Assembly: GCA_021845885.1 (NCBI GenBank)
Contig: JAJZVB010000002.1
Coordinates: forward strand, 1-53,128
DNA: 53,128 nt
Origin: Pseudomonadota bacterium
GTDB taxonomy: Bacteria; Pseudomonadota; Gammaproteobacteria; Burkholderiales; JABEVD01
Direction of reading: 5' to 3'
Shown: one piece after another, positions 1-53,128 of the stretch
How positions within the stretch are numbered: position 1 is the first letter of the stretch
Layout of the letters: each line of letters starts with the position of its first letter
Notes under the pieces: generated by a model
What the model saw: only the letters and a program-made list of their open reading frames with translations
What the model was told of the DNA's origin: nothing
Database searches by the model: none
Program-made: the position numbers and the translations under genes

Positions 1-714
1 CCCTGCTTTTTCGCCTGCGGCGCCGCAGGCGGCAAAGAGCGGAAGGAGATGCTCCTCTGTGGGATGATTCCGCCTCGCATGGGGCGCAGCCGCCCGGTAA
101 TCCAGGAGATCTTCGACGCGGCCCGATTCGAGCGTTTCCTTCATCCAGGTCTGGAAATCGGTGACCCAGGGGGGTGCAGGATCTTCAGGCGAACTCCCCA
201 TGTATTCGAGAAGGTTGTGCGTCATCGAGCCCGATCCGATGACGAGCACACCTTTCTCACGGAGGGATTTCAGCGCAAGGCCCATGCGGTAATGCTCGCG
301 GGGTCCCATGCCTCTGATCAGGGAAACCTGGAAGACCGGAATGTCCGCATCCGGATACATCAATGAAAGGGGCGCCCAGGCGCCGTGATCGAGCCCCCGG
401 TCCGGTACGGCCACGGCTTCGAAGCTTTCTGCATGAAGCAGATCGACGGCAAGGCGAGCCATATCCGGCGCGCCAGGGCAGTCGTACCTGATGCCGTAGA
501 GCGCTCGCGGAAAACCGCCGAAATCGTGGATGGTTTCGGGACGCACTGCAAGGCTCACCAATGGAACCAGGCTGTTTTCCCAGTGCGCCGAAATCATCAG
601 GATGGCTTCGGGCCGGTCGAATCCTTCGCCCCATTGCTTCAGGAATCGGCTCGCCGGGCTGTCTTCGATCACCATCATGGGCGAGCCGTGCGACACGAAA
701 AGGCTCGGCATCAT
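1..714 (-). CDS. ygiD: DODA-type (LigB-like) extradiol ring-cleavage dioxygenase, YgiD family; C-terminus runs off the left edge
   Basis: Not in the ORF track. Manual translation from ATG 714 gives MMPSLFVSHGSPMMVIED...ISAHWE...ETIHDFGGFPRALY...RGLDHGAWAPL...IGSGSMTHNL...NHPTEEHLLPL, which carries the family motifs. ATGA overlap with the DoxX stop. Confidence 0.9.
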   Translation of the reverse strand, partial: MMPSLFVSHGSPMMVIEDSPASRFLKQWGEGFDRPEAILMISAHWENSLVPLVSLAVRPETIHDFGGFPRALYGIRYDCPGAPDMARLAVDLLHAESFEAVAVPDRGLDHGAWAPLSLMYPDADIPVFQVSLIRGMGPREHYRMGLALKSLREKGVLVIGSGSMTHNLLEYMGSSPEDPAPPWVTDFQTWMKETLESGRVEDLLDYRAAAPHARRNHPTEEHLLPLFAACGAAGEKAG

Positions 715-1115
715 GGCCGTGTCTTCTCAAGGCTGAATGGGCCGCTGCCATGCACGACGACGTAAAGCAGCCCGCCCATCATGGAAATATTCTTCATGAA
801 ATGGATCATCTGGTTTTGCGCCTGATCGGCAGGGACGGCCCAGAAATCGTGGAAGATCAATGCGGCCAATCCCGTGAAAAAGAACAGCAGGGCAGCTGCC
901 CAACGCGCCTTCCAGCCGATCACGAGCAGCATTCCGCCGCCGATTTCCGCGATGATTGCGGCCACTGCGGCGAGCTGGGGCAGGGGCATGCCCTTGCTCG
1001 CAATGTAGCCCACCGTTCCCTCGAACCCCGTCACCTTGTGAAGACCTGCAAACAGGAAGATCGCTGCAATCAGAATGCGTCCCGCGAGCGGACCGAAACG
1101 CTCCAGAGTTTCCAT
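711..1115 (-). CDS. DoxX family membrane protein
   Basis: METLERFGPLAGRILIAAIFLFAGLHKV...HDFW...HFMKNISMMGGLL, with four hydrophobic segments. AGGAGA RBS upstream of ATG 1115. Confidence 0.9.
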   Translation of the reverse strand: METLERFGPLAGRILIAAIFLFAGLHKVTGFEGTVGYIASKGMPLPQLAAVAAIIAEIGGGMLLVIGWKARWAAALLFFFTGLAALIFHDFWAVPADQAQNQMIHFMKNISMMGGLLYVVVHGSGPFSLEKTRP

Positions 1116-1137
1116 ATTCGTTCTCCTATGAAATGAT

Positions 1138-1986
1138 TCAACCCAGGCGACCCTCACGAAAATCGCTGATCGCCTGATAAATCTCAGCCTGCGTGTTCAT
1201 CACGAAAGGCCCGTATTGAACGATGGGCTCCGAAAGCGGCCTCCCCGCTACGAGGATGGCCCTTGCGGATTCCTCCGCTTCCAGCGATACGCCGTCTTTG
1301 CCCTGCCCGTTGCCGAGGATGGCCATCCTTCCATGGGAAATGGATTGCCCCCCGATCCTCACCTTTCCACGATAGACGTAGGCGAAGGCATTGTGCGTCT
1401 CGGGCAGTTGTGCCGAAAAAGCGCTTCCTGCCGGCAAATCGATATCCAGAAAGAGTGGCTCGGTATCTTCCCTCGTCACTGCGCCTTCGATGCCGTTGCT
1501 CATGCCTGCAATGATCTTCACCGCGACGCCGTCCCGGGCGACATAGGATGGAATGTCTTTCCCCCTGATGTCGCGATACCAGGGTTCGATCATCTTTTTT
1601 CCGGCGGGCAGGTTGAGCCAGAGCTGAAATCCTTCCATGACGCCGCTTTCCTGCTCCGGGATTTCAGAATGGATCACCCCTCTTCCTGCCGTCATCCACT
1701 GCACATCGCCGCTTTGAAGCAAGCCTTCGTGGCCTGCGCTGTCGCGGTGGCGCATGCGTCCCGCAATCATGTAGGTGACCGTCTCGAAACCTCGATGAGG
1801 ATGATCCGGAAATCCCGCAATATAGTCATCGGGATTATCGCTCCCGAACGCGTCCAGCATCAAAAAGGGATCGAGCCGCCTCTGCAAAGGCTGCGTCAGC
1901 ACGCGTGTCAGGCTGACCCCTGCGCCGTCGCTCGTGGCCTTCCCGATGACGATTCTCTCCACATTCCTGGATCGACTGTTTTCCAT
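1138..1986 (-). CDS. Pirin family protein
   Basis: Motifs DPFLMLD, GFPDHPHRGFETVTY, QWMTAGRGVIHSE, GFQLWLNLP and YGPFVMNT. AAGGAGA RBS before ATG 1986. Confidence 0.95.
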   Translation of the reverse strand: MENSRSRNVERIVIGKATSDGAGVSLTRVLTQPLQRRLDPFLMLDAFGSDNPDDYIAGFPDHPHRGFETVTYMIAGRMRHRDSAGHEGLLQSGDVQWMTAGRGVIHSEIPEQESGVMEGFQLWLNLPAGKKMIEPWYRDIRGKDIPSYVARDGVAVKIIAGMSNGIEGAVTREDTEPLFLDIDLPAGSAFSAQLPETHNAFAYVYRGKVRIGGQSISHGRMAILGNGQGKDGVSLEAEESARAILVAGRPLSEPIVQYGPFVMNTQAEIYQAISDFREGRLG

Positions 1987-2068
1987 TCTGATCTCCTTGG
2001 CATGGTTCAATGTGAATCCATCATATTCGTTCCAATTCAAATCATAAAGATGCTTTTTTGATATAGAA

Positions 2069-2086
2069 TGTTCCATTTATGGAACA
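2069..2086. promoter_or_regulatory. Perfect 8-2-8 palindrome TGTTCCAT-tt-ATGGAACA over the LysR start codon; probable LysR box
   Basis: Inverted repeat seen in the divergent pirin/LysR intergenic region. A TAGAAT -10-like hexamer lies at 2064-2069. Confidence 0.6.
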
Positions 2087-2975
2087 GATATCTGCAGACG
2101 ACCTGCTTCTCTTCACCGTCATCGTCGAGCTCGGCAGCCTCGCGGGCGCATCTGTCCGCCTGGACATGCCCAAGGCCACGGTATCGAGAAGACTGTCCAA
2201 TCTGGAAGCGCAGCTGGGCCAGAAGCTCATGGTGCGCACGACCAGAAGGCTGGTCCTGACGGAATTCGGTCAGGCCTTCCTCGATCATTGCCAGCGTGTG
2301 GCCGAAGAAGTCGCGCAAGCCCGGGATTTCGCGAGCAGCCAGGAAGCGCGCCCCAGGGGGCGCCTGCGTGTCTCCATGCCGAATGATTATGCACAGCTTC
2401 AGCTATCGTCCGCCATCGCGACCTTCGTCCAGCAGTATCCTGAAATCCAGCTCGACCTCGATCTGAGCGCGAGGCGGGTGGATCTGATCGGCGAGCGCTT
2501 CGATCTTGCGATACGCATGGGCGCGCTGGAAAACGAGGGGACGCTGGTGGCGCGGAAAATAGACGAGCAGCAGTTCGGGCTTTATGCGAGCCCGATCTAT
2601 TTTGCCCTGCATCCCGCCCTCGGGGCGCCTGACGATCTGATGCGGCACGAATCGATCAGATTGCTCTCAGCGAGGGGCGAGCCCACACCATGGAAACTCG
2701 TCAGGGGAAAGGAAACATGGGAAGCCATACCCAAAGGACGCGTGGCGGTGAATTCGTTGAGCGTGATCCACCGGTTGCTGCTGGACGGCGTCGGAATAGG
2801 CGCATTGCCGGACCGCTTCGTCGAAGAAGACGTCAGGCTGAAAAGGCTCGTCCGCGTACTGCCGCAATGGTGCCTTCCTTCCGTCCCCGCCTGGGCGGTG
2901 ATGCCGGTTCGCCGCTATCTGCCGGCAAAGACCCGGCTTTTTCTTTCCCACCTGGAAACCTTCCTGGTTCGATGA
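2079..2975 (+). CDS. LysR family transcriptional regulator (CrgA/DmlR-like)
   Basis: N-terminal HTH (GSLAGASVRLDMPKATVSRRLSNLEAQLG...RTTRRLVLTE) and VDLIGERFDLAIR. Divergent from the pirin operon. Confidence 0.95.
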   Translation: MEQISADDLLLFTVIVELGSLAGASVRLDMPKATVSRRLSNLEAQLGQKLMVRTTRRLVLTEFGQAFLDHCQRVAEEVAQARDFASSQEARPRGRLRVSMPNDYAQLQLSSAIATFVQQYPEIQLDLDLSARRVDLIGERFDLAIRMGALENEGTLVARKIDEQQFGLYASPIYFALHPALGAPDDLMRHESIRLLSARGEPTPWKLVRGKETWEAIPKGRVAVNSLSVIHRLLLDGVGIGALPDRFVEEDVRLKRLVRVLPQWCLPSVPAWAVMPVRRYLPAKTRLFLSHLETFLVR

Positions 2976-3008
2976 AATTCCCACTGCAACGAAAGGTTGG
3001 CACTCTGG

Positions 3009-3440
3009 CTACCAATTTTCATGGCGATCGCGACGTTCCTGGCGGTAGTTTGTGACTTCGAGGCGAATGCCATCGGGGTCAGTCAAGAAGGTGGCCCAAT
3101 AGTCGGGAGCGTACTCGGAGTAGAGTTTTGCTTCAGACGCTTCGACACCGGCCGCACGAAGCTGGTTGGCAACAGCCACAACGTCAGCGACTGACTCGAC
3201 GCGAAGGCAAAAATGATGAAGCCCTGGCGCATAGGAGTCGTGCCCGTTGGAACTGCGTGACGGACGAAGAACATAGCCGAAATGACGATTGAAGTATTGG
3301 ACGTGCGGATCACCGCCCAGGACGAATTTGTTTTTTCGGAAGCCAAGCGCCTCGAGCAGGACGCGATCATAGAAAGGCTCGGAGCGCTGAAGGTCGGACA
3401 CTGCGATGTAGATATGGTCGATTCCTGTTACTTCAGTCAT
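3009..3440 (-). CDS. VOC (glyoxalase/bleomycin resistance) family protein
   Basis: GIDHIYIAVSDL...FY...GLHHFCLRV...FLTDPDGIRLEV. Confidence 0.9.
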   Translation of the reverse strand: MTEVTGIDHIYIAVSDLQRSEPFYDRVLLEALGFRKNKFVLGGDPHVQYFNRHFGYVLRPSRSSNGHDSYAPGLHHFCLRVESVADVVAVANQLRAAGVEASEAKLYSEYAPDYWATFLTDPDGIRLEVTNYRQERRDRHENW

Positions 3441-3571
3441 GGCGCAGAAATGGTGGTCGGTTCGCTATTTCGCATACCGGAGCTCCATGGTATATTTTTG
3501 CCAAGTCTAGCATGCAAGAGCTGGCGAAGGGCCGGCGGCGTCTGTATTGTGGTCTATTCATGCGGGCATAA

Positions 3572-3752
3572 TGGCGGAGGCGGTGAGATTGTGCCGGTCT
3601 CGCCTCGAGCGATCCCGTCATCCCTTCGGGACCGCGCTGCGCGCGTCCTGCGTCGCCCTCCCATCGGTCGGGCTCCTGGTCGAACTCGATGAGTTCTCAT
3701 CTCACCCTGTAGTCTGAAGAAGAATGCCCCTCTTCGCGGGGCGTTCTGTCAT
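3572..3752 (-). repeat. tRNA-linked repeat: 181-bp unit ending in an exact 19-bp copy of the tRNA-Ser 3' end
   Basis: tggcggaggcggtgagatt occurs at 3572-3590 and at 3753-3771, with GC-rich hairpin-forming sequence between the copies. Confidence 0.8.
3721..3747 (-). terminator. Hairpin immediately downstream of tRNA-Ser (terminator or processing stem)
   Basis: agaatgcccc-tcttcgc-ggggcgttct forms a 10-bp stem with one imperfect pair. The U-tract is weak. Confidence 0.55.
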
Positions 3753-3842
3753 TGGCGGAGGCGGTGAGATTCGAACTCACGGAAGGCTCGCACCTTCGCT
3801 GGTTTTCAAGACCAGTCCATTAAACCGCTCTGGCACACCTCC
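3753..3842 (-). tRNA. tRNA-Ser (anticodon TGA)
   Basis: Reverse complement GGAGGTGTGCCAGAGCGGTTTAATGGACTGGTCTTGAAAACCAGCGAAGGTGCGAGCCTTCCGTGAGTTCGAATCTCACCGCCTCCGCCA: 90 nt, long variable arm, TTCGA loop, encoded CCA. A TATAAT -10 (3857-3862, minus strand) overlaps the glgA stop. Confidence 0.97.
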
Positions 3843-3857
3843 TGACGGAAGCCGGAA

Positions 3858-5288
3858 TTATATCCGAAATCCGGGGCCAGTTGACAGGCCCTGGGAAAGC
3901 AGCGATTCGTATAGCGCGATGTAGGATCTCGCGCTTTTTTCCCAGGCGAAATTTTTTGCCATGCCGCTTCGCTGGATATTCCTGAAGGCTTCCCTGTTCC
4001 GGTAGCAGGATATGGCGCGCGAGATCGCTTCCCGAAAAGCACCGGCTTCGGCCTTTTCGAACACGAATCCCGTTTCGTTGTCGGTCACTGAATCGGCGAG
4101 CCCGCCCGTCTTTCTGACGACAGGCGGCGTGCCGTAACGCATGCCGTACATCTGGTTGAGGCCGCACGGCTCGAAACGCGAGGGCATGAGGAAGAGGTCG
4201 GCCCCGGCCATGATGTTGTGCGCAAGCGATTCGTCGTAGCCGATCGACGTCGAGCATCTTCCCGGGTGCTTTTCCGCGAGCCTCAGGAATGCCTGCTCGT
4301 ATTCCTTTTCTCCGGTTCCCAGAACGGCGATTTGCGCCCCCTGTTCGAAAAGCGCATCCAGGCAGCTGTGCACGAGATCCAGCCCTTTCTGGTAGGTGAG
4401 GCGGCTCACGATGCCGAAAAGAGGCGCATCGTCCTGCCTTTCAAGGCCGAGCCCGGCCTGGAGTTCGCGCTTGATTTCGATCTTCGATTGCAGGTTCGAT
4501 TCGTCGTATTTCACATTCAGGTAACCGTCCCGTTCGGGGCTCCATTCCGAAAGATCGATTCCGTTCAGTATGCCGTGGACATCACGCCTCCTGTGTTGGA
4601 GCAGTCCTTCCATGCCGCAGCCCATTTCCGGGGTCTGGATTTCCTGCGCATAGCTGGGGCTCACTGTCGTGATCGTATTCGAATAATAGAGTCCGGCTTT
4701 CAGAAAGGAGAACCGGCCATGGAATTCGACGCCGTGCATGGAATAGGAAGACGGGGGGAGGCCGAGCCCTCCCACCCAGTCGCGCGAAAAATTGCCCTGG
4801 AAGGCCAGGTTGTGCACGGTCATCATGCTCCTGGCGTTCGATCCGGAGAAATGCATGAAAGCCGGAGCGAGGCCGCTTTGCCAGTCATTGCCCTGCACGA
4901 TTTCCGGCTTCCATTCGAGCGGGGAATGGCGGGATGCGAGCAAGGCGGCCGTTTTCGACAAAAGGCCGAAGCGCGCCGCATTGTCCGGCCAGTCCAAGCC
5001 CTGTTCGTCCACGTAGGGGCCGCCTCCGCGCCTGAAAATCGGATGATCGATGGCATAGACGGGAACGCCCGTATCCGGCATTTTCCCGCACAGCAGACTT
5101 CCTTCCGAAAGGCGGGCGCATTCGAAGGCCTCCTTCATTCCCGAGAGCACGCCGGGATAACCGGGAATCAGGATTCGGATATCCATGCCCAGGGATTGCA
5201 GCGCGGCGGGAAGCGAGGCGCTGACGTCGGCCAGCCCCCCCGTCTTGACGAGCGGATGGATTTCCGACGTGACAAAAAGAATGCGCAT
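3858..5288 (-). CDS. glgA: Glycogen synthase
   Basis: KTGGLADV, NDWQ, TVHNLAFQG, PSRFEPCGLNQMY and TGGLADSV motifs. Confidence 0.97.
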   Translation of the reverse strand: MRILFVTSEIHPLVKTGGLADVSASLPAALQSLGMDIRILIPGYPGVLSGMKEAFECARLSEGSLLCGKMPDTGVPVYAIDHPIFRRGGGPYVDEQGLDWPDNAARFGLLSKTAALLASRHSPLEWKPEIVQGNDWQSGLAPAFMHFSGSNARSMMTVHNLAFQGNFSRDWVGGLGLPPSSYSMHGVEFHGRFSFLKAGLYYSNTITTVSPSYAQEIQTPEMGCGMEGLLQHRRRDVHGILNGIDLSEWSPERDGYLNVKYDESNLQSKIEIKRELQAGLGLERQDDAPLFGIVSRLTYQKGLDLVHSCLDALFEQGAQIAVLGTGEKEYEQAFLRLAEKHPGRCSTSIGYDESLAHNIMAGADLFLMPSRFEPCGLNQMYGMRYGTPPVVRKTGGLADSVTDNETGFVFEKAEAGAFREAISRAISCYRNREAFRNIQRSGMAKNFAWEKSARSYIALYESLLSQGLSTGPGFRI

Positions 5289-5291
5289 GGT

Positions 5292-6932
5292 TCAGGAAGA
5301 CTTGTATCGGTTGATGAGATGGTTGGTCGACGCATCGTGGGCAGCGGTTTCGTCTTGCATCGAGAGCTCGGGAAGGATTTTCGAGGCGAGCGCCTTGCCG
5401 AGTTCAACGCCCCACTGATCGAATGAATTGATCCGCCAAACGACGCCCTGGACGAATATCTTGTGTTCGTAGAGGGCAATGAGCGAACCCAGCGCGTGAG
5501 GCGTGAGTTTTTTCAAAAGGATGGAATTGGTGGGCCTGTTTCCCGGGAAAACCTTGTGCGGCAGCAGCTTTTCCAGGCGTTCCTCGTCCATGCCTTCGAG
5601 TTCGCCCCGGACTTCCTCGGGCGTCTTGCCCTTCATCAGCGCTTCCGTCTGGGCGAGGAAATTCGAGAGCAGGATGGCATGGTGCCGCCCGAGGGGATGA
5701 TGCGATTCGAGAGGCGCGATGAAGTCCGCGGGAATCAGGCACGTTCCCTGGTGGATGAGCTGGTAGAAGGCATGCTGCCCGTTCGTTCCGGGCTCTCCCC
5801 AAACCACAGGGCCGGTCATGTAATCGACGGGAAGGCCATCCCTGTCGACGCGCTTGCCGTTGCTTTCCATGTCCCCCTGCTGCAGATAGGCGGGGAACCT
5901 GTGCAGGGATTCGTCGTAGGGGAGGATGGCATGGGTTTGCGCACCATGGAAATTGATATACCAGATTCCCAGCAGGCCCATCACCACGGGCAGATTCTCC
6001 TCCAGCGGGGCCTGCCTGAAATGACGGTCCATTTCGGTCGCCCCCAGGAGGAGTTCCTCGAAATTGTCCATGCCCACCGCGACCGCAATGGAAAGCCCGA
6101 TGGCCGACCAGAGGGAATAGCGCCCCCCCACCCAGTCCCAGAATTCGAACATGTTTTCGACATCGATGCCGAATTTTCCGACCTCGACGGCATTAGTCGA
6201 GAGCGCGACGAAATGCTTCGAGACATGACGGGGATCCTTCGCTTTTTCCAGGAACCAGGCTTTTGCGGAATTCGCGTTGACGATCGTTTCCTGGGTGGTG
6301 AAGGTTTTCGATGCGACGATGAAAAGTGTGGTTTCCGGATCCAGCCTTTCCAGCTTCGTGGCGATATCCGTGCCGTCCACATTCGAGACGAAATGTACGG
6401 AAAGCCCTTCCTTCCAGTAAGGCCTGAGCGCTTCGGTGACCATCTGCGGGCCCAGGTGGGATCCGCCTATGCCGATGTTGACGACATCCTTGATGGATTT
6501 TCCGCTGTAGCCCAGCCATGTCCCGCTTCTCACGGCTTCCGAGAAAATTCCCATTTTTTTCAGGACCCGCCTGATTTTCGGCAGAACGTCCTCCCCGTCG
6601 CAAAGGACGGGCTGGCTTTCAGGGTTTACCGCAGCCCTCAATGCAGTGTGGAGAACGGCCCTGTTCTCGGTGAAGTTGATTTTCTCCCCCTTGAACATGC
6701 GCTCGCGCCATCCTTCGAGATCGGACCATCTCGCGAGCCCGAAGAGGAGCTCCATGGTCTCGATCGTGACGAGATTCTTCGAATAGTCAAGGAAAATATC
6801 GCCGGACTCCAGGGAAAACCGTTCGAAGCGCAAGGGATCGGCATCGAAAAGCGCCCTCATCGACAGGCCCGAAAGCTTCTCCCTGTGCGAGAGAAGCGCT
6901 TTCCATGCTTCGCATTGTGTAAGTATCGACAT
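5292..6932 (-). CDS. pgi: Glucose-6-phosphate isomerase
   Basis: [40 protein letters not shown] and [10 protein letters not shown] motifs. Confidence 0.98.
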
Positions 6933-6935
6933 AGC

Positions 6936-9116
6936 TCAGTGTTCTAGAATGATGCAGGCAAGCGGGGGAATGGCCAGCGAAATCGACTGCTTTTCCCCCA
7001 TCCACGGGACCGGTTCAGATTCGACCCCCTTTCCGTTCCCCAAGTTCGTTCCGCCGTAATAGGTCGAATCGCTGTTGAAGATTTCGTTGTAACGGCCCCG
7101 AACCGGAACCCCTATCCGGTATCCTTTTCTGGGGACGGGCGTGAAATTGAGCACCACGACAAGGGAAGTGCCGTTCCGGGCGATGCGCCTGTAGCTCAGC
7201 ACGGACTGGTCCGCGTCGTGGCAGTCTATCCATGAAAAGCCGTTGCTGGAGAAGTCCAGTTCGTGCAGGGGGGGGCGGCTCAAATAAAGGCGGTTGAGGT
7301 CCTTCACGAGTTTTTGAACGCCCTGATGGGCGGGAAGTTCGAGCAGTTCCCAGTCGAGCCGGGATTTCACTTGCCATTCCTTCCCCTGTGCGAATTCGTT
7401 GCCCATGAAATTGAGCTTCCTGCCTGGATAGGTCATCTGGTAGGCATAGAGCAGCCTGAGGTTGGCGAAACGCTGCCAGGCATCTCCGGGCATCTTGTCG
7501 AGAAGCGATTTCTTGCCGTGCACGACCTCGTCGTGGGAGAAGGGCAGGACGAAGTTTTCCGTATAGCTGTAGATCTGGCCGAAAGTCAGCTTGTCGTGAT
7601 GGTAGCGCCTATGAACGGGGTCGTGCTTCATGTAGGCGAGGGTGTCGTTCATCCAGCCCATGTTCCATTTCATCGAAAAGCCGAGCCCGCCCAGATAAAC
7701 GGGGCGGGAAACCATGGGCCAGGAGGTCGATTCTTCGGCGATGGTGAGGGCGCCCTTGAATTCCTCGTGAACCATGATGTTGAGTTCCCTCAGGAAATCG
7801 ATGGCGTCGAGGTTTTCCCTTCCGCCGTATTTGTTGGGCAGCCATTCCCCCTCTTTTCTCGAATAGTCGAGATAAAGCATGGATGCGACCGCGTCGACCC
7901 TCAGGCCGTCTATGTGGCATTCGGAGAGCCAGAAATGCGCATTCGAAATCAGAAAGTTCCTGACCTCGTTTCGGCCGTAGTTGAAGATGTAGGTTCCCCA
8001 GTCCTGATGTTCGCCCTGCCTGGGATCCTCGTGCTCATAGAGCGCCGTTCCGTCGAAACGGGCGAGCGCAAAATCATCCCTGGGAAAATGTGCCGGGACC
8101 CAGTCGAGGATCACGCCTATTCCGGCCATGTGGCACGCCTCAACGAATGAGCGAAAGTCTTCCGGGGAGCCGTAGCGGTTCGTGATGCCGAAATACCCCG
8201 TTGTCTGGTAGCCCCAGGATTCGTCGAGCGGATGCTCGCTGACCGGCATGAGTTCGATATGCGTGTAGCCCATGTCCTTGACATAGGGAATGAGCGATGC
8301 GGCGAGCTCCCTGTAGTTCATGGGGGAGCCGTCCGGCCGGTGCCTCCATGATCCGGCATGAATCTCGTAAATGTTCAGGGGTTCATTCAGCCAGTCGCGG
8401 GTCCCGCGCTTTTCCATCCAGGCATCGTCTTGCCAGACATGGGCTCCAAGGCTGCAGATTCTGGAAGCAGTCCCCGGCCGCTCCTCGAAGGCGAAGCCGT
8501 AGGGATCGGTCTTGACCAGGATGGCGCCCTGCCTGCTCCTGATCTCGTACTTGTACAGGGCGCCCGCCTCGATGCCCGGAATGAAGATTTCCCATATGCC
8601 GTTGGAGGGATGCGCGCGCATGGGATGGATTCTCCCGTCCCATGCGTTGAAATCCCCCACCACGCTGACTCGCTCCGCATTGGGCGCCCATACCGCGAAG
8701 CGGGTGCCGGATATGCCTTCAAGCCTCATGGGGTGAGCCCCGAGCATGCGGTAGGCGAGGTGAAGGCGTCCTTCGCCGAAAAGGTGAAGGTCGAGTTCGC
8801 CTATCGAAGAGCTGAAGCTGTAGGGATCATGGGTTTCGGCAGCCCGGCCTTCCCGCACGATGCGAATCCTGCAGGGGAAAGGCGGGTGCCTTGTTCCGGA
8901 CCAGCTGAAAATGCCCGCCTTGCGCCTGAGCTTCTCCCATTCATTTCCGGAATGAAGCCACACCTCTTCGGCATGCGGCTGAAAGGTTCGGAAAAGCCAT
9001 TTCCCTTCGCTTTCGTGAAGTCCAAGATAGGAAAACGGGTCATGGTGTCTCGCTTCCAGGATGGCATCGGCTTCTTGAGTTGGCATGACGCATTTTTCCA
9101 GGGTTGTCAAACGCAT
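6936..9116 (-). CDS. glgB: 1,4-alpha-glucan branching enzyme (GH13)
   Basis: [40 protein letters not shown] and SHDEVVHGK motifs. Alternative start at 9086. Confidence 0.97.
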
Positions 9117-9171
9117 TGCAAAGCCTTGTTCAAGTGTTTTGTGAATTTTTATTTAAGCTTGCAATCGCCGT

Positions 9172-9200
9172 TTGATACTTTATTTGAAGCTTATTATACT
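9172..9200 (+). promoter_or_regulatory. Sigma-70 promoter for the glgC operon
   Basis: TTGATA (9172-9177), 17-bp spacer, TATACT (9195-9200) in an AT-rich divergent intergenic region. Confidence 0.65.
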
Positions 9201-9245
9201 TAACTTGCAAACGCCATACCTAACTTCGAATACATGGGATAGATA

Positions 9246-10526
9246 ATGCAGCAGGAAGTGACCTCCCCACGTTTTATCAGCGTTTTGACCAAGAATACGG
9301 TTGCATTGATTCTTGCGGGAGGGCGTGGCTCCCGACTGAAGCAACTGACGGATTGGCGTGCAAAACCGAGTGTGCCTTTCGGCGGAAAATTCAGGATCAT
9401 CGATTTCCCGCTTTCCAACTGCATCAATTCCGGGATCAGGCGCATAGGCGTGGTGACGCAGTACAAGGCGCACAGCCTGATCCAGCATATCCAGCGGGGT
9501 TGGGGATTCCTGAGGGGCGAATTCAACGAGTTCGTCGAGCTGCTTCCCGCCCAGCAGCGCATCCAGGAGGAATGGTACAAGGGAACTGCGGACGCGGTAT
9601 TCCAGAACATCGACATCCTGCGCTCCTATGACCCCGAATTCGTCGTGATCCTGGCAGGCGACCATATCTACAAGATGGACTACGGCAAGATGCTTGCCTT
9701 CCATGTCACTTCGAAGGCGGACATGACGGTGGGCTGTTTCGAGGTTCCCGTATCCGATGCTTCCGCCTTCGGGGTGATGGCGGTCGATGCGGAAGACAGG
9801 GTTCTGGATTTCGTCGAGAAGCCAGCGCAACCCCCTCATATTCCGGGCAAGCCGGAAAAGTCGCTGGTGAGCATGGGCATCTACGTCTTCAACACGCGCT
9901 TCCTCTACGAGCAGCTTTCCAGGGACGCGGACGATCCGGATTCTTCCCACGATTTCGGCCACGACATCATTCCCTACCTCGTCAAGCGCTATCGCGTCTA
10001 TGCGCACCGCTTCGAGGACAGCTGCGTGGGCATGGGCGGAAAGCTCGCCTATTGGCGGGACGTGGGAACGGTGGACGCTTACTGGGAAGCGAACATGGAG
10101 CTCACCAAGGTATTGCCGGATCTCAATCTTTACGACAAGACCTGGCCGATCTGGACGCACCAGGAGCAGCTCCCGCCGGCCAAGTTCGTTTTCGACGACG
10201 AAGAGCGGAGAGGCATCGCCATCGATTCCATGGTTTCGGGGGGCTGCATCATCAGCGGCGCGAGGATAGAGCGTTCGCTTCTCTTTTCCGACGTCAGGGT
10301 CAACAGCTACAGCGAAATCAGCGATTCGGTGATATTGCCTTCGGTCGAGATAGGACGGTACGTGAAGCTGCACAAGGTGGTGATCGACAAGCGCTGCGTC
10401 ATTCCGGACGGACTCCAGGTGGGATTCAATCCCGTCGAGGATGCGAAGCGCTTCCATGTCACGGAAAAGGGCGTGACGCTGATCACGCCCGACATGCTCG
10501 GTCAGCGCATCCACCAGAGCCGATGA
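9246..10526 (+). CDS. glgC: Glucose-1-phosphate adenylyltransferase
   Basis: [49 protein letters not shown] and YWRDVGT motifs. Confidence 0.98.
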
Positions 10527-12199
10527 GCGATTCAAGAAAACTCGATCTTATCCTGTGCTGGCACATGCACCAGCCGGATTACCGGGATTATCTCACCGGC
10601 GAATACGTATTGCCCTGGACCTACCTGCATGCCATCAAGGATTACACGGACATGGCCTTCCATCTGGAAAACAACCCGAATGCGAAGGCTGTATTCAATT
10701 TCGTGCCCATCCTGCTCGAGCAGATCGAGGATTACGCAGACCAGTATTCCACGGGTAAAATCAGGGATCCGCTTTTGAGGCTGCTCGCCACGAAAGACAT
10801 GGCAAGCCTTTCGAGAGCGGATCGCGCCCAGATCCTGGACAGCTGCTTCAGGAGCAACCATCACAAGATGATCCGCCCCTATCCCGCCTACAGCCATCTT
10901 TTTGACGCCTTCCAGTTTTTCGAGGGAAGCGAGAACGACGGGAGCCTCGATTATCTTTCCGGGCAGTACATGGCCGATCTGCTGGTCTGGTACCACCTGG
11001 CCTGGACCGGGGAGAGCGTGAGGAGAACCCGTGAGACCGTGGCGAGACTGATGGCGAAGGGAAGCCAGTACACCTATGAAGACAGGAAGGCGCTTTTCGA
11101 TCTGATCGGCGAACTCATCAAGGGGCTCGTCCCGCGCTACAAGGCGCTGGCCGATTCGGGCCGGATAGAGCTTTCCACGACGCCCTATTATCATCCCATC
11201 ATGCCGCTTCTGCTCGAGTTCGATTCCGCCAGGGAGGCCATGCCGGATGTTTTGCTGCCGAAATGCAGCGCCTATCCCGGGGGAAGGACCAGGGCCCAGT
11301 ATCATGTCTCGAATGCGATTCATCGCCACAAATCGCTCTTCGGTCATGCGCCAAATGGCGCATGGCCATCGGAAGGCAGCGTCTCGAACGCTTCCCTCAG
11401 GATGCTGGCCGGGAACGGATTCAAGTGGGCGGCTACGGGGGAGGCCGTTCTCGTCAACAGCCTGAGGAAGGCGGGGGAGCTTCCCGCCAAAATCGACTAT
11501 CTCTATCGCCCTTACCGTACCGGGGAAATCACCTGCTTTTTCAGGGACGATTACCTCTCCGACAGGATAGGATTCGAATATTCGAAATGGAACGGCAGGG
11601 ATGCGGCGAGCAATTTCGTCCATTATCTTGAGGAGATTTTCCATCAGAGCCAGGACGACAATCCCGTGGTCAGCGTTATCCTGGACGGGGAGAATGCCTG
11701 GGAATTCTATCCCTATAACGGCTATTATTTCCTCTCCGACCTTTACGATGCCCTGTCCAGTCATCCCGATATCCGCATGAGCACCTTCTCGGAATCCGCC
11801 GCGCGAGAATGCCGGGTTCTTCCCGAAGTCGTCGCGGGAAGCTGGGTCTACGGAACATTCAGCACCTGGATCGGCTCCGAAGACAAGAATCGGGGATGGG
11901 ATCTGCTTTGCGAAGCCAAGAAAAGTTTCGACCATGTCATGGCGAGCGGACGCCTTTCCGAGGAAGAAAAGAAGCTTGCCGAGAAGCAGCTTTCGGATTG
12001 CGAAGGATCGGACTGGTTCTGGTGGTTCGGCGACTACAATTCGGCCGTCAGCGTTTCCTCCTTCGATTCGCTCTATCGCCTGAACCTCGCCAATCTTTAC
12101 CGGACATTGAAGCTTCCCGTTCCGCATGCGCTGGACCGGGTGATCAGCGTAGGCCAGGGAGATCCGGCTCTCGGGGGGACGATGCGCCGTTCGTCCTGA
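10523..12199 (+). CDS. Glycoside hydrolase family 57, amylopullulanase-like
   Basis: Start MSDSRKLD overlaps the glgC stop. GH57 conserved regions WHMHQP, WPSEG (nucleophile), ILDGENAW (acid/base) and EGSDWFWW. Confidence 0.9.
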
Positions 12200-12223
12200 T
12201 TTTTCCATAACAAGAAACCATCC

Positions 12224-14227
12224 ATGTCCAAATCCGTTTACCTGCTTCTCGGCGTCCACGCCCACCAGCCCGTCGGGAATTTTTCCCATGTTATCGACGA
12301 TGCTCATTTGCGCTGCTACGGCCCTTTCCTCAGGACAATGCACGGCTATCCCGAGTTCAGGTTCTCCATCCATTTCAGCGGCTGGCTTTTCGATCAGCTG
12401 TTGAGCCGTTACCCCAAGGAAATGAAACTCTTGAAGGAAATGGTGGGGCGGGGCCAGGCCGAGATATTCGGGGCGGGCTACAGCGAGCCGGTGCTGGCCG
12501 TGATTCCCTACCGAGACCGGATTGCCCAGATCGAAACGCTTTCAAGAAGGCTGGAAAAGACCTTGGGAAAAAAGCCCGAAGGGGCCTGGCTGACCGAAAG
12601 GGTTTGGGAGGCGACGGTCGTCCCGGCGCTCGCTGATTCCGGCATCGCCTATACCACCGTCGACGATTACCATTTCCTTTGCAGCGGGAAAAAGATGTCG
12701 GAGCTCGACGGCTTCTTCACCACGGAGGAGGACGGAAGAAAGCTCGATCTTTTCCCGATTTCGGAGGCGCTGAGGTACAAGCTCCCCTTTTCTCCTGCAA
12801 ACGAAGTCGTCGCTTACCTGGAGGGTCTTGCAAGGGAAGAGGGGGATCCTGCAGCCATTTATTTCGACGACATCGAGAAATTCGGCATCTGGCCGGAAAC
12901 CTACCACTGGGTCTACGAGCAGGGCTGGCTCAGGGAGTTCCTGGAGGGCGTGCTCGCATCGAAGATCATCAAGACCATGCGCTATTCGGATTACCGGAAA
13001 ATGGCGAGAACGCGCGGCGTGATCTATCTGCCCACCACTTCCTACATCGAAATGAACGAATGGACGCTTCCCGTTCCCGCCGCCCATCATTATGCGGATC
13101 TGGTACAGGAATCGAAGCATTCCGGGACATTCGAGCAGAACAAGGCTTTCCTCAGGGGTGGGATATGGAAGAATTTCTTCAGCCGCTATCCCGAATCGAA
13201 CTGGATGCACAAGCGCATGCTTTCGCTTTCGACGAGGCTCGATGCACTGCCGAAAAGGAAGAGAACGGCGCAAATGATCGAGGCGCTTTTCGAGGCCCAG
13301 GCGAACGACGCCTACTGGCACGGCCTTTTCGGCGGCCTTTATCTTCCCCATTTGCGGCGGGCTGTCTATCGCGCGATCGTGAAGCTCGAGCAGTTGCTCG
13401 ACTCGGCTTCGAAAAGGGATGCAAAGCAGGTTCATGACCTCGATCTCGACGGCCATGACGAAGCCTTCATCCAGAACGGGCTGCTGCAGATCGCAGTGAG
13501 GCTCGACGGCAGCGCGTCCCTGTGCGAATGGGATGTCTATAAACTTTCCCACAATTTCGCTGACACGCTTTCCCCCCCTGAAGAGCACTACCACAGGAAA
13601 ATCCATTTTCAGGAGAGCGAGCCCCATTCAGGGGGGGTATACAATCCTCACGAGAAAATGGGATTCAAGGACAGGATCACGCCCGAAGACCTGAAAACGA
13701 ACGAGGGGCCGAAATCGCTCTTCATGGAAAGATGGATCACCCAGTCGGGAATCGCGAGACCGGCCTACGAATTGGTTCATGACGCCGATTCCCTCGGCAT
13801 CGCCTTCGGCGCCAGGCTCGGAGAGGGCAGGGTGGCCAAGCGCTTCCGCCTCGAAAAGAACAGGCTATTCGCCGAATATGCTTTCGAAGAAACGGGCGAG
13901 GGCACTTTCTGCATCGAGCTCAATCTCGCCATGCCGAGCTGCGACGGCCCTGCCGGCCGATTCAGGATAGGCGACGACATCATGGGGGGATTCGGCCAGG
14001 AGCTGACGGTGCAGAACCTGAAATCGCTGGTGCTTGAAGACGATGTGCTGGGCGGAAAGCTTTCCATTCATCTCGATCAGGGCATGGGATGCTACGCCAG
14101 GCCCCATTTCAGCGTATCTCAGTCCGAAGCGGGATTCGAGAAGATCATGCAGGCCGTGACGATTTCGCTTTCCTGCAGGCCAAGGGAATTGAATGCCCCC
14201 GTTTCCATCTGTTTCGAGGTGGAATGA
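12224..14227 (+). CDS. GH57 alpha-amylase / 4-alpha-glucanotransferase
   Basis: HAHQPVGNF, GAWLTERVWE, FDDIEKFGIWP, AQANDAYWHGLFGGLYLPHLR and C-terminal SVSQSEAGFEKIMQ, all typical of the GH57 4-alpha-glucanotransferase type. Confidence 0.9.
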   Translation: MSKSVYLLLGVHAHQPVGNFSHVIDDAHLRCYGPFLRTMHGYPEFRFSIHFSGWLFDQLLSRYPKEMKLLKEMVGRGQAEIFGAGYSEPVLAVIPYRDRIAQIETLSRRLEKTLGKKPEGAWLTERVWEATVVPALADSGIAYTTVDDYHFLCSGKKMSELDGFFTTEEDGRKLDLFPISEALRYKLPFSPANEVVAYLEGLAREEGDPAAIYFDDIEKFGIWPETYHWVYEQGWLREFLEGVLASKIIKTMRYSDYRKMARTRGVIYLPTTSYIEMNEWTLPVPAAHHYADLVQESKHSGTFEQNKAFLRGGIWKNFFSRYPESNWMHKRMLSLSTRLDALPKRKRTAQMIEALFEAQANDAYWHGLFGGLYLPHLRRAVYRAIVKLEQLLDSASKRDAKQVHDLDLDGHDEAFIQNGLLQIAVRLDGSASLCEWDVYKLSHNFADTLSPPEEHYHRKIHFQESEPHSGGVYNPHEKMGFKDRITPEDLKTNEGPKSLFMERWITQSGIARPAYELVHDADSLGIAFGARLGEGRVAKRFRLEKNRLFAEYAFEETGEGTFCIELNLAMPSCDGPAGRFRIGDDIMGGFGQELTVQNLKSLVLEDDVLGGKLSIHLDQGMGCYARPHFSVSQSEAGFEKIMQAVTISLSCRPRELNAPVSICFEVE

Positions 14228-15135
14228 TGCATCTCGTTGGCATCGACGTGGGCGGAACGAATTTCAGGGTCGGGGTTTTTTCGGGTCAAGCCCTGCTCTG
14301 GGAGAAGCGCTTCGAAGCGGATTTTTCCGCGCTTTGCAGGACAAGCCAGGACGCGCAGGCTTCGATCATGGAAACCATGGCTTCGGCGATTTCTGAGGCG
14401 ATTCGGGTATTTCCGGACATCGGCGCAATAGGGATCGGTTTCCCGGGATTCATCGATCCTGCGACCATGTGCATTGCGAGTTCCCCCAATCTGCCCGGGC
14501 TGTCGAATGTCGACATTGCAGGCCCGCTTTCAGTCCGCTTCCGTCTTCCGGTGATCGTCGAGAACGATGCGCTCGCCGCAGCCTATGGCGAACAGGTGCT
14601 CGGCGGGCATGAAAGCCTGATTTACATCGGCCTCGGCACGGGAGTCGGAGGGGGATTGATCCTGGATGGAAAGCCCTATCCGGGCGAGCACGGCGTGGCC
14701 ATGGAAATCGGGCACATCATCGTCGACCCGGGAGGAAGGCTCTGCGGCTGCGGCAATCGTGGCTGCCTGGAGCGATATGCCTCGGCCTCGGGCGTCTCAA
14801 TTTCCTATCAGGAACAGACGGGCAGGCAGCTTTCGGCGAAGGAAATCGCGGGCCTTGCCGAAGCCGGGGACATCCTTGCGGTTTCAGCCTTCGATCTTGC
14901 CGGAGACAGGCTGGGGCTTGCCCTTTCGCATATCCTGAAGGTCGCCGACATTGCCCATGTCGTGGTCGGAGGGGGATTGAGCGAAGCCTGGCATTGGCTT
15001 GAAAAACCGTTCAGGACAAGGCTGGAAGCCGATCTGATTCCCGTTTTAAGGGGGAAATGCGAGGTCGGCGTCTCGAAAGCCCAGGACAGGGCAGGCATGC
15101 TCGGGGCGGCAGAGCTCGCTTCGAATCATTTCTGA
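14224..15135 (+). CDS. ROK family sugar kinase (probable glucokinase)
   Basis: GIDVGGT, ENDA, LGTGVGGG, EIGH and the CGCGNRGCLE zinc motif. Start overlaps the GH57 stop. Confidence 0.9.
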   Translation: MMHLVGIDVGGTNFRVGVFSGQALLWEKRFEADFSALCRTSQDAQASIMETMASAISEAIRVFPDIGAIGIGFPGFIDPATMCIASSPNLPGLSNVDIAGPLSVRFRLPVIVENDALAAAYGEQVLGGHESLIYIGLGTGVGGGLILDGKPYPGEHGVAMEIGHIIVDPGGRLCGCGNRGCLERYASASGVSISYQEQTGRQLSAKEIAGLAEAGDILAVSAFDLAGDRLGLALSHILKVADIAHVVVGGGLSEAWHWLEKPFRTRLEADLIPVLRGKCEVGVSKAQDRAGMLGAAELASNHF

Positions 15136-15566
15136 ATGATGGGAATGGAGCGGATTTCGGCCTGTACCTTGGGCGCGGCGACGTCGGCCAGGGTATAGCG
15201 GTCCAGGACATTGATGAAGGCGCTCCTCGCCTCGAAAAGCACTCCCTTCAGGGAACAGGTGCTCGAGATCACGCAGTGGTCCGTTTGAGGATTGAAGCAT
15301 TCCAGAAGATCGAAATCGGGCTCGGTATGCCGCACCACTTCGCCCACGGTGATTTCCCGGGCCGGGCGCGCCAGCCTGATCCCGCCGTGTTTGCCGCGCG
15401 AGGTCACGATGAAGCCGTTGATGCCCAGGTTATGCACGACCTTCACCAGGTGATTCCTGGATATTTTATAGAAATCAGCGAGTTCAGTGATCGTCACGGT
15501 CTCTTCCTTGTGGCTGAGATAAAGCAGGACACGCAACGAATAATCCGAATAGAGCGTCAGGCGCAC
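15126..15566 (-). CDS. nsrR: Rrf2 family NO-sensing repressor NsrR
   Basis: MRLTLYSDYSLRVLLYL, ISRNHLVKVV, RGKHGG and three Cys (LECF...DHCVISSTCSLK). GTG start; divergent from a globin gene. Confidence 0.85.
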   Translation of the reverse strand: MRLTLYSDYSLRVLLYLSHKEETVTITELADFYKISRNHLVKVVHNLGINGFIVTSRGKHGGIRLARPAREITVGEVVRHTEPDFDLLECFNPQTDHCVISSTCSLKGVLFEARSAFINVLDRYTLADVAAPKVQAEIRSIPIIQK

Positions 15567-15584
15567 GGTTTCTTCATTTATAGG

Positions 15585-15631
15585 TTGACAAACGGAACAG
15601 ACCTAAATAACATGCATTCAGAATGAATGTT
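15585..15631 (+). promoter_or_regulatory. Sigma-70 promoter overlapped by an NsrR box
   Basis: TTGACA (15585-15590), 17-bp spacer, TAACAT (15608-15613). The 11-1-11 inverted repeat AACATGCATTC-A-GAATGAATGTT (15609-15631, one mismatch) fits the NsrR consensus architecture. Confidence 0.8.
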
Positions 15632-15713
15632 TAGGATAGTCTCCGTATCGATCTTAATCAAGCATTCGGCATATCGCAAGAGAATATTGTCAATATTACT
15701 GAAAGGACGAGCT

Positions 15714-16082
15714 ATGAGCGGCACGCTTTATGAAAAAATCGGCGGGGAAGCGGCAGTCAATGCGGCAGTGGACATTTTTTACAGGAAGGTGCTGAGCGAC
15801 GATCGCATCAACCGGTTCTTCGAAGGGGTGGACATGGACAGGCAGGCGGCCAAGCAGAAGGCCTTCCTCACCATGGCTTTCGGTGGCCCCAACAACTACA
15901 CGGGGGAAGACATGAGGCGCGGGCATGCGCATCTCGTCGCAAAAGGGCTCAACGATGCCCATTTCGATGCCGTCATGGAAAATCTGGGCGCAACGCTGAC
16001 CGAACTCAACGTGCCAGCCGAACTCATCGCCCAGGCCGCTGCGATCGCCGAGAGCACCAGAAACGACGTGCTCGGCAAATAA
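15714..16082 (+). CDS. Group I truncated haemoglobin (trHbN/GlbN-like)
   Basis: MSGTLYEKIGGEAAVNAAVDIFYRKVLSD...FF...KQKAFLTMAFGGPNNYTG...HAHL...HFDAV. GAAAGGA RBS. Confidence 0.93.
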   Translation: MSGTLYEKIGGEAAVNAAVDIFYRKVLSDDRINRFFEGVDMDRQAAKQKAFLTMAFGGPNNYTGEDMRRGHAHLVAKGLNDAHFDAVMENLGATLTELNVPAELIAQAAAIAESTRNDVLGK

Positions 16083-16097
16083 AGGCTGCGGCGCGCC

Positions 16098-17069
16098 ATG
16101 GCGATCATCACTTTTGAAGGACAGGCCTACGAATGCAAGGAAAACGAGACCGTTCTCGATTGTCTGAATGCTCATGGTGTGCCGGTCCCCTCTTCATGCA
16201 AGGCGGGGGTTTGTCAGACCTGCCTGATGCGCGCAATGAAAGGCGAGGTGCCAGAAGAATCGCAGAAGGGGCTCAAATCCACGCTCGTCGAGCAGAATTA
16301 TTTCCTTGCCTGCTCATGCCAACCGGTTGAAGATATCGAGGTGAGCCTGCCCGAGACCGAGGTGGGAAAAATCCCTGCCACGGTGATCGGGATCGAGCCG
16401 CTCAACAGCGATATCGTCTGCGTGAGGCTCTATCCCGGAAGGGATTTCGAATACAGGGCGGGGCAGTACATCAATTTCTTCAAGGATGAGTCCGTTTCGA
16501 GAAGCTATTCGCTCGCCAGCGTGGCGGGACTCGACGACTGCATCAAGCTTCATGTGCGCAAGATCCCGCAAGGGCGGGTCAGCACGTGGATACACGAATC
16601 CCTTTTCCCTGGGGATACGGTGGAGATTTCCGAAGCAGCGGGGGATTGCTTCTATGTGCCCGGAAATCCGGAGCAGGGTCTGCTCCTGGTTGGCACGGGT
16701 TCGGGGCTCGCCCCGCTTTACGGCATCGTCAGGGATGCCCTCATGGCCGGGCACGCCGGGCCGATCAGGCTCTATCACGGCAGCCTGAATGTCGAAGGGC
16801 TTTACCTGATTTCGGAATTGAGGCAGCTTGCCCGGGAATACGACAACTTCAGCTATATTCCCTGCGTTTCTGGCGGGGAAGCGCCCGATGGGTTTGCTGC
16901 GGGAATCGTGCTCGATGTCGCATTGAAGGAAACGCCGAAACTTTCAGGATGGCGCGTCTATCTTTGCGGCAACCCGGATATGGTGAATGCCGCAAGGAAG
17001 AAGACCTTCCTTGCGGGTGCATCGATGAAGGATATTTACGCCGATCCTTTCGTTCCTTCGCGGCCTTAG
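16098..17069 (+). CDS. [2Fe-2S] ferredoxin - FAD/NAD(P)H oxidoreductase
   Basis: CKAGVCQTC...LAC plant-type Fe-S motif, RSYSLAS FAD motif, GTGSGLAP NAD motif and YLCGNPDMV. Confidence 0.92.
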   Translation: MAIITFEGQAYECKENETVLDCLNAHGVPVPSSCKAGVCQTCLMRAMKGEVPEESQKGLKSTLVEQNYFLACSCQPVEDIEVSLPETEVGKIPATVIGIEPLNSDIVCVRLYPGRDFEYRAGQYINFFKDESVSRSYSLASVAGLDDCIKLHVRKIPQGRVSTWIHESLFPGDTVEISEAAGDCFYVPGNPEQGLLLVGTGSGLAPLYGIVRDALMAGHAGPIRLYHGSLNVEGLYLISELRQLAREYDNFSYIPCVSGGEAPDGFAAGIVLDVALKETPKLSGWRVYLCGNPDMVNAARKKTFLAGASMKDIYADPFVPSRP

Positions 17070-17524
17070 GAAAGGAATCTCATCAGAAGGCGCCTGCTGT
17101 GCCTGTCGAGGCTGGAGACGCGCCTGATCAGGAAATTCACGCCGCTTTCGCCCGAGATGATCACCATCGATGGACCGATGCGGCGTATGTCATCCTCGCT
17201 TTTCAGCCTGAAAGCAGTGCTTCCGCGGTCCGTTTCGACGTGCCAGAGATTCGGCACGGATGCGCCATCGATGGCCTCTATCCTCGTAATTTCGGGAAGG
17301 AATTCGCGCTGATGCAATGACTCCTCGATGAGCTGGCGCTGCCTTTCCGGGAGTTTGCCTATTTCCGCAATCCAGGCGAGTTCCTTCCCTGCGGGGCTCA
17401 ACAGGGAGATCCCGCCTTCGGGGGAAGTGAGGGGGAAAGCCCTGACAGGCAGTGCGGCATGGCGACTTCCGTCCTTGGCGACATAAATCAGCTTTCCGAA
17501 AGCGTCCTTTTCAAGTTCGATCAT
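17066..17524 (-). CDS. DUF1854-like protein (family associated with cyanophycin loci)
   Basis: PVRAFPLTSP, FLPEITRI, WHVETDRG and LDRHSRRLL match my recollection of DUF1854. Start overlaps the ABC transporter stop. Confidence 0.75.
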   Translation of the reverse strand: MIELEKDAFGKLIYVAKDGSRHAALPVRAFPLTSPEGGISLLSPAGKELAWIAEIGKLPERQRQLIEESLHQREFLPEITRIEAIDGASVPNLWHVETDRGSTAFRLKSEDDIRRIGPSMVIISGESGVNFLIRRVSSLDRHSRRLLMRFLS

Positions 17525-19653
17525 GCCGCTTCCCCGTCCATCTGCCTTGCCTGGGCCTGGTAGAGCCTGTGATAAGCGCCTTCTTTTGCGATCAGGTCGT
17601 CGTGGCTGCCGATTTCGACAATTTCCCCCCTATCCATCACCACCAGCCGATCGGCGCGGCGCAAGGTCGAAAGTCTGTGCGCAATGGCGATGGTGGTGCG
17701 GCCCCTGATGAGATTCTCGAGCGCTTCCTGGATTTCCAGCTCGGTTTCGGTGTCGACCGATGAAGTCGCTTCGTCCAGGATCAGGATGCGCGGATCGATG
17801 AGCAGCGCGCGGGCGATGGAGATGCGCTGGCGTTCTCCGCCGGAGAGGGATTGGCCGCGCTCCCCGACCAGGGAATCGTATCCCAAGGGCAGGCGAAGGA
17901 TGAATTCATGGGCATGAGCGGCCCGGGCAGCGGCCACGATTTCCGCCTTCGAGGCGTCGGGCTTTCCATAGGCGATGTTTTCGGCGATCGTACCGAAGAA
18001 CAGGAAGGGCTCCTGGAGCACGAGCCCGATGTTGCGGCGGTATTGCGCAAGGGAAAGGGAGCGGATATCCAGTCCGTCGACCAGGATTTCGCCCTCAAGA
18101 GGGTCGTAGAACCGGCAGATCAGGTTGACGAGCGTGCTCTTTCCCGACCCGCTGTGCCCGACGAGCCCGATCATCTCTCCCGGGGAAATGGAAAGATTCA
18201 CGCCCCTCAATATGGGCCTCTGGCCATAGCGGAATGCGGCCTTCCTGATCTCTATGGCCCCTTCGATTCTGCCGATCGGCAAGGGATTCGACGGTTCCGG
18301 CACGCTGGAAGCATGGTCGAGTATGTCGAAGATGCGTTTCGCCCCTGCGGCCGCCTTCTGCGTGACGGATACGATGCGGCTCATCGAATCGAGGCGTGTG
18401 TAGAAACGGGTGATGTAGGCGAGGAAGGCGGTCAGCATGCCTACGGTGATCGTTTTCCTGGACACTTCCCATATGCCGAAGGCCCAGACCACGAGCAGGC
18501 CGATTTCGGTGAGTAGCGTCACGCTCGGCCCGAATAGCGACCATACCGTGTTCACCTTGTCGTTCACCTCGAGATTGTGGGCATTGGCATGCTTGAATCG
18601 GGCCACTTCCCTCGCTTCCTGGGCGAAAGCCTTGACCACCCTGATTCCCGGAATGGTGTCGGCAAGCACGTTGGTGATTTCGGACCAGACCCTGTCGGAC
18701 TGCTCGAAGCCGTGTTTGAGCCTGTCGCGGACGTAATGGATCATCCAGGCGATGAAGGGAAGCGGCAGGAGCGTCACCACGGCGAGCCATGGATTGATGG
18801 AAAGCAGGATGGCTGCAGTCATGGCGATCATCAAAAGATCGGTTGCGAAATCGAGGAGATGGAGCGACAGGAAGACGTTGATCCGGTCCGTCTCGGAGCC
18901 TATCCTCGCGATCAGGTCGCCTGTTCTTTTTCCGCCGAAATATTCCAGGGAAAGGCTCTGCAGGTGTCTGAAGGTTTCCACCCTCAAATCGGCGCCGATG
19001 CGCTCCGACACCCTGGCGAGCAAATAGGTCCTGGCCCAGCCCAGGATCCATGCGGCCAGGGCGGCCATGAAGAGGCCTGACAAATACAAGGCGACCCTAC
19101 TCTTGTCTATCGGAATGCCGTTCTGGAAGGGAATCAGCACCTTGTCCATCAGCGGCATGGTGAGATAGGGCGGAACCATGGCTGCGGCCGTGGAGGCGAG
19201 CGTGAGCAGGAAGCCGGTGAAAAGTTCCCTACGATACGGCTTTGCGAACCGCCTCAGGCGAAACAGCGTCCAGCTCGGAGGCTGGGCTTCCTCTTCTGAC
19301 CCCTCAATGTCGATACGCGCTTCTTCTTCAATGCCGCGGAAGCAATCGAGAAGGCGTTTCGCTGCGGCGTCGCGGTCCAGGGTGTAGCGCCATGCGGCGA
19401 GCAGTCTGTCGCTGCGCAATTCGATGCGCCCGACCCCGCCATGCTCTTCTTTGACGAGTTCCAGACCTGTCCTTCCCCAGTCCTGCCATTGCCCGGAAGG
19501 GTCGAGGCCGATCAGGCGCCTGTCGGTAAGGAAAAGGAAGCTCGAGGAAAATCTCAGCGCATCGTCCAGATTCGATTCGAGCGAGGCCATGAGCTTTTCT
19601 CCCGGTTCGAGCGGGGCCTCGATCAGTGCCTCTTTTGAAGGAATGTCCTGCAT
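17521..19653 (-). CDS. ABC exporter (fused TMD-NBD) with an N-terminal cytoplasmic extension; cyanophycin-locus-associated type
   Basis: Multiple TM helices, Walker A GHSGSGKS, signature LSGGERQR, Walker B ILILDEATS and AHRLST. Start is ATG 19653 or ATG 19698. Confidence 0.92.
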   Translation of the reverse strand: MQDIPSKEALIEAPLEPGEKLMASLESNLDDALRFSSSFLFLTDRRLIGLDPSGQWQDWGRTGLELVKEEHGGVGRIELRSDRLLAAWRYTLDRDAAAKRLLDCFRGIEEEARIDIEGSEEEAQPPSWTLFRLRRFAKPYRRELFTGFLLTLASTAAAMVPPYLTMPLMDKVLIPFQNGIPIDKSRVALYLSGLFMAALAAWILGWARTYLLARVSERIGADLRVETFRHLQSLSLEYFGGKRTGDLIARIGSETDRINVFLSLHLLDFATDLLMIAMTAAILLSINPWLAVVTLLPLPFIAWMIHYVRDRLKHGFEQSDRVWSEITNVLADTIPGIRVVKAFAQEAREVARFKHANAHNLEVNDKVNTVWSLFGPSVTLLTEIGLLVVWAFGIWEVSRKTITVGMLTAFLAYITRFYTRLDSMSRIVSVTQKAAAGAKRIFDILDHASSVPEPSNPLPIGRIEGAIEIRKAAFRYGQRPILRGVNLSISPGEMIGLVGHSGSGKSTLVNLICRFYDPLEGEILVDGLDIRSLSLAQYRRNIGLVLQEPFLFFGTIAENIAYGKPDASKAEIVAAARAAHAHEFILRLPLGYDSLVGERGQSLSGGERQRISIARALLIDPRILILDEATSSVDTETELEIQEALENLIRGRTTIAIAHRLSTLRRADRLVVMDRGEIVEIGSHDDLIAKEGAYHRLYQAQARQMDGEAA

Positions 19654-19689
19654 GCGCGCAGTATACCCCAAGCCGCGCAATAATCCCCC

Positions 19690-19851
19690 TGTCTCCATTT
19701 TGAGACAAATAATTATATTGAAAATCAGAATGTTATTTTTATTGTTCGGGGATCTGTCTCCCGCTGGCGACGTTCCGGACTGGAATTATTCCAGAAAGTC
19801 ATTTTTATTCTTTTTAAATCATTGAGTTGATTATGTGGCATGATATTTGCT
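19690..19851 (+). promoter_or_regulatory. Sigma-54 promoter with putative enhancer and IHF site upstream of cphA
   Basis: TGGCATGATATTTGCT at 19836-19851 (GG-N10-GC). Palindrome TGTCTC-N6-GAGACA at 19690-19707. IHF-like AATCATTGAGTTG at 19817-19829. Confidence 0.75.
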
Positions 19852-19882
19852 TTTATATGTGTTTCCAACACCGATCGGTCAT

Positions 19883-22015
19883 ATGCGCGACATCGAAATC
19901 CTCAGGATTCATCATCTCAAGGGGCCCAATATCTGGACCTACCGTCCCGTGCTTGAGGCCTGGGTCGATATCGGCGAACTGGAGGACTGCCCTTCCAATA
20001 CCATAGCAGGCTTTTATGAAAGGCTGGTCTCCTGGCTGCCCACGCTCGAGGAACATCGCTGCAGCTATGGGGTCAGGGGAGGATTTCTTCGCCGGGTCAG
20101 GGAAGGCACCTGGCCCGCCCATATCCTCGAGCATGTCACGCTGGAATTGCAAAGCCTCGCGGGTTTCCCGGGCGGCTTCGGCAAGGCGAGGGAAACCTCG
20201 AAGCGGGGCGTCTACAAGGTGGTGGTGCGCGCCCATCAGGAAGCGCTCACGCGGGCCTGCCTCCTTGCTGCAAGGGACCTCGTCATGGCTGCCATGGAGG
20301 ACAGGCCATTTGAGGTGGCTGCCGTGGTCAAAACATTGCGGCGCGTGGCCGATTCGTATTGCCTCGGGCCCAGCACCGCCTGCATCGTGGATGCGGCAGA
20401 CGACCGGGACATCCCGGCGATCCGCCTGAACGAAGGCAATCTGGTTCAGCTCGGCTATGGCGCCAGGAGCCGCAGGATCTGGACGGCGGAAAGCGATGCC
20501 ACCTCGGCCATCGCCGAAGGCATTTCAAGGGACAAGGATCTCACCAAGAGCTTGCTCGAATCATGCGGCGTTCCCGTTCCGGAAGGGAGACTGGCTGCTT
20601 CCTCGGAAGAGGCGTGGGAAGTGGCCGAAGCCATCGGCCTGCCCGTCGTCGTCAAGCCCACGGACGGCAATCACGGACGAGGCGTCTTCACCAACCTGCA
20701 GACAAGGGAAGAAATTGAAACCGCGTTTGAAGTGGCCGTCGGGGAAGGCAGCGGGGTCATCGTGGAGCGCTCCATTCCGGGCATCGAGCACCGCCTCCTC
20801 GTCGTGGGTGGAAAGCTGGTGGCTGCGGCAAAGGGGGAGGAAGTATTCGTGACCGGGGACGGGGTTTCCTCCGTTTCCGAACTGATCGAGCTCCAGGTCA
20901 ACAGCAGTTCCTTGCGCGGCGGCTCGGAAGACCATCCGCTCAATCCCGTCAGGCTGGACACGGCGGCCAGGATGGAGCTGAAGCGGCAGGGCTACGGCGC
21001 GGAATCGGTCATTCCTGAAGGCGTGCAGGTGCTCGTGCAGCGCAACGGAAGCGTCTGCTTCGACGTGACCGAAAGCGTTCATCCCGAAAATGCGGCCATT
21101 GCTGAACTCGCAGCCAGAGTCGTCGGGCTCGACATCGCGGGAATCGATCTGCTTGCGGAAGACATTTCGAGGCCCCTCAGGGAGCAGCATGGCGCGATCG
21201 TCGAAGTCAATGCGGGGCCCGGGCTCCTCATGCATCTGAAGCCCGCGATAGGCGCGCCCAGGCCGGTCGGGAAAGCCATCGTCGGCAGCCTTTTCGACAA
21301 GGGCGAATCGGGAAGGATTCCGATCGTCGGGATTACGGGAACCGGGGACAACAGTTCGACCGCCATGCAGATCGCCCGGCTTTTCCATCTCGAAGGGAAA
21401 AATGCAGGGCTCGCCTGCAGCGGAGGGCTTTATCTCGGAAAAAGGCGGATATCGAATCAGGCCGGATGGGCGGATTCCCGGAAGATCCTGATGAACAGGA
21501 ATGTCGAGGCCGCCGTATTCGAGAACGGCCCGCTTGTCCTGCTCGAAGAAGGACTCCCCTACGACCGCTGCCAGGTCGGCATCGTCACGGGCATCGCGCC
21601 GGGATCGAAAGTCGAGGCATTCGACATCCTGGACGAGGAGAAAATGGCCGGCGTGCTGCGCACCCAGGTCGACGTGGTGCTTGCGGAAGGGGCGGCCGTG
21701 CTCAATGCTGACGACGAGCGGGTCGTTGAAATGGCGAAATATTGTGACGGGGAGGTGATTTATTATGCCTCGGGACCGGGAAAGGTCAGTGCCCACATCG
21801 AGGCGGGGCACCGCGCCGTTTTTCTGCGCGGACGCTACCTGTTCCTCGCGCATGGGGGGGGCGAAACCAGGCTGATGCAGGGCGGCATCGGGCTGCTTCC
21901 TGCGGCTGCCGCAGCCGTCGCCCTGGGTTTCGATATTGAACTCATCAAAAATGGACTGGGAACATTCGACTGTGCCGATGCGGCCGAAATGAAAAGGAAT
22001 GCGGAATGCAATTAA
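19883..22015 (+). CDS. cphA: Cyanophycin synthetase paralogue CphA' (intact N-domain hydrolase motif; degenerate, truncated Mur-ligase domain)
   Basis: GPNIWTYRP, HRCSYG...HILEHVTLELQ, LGPST, LVQLGYG, VVKPTDGNHGRGV and EVNAGPGL. P-loop replaced by GTGDNSST; no C-terminal lid. Confidence 0.9.
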   Translation: MRDIEILRIHHLKGPNIWTYRPVLEAWVDIGELEDCPSNTIAGFYERLVSWLPTLEEHRCSYGVRGGFLRRVREGTWPAHILEHVTLELQSLAGFPGGFGKARETSKRGVYKVVVRAHQEALTRACLLAARDLVMAAMEDRPFEVAAVVKTLRRVADSYCLGPSTACIVDAADDRDIPAIRLNEGNLVQLGYGARSRRIWTAESDATSAIAEGISRDKDLTKSLLESCGVPVPEGRLAASSEEAWEVAEAIGLPVVVKPTDGNHGRGVFTNLQTREEIETAFEVAVGEGSGVIVERSIPGIEHRLLVVGGKLVAAAKGEEVFVTGDGVSSVSELIELQVNSSSLRGGSEDHPLNPVRLDTAARMELKRQGYGAESVIPEGVQVLVQRNGSVCFDVTESVHPENAAIAELAARVVGLDIAGIDLLAEDISRPLREQHGAIVEVNAGPGLLMHLKPAIGAPRPVGKAIVGSLFDKGESGRIPIVGITGTGDNSSTAMQIARLFHLEGKNAGLACSGGLYLGKRRISNQAGWADSRKILMNRNVEAAVFENGPLVLLEEGLPYDRCQVGIVTGIAPGSKVEAFDILDEEKMAGVLRTQVDVVLAEGAAVLNADDERVVEMAKYCDGEVIYYASGPGKVSAHIEAGHRAVFLRGRYLFLAHGGGETRLMQGGIGLLPAAAAAVALGFDIELIKNGLGTFDCADAAEMKRNAECN

Positions 22016-24564
22016 AGCGTATCAGGGCCCTGAGGGGCCCCAATCTTTGGACGAGACATACCGCGCTGGAAGCCTTGGTTTCTTGTCATGAAAAGCCCGA
22101 TGCGGGTTTCAATGTCAGGTTCGGCGCCGTTTTCCCCGAAATGGGGCAACCCGGGAGCTTCGCCCATGCATTGACGCATGCAGCGCTCGAGCTCCAGGTT
22201 CTGGCGGGATGTCAGGTGGCCTTCAGCTGCACGATGGCCATGCCCGAACCGGGTACTCATCTTTCCGTGGTTGAATATGGCGAGGAGGAAGTCGGCAGGC
22301 TGGCTTTCGAGCTCGCCGAGGCATTGTGCAGGTCGGCCCTGAATAATGAGGCTTTCGATCTTCAGGAGGCCCTGGCGAGGATCAGGGATCTCGATGAGGA
22401 TTCGAGGATCGGCCCCAGCACGGGTTCCATAGTCCAGGCGGCGATCGACCGGGAAATCCCCTGGCGCAGGCTGACGCGAGGCTCCCTCGTCCAGTTCGGA
22501 TGGGGAAGCCGCCAGAGGCGCATCCAGGCGGCCGAAACAGACCGCTGCGGGGCGATTGCGGAATCCATCGCCCAGGACAAGGATCTCGCCAAGATGCTGC
22601 TCGATGCGGCAGGCGTTCCGGTGCCTCAGGGCCGTCCCGTCGAGGACGCCGAGGATGCCTGGCTTGCGGCATGCGAAATAGGCGCCCCGGTCGTGGTCAA
22701 GCCCAGAAACGGCAACCAGGGCAAGGGCATCACCGCCAACATTTCGCAAAGGGATGAAGTGTTTTCCGCCTATGATGCCGCTTGCGGGTATGACGACGAA
22801 GTGCTGGTGGAGCGCTATCTTCCGGGATGCGATTATCGCCTTCTGGTGGTGGGAAATGGTATGGTCGCCGCGGCAAGGCGCGATCCACCCCATGTGATCG
22901 GCGACGGAAAAAGAGCCATCAGGGAACTCGTGGAGGCGGTCAACAATGATCCGATGCGAGGGGAAGGGCATGCCACTTCGCTCACCAAAATAAGGCTCGA
23001 CGAAATTGCGCTCGCCACGCTCGCCCGCCAGGGGCTGGAAGCCGATTCGATTCCGGAAGAAGGCAGGAAGGTCGTGCTCAGGAACAATGCCAACCTTTCA
23101 ACGGGCGGCACGGCGACCGACGTCACGCTTGACGTGCATCCCGAAGTCGCAGCCCGCGCGGTCGAGGCGGCGAAGGCGGTCGGGCTCAAGGTCTGCGGCG
23201 TGGACATCGTCTGCGGGAATGTGGGACTGCCGCTCGAAGAGCAGGGCGGCGGCGTCGTCGAAGTGAATGCGGCGCCCGGGTTGCGCATGCATCTCGATCC
23301 TTCCTTCGGGGAAAAGAGGCCGGTGGGAGAAGCCATCATGTCCGAATTGTTCCCTGAGGGAGACGGGCGCATCCCGCTCGTCGCCGTGACGGGAACCAAC
23401 GGTAAAACCACTACGGTCAGGCTCTGCGCCCATCTTCTCGGCAAAAGCGGATTGCGCGTCGGCATGACCAATTCCGACGGCGTCTATATCGGGGGTCAAC
23501 GCATCGACACCGGGGATTGCAGCGGGCCGAAAAGCGCGCGCAACGTGCTGCTGCATCCCGACGTCGATGCCGCCGTTCTGGAAACCGCGAGGGGGGGGCT
23601 GTTGCGGGAAGGGCTCGCCTTCGACCGCTGCGACGTGGCCATCGTCACCAATATCGGCATGGGAGACCATCTGGGTCTGGCCCATATCCATACCGTCGAG
23701 GATCTCGCGGTGGTCAAGCGGGTTATCGTTGAAAATGTTTCGCCCGAAGGCTATGCCGTGCTCAATGCCGACGATCCCCTGGTCGCAGCCATGGCGGAAT
23801 CCTGTCCGGGCTCGGTCCTGTTCTTCTCCAGGAATCCTCATCATCCCCTCATTGCGGCAAGCCGCGTGAGGAGGGAGCGCGTGGTGTTCGCCTCATCCGA
23901 CGGCATTCATGCCGTACAGGGTAAATTCGAGCATCACTTTGCCTGGTCCGAAATCCCGCTCACGAGGGGAGGGGCCGTCCCGTTCCAGATCGAAAACGCG
24001 ATGGCGGCGATTGCGGCGGGATGGGCATTGGGTCTTTCCTGGGAAATCATACAAAACGGACTTTCCTCCTTCAGGAGCGATGCCGCGACAGCTCCCGGGC
24101 GGTTCAATGTGTTCGACTTCCGGGATGCCACCGTGATTGCCGATTACGGACACAATCCCGATGCGATTCTCGCGCTCGTCAAGGCCGTAGAAGCCTTCCC
24201 CGCGAGCCGCAGGACGGTCGTCATCAGCGGGGCGGGGGACAGGCGCGACGAGGATATCGTGAGCCAGACCAGGATGCTCGGTGCGGCCTTCGACGAAGTC
24301 GTGCTCTACCAGGACCAGTGCCAGCGCGGAAGGGCGGACGGGGAAGTGCTGAAGCTCTTGCGGGAAGGATTGGAAAATGCGCCGAGAACGAGGAAGATAG
24401 CCGAGATCAGGGGCGAATTCGCCGCCATCGATCGCGCGCTCGACCGATTGAATCCCGGGGAGCTTTGCCTGATCCTCGTCGATCAGGTGGACGAGGCGCT
24501 TTCCCATATCGGCCTGCGCGTCGAGGAAGCCCTGCGTTTTCCATTGCAGGCGATGGCGTCATGA
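22006..24564 (+). CDS. cphA: Cyanophycin synthetase CphA
   Basis: LRGPNLW, IGPSTGSIV, VVKPRNGNQGKG, ANLSTGG, EVNAAPGLRMH, VTGTNGKTTT, ETARGG, DHLG, PGRFN and DYGHNP. Confidence 0.96.
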   Translation: MQLKRIRALRGPNLWTRHTALEALVSCHEKPDAGFNVRFGAVFPEMGQPGSFAHALTHAALELQVLAGCQVAFSCTMAMPEPGTHLSVVEYGEEEVGRLAFELAEALCRSALNNEAFDLQEALARIRDLDEDSRIGPSTGSIVQAAIDREIPWRRLTRGSLVQFGWGSRQRRIQAAETDRCGAIAESIAQDKDLAKMLLDAAGVPVPQGRPVEDAEDAWLAACEIGAPVVVKPRNGNQGKGITANISQRDEVFSAYDAACGYDDEVLVERYLPGCDYRLLVVGNGMVAAARRDPPHVIGDGKRAIRELVEAVNNDPMRGEGHATSLTKIRLDEIALATLARQGLEADSIPEEGRKVVLRNNANLSTGGTATDVTLDVHPEVAARAVEAAKAVGLKVCGVDIVCGNVGLPLEEQGGGVVEVNAAPGLRMHLDPSFGEKRPVGEAIMSELFPEGDGRIPLVAVTGTNGKTTTVRLCAHLLGKSGLRVGMTNSDGVYIGGQRIDTGDCSGPKSARNVLLHPDVDAAVLETARGGLLREGLAFDRCDVAIVTNIGMGDHLGLAHIHTVEDLAVVKRVIVENVSPEGYAVLNADDPLVAAMAESCPGSVLFFSRNPHHPLIAASRVRRERVVFASSDGIHAVQGKFEHHFAWSEIPLTRGGAVPFQIENAMAAIAAGWALGLSWEIIQNGLSSFRSDAATAPGRFNVFDFRDATVIADYGHNPDAILALVKAVEAFPASRRTVVISGAGDRRDEDIVSQTRMLGAAFDEVVLYQDQCQRGRADGEVLKLLREGLENAPRTRKIAEIRGEFAAIDRALDRLNPGELCLILVDQVDEALSHIGLRVEEALRFPLQAMAS

Positions 24565-24741
24565 GCGTTTCGCAAGATTTTCCCGCCTGCGCTTTTCGGC
24601 CAGATCGAGGACGGCTTTCCTTTCCCCGGCATCCAATTCGTTCCATGCAACGATCTCGGAAAGCGATCTGAAGCAGCCCAGGCAGATGTCGTTCTCGTCC
24701 AGGCAGCAATTCCTGACGCAGGGGGAGGCGACGTCAGCCAT
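24559..24741 (-). CDS. DUF1289 (YdhL-like) small Cys-rich putative Fe-S protein
   Basis: SPCVRNCCLD...CLGCFRSLSEI.AW. Start overlaps the nadB end. Confidence 0.85.
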   Translation of the reverse strand: MADVASPCVRNCCLDENDICLGCFRSLSEIVAWNELDAGERKAVLDLAEKRRRENLAKRS

Positions 24742-26305
24742 GTTTCAGTATGGTGTCATAGGCATCGCTCAACTTTTCAGGATAGTCGCGGCTGTAATGC
24801 AGGCCGCGGCTTTCAGGCCGCAGCATCGCGCTCTTCACGATGAGCTGCGCCGTGAGCACGAGATTCCTGAGCTCCAGGAGATCCTGGCTGATCCTGAAGT
24901 TGGAATAATATTCCTCGATTTCTTCGGTGAGCAGCTTGATCCTGTTTTGCGCGCGCTCAAGGCGCTTCCTGGTGCGCACGATGCCGACATAATTCCACAT
25001 GAAGCGGCGCAATTCCGACCAGTTGTGATGGATCACAATTTCCTCGTCCGCGTCGGTCACGCGGCTTTCGTCCCAGAGGGGAAGCTCGATGCTTTCTCCT
25101 TTTGGTTTTTCCAGGATGTCTCTCGCGGCAGCCTTCGAGAAGACCAGGCATTCCAGGAGCGAGTTGCTGGCGAGACGGTTTGCGCCGTGCAGCCCCGTGC
25201 AGGCCGTCTCGCCTATGGCATAGAGATCCTGGACGTCGGTCCTGCCGGAGAGGTCGGTCATGACTCCGCCGCAAAGATAATGGGCTGCCGGAACGACGGG
25301 AATCGGCTCCTTGGAGATATTGATCCCGAGTTCGAGGCATCTCGAATAAATGGTGGGGAAATGGGTCCTGAGGAATTCCGGGCTTTTCTGCGTCATGTCG
25401 AGATAGACGCATTCGATGCCGCGCTTCTTCATTTCGAAGTCGATGGCGCGGGCGACGATGTCTCGCGGGGCGAGTTCGGCTCGCTCGTCGTGCAGGGGCA
25501 TGAAACGCGTTCCGTCCGGAAGCCTCAGGATCCCGCCTTCCCCCCTCAGCGCCTCCGAAATGAGAAAGGATTTTGCTTTGGGATGATAGAGGCAGGTCGG
25601 ATGGAACTGGATGAATTCCATGTCGGCCACCCTGCAGCCTGCCCGCCATGCGATCGCGACCCCGTCTCCCGTGGAAGTGTCCGGATTCGTGGTGTAAAGA
25701 TAAACTTTTCCCGCCCCGCCGGTTGCGAGCACGGTGTTGTCGGCCGCTATGCTTTTCACCTTGTTTTCCATGCAATCGAGCGCATAGAGACCCAGGCACC
25801 GGTTGTCCTTGAGGCCCACCTTGGATGCAGTGATGAGGTCGATCGCCATGTGGTGCTCGAGCACGATGATGTTCGGGTTTTTCTCCACCTTTTCGATGAG
25901 CGTTTGCTGTACGGCCGCCCCCGTTGCGTCCGCGGCATGGATGATGCGCCTGAAACTGTGCCCGCCTTCCCGGGTGAGATGGAAATGACCGGCTTCTTCG
26001 GGGTCGGCGGTGAAAGGGACGTGCAGGTCGATCAGCCATTGTATGGCCTCCCGCCCTTCCTCCACGACATGCCTCACCACTGCCTCGTTGCAAAGCCCTG
26101 CGCCCGCCACCAGCGTATCGCGGACATGCGATTCGATCGAATCGGCTTCGGAAAGGACCGCTGCGATGCCGCCCTGGGCCATGTAGCTTGCGCCCTCGGC
26201 CAGAGATTTTTTCGTGATCAGGCCGACTTTCTGCCTTTCGCCGAGATGCAGGGCCAGGGAAAGCCCGGCAAGGCCGCTGCCGACGATGAGCGTGTCAAAG
26301 CGCAT
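24734..26305 (-). CDS. nadB: L-aspartate oxidase
   Basis: GSGLAG, AQGGIAAV, REGGHS, QFHPT, SEALRGEG, ELAPRDIVARAI, HGANRLASNSLLE and ESRGLH. Confidence 0.98.
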   Translation of the reverse strand: MRFDTLIVGSGLAGLSLALHLGERQKVGLITKKSLAEGASYMAQGGIAAVLSEADSIESHVRDTLVAGAGLCNEAVVRHVVEEGREAIQWLIDLHVPFTADPEEAGHFHLTREGGHSFRRIIHAADATGAAVQQTLIEKVEKNPNIIVLEHHMAIDLITASKVGLKDNRCLGLYALDCMENKVKSIAADNTVLATGGAGKVYLYTTNPDTSTGDGVAIAWRAGCRVADMEFIQFHPTCLYHPKAKSFLISEALRGEGGILRLPDGTRFMPLHDERAELAPRDIVARAIDFEMKKRGIECVYLDMTQKSPEFLRTHFPTIYSRCLELGINISKEPIPVVPAAHYLCGGVMTDLSGRTDVQDLYAIGETACTGLHGANRLASNSLLECLVFSKAAARDILEKPKGESIELPLWDESRVTDADEEIVIHHNWSELRRFMWNYVGIVRTRKRLERAQNRIKLLTEEIEEYYSNFRISQDLLELRNLVLTAQLIVKSAMLRPESRGLHYSRDYPEKLSDAYDTILKHG

Positions 26306-26382
26306 TCAAATCCTTTGTTATGTTTCTGTCACAAATATATCATGATTGCCGCCGGATTTTTCGAAATAGGCAAGCCTTCCGT

Positions 26383-26410
26383 GAACTAATAACCATGACG
26401 GATTGTCTCT
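26383..26410 (+). promoter_or_regulatory. Putative sigma-E autoregulatory promoter
   Basis: GAACTA-N16-GTCTCT upstream of rpoE, resembling the ECF sigma-E GAACTT...TCT consensus. Confidence 0.55.
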
Positions 26411-26519
26411 TGCTTGACGATGCTTGTTTCATCAAATGCGCCCTGAAAGGTTATACTGCAACAGTTCCGCTATAAAATCGTAGCCGAATTGAAACTTATC
26501 GCACTATTCAGGGAATCGC

Positions 26520-27119
26520 ATGGGGGACAGGAGCATAGACCAGCAGTTGGTGGAGCAGGCGCAGCGCGGAGACAAGCGCGCGTTCGGCTTGCTGGTCTCG
26601 AAGTATCAGCGCAAGCTGGCCAGGCTGCTGTCCCGTTTCATCCGGGACCCGGCTGAAGTGGAGGATGTGACGCAGGAGGCCTTCATCAAGGCTTACCGCG
26701 CGCTTCCCTCCTTCAGGGGGGACAGCGCTTTTTATACCTGGCTTTATCGGATAGGCATCAATACGGCCAAGAATTATCTGGTTGCCCAGGGGCGCCGCGC
26801 GCCGACGACGACGAGTCTGGACAACGAGGAGGCGGAAAGCTCGGAAGAAGGAGAAGGATTGTGGGAAGTCACTACCCCGGAAAACGAACTGATGAGCAAG
26901 CAGGTCGCCAAGACGGTGAACGACACTTTGCAGACGCTTCCTGAAGAGCTCAGGACCGCGATCACGCTGCGCGAAATAGAAGGTTTGAGTTACGAGGAAA
27001 TTGCGAACATCATGGATTGCCCGATCGGGACAGTACGCTCCAGGATTTTTCGCGCCAGGGAAGTGATAGCAGAGAAGTTGAGGCCGATGTTGGAACCCAG
27101 GAAAAACAAGAGGTGGTGA
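26520..27119 (+). CDS. rpoE: ECF sigma factor RpoE
   Basis: DVTQEAFIKAYRAL, AFYTWLYRIGINTAKNYL and GLSYEEIA...CPIGTVRSRIFRARE. Divergent from nadB. Confidence 0.98.
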   Translation: MGDRSIDQQLVEQAQRGDKRAFGLLVSKYQRKLARLLSRFIRDPAEVEDVTQEAFIKAYRALPSFRGDSAFYTWLYRIGINTAKNYLVAQGRRAPTTTSLDNEEAESSEEGEGLWEVTTPENELMSKQVAKTVNDTLQTLPEELRTAITLREIEGLSYEEIANIMDCPIGTVRSRIFRAREVIAEKLRPMLEPRKNKRW

Positions 27120-27120
27120 A

Positions 27121-27594
27121 ATGAGAGAGCAAATTTCGTTGCTGATGGATGGCGAGCTGGACGGCGATGCTTCCGCGCAGCTCGTATCCGGGATGAAGGA
27201 ACAGGATGACTGGCATTTGTATCACCTGATCGGCGATGCCATGCGGGATCCGGAAGGATTCAGGGCCGATCTCGATCTGGATTGCAGCCGGGCCATCAGC
27301 CTTGAGCCCACGGTGCTGGCGCCTCAAAAATCGAAGCTGCACCATGCGAAACTGTATGCCCTGTCCGCAGCGGCATCTTTTGCGGCTGTTCTTGCGGTGG
27401 GATGGGTCGTCTTGCAGAGCCCGCAGGATTCGCCGGTTCCGAAGCAGGTCGCGCAGGTCGTGCGCCTCAATGTCATCAAGTCCAAGCTGGACGACTATCT
27501 GGCTGCGCATCAGGAATTCTCTCCCGAATCGGGGGGGATTATGACTTCCAACATCAGGACGGTTTCAGACACCTATCAGGAAAACGGCAGATGA
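27121..27594 (+). CDS. rseA: Anti-sigma-E factor RseA/MucA
   Basis: EQISLLMDGEL, WHLYHLIGDAMR, one TM segment and LDDYLAAHQEF. Confidence 0.92.
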   Translation: MREQISLLMDGELDGDASAQLVSGMKEQDDWHLYHLIGDAMRDPEGFRADLDLDCSRAISLEPTVLAPQKSKLHHAKLYALSAAASFAAVLAVGWVVLQSPQDSPVPKQVAQVVRLNVIKSKLDDYLAAHQEFSPESGGIMTSNIRTVSDTYQENGR

Positions 27595-28559
27595 GACTTG
27601 TCGTTTTCCTGCTGTTGGTTGCAACCCGGGCCGCATTCGCGGCGACGCCCCTCCAGCCTCAGGATTCCATCGATTTACTGAAAAAGATTTCCGCCGCAGC
27701 CTACCAGGTGACCTATCAGGGGACCTTCATTTTCCAGCGCGACGGGCGGATCGAAAGCACGCGAATTTACCATCTGGTCGACCAGAATGGCGAGCATGAA
27801 AAGCTTGTCAGGCTGGACGGGCCTGCAAGGGAAATCATCTGCGACGACGGGCAGATGACATTCTACTATCCCGACCAGAAATCCATGACGATGGAGCGCC
27901 ATGCCGTGGCGAGAAGGGGATTCCCGGCCCTGCTGCCGGATCAGCTTCAGACCCTCTCGGACAATTACCTGCTCGAGGACGACGGTCGCGAACGCCTGGC
28001 TGGCTACGACAGCAGGATCCTGCTGCTCACTCCCAAGGACGGTTTCCGCTACGGGCACAAGCTCTGGATCGATTCCGCCACAAACCTGCTTCTCAAGGCG
28101 GCGATGATCAGCGGCGAGAACGATATCATCGAGCAGTTCGCTTTCACTTACGTGAAGATAGGCGGCAATATCGACAGAAACCTGCTCAAGCCTTCCCTGC
28201 CTGTCAAGGCGCCCCGTTTGCAAAGCGACCCCCGCCAGGACAGTTTTCAGAGCGGATGGGGCGTGGAGAATCTGCCTCCCGGATTCAGGAAAATCGCCGA
28301 AATGAAGCGCATGTTCAGGGGCAAGAACTATCCTGTCACGCATCTTGTCTATTCGGACGGCATCGTGGCCGTCTCGGTCTTCATCGAACCTTTGACGCCC
28401 GGGACGAGGCCGATGCAGGGCGTGGCCAGCCGGGGTGCGGTGAATCTTTATGTCCATCCCGCGGACCAGTACCAGATCACCGTGGTCGGCGAAACGCCGG
28501 AGATCACGGTCAGGCAGATCGGCGATTCTGTCGTTCACAATGGAAAGAGCCATGATTGA
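27591..28559 (+). CDS. rseB: RseB/MucB periplasmic regulator
   Basis: Signal peptide, YQGTFIFQ, LDGPAREII and HLVYSDGIVAVSVFIE. Confidence 0.93.
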   Translation: MRLVVFLLLVATRAAFAATPLQPQDSIDLLKKISAAAYQVTYQGTFIFQRDGRIESTRIYHLVDQNGEHEKLVRLDGPAREIICDDGQMTFYYPDQKSMTMERHAVARRGFPALLPDQLQTLSDNYLLEDDGRERLAGYDSRILLLTPKDGFRYGHKLWIDSATNLLLKAAMISGENDIIEQFAFTYVKIGGNIDRNLLKPSLPVKAPRLQSDPRQDSFQSGWGVENLPPGFRKIAEMKRMFRGKNYPVTHLVYSDGIVAVSVFIEPLTPGTRPMQGVASRGAVNLYVHPADQYQITVVGETPEITVRQIGDSVVHNGKSHD

Positions 28560-28971
28560 AACGCGCGCGAAAGTGGTCGAAACCGGAATGGGCGTCGCAT
28601 TGGTCGAGGCGGAGCAGCAGGCCGGATGCGGTCATTGCGACAGCACCAAAGGTTGCGGAAAGTCCTCCATGTCCAAGCTTTTCTGCACGAAGCCGAGAAG
28701 GTTCGAGGTGATTGACCCGATAGGCAAGAAAGTCGGAGACGAGGTCTGGATAGGCGTTCAGGACGGCGCGCTGCTCAAGAGTTCGATTGCGGTTTATGTC
28801 GTGCCGATGTCGACCTTCATGATCGGCGCTCTTCTCGGCAATGCCTATGGAGGCGATGCATTTTCCGCACTGGGCGGCCTCATCGGCCTCCTCCTCGGCT
28901 TTTATGTTTCTAGGCGCTATAGCGCTTCCAACCGGGGCAATATCCGCTTCCAGCCCTATATACTGAGATGA
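28552..28971 (+). CDS. rseC: RseC/MucC family protein
   Basis: GCGHC...GCG Cys motif, two TM segments, and position in the operon. Confidence 0.9.
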   Translation: MIETRAKVVETGMGVALVEAEQQAGCGHCDSTKGCGKSSMSKLFCTKPRRFEVIDPIGKKVGDEVWIGVQDGALLKSSIAVYVVPMSTFMIGALLGNAYGGDAFSALGGLIGLLLGFYVSRRYSASNRGNIRFQPYILR

Positions 28972-28997
28972 TCGACAAGCAAAGAGGAAACGATAAG

Positions 28998-30380
28998 ATG
29001 ACACAACGCCTTTTCTCCGCCATTTTCCTGTTCTTTTCCCTGGTTGCAGCAGCTGATGCGCAATCGAATCTTCCTGATTTCACCCAGATCGTCGAAAAGG
29101 AAGGCCCCGCCGTCGTCAACATCAGCACGACGCATATCGTGCACGATGCGGCGCCCAATGCCGCGATGCCCGGGCTTTCCCCGAACGACCCCCTCTATCA
29201 GTTCTTCAGGCGCTTCGGTCCGCAGGCGCCGAGAGATTATGAAACGGGCTCGCTGGGTTCGGGCTTCATCATCAGCCAGGACGGCTATATCCTGACCAAT
29301 GCGCATGTGGTCGATTCGGCCGACGAGGTGATCGTCAAGCTCAACGACAGGCGCCAGTTCAAGGCCAGGGTGATCGGGGTGGACAAGCGTTCCGACGTCG
29401 CGCTGCTCAAGATCAAGGCCGAAAAGCTGCCCACTGTGACGCTGGGCGATTCATCGAGGATTAAGGTGGGCGAGTGGGTGGTTGCGATCGGCTCGCCTTT
29501 CGGTTTCGACAATACGGTGACGGCGGGCATTGTCAGCGCGAAGGGACGCGCCCTGCCTCAGGAAGATTACGTGCCCTTCATCCAGACCGACGTGGCGATC
29601 AATCCGGGCAATTCCGGCGGGCCGCTTTTCGACATGGAAGGCAAGGTGGTCGGAATCAATTCGCAGATTTACAGCAGAACCGGCGGATTCATGGGGCTTT
29701 CCTTCTCCATTCCCATCAACGTGGCGATGAATGTTGTCGACCAGCTGCGCACTACAGGGCATGTGACAAGGGGCAGGATGGGCATCGTGATCCAGGACGT
29801 GAGCCGGGCGCTCGCCCAGTCATTCGGCCTTGCGGAGCCCAGGGGGGCATTGATCAGCAAGGTTGAAAAGGACGGACCGGCTGCGCAGGCCGGGCTCCAG
29901 CCTTCGGACATCATCCTGAAATTCAACGGCAAGGCCGTCATGGAATCGAAGGATCTTCCCACTGTTGTCGCCGCGACAAAGCCGGGAACGAAAGTCGATG
30001 TGCAGATCTGGCGCAAGGGCAAAACGGTCGATGTCCCCGTCGTGGTGGGCGAAATGCCCATCGACAGGACCGCCATGAACGACGCGCAGCAGAATGCCAG
30101 GAAATCGGACAGGCTGGGGCTCGATCTTGTCGAGCTGACTCCCGAACAGAAAAACCAGGTCCAGACCGATCACGGGCTCGTCGTCACCGGGGTGGGGGAA
30201 GGTCCTGCCGCCCAGGTCGGGATCATGAGGGGGGACGTGATCCTCGCGCTCAACGCGCAGAATATCGAAAGCGTCGCCCAGTTCGAAAAGCTGGTTTCGA
30301 AAATTCCCAAGGGCAAGGATGTCGCCCTGCTGGTATGGCGGGGAGGCAATTCCGTATTCATCACCATGAAAATCGACTAG
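28998..30380 (+). CDS. degP: DegP/DegQ (MucD) serine endoprotease
   Basis: Signal peptide, GSGFII, TNAHVV, DVALLK, AINPGNSGGPL and two PDZ domains. Confidence 0.93.
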   Translation: MTQRLFSAIFLFFSLVAAADAQSNLPDFTQIVEKEGPAVVNISTTHIVHDAAPNAAMPGLSPNDPLYQFFRRFGPQAPRDYETGSLGSGFIISQDGYILTNAHVVDSADEVIVKLNDRRQFKARVIGVDKRSDVALLKIKAEKLPTVTLGDSSRIKVGEWVVAIGSPFGFDNTVTAGIVSAKGRALPQEDYVPFIQTDVAINPGNSGGPLFDMEGKVVGINSQIYSRTGGFMGLSFSIPINVAMNVVDQLRTTGHVTRGRMGIVIQDVSRALAQSFGLAEPRGALISKVEKDGPAAQAGLQPSDIILKFNGKAVMESKDLPTVVAATKPGTKVDVQIWRKGKTVDVPVVVGEMPIDRTAMNDAQQNARKSDRLGLDLVELTPEQKNQVQTDHGLVVTGVGEGPAAQVGIMRGDVILALNAQNIESVAQFEKLVSKIPKGKDVALLVWRGGNSVFITMKID

Positions 30381-30416
30381 CCCACCGAAATCCGCTAAAA
30401 TTCGGCATTGACATTC

Positions 30417-30441
30417 AAAGGGCACGTCGGTGCCCTTTTTT
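30417..30441 (+). terminator. Intrinsic terminator-like hairpin directly upstream of lepA
   Basis: AAAGGGCAC-GTCG-GTGCCCTTT followed by further Ts. Confidence 0.65.
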
Positions 30442-30447
30442 CTGAAC

Positions 30448-32241
30448 ATGCAGCATATCCGCAATTTTTCTATCATCGCTCATATCGACCACGGCAAATC
30501 GACCCTGGCGGACAGGATCATTCAGCTTTGCGGCGGACTTTCCGATCGGGAGATGGAATCCCAGGTGCTCGATTCGATGGACATCGAGCGCGAGCGCGGT
30601 ATCACCATCAAGGCGCAGACCGCGGCCCTGAAATATGTTGCCAGAAACGGCGAGGCCTATTTTTTGAACCTGATCGACACGCCAGGCCATGTCGACTTCT
30701 CCTACGAGGTATCCCGTTCCCTTGCGGCATGCGAAGGCGCGCTGCTCGTGGTCGATGCGTCCCAGGGGGTGGAAGCGCAGACTGTGGCGAATTGCTACAC
30801 TGCACTGGATCAGGGCGTTGAAGTGCTTCCCGTGCTCAACAAGATCGACCTGCCTGCGGCCGAGCCGGAAAGGGTGATCAAGGAAATCGAGGATATCATC
30901 GGCATAGACGCGCACGATGCGGTCAGGGCCAGCGCGAAAACCGGGCTCGGGGTCGAAGACGTGCTGGAAGAGATCGTGGCGAAGATTCCGCCGCCCAAAG
31001 GCGAGCTCGATGCGCCCCTGAAAGCGCTCATCATCGATTCCTGGTTCGACAATTACGTCGGCGTGGTGATGCTGGTGCGCGTGGTCGACGGCGTCATGAA
31101 GCCCAAGGACAAGCTGCTTCTGATGTCGAACGGGCTTTCCTACCTTTGCGAGGAAGTCGGCGTGTTCACACCGAAATCATTGGCCAGGGAAGCGCTTTCC
31201 GCAGGGGAAGTGGGCTACGTGATCGCCGGAATCAAGGAGCTCAAGTCGGCCAAGGTCGGGGACACCATCACGCTCTCGTCCAGAGCGGCGAAAGCGCCCC
31301 TTCCGGGCTTCAAGGAAATCCAGCCCCAGGTTTTCGCCGGGCTCTATCCTGTCGAGCCCAACGAATACGATGCGCTCCGGGATGCGCTCGAAAAGCTGAA
31401 GCTGAATGACGCATCGCTCCAGTATGAGGCTGAAACTTCGCAGGCTCTGGGCTTCGGCTTCCGTTGCGGCTTTTTGGGTCTTCTCCACATGGAAATCGTC
31501 CAGGAGAGGCTCGAGCGCGAATACGACATGGATCTGATCACGACCGCGCCCACGGTCGTCTATCAGGTGGTGACCAAGGACGGGGCGGTTGCCGAGATCG
31601 AGAATCCTTCCAGGATGCCCGATCCTTCGAAGATCGAGGAAATCAGGGAGCCCATCATCAATGCCACCATCCTCGTTCCCCAGGAGCATGTCGGGTCCGT
31701 GATGACGCTTTGCGTTCAGAAGCGCGGCGTGCAGCGCAACATGCAGTACATGGGCAGGCAGGTGATGCTCAACTACGACATGCCCCTGAACGAGGTGGTG
31801 ATGGATTTCTTCGACAAGCTGAAATCCGTGAGCCGCGGCTACGCCTCGCTCGATTACGAATTCAAGGAATATCAGGCATCCGACCTCGTCAAGCTCGACA
31901 TCATGATCAACGGCGAAAAGGTCGATGCGCTTTCATTGATCGTGCACCGCTCCAACAGCCAGTACAAGGGCAGGCAGCTCGCCGAGAAGATGCGGGAGCT
32001 GATTCCCAGGCAGATGTTCGACGTCGCGGTACAGGCCGCGATAGGATCGAACATCATCGCCAGGGAAACCATCAAGGCCCTGAGAAAGAACGTCCTGGCG
32101 AAATGCTACGGCGGCGACATATCGAGAAAGCGGAAGCTTCTTGAAAAGCAGAAGGCGGGAAAGAAGCGCATGAAGCAGGTGGGCAGCGTCGAGATCCCCC
32201 AGGAAGCCTTCCTGGCCGTGCTGCAGATCGACAATAAATGA
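30448..32241 (+). CDS. lepA: Translation elongation factor 4 (LepA)
   Basis: [32 protein letters not shown] and [18 protein letters not shown]. Confidence 0.99.
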
Positions 32242-32254
32242 TTCGGGGAGAAAC

Positions 32255-33058
32255 ATGGATTTTGCTTTGATCATGGTGATCCTGCTCGTTGTGACGGGCG
32301 GAATCTGGCTTCTTGACAGCCTTTTTTTCAGGAAGAAAAGGCCGGAAGGGGAGAAGGAACCCTGGTGGGTGGAATATCCCAAAAGCTTCTTCCCTGTGAT
32401 CCTCGCCGTCTTCATGCTGCGCTCCTTCCTCTTCGAGCCCTTCAAGATCCCTTCCGGCTCGATGATCCCGACGCTGCTCGTCGGCGATTTCATCCTCGTC
32501 AACAAGTATACCTACGGCATCAGGATACCCGTCATCGACAAAAAGATCGTCGACATCAACGAGCCCGGGCGGGGCGACGTGATGGTTTTCCGCTACCCGT
32601 ACGACCCCTCCGTGGATTACATCAAGCGCGTGGTGGGATTGCCCGGAGACACCATCACCTACCGGGAAAAGCACCTTTACGTGAACGGCACGCCCGTTTC
32701 CCAGGAACCCGACGGGAAATACAGTTACGTCGAAGGCGGATTGAGCTACGTGCAATTGAGCCGGATGAAGGAAGACCTGGGCGGCCATGTCCACGACATC
32801 CTGATCAATCCCGACCAGCCGAATGCCCATCTCGAAGGGGTCCGGGATTTTCCGCACAGGGAGAACTGCACTTACAGCGAGCATGAATTCACTTGCGTCG
32901 TGCCGAAGGGCAATTACTTCATGCTGGGGGACAACCGCGACGGCAGCAGCGACGGGCGCTACTGGGGCTTCGTTCCGGAACGCAATATCGTCGGAAAAGC
33001 TTTTCTGATCTGGTGGAATTTCAGCGACCTGAAACGGATCGGGACGCTGATCAATTGA
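32255..33058 (+). CDS. lepB: Signal peptidase I
   Basis: EPFKIPSGSMIPTL, DYIKRVVGLPGD and GDNRDGSSDGRYWG. Confidence 0.98.
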   Translation: MDFALIMVILLVVTGGIWLLDSLFFRKKRPEGEKEPWWVEYPKSFFPVILAVFMLRSFLFEPFKIPSGSMIPTLLVGDFILVNKYTYGIRIPVIDKKIVDINEPGRGDVMVFRYPYDPSVDYIKRVVGLPGDTITYREKHLYVNGTPVSQEPDGKYSYVEGGLSYVQLSRMKEDLGGHVHDILINPDQPNAHLEGVRDFPHRENCTYSEHEFTCVVPKGNYFMLGDNRDGSSDGRYWGFVPERNIVGKAFLIWWNFSDLKRIGTLIN

Positions 33059-33067
33059 GGAGGGGCG

Positions 33068-33427
33068 ATGGGCAGGCAGGAAGGATTCAGCTTTTCGGGT
33101 TTCCTGACGGCGGCGGTTTTTGTCATGATTGCTGCGGTCGTCGTTTTCAAGCTCATCCCCCCCTATCTGGAATACCGTGCAATCAGGCAGGACATGAAGG
33201 AAGTCGTCGACAATCCCGATCTCGCGAACGCTTCGGGTCCTGAAATCCGCGACGCCTTTGCCAAGAAGGCCCTGGTCGACGGCATCAAATCGATCAGCGC
33301 TGAGGATCTCAAAATCGAAAGAAACCCTTTCGGGCTGCACGTCAAGTACGAGGCCAAGGTGCCGCTTGTCGCCAATCTCGGGGCTTATTTCGACTTCGAT
33401 ATCGAAGCGGTCAAGGGCGAAAAATAA
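33068..33427 (+). CDS. DUF4845-like protein
   Basis: Prepilin-like start RQEGFSFSG plus a TM segment and PPYLEY. Conserved position between lepB and rnc. Confidence 0.8.
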   Translation: MGRQEGFSFSGFLTAAVFVMIAAVVVFKLIPPYLEYRAIRQDMKEVVDNPDLANASGPEIRDAFAKKALVDGIKSISAEDLKIERNPFGLHVKYEAKVPLVANLGAYFDFDIEAVKGEK

Positions 33428-34092
33428 TGGAAGGATTGTCGAGGAGGATGGGCTATTCGTTTGCGGATAGCGGGCTCCTGAAACAGGCGCTGACCCACAG
33501 AAGCCATGGCAGCCCCAACAACGAGCGGCTTGAATTCCTGGGCGACAGCGTTTTGAATTGCGTGGTCGCGGACAGGCTTTTCAGGGCTTTCCCCAAGCTT
33601 TCCGAAGGGGAGTTGTCCAGGCTCAGGGCGAATCTCGTCAACCAGCAGAGCCTTTGCGAACTTGCGCTGAAGCTGGATATCGGAAGCTGCCTCCTGCTCG
33701 GAGAGGGGGAAATCAGGAGCAGCGGAAACAGGCGGCCCTCGATACTGGCCGATGCGATGGAAGCCGTTTTCGGCGCAATATTCCTCGACGGCGGATTCGA
33801 TTCGGCATCAAAGGTCATAGGCAGTCTTTACGAAAAGGCGATCGGCGAAATAGACCTCAATGCGCAAATCAAGGATCCCAAGACGAGGCTGCAGGAATAT
33901 CTTCAGGGGAAAAAAATCGCATTGCCGAGATACCATGTCATGGAGACCTCGGGAGAGGCGCACAGGCAGCGCTTTCTCGTGGAATGCAGCATTCCCGAGC
34001 TCGAGATCCGGTCCAAGGGCGAAGGCGTGAGCCGGCGATCCGCAGAACAGTCCGCAGCGCTCGAGGCTTTCAGAATCGCGACAGGTTCATGA
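33427..34092 (+). CDS. rnc: Ribonuclease III
   Basis: [24 protein letters not shown] and a dsRBD (DPKTRLQE). Confidence 0.98.
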
Positions 34093-34970
34093 GGGCGGGC
34101 TATGTTGCCATCGTGGGCAGGCCTAACGTGGGAAAATCGACCCTGCTCAACCATCTCGTCGGGCAGAAAATCAGCATCACGTCACACAGGCCACAGACGA
34201 CCCGGCACCGCATCACGGGCATATTGACGACGGAGGCATCCCAGTTCGTTTTCGTCGACACCCCGGGCTTCCAGGCGAGGCATGTGAATGCGCTCAACCG
34301 GGCGATGAACCGGAGCGTGAAGCGCAGCCTCCATGACGTCGATGTCGTGCTTTTCGTGATCGAAGCCATGCATTTCGATTCCAGGGATGAAATCGTCCTG
34401 GAATTGCTTCCCGAGGACAGGCCGGTCTTCCTCGTCGTCAACAAGGTAGACAGGCTTGCCGAGAAATCGATTCTTCTCCCCTTCATCGAGAAGGTTTCGG
34501 TGAAGTTCCCCTTCGCGGCCATCATTCCTGTGAGCGCCGAAAAGAACGTCCAGCTCGACGAGCTCGTGAAAACGGTCGAACCTTTCCTTCCCGAAGGGGA
34601 AGCGCTTTTCGGGGAGGACGAAATCACCGCAAGGAGCGAGCGCTTTCTCGCCTCCGAGCTCGTGCGGGAAAAGCTTTTCCGCCTCCTGGGCGAGGAAATT
34701 CCGTATTCAACCGCGGTCGAGATCGAGCAGTTCAAGATGGAAGGCGAAATAAGGCGCATCCATGCCCTGATCCTCGTCGACAAGCCGAACCAGAAGGCCA
34801 TCGTGATCGGGAAGAACGGGGAGAAGCTGAAAGCCATCGCAAGCCGGGCGAGAAGCGATATGGAGAGGCTTTTCGGGGGAAAGGTATTCCTCGAGGTCTG
34901 GGTGAAGGTGAAATCGGGCTGGTCGGACGACGAGCGCGTGATCAAGAGCCTTGGCTATGAGGAAGACTGA
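34089..34970 (+). CDS. era: GTPase Era
   Basis: [22 protein letters not shown] and a KH domain (VIGKNG). Start overlaps the rnc stop. Confidence 0.98.
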
Positions 34971-35679
34971 AAGGTTGGATTCGCAGGAGGCGTTCATCCT
35001 GCACACCTATCCCTTCAGGGAAACGAGCCTGGTCGTCGAGGTTTTCAGCCGGCTGCACGGCAGGGTTGCGCTCGTCGCGAAAGGGGCGAGAAGGCCGATG
35101 TCGGCTTTCAGGGGGCTTTTGCTTTCCTTCCAGCCGCTCTCCCTGAGCTGGTACGGCAAATCCGAGCTCAGGACCCTGCACAGGGCCGAATGGCAGGGCG
35201 GGAAGCCGAGATTGCAGGGCATGGCGCTGATCTGCGGACTCTATTTGAACGAGCTCCTGATGAGGTTTCTACCCAGGGACGATCCGCACGAAACACTCTT
35301 TTCCCATTACGGCGAAACGCTTTGTGCAATGGGGGAGAGGGGGAACCTCCCTGCCATATTGAGGAATTTCGAAGTCGATCTGCTGAGGGAGCTCGGCTAC
35401 GGACCCGTTCTCGAATTCGAGGCGGGATCAGGGAAACCTTTGCATCCGGAAAGGGTTTATACTTACGAACTGGAGCGCGGGCCTGTATGCGGTGCGGGGG
35501 ATTTCCGCCATTCCGTCAGGCTCCTGGGCAAGACGCTGCTCGACATGGCTTCCGGAAATTATTCGGATCCGGTCACCCAGCAGCAGAGCAAGGCCCTGAT
35601 GCGCATGTTGATCAATCATCATCTGGGCGCGCAGCCTCTCCACACGCGGCGCCTGCTTCAGGATTTGCAATCGCTATGA
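34957..35679 (+). CDS. recO: DNA repair protein RecO
   Basis: [28 protein letters not shown] and YLNELL. Confidence 0.96.
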
Positions 35680-36395
35680 TTCAGCTCGGTTTCAACATAG
35701 ACCACATCGCGACGGTGAGACAGGCCAGGGGAACGATTTATCCCAGCCCCATCCATGCCGCGCTGCTTGCGGAAAGTTCCGGCGCAGACTCGATCACGCT
35801 GCATCTCAGGGAGGACAGGCGGCACATACAGGACAGGGACGTCGAAATATTGCGCGAGATTCTCCAGACCAGGATGAATCTCGAATCGGCCGTGACGCGG
35901 GAGATGATCGACTTCGCATCGAGAATCAAACCCCAGGACATTTGTCTCGTTCCCGAGCGGCGCGAGGAGTTGACCACGGAAGGCGGGCTCGACGTCGTCC
36001 AGCATTTCGGCAGGATCCATGACGCCTGCATCAGGCTGAATGATGCGGGAATCAGGGTTTCGCTTTTCATCGATGCGCAAACCGCCCAGATCGAGGCGGC
36101 AGCGAAAGCGGGGGCGTCCGTCATCGAGATCCATACCGGGCATTACGCCAACTGCAACGGAAAAGATCGGGAAGAGGAACTCGTTCGCATAGAAAATGCC
36201 GTGGAGGATGCGAGATCGCTCGGCCTCAAAGTCAATGCCGGGCATGGCCTCGATTACCACAACGTGCAGAAAATCGCCGCGATAGCCGGCATAGAAGAGC
36301 TCAACATCGGCCACGCCATCGTCGCCCGCGCGCTTTTCATCGGCCTTCCGGATGCGATCAAAACCATGAAGAAACTGATGTGGGAAGCCCGATGA
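35676..36395 (+). CDS. pdxJ: Pyridoxine 5'-phosphate synthase
   Basis: [43 protein letters not shown] and ELNIGH. Confidence 0.98.
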
Positions 36396-36769
36396 TCTAC
36401 GGCATAGGCACCGACATCGTCGAAATAGAACGCATTTCCATGCTCTCCGAGCGCTATGGCGGCCGGTTCCCCGAAAGGATATTGACTCTGGAGGAGAAGC
36501 AGGCATTCGATTCGAGTTCGAGCCCCGTCCATTTCCTCGCCAAGCGCTTCGCCGCCAAGGAGGCGCTCTCCAAGGCCATAGGCACGGGCCTCCGCCATCC
36601 CGTTTCCTTCGGCAACATCACGGTCGTGAACGACCCTTTGGGCAAGCCCGGATTCAGGTTTCATCAGGAACTCTCGGCTTACCTCGAACAATTCGGCATA
36701 TCGAAACACCACCTGAGCCTGAGCGACGACAGAACGGTCGCCTGCGCTTTCGTGGTACTGGAAAGGTGA
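36392..36769 (+). CDS. acpS: Holo-ACP synthase
   Basis: [24 protein letters not shown] and SLSDD. Confidence 0.97.
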
Positions 36770-37821
36770 AAAAAATGGCGCTCGGCCCCGTCATGCTGGA
36801 CATGGAAGGATGCGAACTGACCTTGGATGACAGAAGGAGATTGCTGCATCCCAATGTCGGCGGGGTGATCCTCTTTTCCAGGAATTTCGATTCGGTGGGA
36901 CAGGTCGGGGAACTCTGCTCGTCCATCCATGCGCTCAGAAATCCCCCTCTCCTGATCGCAGTCGACCACGAAGGGGGGAGGGTGCAGCGCTTCAGGGAAG
37001 GCTATACCCGCATCCCGCCCATGCGTGAATTCGGCAAAATATGGGATACGCATCCGACAAGGGCGAAACAGCTTTGCAGGATGGCCGGATATGTGATTTC
37101 ATCCGAGCTGCGCGCAAGCGGCGTCGATTTCAGCTTCACCCCGGTTCTCGACATCGATTTCGGGAGAAGCGGCGTGATCGGCGACCGCGCCTTCCACAAC
37201 GATCCCGATGCCATCGCGATGCTCGCGCAAAGCCTGATTCTGGGGCTCAAGGAAGGGGGGATGGCTAGCGTGGGCAAGCATTTTCCAGGGCACGGGCATG
37301 TCGAGGCGGATTCGCATGTCGCCGTTCCGATCGACGAAAGGAGCCTGGACGAGATCATGGAGAACGATCTCGTTCCGTTCAGGAAAATGATCGATGCCGG
37401 GCTCGCTGCGGTGATGCCGGCCCATGTGATCTATCCCGAGGTCGATGCGCTTCCCGCCGGCTTTTCGAGTCTATGGCTGAAGCAGGTGCTGCGCGGTGAG
37501 CTCGGCTTCGAGGGCGTGATTTTCAGCGACGACCTCAGCATGGAAGGGGCAAGAGTCGGAGGGGGGATCAATGAGCGGGCAAAGGCTGCCCTTCATGCGG
37601 GATGCGACATGGTGCTCGTCTGCAACGCTCCCGATTCCGCGGATGAGCTTCTCGAAGGATTAAACTGGGAAATGCCGGCGCTATCCATGATGAGGCTCGC
37701 CAGGATGCACGGGCGGCCCCATCCCAGGACCTGGGCCCAGCTCAGGGAGGATCCGCATTACCTCGATTGCGTGCATCAGGTGGCGAACGTCGGGGTGAAG
37801 GACGGGGAGCTGGCATTGTAA
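36766..37821 (+). CDS. nagZ: Beta-N-acetylhexosaminidase NagZ
   Basis: VDHEGGRVQRF, KHFPGHGHVEADSH and SDDLSM. Start is GTG 36766 or ATG 36775. Confidence 0.97.
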   Translation: MKKMALGPVMLDMEGCELTLDDRRRLLHPNVGGVILFSRNFDSVGQVGELCSSIHALRNPPLLIAVDHEGGRVQRFREGYTRIPPMREFGKIWDTHPTRAKQLCRMAGYVISSELRASGVDFSFTPVLDIDFGRSGVIGDRAFHNDPDAIAMLAQSLILGLKEGGMASVGKHFPGHGHVEADSHVAVPIDERSLDEIMENDLVPFRKMIDAGLAAVMPAHVIYPEVDALPAGFSSLWLKQVLRGELGFEGVIFSDDLSMEGARVGGGINERAKAALHAGCDMVLVCNAPDSADELLEGLNWEMPALSMMRLARMHGRPHPRTWAQLREDPHYLDCVHQVANVGVKDGELAL

Positions 37822-38468
37822 TGGATCCGGACTGCAGCCTCTGCCCGAGGCTCTCGGGTTTCCTCATTGAGGTGAGGCAATCCCATCCCGATTATCATGC
37901 GAAACCGGTTCCCCCTTTCGGCGATGAAAACGCGAGGCTGCTCGTCGTCGGCCTCGCCCCCGGGCTGCACGGCGCGAACAGGACCGGCAGGCCCTTCACG
38001 GGGGATCATGCCGGGATACTGCTCTACGAGACCCTGTACAAGTACGGCTTTTCCAGTCGGGCAAAATCGGAAAAGGACGACGATCTCGAGCTTCAAGACT
38101 GCAGGATCACCAATGCGGTGAAATGCCTGCCCCCCCAGAACAAGCCGCAGCCTTCCGAAGTGAGGCAGTGCAACGCCTATCTTTCCCGGGAGCTTTCCGG
38201 GCTCGAAGCGGGCTCGGCCGTTCTCGCCCTCGGCCTCATCGCGCACAATGCCGTGCTTGCCGCATTGAAGCAGAAAGCGGGGAAACATCCCTTCGGGCAC
38301 GGCGCGATACACGACCTTCCGGGAGGCTTGATGCTCTACGACAGCTATCACTGCAGCCGTTATAATACGCAGACGAAGCGCCTGACCCCGGAAATGTTCG
38401 AGTCGGTTTTCCGGGACATACGCGAATATCTGGGGAGAAAGCCATGCCTTACGTCAACATCAGGATAG
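37821..38468 (+). CDS. Uracil-DNA glycosylase, family 5 (UdgB-like)
   Basis: CSLCPRL, GLAPGLHGANRTGRPFTGD, NAVKC and YHCSRYN. Confidence 0.9.
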   Translation: MDPDCSLCPRLSGFLIEVRQSHPDYHAKPVPPFGDENARLLVVGLAPGLHGANRTGRPFTGDHAGILLYETLYKYGFSSRAKSEKDDDLELQDCRITNAVKCLPPQNKPQPSEVRQCNAYLSRELSGLEAGSAVLALGLIAHNAVLAALKQKAGKHPFGHGAIHDLPGGLMLYDSYHCSRYNTQTKRLTPEMFESVFRDIREYLGRKPCLTSTSG

Positions 38469-38632
38469 CCGGAACGCTCACGAGGGAGCAGAAGAAGAAA
38501 ATCGCCGAGGAAATCACCGATACGCTGGAGAGGATCGCAAATAAACCGAAATCCTATACCTACATCGCCTTCGACGAACTGCCCGACGAAAACTGGGCTA
38601 TCGGCGGGAAGCTCCTCGACGAGGAAGGTTAG
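38444..38632 (+). CDS. 4-oxalocrotonate tautomerase family protein
   Basis: Catalytic Pro after the initiator Met (MPYVNI), TREQKKKIAEEIT and NWAIGG. GGGGAG RBS. Confidence 0.9.
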   Translation: MPYVNIRIAGTLTREQKKKIAEEITDTLERIANKPKSYTYIAFDELPDENWAIGGKLLDEEG

Positions 38633-40425
38633 TGGATGACCTGAAGGCGTTCGCAGCCTCGCTCCCCCTGCAGCCCGGCGTCTACCGCATGATCGATTCG
38701 GAGGGGGCCGTGATTTACGTGGGGAAGGCGAAGGAATTGAGGAAGCGGGTTTCCTCCTATTTCCAGAAAAGCGACCATTCCCCCAGGATATCGCTGATGG
38801 TGTCGAAGATTGCTTCGATAGCAACCACCGTGACGAGGACCGAAGCGGAAGCCTTGATCCTCGAGAACAACCTCATCAAGTCGCTTGCTCCCCGCTACAA
38901 CATCCTGTTCAGGGACGACAAATCCTATCCCTACATCGCGCTCACCGGGCACGATTTCCCGAGGCTCGCCTATTATCGCGGAACGCTGGACAAGAAGAGC
39001 CGGTTTTTTGGGCCCTTCCCCAATGCAGGCGCGGCCAAGGAAGCCATCCATCTGCTTCAGAAAATATTCCGCCTGAGGACATGCGAGGACAGCGTGTACG
39101 GCAACCGTTCCCGTCCCTGCCTGCTGCACCAGATCCATCGATGCTCGGGCCCCTGCGCGGGTCTCGTATCGAAGGAAGCCTACATGGACGACGTGAAGTC
39201 CGCAGCCGATTTTTTGAACGGCAGGGAGAACGAGCTGCTCGACGAGATCGCTGAAAAAATGTACAGGGCATCCAGTGCGCTCCAATTCGAACAAGCCGCG
39301 CTTTACCGGGACCAGATGCAGTCCTTGCGCCGCGTCCAGGAAAAGCAGTACGTTTCGAGCGGAAACGCAGTGGATGCGGACGTCATCGCCTGCGCATCGA
39401 TGGGGGAGGCGATCTGCGTCAATCTCGCCATGATCAGGGGCGGGCACCATCTCGGGGACAGGAGCTTCTTTCCGAAGAATGCGGAAGGAAGCCGAATTGC
39501 AGACGTGCTCGAAGCCTTCCTTTCCCAGCATTACCTGGTCAGCCCCGCCCCTTCCCAGATCATCCTGGAAGGAAGGATGGATCTTTCCGTCCTCGAAGAC
39601 CAGCTTGCAAGGGAGGGAAAGAAGATCCATATCGTTTCCGATCCGTCCGGGGAGAAGAAGATCTGGCTCGACATGGCTGGAGAAAACGCGCGCCTCGCCC
39701 TGGTCCGGATGCTCGGGGAAAGGCTCAACGAGGCAGGCAGGCTTGAAGCGCTGAAGGAGGCATTGGGGCTGATTGAGGCGCCTGCCCGCATCGAATGCTT
39801 CGACATCAGCCACATCCAGGGGGAAGCCACCATCGCTTCCTGCGTCGTCTACGACAGGCTGGGATTGAAAAACGGGGAATACCGCAGGTACAACATCCAC
39901 GGCAAGCCGGGCGACGATTACGGGGCGATGCGCATGGCGCTGGAGAAGCGCTACAAAAGAATAGTCCAGGGGGAAGGGATATGGCCCGATCTGATCCTCA
40001 TCGACGGCGGGAAAGGGCAGGTGGGGGCGGCGAAGGAAGCGCTGATCAACCTGGGGATGGACGACGTGATGCTTGTCGGCGTGGCGAAGGGGGAGGGAAG
40101 GAAACCCGAAAATGACCGCCTGATTTTCCCGGGAAGCGAAAAACCGTTACAATTGCCGAGGGACAATCCGGGATTGCTGCTCGTGCAGAAAATCAGGGAT
40201 GAGGCGCACCGTTTCGCGATTTCTGGACATCGCGCAAAAAGGGGAAAGGTCAGGACGACATCCAGGCTGGAGGAGATCGAGGGCATAGGCGGGAAGAGGA
40301 GACAGAACCTTCTGACCCGTTTCGGCGGAATGCGCGGCGTGCTCTCCGCGAGCATAGAGGAACTGGAGCAGACGGACGGCATCAGCCGGGCGCTTGCGGA
40401 GAAAATATACCGACATTTACACTGA
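38632..40425 (+). CDS. uvrC: Excinuclease ABC subunit C
   Basis: GIY-YIG (PGVYRM...IYVGKAK.LRKRV.SYF), Cys-rich region, IECFDISH, LILIDGGKGQ, RDEAHRFA and HhH motifs. Confidence 0.98.
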   Translation: MDDLKAFAASLPLQPGVYRMIDSEGAVIYVGKAKELRKRVSSYFQKSDHSPRISLMVSKIASIATTVTRTEAEALILENNLIKSLAPRYNILFRDDKSYPYIALTGHDFPRLAYYRGTLDKKSRFFGPFPNAGAAKEAIHLLQKIFRLRTCEDSVYGNRSRPCLLHQIHRCSGPCAGLVSKEAYMDDVKSAADFLNGRENELLDEIAEKMYRASSALQFEQAALYRDQMQSLRRVQEKQYVSSGNAVDADVIACASMGEAICVNLAMIRGGHHLGDRSFFPKNAEGSRIADVLEAFLSQHYLVSPAPSQIILEGRMDLSVLEDQLAREGKKIHIVSDPSGEKKIWLDMAGENARLALVRMLGERLNEAGRLEALKEALGLIEAPARIECFDISHIQGEATIASCVVYDRLGLKNGEYRRYNIHGKPGDDYGAMRMALEKRYKRIVQGEGIWPDLILIDGGKGQVGAAKEALINLGMDDVMLVGVAKGEGRKPENDRLIFPGSEKPLQLPRDNPGLLLVQKIRDEAHRFAISGHRAKRGKVRTTSRLEEIEGIGGKRRQNLLTRFGGMRGVLSASIEELEQTDGISRALAEKIYRHLH

Positions 40426-40992
40426 ATGCCCTACACCATTCCGAATCTCCTGACCTGGCTCAGGATCCTACTGATACCGCTTTTCGTCGGCATGTTCTAT
40501 TTCCCGGATGCCTGGGTTTCCGGGGAAAACAAGAACGTCTTTTCAGCGCTGATTTTCCTTTTTGCAGCGATCACCGACTGGCTGGACGGGTATCTGGCCA
40601 GGGCTCTTGAGCAGACCTCGGCTTTCGGCGCCTTCCTCGATCCCGTTGCCGACAAGCTGATGGTCGCGGCAGCGCTCATCGTTCTGGTGAAGCTGGGGCG
40701 GGTCAACGAGCTCGTCGCCTTCATCATTATCGGGCGGGAAATCGCGATTTCCGCCCTCAGGGAATGGATGGCGAAGATAGGCGAGAGCAGGAGCGTTGCG
40801 GTATCGATGCTGGGAAAGGTCAAGACCGCGTCGCAAATGACTGCGATACTGCTCCTCCTTTATGATGGAACTGCGGACGGGATCGATTGCCTGTGGATGG
40901 GGACATGGCTGATTTATCTCGCCGCCATCCTCACCCTGGTTTCCATGGCCTATTATCTGAAGATGGCTTTGCCCTTTGCGGCCGAATCTTGA
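40426..40992 (+). CDS. pgsA: CDP-diacylglycerol--glycerol-3-phosphate 3-phosphatidyltransferase
   Basis: IPNLLTWLRI, TDWLDGYLAR, GAFLDPVADKL and GKVKT. Confidence 0.98.
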   Translation: MPYTIPNLLTWLRILLIPLFVGMFYFPDAWVSGENKNVFSALIFLFAAITDWLDGYLARALEQTSAFGAFLDPVADKLMVAAALIVLVKLGRVNELVAFIIIGREIAISALREWMAKIGESRSVAVSMLGKVKTASQMTAILLLLYDGTADGIDCLWMGTWLIYLAAILTLVSMAYYLKMALPFAAES

Positions 40993-41016
40993 CAAAAGGC
41001 TACGCCCCTTTATAAT
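40989..41016 (+). promoter_or_regulatory. Consensus sigma-70 promoter of tRNA-Gly
   Basis: TTGACA (40989-40994, containing the pgsA TGA), 16-bp spacer, TATAAT (41011-41016). Confidence 0.85.
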
Positions 41017-41030
41017 AGCGAATCTTTCAA

Positions 41031-41105
41031 GCGGGAATAGCTCAGTGGTAGAGCACAACCTTGCCAAGGTTGGGGTCGCGAGTTCGAACCTCGTTTCCCG
41101 CTCCA
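41031..41105 (+). tRNA. tRNA-Gly (anticodon GCC)
   Basis: GCGGGAATAGCTCAGTGGTAGAGCACAACCTTGCCAAGGTTGGGGTCGCGAGTTCGAACCTCGTTTCCCGCTCCA. Canonical cloverleaf in the usual position after pgsA. Confidence 0.98.
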
Positions 41106-41317
41106 AAAAAATCCTTTGAAATCCAACACACTGCACTGTCTAAACATTTCCGAAGCTGTCGGAATGCGTCTATCTTTGTCTATTTTTTCCGCCCTCAGTG
41201 CGTCAAAATTGCGTCAAGCCGTTTCGGTTGTATTTCTTAGTCTGTCCGCATGTGTCGTAACCGTTACGACAAACACACCGACATGGTCAGGGGCGGCTGC
41301 GAGCCCATCCTTAAAAC

Positions 41318-41568
41318 TTACGAATGGGTCCGGGTAATTGCCGCCACGAGTCCAATACCGGCAGCGATCAATGCCCCGAGCTTTATGGTTAATCGCAATT
41401 CCATTTGTTCGATGCGATTTTCCAGGCGCAGGATGTCCGATTTCGTGGAAATGGTTGTTTCCAGGGCTTCCCTTTCGCTTCGGCAATAGCCGAAGCCTGC
41501 TCCCGGGTAAGCCCGGCTTTCTCCAGCTTTTCCGCGGACTTTAGAGTGTCGAAAGTGGTTGTGCTCAT
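41318..41568 (-). pseudogene. Frameshifted DUF1640/CCDC90-like coiled-coil membrane protein
   Basis: MSTTTFDTLKSAEKLEKAGLTREQASAIAEA, then in a shifted frame REALETTISTKSDILRLENRIEQMELRLTIKLGALIAAGIGLVAAITRTHS*. Span is 251 nt, one base short of a whole number of codons; the shift is at about 41475. Confidence 0.8.
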
Positions 41569-41621
41569 GGTTGCAGTTTAAACTATCCCGGGGTCAAGTC
41601 CAAAATTTGCTGTAAATTCGC

Positions 41622-41649
41622 TTCTGTCGGTTCGATTCTGTCGGTTCGA
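41622..41649. repeat. Tandem duplication of TTCTGTCGGTTCGA (14 bp x2)
   Basis: Directly visible in the sequence. Confidence 0.9.
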
Positions 41650-41765
41650 TGACGTTTGGTTTTCAGCCAGCAAGGGCGACAACATTGTTGCCCTCGATAG
41701 CGGCAGTACGGGCAGTGGCCCACTCTGCGAATTCGTCCATATCGAGATAGCGGCGCTCGCAAAGC

Positions 41766-41875
41766 TGTCGAAAAAAATTACACTTGCTCATTTCGTTTCA
41801 TTTCGTTTCATCGCATAACGTATTGCATCATAACGATTTATATTTCCTATGAGAATATGTGGTACGATTTATGCT
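41766..41875 (+). promoter_or_regulatory. Sigma-54 promoter with upstream TGT-N11-ACA enhancer-like box for the PEP-CTERM gene
   Basis: TGGTACGATTTATGCT at 41860-41875 (GG-N10-GC) and TGTCGAAAAAAATTACA at 41766-41782. Confidence 0.7.
41788..41811. repeat. Tandem duplication of TTTCGTTTCA (10 bp, about 2.4 copies)
   Basis: tca-tttcgtttca-tttcgtttca-t. Confidence 0.9.
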
Positions 41876-41953
41876 CGATTTTGAAAAGGTTGCCCGTAGG
41901 CAGGGGAAAAGCGAGATTCAGGGGATCGACGGATGGCTTCGGGGGGTACTACA

Positions 41954-42700
41954 ATGAATAAGTTCAAGGTTGCGATATTGTTGGGCGGGATGTTGAGCGC
42001 GAATCTGGCGCAAGCCAGTCTGATGTCGGTGGGATCGGGGTTGGTGTACGACAATGTGGCGAACGTGACCTGGAGTTCGGATGCGAATCTGTTCGCCACG
42101 ATGCAGGCTTCGAGTCCGGGTCTCGTGGCCAACATCATCGCAATGGTGCCGGTCGTTATGGATACGCCGAATGCTTACGATACACCGTCGAACAGCGGCC
42201 ATTACAATCTGAGCTCAAGTGATTTCGGCCTGGGCTACATGGACTGGTGGGGCGGAATGGCCTTCATGGGTTATCTGAACAGCATGAATGGCGGCACGGG
42301 TTATCTGGGCCACAGCACCTGGGAACTGCCGACGACCTATGATCAGAGCTGTAACGGATACTGCACCAACAGCATGCTGGGCGAATTGTTCTACACCGGG
42401 CTGGGCGGCGTGGCGGGAACTTCCATCGCCACCGTCCACAACTCCAGCTACGGCCTGTTCACGAATATCCAGAACAACTATTACTGGTCCGGTACGGAGT
42501 ACGCGCCCAATCCAGGCGCCCCGTGGGAATTCGATACCGCCCTCGGCTACCAGAGCGCGTTCAACAAGTACGGCAACTTCTATTCGTGGGCCGTGCTTCC
42601 CGGCAATGCCGGCGCAGTCCCCGAGCCCGCGGGCCTGGCGCTGTTCGGCATCGGGTTAGCCGGATTGATGGCCGGGCGGCGGCGTCCCAGCTTCGGGTGA
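41954..42700 (+). CDS. PEP-CTERM exosortase substrate with DUF1566 (Lcl C-terminal)-like domain
   Basis: Signal peptide MNKFKVAILLGGMLSANLAQA, then LVYDNVANVTW, WELPT, LGELFY, YWSGTEY and WAV. C-terminus is VPEP + TM (AGLALFGIGLAGLMAG) + RRR. Confidence 0.92.
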   Translation: MNKFKVAILLGGMLSANLAQASLMSVGSGLVYDNVANVTWSSDANLFATMQASSPGLVANIIAMVPVVMDTPNAYDTPSNSGHYNLSSSDFGLGYMDWWGGMAFMGYLNSMNGGTGYLGHSTWELPTTYDQSCNGYCTNSMLGELFYTGLGGVAGTSIATVHNSSYGLFTNIQNNYYWSGTEYAPNPGAPWEFDTALGYQSAFNKYGNFYSWAVLPGNAGAVPEPAGLALFGIGLAGLMAGRRRPSFG

Positions 42701-42875
42701 TTCGACCCTTTCGGGAGGAATATCGACAGGCTGCTCAAAAAGGCAGGCCAAAACTGGAAAGTCATCAACTTTCGAGATGACTTTCCGGGTCGATCAATCC
42801 GGTCTGCCAAACTGAAGATGAAACAAGCGTCAGGCTGTGATCTCGGATGACCACTTCATGTTCACAGAATTGCAA

Positions 42876-42917
42876 TTGACATGGACTCATATTTCCATAA
42901 TACTTGAATCATGGAAA
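42876..42917 (+). promoter_or_regulatory. ars promoter/operator
   Basis: TTGACA (42876-42881), 17-bp spacer, AATACT (42899-42904). Inverted repeat TTTCCAT-N12-ATGGAAA (42892-42917) spans the arsR ATG. Confidence 0.65.
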
Positions 42918-43240
42918 CATTGAGTGCCGCCGAACTGCTTGCCGCCCTGGGGCATGAATCCCGCCTTTCGATTTTTCGCCTGCTCGTCGAGACAGGAGAA
43001 GAAGGCATCAATGCGAGCGCCATAGGCGAAAAATTGGGTTTGGCCCCGGCTACCCTTTCATTTCACCTGGCTCACCTGAGTCGTGTCGGACTGATCAAGG
43101 GCAGGCAGGAGAGCCGATTCATTTATTACTCGGCCGACTACGCCGTGATGGACGACCTGCTTGCGTTCCTGACCAATAACTGCTGCCAGGGCAGCCATGC
43201 CTGTCTGCCCAAAACCAACCTGTTGAAAGGGAAACCATGA
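42911..43240 (+). CDS. arsR: ArsR arsenite-responsive repressor (C-terminal CC...C type)
   Basis: ALGHESRLSIFRLLV, PATLSFHL and C-terminal NCCQGSHAC, the As(III) site pattern of the Acidithiobacillus ferrooxidans ArsR type. Confidence 0.93.
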   Translation: METLSAAELLAALGHESRLSIFRLLVETGEEGINASAIGEKLGLAPATLSFHLAHLSRVGLIKGRQESRFIYYSADYAVMDDLLAFLTNNCCQGSHACLPKTNLLKGKP

Positions 43241-43746
43241 CCGAGCGCATTTTCAACGTGCTGTTCCTCTGTACCGGCAATTCCGCCCGAAGCATCCTGG
43301 CCGAGTCCATTCTCAATCACGCAGGAAAGGGCCGTTTCCGCGCCTTCAGCGCAGGCAGCCATCCGGCGGGGAGCGTCAATCCTTTCGCGCTGGAGCTCGT
43401 CAAACAGCAGGGCATGCCGGTTTCCGAATTGCGCAGCAAAAACTGGGACGAATTCGCCGTGCCTGGCGCCCCGTTGCTCGACTTCGTCATCACGGTCTGC
43501 GACCGGGCCGCAGGCGAAGTTTGCCCGGTCTGGCCTGGACAGCCGATGACCGCCCACTGGGGCATCGAGGATCCGGCTGCCGTGGAGGGAGACGACGAAA
43601 TGAAGCGCCGTGCAGTCACAAAGGCCTTCCGCGAACTGACGACGCGCATTTCTCTTTTCGTCAGTCTGCCCATGCAGAAACTGGATACCCTGTCGCTCAA
43701 GCGCGAGCTCGATGCCATCGGCAAGCTGCGCGAAAAGGGTCAATGA
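43237..43746 (+). CDS. arsC: Arsenate reductase (LMW-PTP fold)
   Basis: LFLCTGNSARS, VITVCDRAAGEVCPVWPG and HWGIEDP. Confidence 0.92.
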   Translation: MTERIFNVLFLCTGNSARSILAESILNHAGKGRFRAFSAGSHPAGSVNPFALELVKQQGMPVSELRSKNWDEFAVPGAPLLDFVITVCDRAAGEVCPVWPGQPMTAHWGIEDPAAVEGDDEMKRRAVTKAFRELTTRISLFVSLPMQKLDTLSLKRELDAIGKLREKGQ

Positions 43747-43766
43747 CAAATATCGGGGAAACGAAC

Positions 43767-44174
43767 ATGAACAAGACCATCCTGGTGCTCTGCACCGGAA
43801 ACTCCTGCCGCTCCCAAATGGCCGAAGCCATCCTCAACCACGATCTGGCAGGAATCGTGCATGCGATTTCTGCCGGGACCAGGCCCCAGCCCAGGGTGGC
43901 TGAAGGCGCAATCGAAGCATTGAGGCTCGCCGGATTGCCCGTGGAAGGACTCCATCCCAAGGACGTGGATTCGGTCATCGATGAGGACATCGATCTCGTC
44001 GTCACCGTCTGCGACAATGCGAAGGAATCCTGCCCGGTCTTTCCCCGCAAGGTGAGGAGCATCCATCTGCCCTTCCACGATCCCCACGGCGAGCCGATCG
44101 AAAGCTTCGTCAGGGTCCGCGACGAAATCCGCGAAAGGCTGGTCCCGGCTGTCCGGGCGGCCCTCGGTCTTTGA
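43767..44174 (+). CDS. arsC: Arsenate reductase, thioredoxin-type (LMW-PTP fold)
   Basis: LVLCTGNSCRSQMAE, VTVCDNAKESCPVFP and FHDP. Alternative start at 43743. Confidence 0.92.
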   Translation: MNKTILVLCTGNSCRSQMAEAILNHDLAGIVHAISAGTRPQPRVAEGAIEALRLAGLPVEGLHPKDVDSVIDEDIDLVVTVCDNAKESCPVFPRKVRSIHLPFHDPHGEPIESFVRVRDEIRERLVPAVRAALGL

Positions 44175-44183
44175 GGCCTTGAC

Positions 44184-45278
44184 ATGACTGCGCAGTGTGA
44201 AGCAACCGCCAAGCTTGCAAGCGGCGCCCCGATGAGCTTCTTTGAGCGCTATCTGACCCTCTGGGTTTTTTTCTGCATCTTGGCGGGCATTTTCCTCGGG
44301 CAGGCTGCGCCCGGCGTTTTCCGGAGCCTGGGCAGCATGGAAGTCGCCCGGGTCAACCTTCCGGTGGGGCTCCTCATCTGGGTGATGATCATCCCTATGC
44401 TGGTGAAGGTGGATTTCGGCGCGCTGCACGAGGTGAGAAGGCATGTGCGCGGCATAGGCGTCACGCTTTTCGTGAACTGGCTGGTGAAGCCCTTCTCGAT
44501 GGCTTTCCTCGGCTGGATTTTCATACGCCATCTTTTCGTCCATCTGCTGCCTGCGGATCAACTGGACAGCTACATCGCAGGACTCATACTGCTCGCAGCC
44601 GCGCCCTGCACGGCCATGGTCTTCGTCTGGAGCCGGCTTTCCAACGGCGACCCGCTCTTCACCCTTTCCCAGGTGGCCTTGAACGACACCATCATGGTGT
44701 TCGCTTTCGCGCCCATCGTCGGCCTGCTTCTCGGCATCTCGTCGATCACCGTGCCCTGGAACACCCTGTTCACTTCCGTGGTGCTCTACATCGTCATCCC
44801 TGTCATCCTTGCACAATTCCTGCGAAGGCATCTGCTTGCCAAAGGCAATTTCGACGAAGCCATGAGAAAGACAGGGCCGTGGTCGATTTCCGCGCTGCTC
44901 ATCACCCTGGTATTGCTTTTCGCCCTTCAGGGGGAGGCGATCCTGAAGCAGCCTCTGGTGATCGCGCTGCTCGCAGTGCCCATCCTGATCCAGGTTCTTT
45001 TCAATTCTGCGCTCGCCTACTGGCTCAACCGGGCAGTCGGGGAGAAGCACAATATCGCCTGCCCTTCGGCGCTGATCGGCGCATCCAATTTCTTCGAACT
45101 CGCCGTCGCTGCCGCGATCAGCCTGTTCGGATTCCAGTCGGGGGCGGCGCTTGCCACCGTCGTCGGCGTGCTGATCGAAGTGCCGGTGATGCTGCTCGTG
45201 GTCAGGGTGGCGAACCGTTCGAAAGGCTGGTACGAGACCGGCCTCGCAAACCAAAGGAGTGATCATGAAAATGCTTGA
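44184..45278 (+). CDS. acr3: Acr3 family arsenite efflux transporter
   Basis: FFERYLTLWV, NWLVKPFSM, AAPCTAMVFVW, ASNFFELAVA and GVLIEVPVML. Confidence 0.97.
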   Translation: MTAQCEATAKLASGAPMSFFERYLTLWVFFCILAGIFLGQAAPGVFRSLGSMEVARVNLPVGLLIWVMIIPMLVKVDFGALHEVRRHVRGIGVTLFVNWLVKPFSMAFLGWIFIRHLFVHLLPADQLDSYIAGLILLAAAPCTAMVFVWSRLSNGDPLFTLSQVALNDTIMVFAFAPIVGLLLGISSITVPWNTLFTSVVLYIVIPVILAQFLRRHLLAKGNFDEAMRKTGPWSISALLITLVLLFALQGEAILKQPLVIALLAVPILIQVLFNSALAYWLNRAVGEKHNIACPSALIGASNFFELAVAAAISLFGFQSGAALATVVGVLIEVPVMLLVVRVANRSKGWYETGLANQRSDHENA

Positions 45279-45621
45279 AGTATTCGATCCCGCCATGTGC
45301 TGCTCGACCGGCGTTTGCGGCGTGGATGTCGATCCGGTGCTGGTCCAGTTCGCTGCCGATCTCAAATGGATGGAGGATCAGGGCGTTACGGTAAAACGGC
45401 ATAATCTCGGCCAGGAGCCGCAGGCATTTGCCGCCAACCCGGCCATCGTCAGGGAAATGGAAGCCGGGATGGACAGGCTGCCCATCGTGGTGATCGACGG
45501 AATCATTGTTTCCACGGGAATGTATCCCAGCCGTCAGCAGATCGCCCAGAAACTCGGCATCAGTCCCGAAGAAAATCCCCGGGTCAAGCCGGGCTGCTCC
45601 CCGGAATCGGGGTGCTGTTAG
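45265..45621 (+). CDS. arsD: Arsenite metallochaperone ArsD
   Basis: FDPAMCCSTGVCG, RHNLGQEP, YPSR and C-terminal GCC. AAGGAG RBS. Confidence 0.95.
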   Translation: MKMLEVFDPAMCCSTGVCGVDVDPVLVQFAADLKWMEDQGVTVKRHNLGQEPQAFAANPAIVREMEAGMDRLPIVVIDGIIVSTGMYPSRQQIAQKLGISPEENPRVKPGCSPESGCC

Positions 45622-45627
45622 ACCGGT

Positions 45628-47376
45628 ATGGTCCTCCCTGAAATTCGAACCCGGCATGTCTTTTTTACCGGAAAAGGCGGGGTGGGCAAGACCTCGCTTT
45701 CCTGCGCGACAGGGCTTGCGCTTGCCGAAGCGGGAAAGCGGGTATTGATCGTCAGCACGGATCCGGCATCGAATCTCGACGAAGTGCTCGGGGCGGATTT
45801 GAATCAAATGCCCAAAGCGGTTCCGGGGACCGAAAGCCTTTTCGCCCTCAACATTGATCCCAGTGTTGCCGCCCATGCCTATCGGGAGCGTATGGTGGCC
45901 CCTTATCGGGGCATTCTTCCGGATGCGGCCATTCTGAGCATGGAAGAGCAGTTTTCCGGAGCCTGCACGGTGGAAATCGCGGCTTTCGACGAATTTTCGA
46001 AGCTGCTGGGCGATCCGAAGGCGACAGAAAATTTCGACCATGTAATCTTTGATACGGCTCCCACCGGGCACACGCTGCGCCTTTTGACCCTGCCATCGGC
46101 ATGGGACGGGTTCATCTCCTCCTCGACAGGAGGGGCCTCCTGTCTTGGGCCTTTGGCGGGGTTGGAGAAGCAGAAGGCGTTGTATGCGGCAACGGTCGAA
46201 CGCCTTTCCGATCCGGACGCGACGACGATGGTGCTGGTCAGCAGGCCGGAAACCGCTTCGCTTCGCGAGGCTGAGCGCACGAGAGCCGAGCTTGCCGAAT
46301 TGGGATTGCGCAACATCCGCCTTGCGATCAACGGCCTGTTCAAGGCGGAAAAGCCCGGAGACGAGATCGCCGATGCGATGAGCAAGCGGGCTGTCGAGGC
46401 GTTGGCGAACATGCCTGAAACCCTGATGAGCCTTCCTGCAACGACAACGTCCTTTCTCCCTGGAGGAACGGTCGGGCTAAACGCTCTTCGCTTCTTTTCA
46501 AGTCCTCAAGGGGCTGCGATGGCCATACCGGCCAAGCCCTTGCCCGATATGGTTTTGCCTGCAGGGCTGGGCGGGTTGATCGACGATTTTTCGCAGAATG
46601 GCCGCGGGCTCATCATGACCATGGGCAAGGGAGGGGTCGGCAAAACCACCCTGGCAGCGGCCATTGCCGTCGCGCTGGCCGAACGCGGACACAAGGTCAT
46701 CCTCACGACCACGGATCCCGCGGCTCATGTTGCCCATGCCGTGAGGGAAATCGTGCCTAACCTGACGGTGACCCGGATCGATCCCGATGCGGAAGTCGAC
46801 CAATATGCCGACGAAGTTTTGGGCAAGGCCGGGGAGCGATTGGATGCCGCGGCGCTTGCCCTGCTGGATGAAGATCTCCGTTCACCCTGTACCGAAGAGA
46901 TCGCCGTTTTCCGTGCATTTGCACGTACGGTCGATCAGGGCAAAGACGGTTTCGTGGTGCTCGATACGGCCCCGACCGGACATACCCTTTTGCTGCTGGA
47001 CGCTGCCGAAGCCTATCACCGCGAAGTGATGCGCACCCAGGGCGACATACCGGAAGCGGTAAGGGAATTGCTGCCGCGGCTGCGCGACAGGGCATACACG
47101 CGCGTGCTGATCGTGACTTTGCCCGAGTCCACCCCCGTCCATGAAGCCGAGCGGCTCCAGGAAGAACTCGCCCGGGCGGGCATCGAGCCTTATGCCTGGA
47201 TCATCAATCAATCCCTGCTGGCGAGCAATACGCGCGATCCGCTGCTTTGTGCCCGGGGCGGCTACGAGGCCCCCTATATCGAACATGTGCGGAAGAACCT
47301 GGCCGCCCGCATTGCACTCATTCCCTGGAGGGCGCTTTCCCCGGCCGGAAAAGAAGGGCTCTTGTCGATTTCCTAA
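45628..47376 (+). CDS. arsA: Arsenical pump-driving ATPase ArsA
   Basis: Two GKGGVGKT P-loops, two DTAPTGHT motifs, and Cys motifs GACT, SCLGP and SPCTEE. Confidence 0.98.
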   Translation: MVLPEIRTRHVFFTGKGGVGKTSLSCATGLALAEAGKRVLIVSTDPASNLDEVLGADLNQMPKAVPGTESLFALNIDPSVAAHAYRERMVAPYRGILPDAAILSMEEQFSGACTVEIAAFDEFSKLLGDPKATENFDHVIFDTAPTGHTLRLLTLPSAWDGFISSSTGGASCLGPLAGLEKQKALYAATVERLSDPDATTMVLVSRPETASLREAERTRAELAELGLRNIRLAINGLFKAEKPGDEIADAMSKRAVEALANMPETLMSLPATTTSFLPGGTVGLNALRFFSSPQGAAMAIPAKPLPDMVLPAGLGGLIDDFSQNGRGLIMTMGKGGVGKTTLAAAIAVALAERGHKVILTTTDPAAHVAHAVREIVPNLTVTRIDPDAEVDQYADEVLGKAGERLDAAALALLDEDLRSPCTEEIAVFRAFARTVDQGKDGFVVLDTAPTGHTLLLLDAAEAYHREVMRTQGDIPEAVRELLPRLRDRAYTRVLIVTLPESTPVHEAERLQEELARAGIEPYAWIINQSLLASNTRDPLLCARGGYEAPYIEHVRKNLAARIALIPWRALSPAGKEGLLSIS

Positions 47377-47416
47377 AGATATTCCAGTCCGGGTTGGCGG
47401 GCAATCCGAACGCCGC

Positions 47417-48547
47417 TTAATCGAGCGATTTGCGAAAGCGCAGCACGCTTACGGTCAGCATGACCAAAGCAAGCAGCGCCATCGCGGCAAGGTCGGGCCA
47501 AAGCACTTCAAACCCCACCCCTTTGAGGAAAACGGCCCGAATGACCACCAGGAAATAGCGCAAGGGGTTGATCACCGTGAACCACTGGAGGAGCTTCGGC
47601 ATGGCCGCAATGGGGAATGCGAAACCGGAGAGAATGAACAATGGATTGACGAAAAAGAAATTGAGCGCGAATGCCTGTTGCTGGGTTCGCGAGAAAGTCG
47701 ACAGCAGCAGTCCTATGCCGAGCGCCGCCAGCAGGAAAAGCGATGCGCCGAGCAGCATGATCCAAGGGTTTCCGATGAAGGAAATGTGGAACCAGAAAAT
47801 GCCGAATGCGCTGACCAGAGCGATATCGCCGAGACCGATCAGGAAAAATGGCACAGTCTTGCCGAGAATGAATTCGACGGGCCGAATCGGACTGACCATG
47901 ATCTGTTCAAGCGTGCCGACTTCACGCTCGCGCACAATGGCGAATGCAGTGAGACTGACCACCTGCAACAGGGTCAGCGTGCCGATCACGCCGGGAATAA
48001 AGAACCAGCGATCATCGAGCCCTTCGTTGAACCATGGACGTGCCTGAAGCGAAATTCCAATTTCCGGGACTGCCGTGTCCGCGCGAAAATTGGCAGCGCG
48101 GCTCGATTGATCTTCGGAAAACTGGGCGACGATCTGGCTGAGATAGCCGAGTGCGATCAGGGCCGTATTCGAGTTCGTTCCGTCCACGATCACCTGTAGC
48201 GGTGCGCTCTGACCGTTCCCCAAAGTCCGACCGAAACCGGCGTGGATGACGATGGCGATCGTGGCCGTACTCTGGTCGATGTCGCGGGTGATGTCGTCCC
48301 GGTTTTGGGTGACGTCGACGACGTTGAAACGTGAAGTGGCCACGAAATGCGATATCAGGCTGCGGCTAGCCTGGCTCTGGTCGAGATCCAGAATCGAGGT
48401 TGCAACGTGATGCACCGTGAACGTGGCTGCATAGCCGAAAACGAGCATCTGGATGATCAGGGGGACGATGAGGCGAAACATGGCCCAGCGATCGCGCTTC
48501 AACTCGAGAAACTCCTTCATCAGCATCACGGATAGGCGTTCGAACAT
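47417..48547 (-). CDS. ABC-2 type permease (YbhR-like)
   Basis: KEFLELKRDR, IVREREVGTLEQIMVSP, LSGFAFPI and NPLRYF. Confidence 0.9.
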   Translation of the reverse strand: MFERLSVMLMKEFLELKRDRWAMFRLIVPLIIQMLVFGYAATFTVHHVATSILDLDQSQASRSLISHFVATSRFNVVDVTQNRDDITRDIDQSTATIAIVIHAGFGRTLGNGQSAPLQVIVDGTNSNTALIALGYLSQIVAQFSEDQSSRAANFRADTAVPEIGISLQARPWFNEGLDDRWFFIPGVIGTLTLLQVVSLTAFAIVREREVGTLEQIMVSPIRPVEFILGKTVPFFLIGLGDIALVSAFGIFWFHISFIGNPWIMLLGASLFLLAALGIGLLLSTFSRTQQQAFALNFFFVNPLFILSGFAFPIAAMPKLLQWFTVINPLRYFLVVIRAVFLKGVGFEVLWPDLAAMALLALVMLTVSVLRFRKSLD

Positions 48548-48551
48548 GAGT

Positions 48552-49688
48552 CTAGTCCAGACGCTTGCGAAAAGCCCGTGCGGCGAGCCAGAGGATGATA
48601 ACCGCATAGCAGGAAAGACCGGCAAGCGGCATCCATAAATCGGAGAGCCCGCTTCCCTTGAGGAAGATCGCTCTCAGAATGGTCACGAAATACCTTGGGT
48701 AGACGATGAGCGAAATCGCCTGGATGGGTGCCGGCATCTGATCAATCGGAAAGGTATAACCGGAGAGCAGGGTCGTCGGCAGCATGGTCACGAGAAGGGC
48801 GATTTGGCTTGCTCCAAGCTGGCTGCGGATTCGTACGGAAATGAGATAGCCGATGCCCAGGACTACGACATTGAAGAGGGTGGTGGTGACGAAAAGCGTA
48901 ACGATGCTTCCCCGGAAAGGAATCCCGAACCAGGCGACGGCGCTGATCAGGCAGAACCCGGCATCGATCAGGCCGATTGCAAAATAGGGGAGGAGCTTGC
49001 CGAACATGACTTCGAGAGCGCTCACCGGGGTCGAGATCAATTGCTCCATGGTTCCCCGTTCCCATTCGCGGGATATGGTCAGCGAGGTCAATTGGGCACC
49101 GACGAGCGCGAGGATGACCGCGACCACGCCCGGAATGATGAAGTTGCGGCTATCCAGGGTTTCATTGAACCAGGTGCCGGGCTCGAGATCGATCTGACCG
49201 ACCGGGGATGGATGAACGCCATGGGAAGCATTCCAGTCTGCCGCAATTTGCGCATTGGCCTGCGCCACCACGCCCTGAGCATAGCCCAGCGCGATATTGG
49301 TTGTGTTGACGTCGGTTGCATCGAAAACGGCCTGCATATTCGCGCTCCCTGTCGTTGCAAGCTGGCGGGAGAAATCGGCCGGGATAACGAGAGCGGCGAC
49401 ACACTCGCCGCGGTCCATGGCATGGCGGATGTCGGACTGGCGGTCCAGTGTTTGGCTGATCGAGAACCAGCCGGAAGAGATGAACTGATCGACAATGGCG
49501 CGGCTCTGCTGGCTGTTTTCCTGGTCATAGACGCATAATGGCACATGCCTGATGTCGAGGCTGACGCCGTAACCCAGCATGGCCATTTGCATCAGCGGCA
49601 TCAGCAGGGCAATGGCGAGGCTGCGCGGATCACGCCGGATTTGCAGCATCTCCTTGTAGGCCATGGCAAGAAGCCGCCGGATATTCAC
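48552..49688 (-). CDS. ABC-2 type permease (YbhS-like)
   Basis: KEMLQIRRDPRS, SREWERGTMEQLISTP and LSGYTFPIDQMP. GTG start. Confidence 0.9.
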   Translation of the reverse strand: MNIRRLLAMAYKEMLQIRRDPRSLAIALLMPLMQMAMLGYGVSLDIRHVPLCVYDQENSQQSRAIVDQFISSGWFSISQTLDRQSDIRHAMDRGECVAALVIPADFSRQLATTGSANMQAVFDATDVNTTNIALGYAQGVVAQANAQIAADWNASHGVHPSPVGQIDLEPGTWFNETLDSRNFIIPGVVAVILALVGAQLTSLTISREWERGTMEQLISTPVSALEVMFGKLLPYFAIGLIDAGFCLISAVAWFGIPFRGSIVTLFVTTTLFNVVVLGIGYLISVRIRSQLGASQIALLVTMLPTTLLSGYTFPIDQMPAPIQAISLIVYPRYFVTILRAIFLKGSGLSDLWMPLAGLSCYAVIILWLAARAFRKRLD

Positions 49689-50638
49689 GGTATCATCCTT
49701 TCCTCAGGGCTGCCGGAAACGAGTTGGACAAAGACATCCTCGAGGCTCGGGGGGACGCTGCGCACTTGATCGACTTCGATGCCATGCTCGCCGAGAAACC
49801 CTGGAAGATCGGCTGCATCCAGTCCTCCAGCGCCGAGCACGACATGGAGCCTGTCTCCGAAGATGGCTGCGTCGACCACGCCGGGCGCATCGCTGAGGGC
49901 CTTCATGGCAGCGCCCAAAGGCGCGCAGCCGACTTCGAAGAGCTCGCCGCCGAGTTGATGCGCGCGCAGTTCGCTCGGCGTTCCGATGGCAATAAGTTTG
50001 CCGCGATCAATGAGGGCGATACGATTACAGTATTCCGCTTCGTCCATGTAATGGGTCGAAACCAGGATGGTGACGCCGTCCGCCGCGAACTCGTGGATGA
50101 GATCCCAGAAGCGCCGCCTGGCTTCGGGTTCGACCCCCGAGGTGGGCTCGTCGAGAAAAAGGATGGGGGGGCGGTGGAGAATTGCGCATCCGAGGGCGAG
50201 GCGCTGTTTCCAGCCTCCCGCCAGCGTGCGCACCAGCCTATCCTCCCGGCCTTCGAGCCCGGCCATGGAAATGGCGAATTTCATGCGCTCATCGATTTCG
50301 CGACGGGCAACGCGGTAGATGCCGCCGAAAAACCGGAGATTTTCACGAACGGTCAGATCGCCATAGAGCGAAAATTTTTGCGACATGTAGCCGATATGCT
50401 CCCGCACGGCTTCGGCCTCGCTGCTCACATCGAAGCCGGCCACTTGGGCACTTCCTTCGCTTGGACGGAGCAGCCCGCACAACATGCGGATCGTGGTCGA
50501 TTTTCCGGCGCCGTTCGGGCCGATAAAGCCGACGATTTCGCCTTTTGCGATGCTCAAATCCAGATGGTCTACGGCAGTGAAGGACTGGAACTTCTTGGTT
50601 AATGCCTGTGCAAGGATCGCGGGTGCATCGGCGCTCAT
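49685..50638 (-). CDS. ABC transporter ATP-binding protein (YbhF C-terminal-half-like)
   Basis: GPNGAGKST, YMSQKFSLY, LAGGWKQR, LDEPTSG and STHYMDEAE. Confidence 0.92.
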   Translation of the reverse strand: MSADAPAILAQALTKKFQSFTAVDHLDLSIAKGEIVGFIGPNGAGKSTTIRMLCGLLRPSEGSAQVAGFDVSSEAEAVREHIGYMSQKFSLYGDLTVRENLRFFGGIYRVARREIDERMKFAISMAGLEGREDRLVRTLAGGWKQRLALGCAILHRPPILFLDEPTSGVEPEARRRFWDLIHEFAADGVTILVSTHYMDEAEYCNRIALIDRGKLIAIGTPSELRAHQLGGELFEVGCAPLGAAMKALSDAPGVVDAAIFGDRLHVVLGAGGLDAADLPGFLGEHGIEVDQVRSVPPSLEDVFVQLVSGSPEERMIP

Positions 50639-51573
50639 GCTGTTCCCTCCTGTCCGACCAGTGCGACAAAAACATCCTCGATGCCGGGTTCGGCCGGTTT
50701 GATTTCCATCTCGCCAGCGCCTTGTCCGGCGAGCAGGGATTTCAGCTGGGGGATCCGGCGCTCGGGGTTGTCGACTCGCACGTGCACGCGGTCGCCCATG
50801 AGCAGGACGCCGAGTACTCCCGGCTGGCCTGAAATGATGTCGCGCAAGGAACGCGGATCGGAGGCGTATATGGCGAGCAAAGCGCCCGGCATGGCCTGTT
50901 TGAGACGTGCGGGCGTATCGCAATGTCGGATTGCTCCGGCATGCAGCAGCGCGAGCCTGGAACAGCGCTCCGCTTCATCCATGTAGGCGGTGGAGATGAA
51001 GATGGTGACGCCATTCTCGCGCAGGTTGTAGAGTATCGCCCAGAAGTCGCGGCGGGAGACGGGATCGACCCCGGTCGTCGGCTCATCGAGGAGAAGCACA
51101 CGGGGAGTATGGATAAGCGCGCAGACGAGGCCGAGCTTCTGCTTCATGCCGCCGGAGAGCTGTCCCGCCAATCGGCGCTGGAAGGGCAGAAGCCCGGCTG
51201 CCTCCAACAGCTCGCGGCCGCGCGTTATGCGTGCATCACGCGATACGCTGAAAAGTTCGCCATAGAAGAATATGTTTTCCGCGACAGTCAGATCTTCGTA
51301 AAGCCCGAAACGTTGCGGCATGTAGCTGATGCGCAGCTTGGCCCGCTCGGCCTCTGCGACAACGTCCACGCCATCGACAGCGATCTCTCCTGCATCAGGG
51401 CGCAGCACGCCGGCAAGCATCCGCATGATGGTGGTTTTGCCTGCCCCATCAGGACCCACCAGGCCGAAGATTTCCCCCCGAGAGACCGCGAAACTGGCTT
51501 CCTGTACCGCCCGCACGGCCCCGAAGCTTTTGGTAAGCCGCTGCGCATGAATGGCGATATCATTCGTCGTCAT
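50635..51573 (-). CDS. ABC transporter ATP-binding protein (YbhF N-terminal-half-like)
   Basis: GPDGAGKTT, YMPQRFGLYEDL, LSGGMKQK, LDEPTTG and STAYMDEAE. Confidence 0.92.
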   Translation of the reverse strand: MTTNDIAIHAQRLTKSFGAVRAVQEASFAVSRGEIFGLVGPDGAGKTTIMRMLAGVLRPDAGEIAVDGVDVVAEAERAKLRISYMPQRFGLYEDLTVAENIFFYGELFSVSRDARITRGRELLEAAGLLPFQRRLAGQLSGGMKQKLGLVCALIHTPRVLLLDEPTTGVDPVSRRDFWAILYNLRENGVTIFISTAYMDEAERCSRLALLHAGAIRHCDTPARLKQAMPGALLAIYASDPRSLRDIISGQPGVLGVLLMGDRVHVRVDNPERRIPQLKSLLAGQGAGEMEIKPAEPGIEDVFVALVGQEGTA

Positions 51574-52565
51574 TTTCCCGATTTCAGCAATGCGATGGTC
51601 GCGTTTGCCGGCATCCCTGGAAGCAGTTCATGCGTCGGGTTGTCGATGTCGATACGGACTCGATAGACAAGCGTCACCCGCTCGGCGTGAGTCTCAACCG
51701 TTTTGGGAGTGAATTCGGCCTGGGAAGCAATGAAGCCGATCCGGCCGGGGTATATCTTCCCGGGATAAGTGTCGGTGGAGACCCTGACCTTCTCGCCAAG
51801 GCGAACCTGCCCCAGATTTTGCTCGTTCACATAGGCGCGAAGCCAGACATGATCCAGGTCGTCGAGGGTGAAAATGGCAACCCCGGGCGCAGCCAGCTCG
51901 CCCAGTTCGGCCTCGCGCACTGCAAGCACCCCGCTGAAAGGGGCGCGCAACGTCGTGTAGGACAAAGTGATCTGGTCGAGTCTTAACTTGGCTTCGGCCG
52001 TGGCAATGTTGGCACGGGCAAGGAGGACATTGTTGCGAGCGACGGAGACCAGTGCCTGGTCGTGAGCGAGCGTGGCATCTGCCTGAGCGGCGGCGGTAAA
52101 GGCCAGATCGCGGGCCTGATGGGAAACAGCCCCGATTTTTTCCTGGGCCCCGGCCAGGGCGTCATCCCGTTTCTTCTCCGCAAAATCGAAACGATCGCTG
52201 AGTACCGTTTTCCGGGCCGCAGCAAGGTTGCTCTGGTTCACGGCGACTTGCTTGAGCGCTGCCAGAAGATTGGTACGATCGATTTCCAGCTGCTGCCGAT
52301 AGAATCGATCATCGACCCGTGCCAGAACGGTTCCAGCCTCGACATATTTGCCTTCGTCGAAGGGAAGATAGACGATCGGCGCCTGGACCTCGGTGAAGTT
52401 CAGCACGCTCTGATGGGCCTCGATATTCCCGGATACCACGATATTCCGCAATTCGGCTGGGAAGCCGAACAAAACCCGCTTGGCAGGCGTCCAAAGCAGG
52501 ATGGCAGCTGTAACCAGGATGAGGATAATGAGTGCGGCTATGCCCAAACGCGCACGGGATGACAT
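51570..52565 (-). CDS. HlyD family membrane fusion protein (YbhG-like)
   Basis: N-terminal TM, VSGNIEA, LRAPFSG, AEFTPKTVET and LLPGMP. Confidence 0.9.
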   Translation of the reverse strand: MSSRARLGIAALIILILVTAAILLWTPAKRVLFGFPAELRNIVVSGNIEAHQSVLNFTEVQAPIVYLPFDEGKYVEAGTVLARVDDRFYRQQLEIDRTNLLAALKQVAVNQSNLAAARKTVLSDRFDFAEKKRDDALAGAQEKIGAVSHQARDLAFTAAAQADATLAHDQALVSVARNNVLLARANIATAEAKLRLDQITLSYTTLRAPFSGVLAVREAELGELAAPGVAIFTLDDLDHVWLRAYVNEQNLGQVRLGEKVRVSTDTYPGKIYPGRIGFIASQAEFTPKTVETHAERVTLVYRVRIDIDNPTHELLPGMPANATIALLKSGK

Positions 52566-52985
52566 GTCCGGCTGACTCACACTGCATTGTCCCCTGTCAG
52601 ATTGGATTACTTCGGCGCCCATGACTCCCTGTGTCACCCTTGCGATGTGCCCGGAAGTTGCTGGAGTGCCATGAAAATATTGTGGCATATACTCGGACGT
52701 TATGGTTATTTGTTACAAACCGTGAAGTCCGATTTGAGACGTGAACTTCAAAATGGCCAAGCGAGCGTGCTCTCAGGAAGGCTGGGCCGGGTCGTAGACC
52801 GTTTTCGGGCGCTGGAGAAGACCGAAGGAGACAACCGGGAAATCGCCCTGGCGACCGGCATCATCAGGCTGCGCTAGGTTTTTGAATGCGTTTCGTTTTC
52901 CCTTTTGATGAGGGCGTATCCATTTGCGGATTCTTTGGTTTGGTTCAAAATGTCGGATAGATCGAACAAAATGCCTTGAGCCTTG

Positions 52986-53128
52986 ATGGAAATATGCAAA
53001 TTCGAAGCGGATTCCCCGCTGCTTGAGAAAGCGCTGAAACTGCGCCGCGAAGTCTTCGTGGTGGAGCAGGGGGTGCCGGTCGAGCTCGAGATCGACGAAT
53101 ACGACGAAAAGGCGGTCCATTTCGTGAC
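52986..53128 (+). CDS. GNAT family N-acetyltransferase (YjcF/ElaA-like), partial; runs off the right edge
   Basis: Manual translation MEICKFEADSPLLEKALKLRREVFVVEQGVPVELEIDEYDEKAVHFV contains the R..VFV.EQ.VP..LE.DE.D motif. Confidence 0.88.
   Translation, partial: MEICKFEADSPLLEKALKLRREVFVVEQGVPVELEIDEYDEKAVHFV

Follow-up and report, generated by a model that had tools for sequence, protein, structure and literature searches.

Residue roles in the active sites of the cyanophycin synthetase CphA1 have been assigned in detail (PMC9427784, PMC9262961). The N-domain site, marked by the Cx19HxxEH motif defined in PMC9262961, is a demonstrated endo-cyanophycinase that works slowly and releases mainly tetramers, dipeptides not being its main product. 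The core of the G domain doubles as the dimer interface. In SuCphA1, an H267A substitution inactivates the G site, and an engineered heterodimer of N-G+M+ and N+G-M- subunits is active. Sharon and Schmeing (2023) found a cyanophycinase in only 3% of cphA1-bearing beta-proteobacterial genomes, a result they called unanticipated, and suggested unknown cyanophycinase isozymes for the remaining 97%.

The closest described gene module is that of Price et al. 2016 (bioRxiv 10.1101/072470). The passage on this module reports, from RB-TnSeq in two beta-proteobacteria, cofitness of genes for a DUF1854 protein, an ABC transporter and both synthetases, along with motility phenotypes and pleiotropic stress phenotypes, and proposes export of the polymer. 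It also cites a study in which the Cupriavidus necator CphA/CphA′ pair formed no cyanophycin, these enzymes reportedly giving a light-scattering polymer of another kind. A split of active sites is not described in that passage, and a literature search in which most subscription journals and bioRxiv supplements were not covered returned no export test, product identification or split-site description. NCBIfam names the ABC and DUF1854 families 'cyanophycin metabolism-associated'; the original prediction, too, noted a linkage to cphA in family annotations. Its further statement, that no demonstrated function was known, overlooked the cofitness data in the passage by Price et al.

Locus organization and family membership

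The window, a 53,128-nucleotide stretch of contig JAJZVB010000002.1 from a burkholderial draft genome (G000; GCA_021845885.1; 2.07 Mb in 169 contigs, 96.3% complete), holds an ordinary copy of this already catalogued four-gene module, from which nothing essential sets it apart (Table 1). ORF calls confirm the four genes, the overlaps and the divergent gap noted at the outset. The cphA′ and cphA frames overlap by 10 bp, the DUF1854 start and the ABC stop overlap by 4 bp, and the gap amounts to 229 bp provided that the ABC gene starts at 19653. The longest ABC frame begins at 19698 (725 aa) and would shorten the gap to 184 bp; the start at 19653 is the likely one, because in a locus of the same genus (L019) the ATG equivalent to 19698 does not share the reading frame of the ABC gene.

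Table 1. Features of the four-gene locus, with positions in the window
Feature	Position	Strand	Basis
DUF1854 protein gene, 152 aa	17066..17524	-	ORF; NF052234, PF08909
Type IV ABC transporter gene, 710 aa	17521..19653	-	ORF; NF052233
ABC N-terminal cytoplasmic domain, residues about 7-105	19339..19635	-	model secondary structure
Divergent control region, 229 bp	19654..19882		sequence
TATACT, possible -10 box	19660..19665	-	sequence
Palindrome TGTCTC-N6-GAGACA, operator-like site 1	19690..19707		motif scan
Palindrome, site 2, with 1 mismatch	19755..19772		motif scan
cphA′, 710 aa from its own ATG	19883..22015	+	ORF; NF010623; alignment to SuCphA1 7lg5
Cx19HxxEH motif of CphA′, putative zinc endo-cyanophycinase (primer-making)	20060..20134	+	alignment; PMC9262961
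cphA, 852 aa	22006..24564	+	ORF; TIGR02068; alignments to solved CphA1

The ABC gene, the DUF1854 gene coupled to it and the tandem cphA′/cphA pair by which the module is recognized (NF052233/NF052234; Price 2016) are all present. The DUF1854 protein scores 186.8 bits against NF052234 (cut-off 150) and 142.1 against PF08909 (cut-off 26.8), and the ABC transporter 1270.9 against NF052233 (cut-off 880). Both synthetases exceed the NF010623 cut-off of 877, CphA′ with 968.6 and CphA with 1179.3; against TIGR02068 (cut-off 850), CphA lies above with 950.5 and CphA′ below with 675.

Division of active sites between CphA′ and CphA

The tandem pair of synthetase genes, already noted in the original prediction, is real; what had been missed is that, judged from their aligned residues, CphA′ and CphA show complementary active-site losses. 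In alignments to SuCphA1 (7lg5) and the solved CphA1 enzymes, the window's CphA′ keeps the N-domain Cx19HxxEH motif (C60, H80, E83, H84) and the ATP and donor residues of the G domain. It has lost the Asp-acceptor pocket (G318 for R323, L449 for R458 and a 5-residue deletion in the large loop), its M-domain P-loop is decayed and the M lid is absent. CphA of the window has lost the N-domain metal motif and retains an intact G-site Asp pocket (R292, N363, S365, R427) and an intact M site (K467, D554-H555 and the lid).

Column counts were taken over 52 CphA′/CphA pairs. Residues H57/C59/F67/R70/H79/E82/H83/E87 are present in 51/52 CphA′ sequences, R323 is replaced by Gly and R458 by Leu in 51 of the 52 each, and the S396 and G398 columns are deleted in all 52, while K220, K261, H267, R309, D431, E450 and N452 are retained throughout (52/52). 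R323, N394, S396, R458, K499, D585 and H586 occur in every CphA (52/52), C59 in none. Near-invariant columns make up 109 of 316 in the CphA′ G domain compared with 124 of 319 in that of CphA, and 18 of 234 in the CphA′ M core.

Gln238 of the window's CphA takes the place of the G-site His267, a residue that all four solved CphA1 enzymes carry, and Gln is found there in 51/52 CphA sequences. The exchange may be tolerated, since it also occurs in 3/4 single planctomycete enzymes and 2/9 cphB-linked enzymes. At the polymer-binding Glu215, both paralogues carry another residue, and a Glu sits at the position before it.

The ABC transporter and DUF1854

The transporter is a fused TMD-NBD protein with intact Walker A, signature, catalytic Glu and His loop; K505, E628 and H659 are invariant across 59 aligned sequences. 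The nearest bacterial solved structures are TM288, Sav1866 and TmrA. In the AF2 model (pLDDT 84.4) the N-terminal domain comprises seven strands and a capping helix, and this topology, together with a Pfam bPH_3 match (E 2.2e-5) in the ABC N-terminal domain of one distant relative, suggests a PH-like fold; the bPH_3 profile has no match in the window's own ABC N-terminal domain. A CxxC..CxxC zinc ribbon follows the domain in 49/59 aligned ABCs and is absent from the window's protein. In the cphA-linked clade, a set of acidic and basic residues in the TMD is near-invariant, and most of these differ in five sister-clade sequences; if they face the cavity, such charges would suit a zwitterionic substrate.

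DUF1854 consists of two repeated halves, each beta-rich and capped by a helix, that align with each other (HHalign probability 71%, E 3.7e-5). A wide VIA-align search with its AF2 model (pLDDT 95.8) returned as best hit the DUF1285 structure 2ra9, a weak match (Z 5.5, rmsd 2.9, 66 aligned), with numerous PH domains behind it (Z about 3), and singled out no enzyme fold. Its sequence profile found no match among solved structures, and the ABC N-terminal domain could not be aligned with DUF1854 (HHalign probability 2.5%). DUF1854 is fused to the ABC C-terminus in three proteins (P0073, P0138, P0143). Apparent fusions in two further genomes (G252, G258) were rejected, the in-frame overlaps representing separate ORFs. 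Because sister ABC/DUF1854 pairs are found in genomes lacking cphA, DUF1854 is likely an accessory subunit of the transporter.

Some type IV ABC transporters import, and transport direction does not follow from the fused TMD-NBD fold, on which the original prediction had based export of Asp-Arg polymer or oligomers, or membrane tethering of synthesis. The product may not be cyanophycin, given the C. necator result cited in the passage by Price et al.

Control region

TATACT lies 6 nt upstream of the ABC start codon, and the same hexamer stands 7 nt before the ATG in L019; it is a possible -10 box of a leaderless ABC transcript. The hexamer was not among the output of a consensus promoter scan, and promoter and terminator counts in that scan were at chance level. 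The first palindrome is the sole perfect site of its motif in the genome. The two copies lie 65 bp apart in the window, and the pair is kept in 3/3 same-genus loci (L019-L021; spacing 65, 65 and 67 bp), consistent with an operator-like, genus-specific element. The palindrome was rejected as an order-wide site, the best sites in other genera having at least two mismatches.

Distribution and degradation genes

Among 301 genomes of the same order, DUF1854 occurs in 89 and cphA in 100, and all 89 lie within the 100. In the cross-genome check suggested with the original prediction, cphA is present in 89/89 DUF1854-bearing genomes and canonical cphB in 1/89; that one genome, G140, contains another cphA locus, which is linked to cphB. 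All 11 genomes with cphA and no DUF1854 carry canonical cphB. The linkage of cphA and DUF1854 is not due to chance, since they lie within 10.5 kb in 78/89 genomes; in 3/89 the genes are unlinked, standing 0.35-2.3 Mb apart. Across the order, 49 of 143 genera carry the module. Weak cphB-like matches occur in 12 further DUF1854-bearing genomes, in open frames of 301-887 aa, and might, at a guess, represent secreted CphE.

The lack of cphB and isoaspartyl dipeptidase genes, first noted for the window, extends to its genome, where no matches were found for cyanophycinase CphB (TIGR02069, PF03575), IaaA (PF01112), IadA (TIGR01975) or AstE/CphZ-type enzymes (PF04952, PF24827), although a draft of 169 contigs cannot prove absence. 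Each of these profiles matched in at least one control genome.

The sister ABC/DUF1854 subfamily (37-45% identity, 498-652 bits against NF052233, often two tandem ABC genes) includes 6/10 genomes without cphA, two single-chromosome Latescibacterota assemblies among them, and its gene neighbours have no pathway in common. The occurrence of ABC/DUF1854 pairs without cphA, named with the original prediction as evidence against it, is therefore borne out in part, though these pairs score below the NF052233 cut-off. In two planctomycete loci (L079, L083), a single CphA with all three sites is divergent from the same ABC/DUF1854 genes, and its N domain is the only CphA N domain detected in those genomes; full-length cphA was found in all four planctomycete genomes tested. 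A quick tree separates CphA, CphA′ and four planctomycete enzymes from 11 cphB-adjacent enzymes (branch SH-aLRT 100). It does not place CphA, CphA′ and the planctomycete enzymes relative to one another, so an ancestral single gene is a tentative reading.

Proposed function and alternatives

On balance we lean towards a model in which CphA and CphA′ form one split enzyme, and ABC and DUF1854 move its product over the inner membrane, where it would serve the envelope instead of being stored. By its residues, CphA combines an Asp-ligating G site with a side-chain-ligating M site and has no N-domain zinc motif, and would build an Asp/Arg-type polymer; CphA′, with the zinc motif and, of the G site, only the ATP/donor half, would cut or prime it. 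By analogy with the engineered SuCphA1 heterodimer, the two would pair via their conserved G domains. The endopeptidase site of CphA′ would provide primers and may set chain length, and the ABC transporter, with DUF1854 as accessory, would export the product. The periplasm is the likely destination, because the window's cluster has no membrane-fusion or TolC gene. Export, as the original prediction also proposed, fits the four-gene cofitness, the strict co-occurrence and the near-exclusion of canonical cphB, though the idea itself dates from Price et al. 2016. The single three-site CphA of the planctomycete loci, the branch of the quick tree and the TMD charges of the cphA-linked clade also favour the model. 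Counting against it are the C. necator result, Gln at His267 and the replaced Glu215, the ABC/DUF1854 relatives in cphA-less genomes and the three genomes with unlinked genes.

A different or end-modified polymer is a rather unlikely alternative. Here CphA′ would be an active ligase that couples the C-terminal end of the polymer to an amine other than Asp, whether of a lipid head group, a polyamine or the cell wall. The ABC transporter would then flip the capped product or export it. The CphA′ G domain, little less conserved than its counterpart in CphA beside a decayed M core, the seven G-domain residues kept in all pairs, the exchange of the Asp pocket for fixed G and L residues, and the C. 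necator polymer, reportedly not cyanophycin in the passage by Price et al., all speak for this reading. Much of that conservation could, however, be accounted for by the dimer interface, and planctomycete loci appear to function without CphA′, on a single CphA whose Asp pocket is normal. It is distinctly doubtful that the polymer serves as an intracellular store or pH buffer, with the CphA′ endopeptidase replacing CphB and the transporter only removing or moving breakdown oligomers or tethering synthesis to the membrane. Besides the known endo-cyanophycinase activity and the isozymes suggested by Sharon and Schmeing, this draws on a pH-buffer role proposed in the literature for acid-mine Gallionellaceae and on the presence of the window's DNA in mine-drainage metagenomes. 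The N site is slow and does not chiefly release dipeptides, however, and no isoaspartyl dipeptidase or CphZ match is there to complete breakdown; the motility and pleiotropic stress phenotypes in the passage by Price et al. better match an envelope role, and a special acid adaptation is unlikely given the breadth of genera carrying the module. That ABC/DUF1854 have a general substrate of their own and merely share regulation or a loose linkage with the synthetases is very improbable: the sister subfamily, with DUF1854 in cphA-less genomes and neighbours of no common pathway, is in its favour, but above the NF052233 cut-off every DUF1854-bearing genome of the order set has cphA, as do the four planctomycete genomes tested, and the genes are cofit in the passage by Price et al.

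The split-enzyme model can be carried further, to a version that we regard as unlikely in its entirety: a separate export-coupled synthetase lineage making a secreted envelope polyamide. An ancestral three-site CphA, still present in Planctomycetota, would have given rise to a polymerase CphA and a cut-and-cap CphA′, whose repurposed ATP-grasp site would link the chain to an amine anchor other than aspartate. The PH-domain ABC transporter and a DUF1854 adaptor would then pass it to the periplasm, making this an unrecognised polymer of the cell envelope in about 30% of the order's sampled genomes. The split-site residue pattern turns the puzzle of the 3% of beta-proteobacterial genomes with cyanophycinase into direct tests. 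If export is real, it would mean a new envelope polymer in a large bacterial group and a possible route to secreted cyanophycin.

Comparison with known systems

The locus shares with the 2016 module, as its passage presents it, the same four genes, families above their cut-offs, no cphB and the export proposal; it differs in an ABC transporter without the zinc ribbon and in the genus-specific palindrome pair. Three-site CphA1 enzymes (Synechocystis UTEX2470, Trichodesmium; 7LG5, 7WAC; PMC9262961, PMC9427784) have the same N-G-M architecture, and the motifs of all three sites are present between the window's two proteins jointly. Here, in contrast, the sites are divided over two genes, His267 is replaced by Gln in CphA, Glu215 is shifted, cphB is missing and an ABC transporter is linked. 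CphA2, the beta-Asp-Arg dipeptide polymerase (7TA5, 8FXH; PMC10273328), has a dead, truncated M domain as in CphA′; it is, however, without the N-site motif and depends on an intact large loop (R389, N393, S395). CphA′ retains that motif and is missing part of the loop, and was accordingly rejected as a CphA2 on its motif and loop counts. The classical CphA1-CphB storage system has both cphB and an isoaspartyl dipeptidase, neither of which was matched in the window's genome. Of the G and M sites that its full-length CphA1 combines in one chain, the window's CphA has the Asp pocket and the M site, but with Gln for His267; as to its cytoplasmic (beta-Asp-Arg)n granules, the C. necator pair is reported as negative for cyanophycin. 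With the type IV ABC exporters TM287/288, Sav1866 and TmrAB, the window's transporter shares the fused TMD-NBD fold and intact ATPase motifs, to which it adds a putative N-terminal PH-like domain and a DUF1854 partner.

The four-gene locus and its surroundings

The four ORFs of the original prediction, with their positions and overlaps, were borne out by ORF calling: 4 bp are shared by the ABC transporter and DUF1854 genes and 10 bp by cphA' and cphA, which encode the paired cyanophycin synthetases. The 229-bp divergent gap holds only with the ABC start taken at 19653; a longer ABC ORF, starting at 19698, is out of frame in L019, a locus from the same genus. Both the ABC and the DUF1854 protein exceed the cut-offs of families that NCBIfam labels 'cyanophycin metabolism-associated', and this copy of the catalogued module is unremarkable. 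The absence of cyanophycinase (cphB) and isoaspartyl dipeptidase genes, first noted for the window, extends to the whole genome (96.3% complete, 169 contigs), in which cyanophycinase, IaaA, IadA and AstE/CphZ domains gave no match and no cphA copies beyond the window's pair were found.

Features of the module and its flanks (window coordinates)
Feature	Position	Strand	Basis or content
Left flank	10526-15135		housekeeping; two GH57 glucan enzymes and ROK kinase (family matches)
NsrR-like Rrf2 regulator, divergent from truncated globin and 2Fe-2S/FAD reductase	15126-17069		family matches
DUF1854 gene	17066-17524	-	ORF; NF052234 186.8 vs cut-off 150
ABC transporter gene	17521-19653	-	ORF; NF052233 1270.9 vs cut-off 880
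TATACT	19660-19665	-	6 nt upstream of ABC ATG
Palindrome, first copy	19690-19707		TGTC(T/G)C-N6-G(A/C)GACA
Palindrome, second copy	19755-19772		TGTC(T/G)C-N6-G(A/C)GACA
cphA'	19883-22015	+	ORF; NF010623 member
cphA	22006-24564	+	ORF; NF010623 member
Right flank	24734-30380		housekeeping; nadB (family match), then putative rpoE, rse, degP (judged by eye)

Each of the four loci from this genus (the present one and L019-L021) has the palindrome pair between its divergent genes, the copies 65-67 bp apart, and the pair is a likely candidate operator for a dimeric regulator; its first copy is the sole perfect site in the genome, which holds eight one-mismatch sites. The position of the TATACT element, present in L019 too, suggests a leaderless ABC transcript. 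Beside the module, the regulator, globin and reductase genes likely form a nitric-oxide detoxification unit, as predicted from their families, and the stop of the reductase gene overlaps that of the DUF1854 gene.

In the predicted structure of the ABC protein, seven strands capped by a helix make up the N-terminal domain; a helical TMD comes next, then a canonical NBD, in which K505, E628 and H659 are invariant across the alignment. Of 59 aligned proteins, 49 have a zinc ribbon directly after the N-domain, but the window's protein lacks it. In the TMD of the cphA-linked clade, many positively and negatively charged residues are nearly invariant. The DUF1854 model has a confident fold with an internal repeat, for which fold searches returned weak matches only.

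Co-occurrence within the order

One set of 301 same-order genomes was searched for DUF1854, cphA and cphB-like genes; since related genomes are not independent, the counts are descriptions and not tests. DUF1854 was found in 89 genomes and cphA in 100, including all 89 DUF1854-positive ones. Matches that are cphB-like occurred in 27 genomes, 12 of them strong (E below 1e-68): these fall in all 11 genomes with cphA but without DUF1854 and in one of the 89 with it, G140, where cphB adjoins a second cphA locus. Weaker cphB-like matches occur in 12 further DUF1854-positive genomes and in 3 of 201 genomes without cphA. In 78 of the 89, no more than 10.5 kb separates DUF1854 from a cphA; in the remaining 11 the two genes are 12-18 kb (two) or 0.35-2.3 Mb (three) apart, lie on different contigs (five) or are unlisted (one). 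The ABC gene adjoins DUF1854 in 52/52 fetched loci, which were drawn from the 88 other DUF1854-positive genomes, mostly for apparent linkage. In a phylum-wide sample, 17 of 301 genomes have DUF1854, 16 of those in this order.

The second locus of G140 (L050, G140:C1:5338624-5345843) pairs cphB with two convergent cphA genes, both of whose products have Gln at His267; the four-gene module lies elsewhere in that genome. Downstream of cphB-linked cphA in L059, L060 and L062-L065 is a 570-720 aa Mur-ligase-like ORF weakly similar to CphA.

Relatives outside the order

DUF1854 matched 1209 clusters (E ≤0.001) among 1.84 billion representatives, with fusion to a full-length ABC protein in 3 of the best 150. 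A genome-contig scan with one such fusion as query returned at least 60 loci, 12 of which, among the matches listed, have a DUF1854 match. In two of these, from planctomycetes (L079:6029-12810 and L083:6106-12751), one CphA, bearing the motifs of all three sites as well as the Gln variant, is encoded divergently from ABC/DUF1854 genes, and searches of the two genomes gave no CphA N domain besides its own; the ABC matches extend over more than one reading frame. This arrangement is possibly the unsplit form of the module. Two other planctomycete genomes with an above-cut-off ABC protein carry an unlinked full-length cphA. A quick tree built from 53 proteins contains a branch (SH-aLRT 100) that separates CphA, CphA' and the four planctomycete enzymes from 11 enzymes each encoded beside a cphB.

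Nine other DUF1854 loci among the matches listed encode a sister ABC protein (37-45% identity), and the 11 sister proteins scanned score 498-652 bits against NF052233, below the cut-off of 880. Full-length cphA is missing from 6 of 10 genomes searched; all six are of the sister type, and two are assembled as a single chromosome. Another two of the ten, both Gemmatimonadota, have a cphB-linked cphA elsewhere as their only copy. DUF1854 would therefore be a general partner of this ABC lineage, one clade of which is tied to cphA. Two tandem sister-type ABC genes, probably encoding a heterodimeric transporter, accompany DUF1854 in L089 and L090 (Latescibacterota), L091 (Clostridia) and L092 (Selenomonadales), from genomes without cphA; in L089 and L090 these genes are immediately preceded by one for a MurD-like ligase.

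Division of active sites and readings of the module

Comparison of 52 CphA', 52 CphA (window included) and 9 cphB-linked controls, in SuCphA1 numbering, indicates that the site losses in the two synthetases are complementary. CphA' keeps K220, K261, H267, R309, D431, E450 and N452 in 52/52 and the Cx19HxxEH peptidase residues in 51/52, the lone miss being a truncated ORF call. Its Asp pocket is lost (R323 to G and R458 to L in 51/52 each, S396 and G398 deleted in 52/52), and its M site is decayed, with the lid Asp column empty in 42/52. In nine CphA' (L027, L031, L034, L040, L045, L048, L055, L066 and L067) the M domain is still full-length and retains GKT and DHLG, and the G-site Asp pocket is lost as in the others; from their sequences they appear to be partway through M-domain decay. 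In CphA the C59-R70 loop is gone, and R323, N394, S396, R458, K499, E558, R561, D585 and H586 are present in 52/52.

The module is best read as a split synthetase whose product goes to an inner-membrane exporter, a reading we hold to be somewhat probable. Against a plain split enzyme stand the Gln at CphA His267 in 51/52, a position occupied by His in 4/4 solved CphA1 enzymes, and the replacement of Glu215 in both proteins. A capped or different polymer as product is an unlikely but serious alternative, favoured by the CphA' G domain, whose conservation nearly matches that of its CphA counterpart, so that it may have a second ligase activity. Cytoplasmic storage, with CphA' acting as a hydrolase, seems less plausible still. 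That ABC/DUF1854 is an independent transporter we regard as very improbable. Within the order, no DUF1854-positive genome lacks cphA; the sister subfamily does occur in genomes that lack it. Direct tests could draw on the residue pattern and on the planctomycete loci with a single cphA.

Comparison with published systems

The export role is already known as a proposal, made in 2016, and the literature that could be searched holds no demonstration of export by the module. Price et al. (bioRxiv 10.1101/072470) report cofitness among the genes for DUF1854, the ABC transporter and the two synthetases, in Acidovorax 3H11 as well as in Cupriavidus basilensis 4G11; they add that DUF1854-ABC fusion occurs at times and that cphB is absent from many beta-proteobacteria, and propose polymer export to the cell wall; a study cited there found that the C. 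necator pair made no cyanophycin. The Discussion of PMC10206079 puts cyanophycinase in 3% of beta-proteobacterial cphA1 genomes, a result termed unanticipated. Further background came from PMC9427784, PMC10273328, PMC9974463 and PMC5178258. According to PMC9262961, an engineered SuCphA1 heterodimer with exactly the division of sites seen between CphA and CphA' is active, with somewhat lower activity without primer.

Follow-up and report, generated by a model that had tools for sequence, protein, structure and literature searches.

Reciprocal division of active sites between the tandem paralogues CphA' and CphA suggests a two-part cyanophycin synthetase system

What is the role of CphA', the shorter of two cyanophycin synthetase paralogues encoded side by side? 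About twenty years have passed since tandem cphA/cphA' pairs became known, and to our knowledge CphA' has been assigned no role. Adames and co-workers reportedly noted in 2013 that CphA' lacks much of a 'J-loop'. We addressed this question at a locus in a window of 53,128 nucleotides (contig JAJZVB010000002.1, assembly GCA_021845885.1). The first-pass annotation of the window had described two CphA paralogues with reciprocal loss of active sites, and had proposed that they subfunctionalised into a hetero-oligomer in which CphA' supplies primers, chain-length control or mobilisation (possibly in place of CphB) and CphA supplies ligation.

The features of the locus are listed in Table 1. The DUF1854 gene matched NCBIfam model NF052234 (186.7 bits, cut-off 150), and the ABC gene matched NF052233, 'cyanophycin metabolism-associated ABC transporter' (1270.9 bits, cut-off 880). 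The open reading frame holding cphA' (copy 1) extends over positions 19847..22015 of the forward strand, and the ATG at 19883, which gives 710 amino acids, coincides with the place where the orthologues begin. Copies 1 and 2 are 39% identical across 720 residues. The overlap of the two genes was also observed in the nearest relative (L009), whereas at other loci the genes lie 1 to 146 nt apart; judging by this spacing, translational coupling of cphA' and cphA is not general outside the source genome and L009.

Table 1. Coordinates of the cphA'/cphA locus, given as positions in the window.
Feature	Positions	Strand	Basis
DUF1854 gene (cyanophycin metabolism-associated protein)	17066..17524	-	Pfam PF08909, 142 bits
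ABC exporter, permease and ATPase fused, divergent from cphA'	17521..19698	-	Pfam ABC_membrane and ABC_tran
Intergenic region between the divergent ABC gene and cphA'; presumed promoters	19699..19882	.	inferred from gene arrangement
cphA' (copy 1), 710 aa: N domain, G' domain and truncated M remnant	19883..22015	+	
Predicted N-domain metallopeptidase site of CphA': H58, C60, F68, R71, H80, E83, H84, E88	20054..20146	+	alignment to 7LG5
G' ATP-grasp domain of CphA'; ATP and acyl-phosphate residues retained, Asp-binding elements gone	20366..21322	+	
Degenerate M remnant of CphA': P-loop GTGDNSST, Asp-His pair absent, lid missing	21323..22012	+	
Overlap of cphA' stop and cphA start, 10 nt; AGGA about 10 nt upstream	22006..22015	+	
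cphA (copy 2), 852 aa: intact G and M ligase sites	22006..24564	+	
N domain of CphA without active site; Cys-bearing segment deleted, HALTH for HxxEH	22006..22410	+	
G domain of CphA: K, R309, R323, NLSTGG loop, E/N and R458 present; His267 equivalent is Gln	22411..23376	+	
M domain of CphA: GTNGKTT, DHLG, PGRFN, DYGHNP	23377..24561	+	

Copy 2 scored above the cut-offs of both TIGR02068 (950.5 bits, cut-off 850) and NF010623 (1179.3 bits, cut-off 877), displayed the N domain, ATP-grasp, Mur_ligase_M and Mur_ligase_C domains of Pfam, and matched solved CphA1 at E 1.9e-191. With residue roles taken from PMC9427784, its G domain has K220, K261, R309, R323, N394, S396, E450/N452 and R458, and differs only at H267; NLSTGG is located at residues 363-368 (nt 23092-23109). 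The Gln in place of His267 was considered as a mark of an inactive G domain and rejected, since Gln is frequent at this position in natural three-site CphA1 representatives. In the M domain, the P-loop GTNGKTT (residues 463-469, nt 23392-23412), the Asp585-His586 pair and the lid residues Arg731 and His748 are present, as are DHLG (554-557), PGRFN (697-701) and DYGHNP (713-718). The Cx19HxxEH motif was not found in the N domain of copy 2, where HALTH is at residues 54-58 (nt 22165-22179). This motif occurs in 83% of CphA1 and is not family-defining.

The N domain of copy 1 displayed the reciprocal pattern. Its eight site residues align to H57, C59, F67, R70, H79, E82, H83 and E87 of SuCphA1, the roles of which were taken from PMC9262961. 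Cx19HxxEH (C60 and H80-I-L-E83-H84, nt 20060-20134) and the equivalents of the supporting residues H57, F67, R70 and E87 are all present, suggesting an inverzincin-like peptidase site. The motif is not a chance occurrence, since it lies at the homologous place in the SuCphA1 alignment and is kept in most orthologues (see below). The G' domain contains KPTDGNHGRG and EVNAGPG, but QRNGSVCFDVT occupies the position of the NLSTGG loop, the large loop is five residues shorter, R323 is replaced by Gly and R458 by Leu. The Arg missing from AAKGE, which stands in place of AARRD, is the equivalent of Arg323, a ligand of the substrate Asp; the catalytic Arg309 is retained (HRLLVV). Only the Asp-binding elements (R323, R458 and five loop residues) appear to be lost, and by this pattern G' is not simply dead. 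In the M remnant, GTGDNSST corresponds to residues 486-493 (nt 21338-21361), Ser-Lys is found where Asp585-His586 is expected, and the protein ends before the PGRFN/DYGHNP lid; no Mur-ligase domain was detected in copy 1 by Pfam at E <= 0.001.

Copy 1 reached 968.6 bits against the NF010623 cyanophycin synthetase model (cut-off 877), covering model positions 1-723 of 871, but only 675 bits against the TIGR02068 equivalog (cut-off 850). It lacks the Asp-binding G residues and the Asp585-His586 pair of CphA1, and has the features of CphA': a shorter paralogue on the same strand, directly upstream of cphA, with a shortened ATP-grasp loop. Translation and alignment thus agree with the first-pass annotation on the coordinates of copy 1 and its Cx19HxxEH motif; its ATP-grasp domain with KPxDGNHGRG and EVNAGPG, without NLSTGG and with AAKGE for AARRD, its degenerate P-loop and absent lid were likewise found as described, and so were the five intact motifs of copy 2 beside its lost Cys segment and Glu.

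The length of copy 1 and its truncated, inactive M domain are shared with CphA2 (PDB 7TA5 and 8FXH), which raises the alternative that copy 1 is a CphA2-type polymerase of beta-Asp-Arg dipeptides. We regard this as very improbable. The best solved match of copy 1 was CphA1 at E 1.5e-136, far better than the CphA2 chains (8FXH, E 6.8e-59; 7TA5, E 2.4e-56). CphA2 polymerises dipeptides and retains the large loop, N393 and S395 of which are needed for activity according to PMC10273328, and PMC9262961 describes CphA2 as lacking the N-site motif. Copy 1 is the opposite in both respects: the N-site motif is present, and the Ser and five loop residues are absent from copy 1 and from 80/80 orthologues. 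A cyanophycinase that could supply dipeptides was not found in the source genome.

To place the pair among its relatives, 80 CphA' and 67 CphA orthologues from 80 genome loci were aligned. The reciprocal pattern, which the first-pass annotation had suggested might be general, was recovered. The five core residues of the N site (H57, C59, H79, E82 and H83) are complete in 73/80 CphA', and the Cys segment is deleted from the N domain in 67/67 CphA. Among the CphA' proteins, R323 is Gly in 78/80, the large loop is shortened by five residues in all 80, Leu replaces R458 in 72 of 74 covering rows, and the Asp585-His586 pair is found in just 4 of the 74 rows covering that stretch; all of these elements are intact in the CphA orthologues. 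By contrast with these losses, K220, K261, H267 and R309 are each retained in 79/80 CphA', and E450/N452 in 73 of 74 covering rows. R323, S396, G398, R458 and the His at copy-2 position 322 are invariant in 70/70 ligase-competent enzymes and replaced in CphA', and two residues are conserved in the CphA' type only (His303 in 92%, Glu288 in 82%). The P-loop Lys is kept in 30/74 CphA', some of which have a full M domain, suggesting that M-domain decay varies by lineage. The dN/dS ratios, which are rough because many sequence pairs are near saturation, were 0.161 for the N domain, 0.185 for G' and 0.327 for M' of CphA', as compared to 0.151 for the active G domain of CphA. By these ratios all CphA' domains are under purifying selection, and G' resembles active domains. 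Trees built with FastTree and with IQ-TREE in quick mode contained a strongly supported branch separating the ligase-competent enzymes from all CphA'-type proteins; neither tree fixes the root or the deep order, and long branches may mislead. The outgroup consisted of short forms whose best solved matches are CphA1, and their identity as CphA2 is only presumed.

The gene neighbourhood was conserved as well. Where 1 kb or more of sequence is available after cphA', cphA follows directly in 65 of 66 loci. The ABC gene is present in 64 of the 67 related loci having more than 2.5 kb upstream, and the DUF1854 gene was found in 63/80 related loci. Among 301 genomes sampled from the order of the window, 102 bear CphA, and 91 of these have at least two CphA matches. 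In 50 of 80 metagenome loci both genes are complete, with cphA after cphA', and the 80 loci also hold 12 single genes with all three sites. Ten of these 12 adjoin an ABC and/or DUF1854 gene, and in six of the ten no second CphA is seen in a downstream stretch of 3.2 kb or more. Three-site single genes beside the same ABC/DUF1854 neighbours are what subfunctionalisation predicts. The first-pass claim of subfunctionalisation is thus supported by the reciprocal sites and by these single genes, but in its simple form it does not account for the ATP residues kept in G' or for the lineage-dependent loss of M. Sequence and comparison show how the sites are divided, that this division is conserved, and which genes surround the pair.

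The pair belongs with the betaproteobacterial cphA/cphA' pairs of C. necator H16, Acidovorax 3H11, C. basilensis 4G11, Accumulibacter and Sideroxydans, for which the literature describes the same tandem, an absent cyanophycinase and an adjoining ABC transporter. Both copies share the N-G-M architecture of three-site CphA1 (SuCphA1, PDB 7LG5/7LGJ/7LGQ/7TXU; TeCphA1, 7WAC). Published catalytic residues recur in copy 1 at the N site and in copy 2 at the G and M sites, but in contrast to CphA1 no single chain here holds all three sites. Like copy 2, the primer-dependent TmCphA1 (PDB 7LGN) has active G and M domains and no Cx19HxxEH residues; however, it is encoded by one gene, for which no CphA' partner has been described, whereas the partner of copy 2 is always adjoining. 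The closest parallel is an engineered one. SuCphA1 heterodimers with active sites split over two chains as in the cphA'/cphA pair (N-G+M+/N+G-M-) make polymer without primer (Sharon et al. 2022, PMC9262961). The engineered split consists of point mutations in one gene, whereas the cphA'/cphA split is natural, old and embodied in two genes, and the 'dead' G domain of CphA' differs from that of the engineered N+G-M- chain in retaining ATP and acyl-phosphate residues.

Our preferred reading, which we put a little short of an even chance, is that the two genes encode two parts of one synthetase system in which CphA' supplies chain cutting and priming, most likely in a hetero-oligomer. The system would be encoded by a conserved four-gene module, with DUF1854 and the ABC exporter on one strand and cphA' and cphA on the other. 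CphA would perform both ligations, the G domain adding Asp and the M domain adding Arg, and since it lacks the N-domain peptidase site it should need primers when alone. CphA' would add neither Asp nor Arg. Having the only complete Cx19HxxEH site of the pair, with the ligation sites lost, it would cut nascent chains into primers or set the chain length for CphA. Its G' domain looks as if it could still bind ATP and the polymer's C-terminal carboxylate, and the two chains would most likely associate through the usual Gcore-Gcore dimer interface. In this scheme we infer the peptidase activity of CphA', its physical association with CphA and the function of G' from the retained residues and their known counterparts. 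Cleavage at the N site of SuCphA1 takes hours to days (PMC9262961), and we count this slowness, like the variable spacing of the two genes, against the preferred reading.

Complex prediction for the G domains of CphA' and CphA gave an ipSAE of 0.69 in each of three runs, as compared to 0.00 for the best control, with at least 97% contact agreement between runs and a partner pLDDT of at least 85. Of 80 solved complexes, 58 reach the mark set for the prediction tool, as do 2 of 110 mismatched pairs; with our own alignments as input, these counts apply only roughly. The predicted interface is the known Gcore-Gcore strand. The hetero-oligomer of the first-pass annotation is consistent with this prediction, which may, however, merely echo solved CphA1 homodimers. 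Co-evolution of the interface was also considered as evidence for a heteromer: columns common to CphA' and CphA but absent from canonical enzymes were enriched at the predicted interface (5 of the top 25, against a background of 22 interface columns of 328; p = 0.018). It was dropped, because the three-site singles beside ABC/DUF1854 carry the same AETD..AIAE motif, which is therefore a trait of the lineage.

The results fit a heteromer and two homo-oligomers alike. It is conceivable, though in our view improbable, that the labour is divided in the same way with no physical complex, CphA' and CphA forming separate homo-oligomers and CphA' priming in trans. TmCphA1 became primer-independent in vitro when either G/M-dead SuCphA1 or an isolated N domain was added in trans, but with engineered SuCphA1 cleavage was somewhat better in cis than across protomers, and the tetramer outperformed the dimer (both PMC9262961). 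The tandem order, held in all but one of the loci that could be scored, and the predicted G-G heterodimer, with the reservation given above, also argue against action in trans. Conversely, CphA'-type genes unlinked to cphA are consistent with it: in a Planctomycete order, reached through locus L087, we found three solo CphA'-type genes without the N site, with unrelated neighbours and far from any cphA.

Such N-site-less proteins are not restricted to Planctomycetes. Seven of the 80 CphA' orthologues (L069-L074 and L086) lack H57, C59 and H79, yet the gene, cphA and the ABC gene are still kept, and the CphA partners at these loci are likewise without an N site. In the wider CphA'-type family, sampled by a representative library, the N site is absent from 31/62. 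Among 401 genomes from the phylum of the window, no close relative of the N-site-less CphA'-type proteins was found (best, 46% identical), and a metagenome scan with an alignment of these proteins returned only N-site-bearing pairs and singles. The persistence of CphA' without the N site implies that CphA' must have a role beyond primer making. The first-pass expectations that Cx19HxxEH is conserved in CphA' and that CphA' is the primer supplier thus apply to the large majority of the orthologues, the latter with the engineered split as precedent, but not to this clade or to half of the wider family. We count these proteins, and the solo Planctomycete genes, against the preferred reading.

A second reading follows the G' domain instead. 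CphA' could act chiefly as a pseudoenzyme, a subunit with a structural or regulatory role that ligates nothing. Assembly or activation of CphA, or its coupling to the ABC/DUF1854 exporter, would then depend on the ATP-binding G' domain, and the N-site peptidase would be a dispensable extra that the present lineage happened to retain. We consider this unlikely, but more credible than any other alternative discussed here. It is consistent with the genes kept without an N site, with the near-universal nucleotide-binding residues of G' and with a G' dN/dS close to that of the active domain of CphA. The G active site of solved CphA1 draws on Glu215 of the partner protomer (PMC9427784), so that the partner G domain matters for catalysis, and the predicted G-G heterodimer points the same way unless it echoes homodimers. 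On the other hand, the N site is complete in most genome loci and in 60 of 62 metagenome G' open reading frames, the remaining two being cut at the N terminus; the N-domain dN/dS indicates that the site is under selection where present; and the strict loss of the N site in CphA fits a hand-over of that function. The retention of H267 and R309 in G', which a mere carrier of the N domain would not need, is also counted against the preferred reading.

The identity of the product is a further consideration. According to citing papers, cyanophycin was undetectable when C. necator H16 cphA and cphA' were overexpressed. Price et al. proposed an exported amino-acid polymer and stated that the C. necator enzymes do not form cyanophycin. 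The product may therefore not be classical cyanophycin, and we count the overexpression result against the preferred reading. For that reading, on the other hand, we count the cofitness reported for cphA, cphA', the ABC gene and the DUF1854 gene in two Betaproteobacteria, Acidovorax 3H11 and Cupriavidus basilensis 4G11 (bioRxiv 10.1101/072470), and the even expression of both copies in Accumulibacter MAGs (PMC10687191). G' might be an active ATP-grasp with a changed second substrate, activating the polymer C-terminal carboxylate and joining it to a cap, another chain or an export acceptor, so that the pair makes an exported or modified polyamide rather than storage cyanophycin. We think this rather doubtful. 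It would agree with the selective losses, in which Asp binders are replaced while K261, H267, R309 and E450 stay, with the new residues His303 and Glu288, and with the exporter-type ABC protein in the module. No cyanophycinase, IadA or IaaA was found in the 96%-complete source genome, and cyanophycinase occurs in only 2.8% of 903 betaproteobacterial CphA1 genomes, which the 2023 survey called unanticipated (PMC10206079). Against a changed substrate, no conserved candidate acceptor or extra biosynthetic gene was found in the module, and the large loop, which closes the active site in the family, is the very element that is shortened throughout CphA'.

A bolder scheme, to which we likewise assign a low probability, combines these elements: CphA' would be the missing cyanophycin-processing enzyme of Betaproteobacteria, an 'anchor-and-cut' machine, and the product of the system an exported polyamide, not only a storage granule. 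G' with ATP would grip or phosphorylate the polymer C-terminal carboxylate with no extension, and its own N-domain metallopeptidase would cut at a fixed distance, so that defined oligomers would prime CphA or go to the ABC/DUF1854 exporter.

A literature search within main texts returned no text describing a reciprocal split of sites, and among the texts searched 'cyanophycin' occurred together with 'HxxEH' only in PMC9262961. The texts consulted on the pairs do not say which copy keeps the N-domain peptidase site or which G residues are lost. The site map presented here gives CphA' a testable role, with two ligase sites on one chain, and on the other a peptidase site beside an ATP site from which only the aspartate pocket is gone. 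It bears on the scarcity of betaproteobacterial cyanophycinase and on the C. necator genes that yield no detectable cyanophycin. The cphA'/cphA pair appears as a natural counterpart of the engineered split enzyme, and it illustrates clearly how paralogues can share out the sites of a multi-site enzyme. For cyanophycin production, the implication would be that both members of a betaproteobacterial pair should be expressed, and perhaps the exporter genes with them.

The two synthetase genes lie in tandem on one strand, with the ATG of copy 2 (CphA) located 10 nt ahead of the stop codon of copy 1 (CphA') and an AGGA motif approximately 10 nt further upstream. The proteins share 39% identity across 720 residues. 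Both passed the 877-bit cut-off of the NCBIfam cyanophycin synthetase subfamily NF010623 (copy 1, 968.6 bits; copy 2, 1179.3 bits). The 850-bit cut-off of the equivalog TIGR02068 was passed by copy 2 (950.5 bits) and failed by copy 1 (675 bits), and copy 1 spans only positions 1–723 of the 871 of NF010623. In copy 1, Pfam matched the CphA N domain strongly (119.6 bits) as well as ATP-grasp, but no Mur-ligase domain; in copy 2, it matched Mur_ligase_M, Mur_ligase_C and ATP-grasp, and the N domain only weakly and in part (32.6 bits).

Features in and around the cyanophycin synthetase locus of the window
Feature	Position	Strand	Description
Ferredoxin-NAD(P) reductase-type gene	16098–17069	+	Fer2, FAD_binding_6, NAD_binding_1; adjoins DUF1854 gene
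DUF1854 gene	17066–17524	divergent from copy 1	passes NCBIfam cyanophycin metabolism-associated DUF1854 family protein
ABC exporter gene	17521–19698	divergent from copy 1	passes NCBIfam cyanophycin metabolism-associated ABC transporter
cphA' (copy 1)	19883–22015	+	710 aa counted from ATG; ORF opens with TTG at 19847
cphA (copy 2)	22006–24564	+	852 aa
nadB	24734–26305	-	L-aspartate oxidase, 922 bits
Sigma factor genes	26520–28559	+	rpoE-type ECF sigma factor, RseA-like anti-sigma factor, RseB/MucB; downstream

The active sites were mapped by alignment to solved enzymes, using SuCphA1 residue numbers. The Cx19HxxEH metallopeptidase site of the N domain is described in the available text of PMC9262961 (Sharon et al. 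2022) as C59, H79, E82 and H83, supported by H57, F67, R70 and E87, and the motif is carried by 83% of CphA1 sequences (70% non-redundancy). Copy 1 contains all eight residues (H58, C60, F68, R71, H80, E83, H84 and E88 in its own numbering). In the aspartate-ligating G domain, ATP is held by K220 and K261, the acyl-phosphate is stabilized by H267 and R309, and the incoming aspartate is bound by R323, N394 in the large loop (389–399) and R458, according to the available parts of PMC9427784 (Miyakawa et al. 2022). The corresponding domain of copy 1 (G') keeps K220, K261, H267, R309 and the E/N pair, but R323 is replaced by Gly and R458 by Leu, and the large loop is five residues shorter and without Ser. 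H267A is the published inactivating mutation of G, and D585A/H586A that of the arginine-ligating M domain. In copy 1, D585-H586 is replaced by Ser-Lys, the M P-loop is broken and the lid is absent. Copy 2 displays all G and M residues save His267, which is Gln, and its N domain has neither the Cys-bearing segment nor the Glu.

All motifs and coordinates of the first-pass annotation, which proposed reciprocal loss of active sites in two CphA paralogues, were confirmed in both translations and alignments. Its replacement of AARRD by AAKGE in copy 1 is real, but the residue lost is the Asp ligand R323 and not the catalytic R309, since copy 1 has Gly at the former position yet keeps the latter.

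We scanned genome contigs with copy 1 as the query and obtained 80 loci, nearly all belonging to Betaproteobacteria as formerly defined, including Herbaspirillum, Limnohabitans, Bordetella, Achromobacter, Azospira, Nitrosomonas, Sulfuriferula and many MAGs. From these, we extracted and aligned the ORFs resembling copy 1 (A, n = 80) and copy 2 (B, n = 67). Where the sequence continues for at least 1 kb past A, B follows in 65 of 66 loci, the exception being a Planctomycetales MAG (L087). The N site was complete in 73/80 A, while the Cys segment was deleted in 67/67 B and the second His retained in only 2/67, so that the reciprocal pattern, raised earlier as a question, is general among the aligned orthologues. 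K220, K261, H267 and R309 were each retained in 79/80 A; in B, K220 was retained in 66/67, K261 in 65/67 and R309 in 65/67, with Gln at position 267 in 66/67. The E450/N452 pair was present in 73 of the 74 A rows covering it and in all covering B rows. The aspartate-binding elements were changed in A (R323 to Gly in 78/80, large loop shortened in 80/80, R458 to Leu in 72/74), and so were elements of the M domain: the P-loop Lys was retained in 30/74, the Asp-His pair only in L012, L013, L015 and L059, and the lid only in L013 and L015. Each of these elements was intact in every covering B row. The observed division of sites is confirmed and lies far beyond chance.

A metagenome scan revealed 42 pairs in which a protein with the N site, G' and no M site accompanies one with G and M and no N site, in addition to 8 pairs whose A carries a full M domain. 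Of the genes standing singly, 12 had all three sites and 3 lacked the N site; 15 further cases were partial or odd. Ten of the 12 three-site single genes adjoin the same ABC and/or DUF1854 neighbours, and six of these ten have at least 3.2 kb of downstream sequence and no second CphA there. Thus, one three-site gene there fills the slot that two complementary-site genes fill in the window. Single three-site CphA1 genes encoding approximately 1051 aa, with a C-terminal extension, adjoin ABC and DUF1854 genes in L129, L149 and L162. CphA matches were found in 102 of 301 genomes sampled from the window's order (two matches in 86, three in 5, one in 11) and in 11 of 300 drawn class-wide, two of which had a pair. 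Five loci with one match in the window's order (L209–L212, L214) encode a canonical three-site CphA1 of approximately 840–920 aa with no adjoining ABC or DUF1854 gene; directly downstream on the same strand is an ORF of 576–720 aa with Mur-ligase-type motifs only (P-loop Lys, Asp-His, lid Arg/His). Another route of dividing the sites is seen in CphA-like proteins that lack the G domain: P0040 (796 aa) and an ORF of locus L094 (4418–6907) have an intact N-site motif and M domain, the latter ORF immediately upstream of a CphA with G and M but no N site.

Among related loci that extend more than 2.5 kb upstream, 64 of 67 have the ABC gene (missing in L066, L067 and L087). In L064, L131, L141 and L166, the arrangement is not divergent: cphA' shares its strand with the ABC and DUF1854 genes, which precede it. 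A CphA'-type gene with the N motif HCDEH in L207 (6423–8576) adjoins ABC and DUF1854 genes, and the 7 kb downstream of it hold no cphA; the other CphA of that genome (L206) is broken across several frames. A 567-aa ORF just past cphA in the window (24686–26389, plus strand) has no family match and is the shadow of minus-strand nadB, which places an aspartate-consuming enzyme convergent to the synthetase genes. As a neighbour, nadB is shared only with the nearest relative, L009 (1/80 loci).

Adjacent cphA copies with an ABC gene and no cphB are described in the available text of PMC10687191 and PMC5178258 for Accumulibacter, other sludge taxa and Sideroxydans, with even expression of both copies in Accumulibacter. 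Cofitness of all four genes (DUF1854, ABC, cphA and cphA') in two Betaproteobacteria is reported by Price et al. (bioRxiv 10.1101/072470), who propose amino-acid polymer export. The C. necator H16 genes yielded no cyanophycin, according to passages in citing papers. The main text of PMC9262961 mentions neither paired genes nor Betaproteobacteria, and no description of a reciprocal split of sites was found in the literature searched, supplements excepted. Cyanophycinase was found in only 2.8% of 903 betaproteobacterial genomes with CphA1, which was called unanticipated (PMC10206079). The genome of the window (2.07 Mb, 96.3% complete) displayed no match to cyanophycinase TIGR02069, IadA TIGR01975 or Asparaginase_2, and no further CphA above the cut-off.

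In the same 27 genomes, the mean column identity was 56% for A and 75% for B. Rough Nei-Gojobori estimates of dN/dS, based on 364 (A) and 296 (B) usable pairs of 700 sampled and subject to saturation, were 0.161 (N), 0.185 (G') and 0.327 (M') for A, and 0.171 (N), 0.151 (G), 0.185 (Mcore) and 0.148 (M lid) for B. By this rough measure, the constraint on G' equals that of the active domains, and the M remnant appears more relaxed, yet not free of constraint.

A search of 1.84 billion representative proteins with copy 1 returned 150, of which 134 had at least 600 aa and were aligned with both copies and 38 ORFs from related loci. The 174 rows comprised 47 three-site enzymes, 23 ligase-competent proteins without the N site (B type), 62 CphA' types (N site present in 31, absent in 31) and 42 of other kinds, some of them having N and M domains and no G. 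R323, a His at position 322 of copy 2, S396, G398/G399 and R458 separated the CphA' types from all 70 ligase-competent proteins; His303 (92%) and Glu288 (82%) were gained and conserved in the CphA' types. Trees placed the two groups on opposite sides of a well-supported branch, with the root not settled. Three CphA' types that lack the N site are solo genes in a Planctomycete order (L203, 9106–10977; L205, 7200–9140; L208, 6842–8890), with no CphA, ABC or DUF1854 gene within 7–9 kb. Their neighbours are unrelated (DUF1570, cytochrome c peroxidase, ApbE, GT87, an epimerase), and a full-length CphA is located elsewhere in the same genomes. What is constant in this family is therefore the G' signature rather than the N site.

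The proposed hetero-oligomer was modelled from the G domains (B 130–457 with A 155–480, 27-row alignments). The ipSAE was 0.69 in three runs, whereas the highest value among three controls was 0.00, with at least 97% of contacts agreeing between runs and a partner pLDDT of at least 85. The tool's mark is reached by 58/80 solved complexes and 2/110 mismatched pairs, counts that are only rough here because our own alignments were used. In the predicted interface, strand B 177–187 packs against A 203–212, the Gcore-Gcore dimer contact already known. Since CphA1 homodimers have already been solved, the pass reflects likeness to these and does not indicate that the CphA' and CphA chains prefer each other. 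An apparent excess of shared derived residues in the interface was dropped as heteromer evidence; single-gene forms have the same trait, which marks it as a lineage trait.

Judged from the alignments, the three activities are indeed divided between two chains, and this arrangement is conserved; that it can be functional is known from published engineered enzymes. The subfunctionalization reading is partly supported, being favoured by this division and by the unsplit form in the same gene context. It fits less well with a G' whose sole loss is the Asp pocket and which is still under selection, with an M-domain decay that is gradual and lineage-dependent, and with the fact that one clade and half of the wider family keep CphA' without its N site. 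The core role of CphA' may therefore lie elsewhere than in primer making. CphA' may be a partner subunit or an enzyme with a changed substrate, primer making being a task taken over in this lineage. We place a two-protein synthetase with CphA' as the chain cutter a little short of an even chance, and give smaller weight to CphA' as a scaffold, to G' as an enzyme with a changed substrate and to CphA' acting in trans. The site map makes both the old question of CphA' and that of the missing cyanophycinase directly testable.
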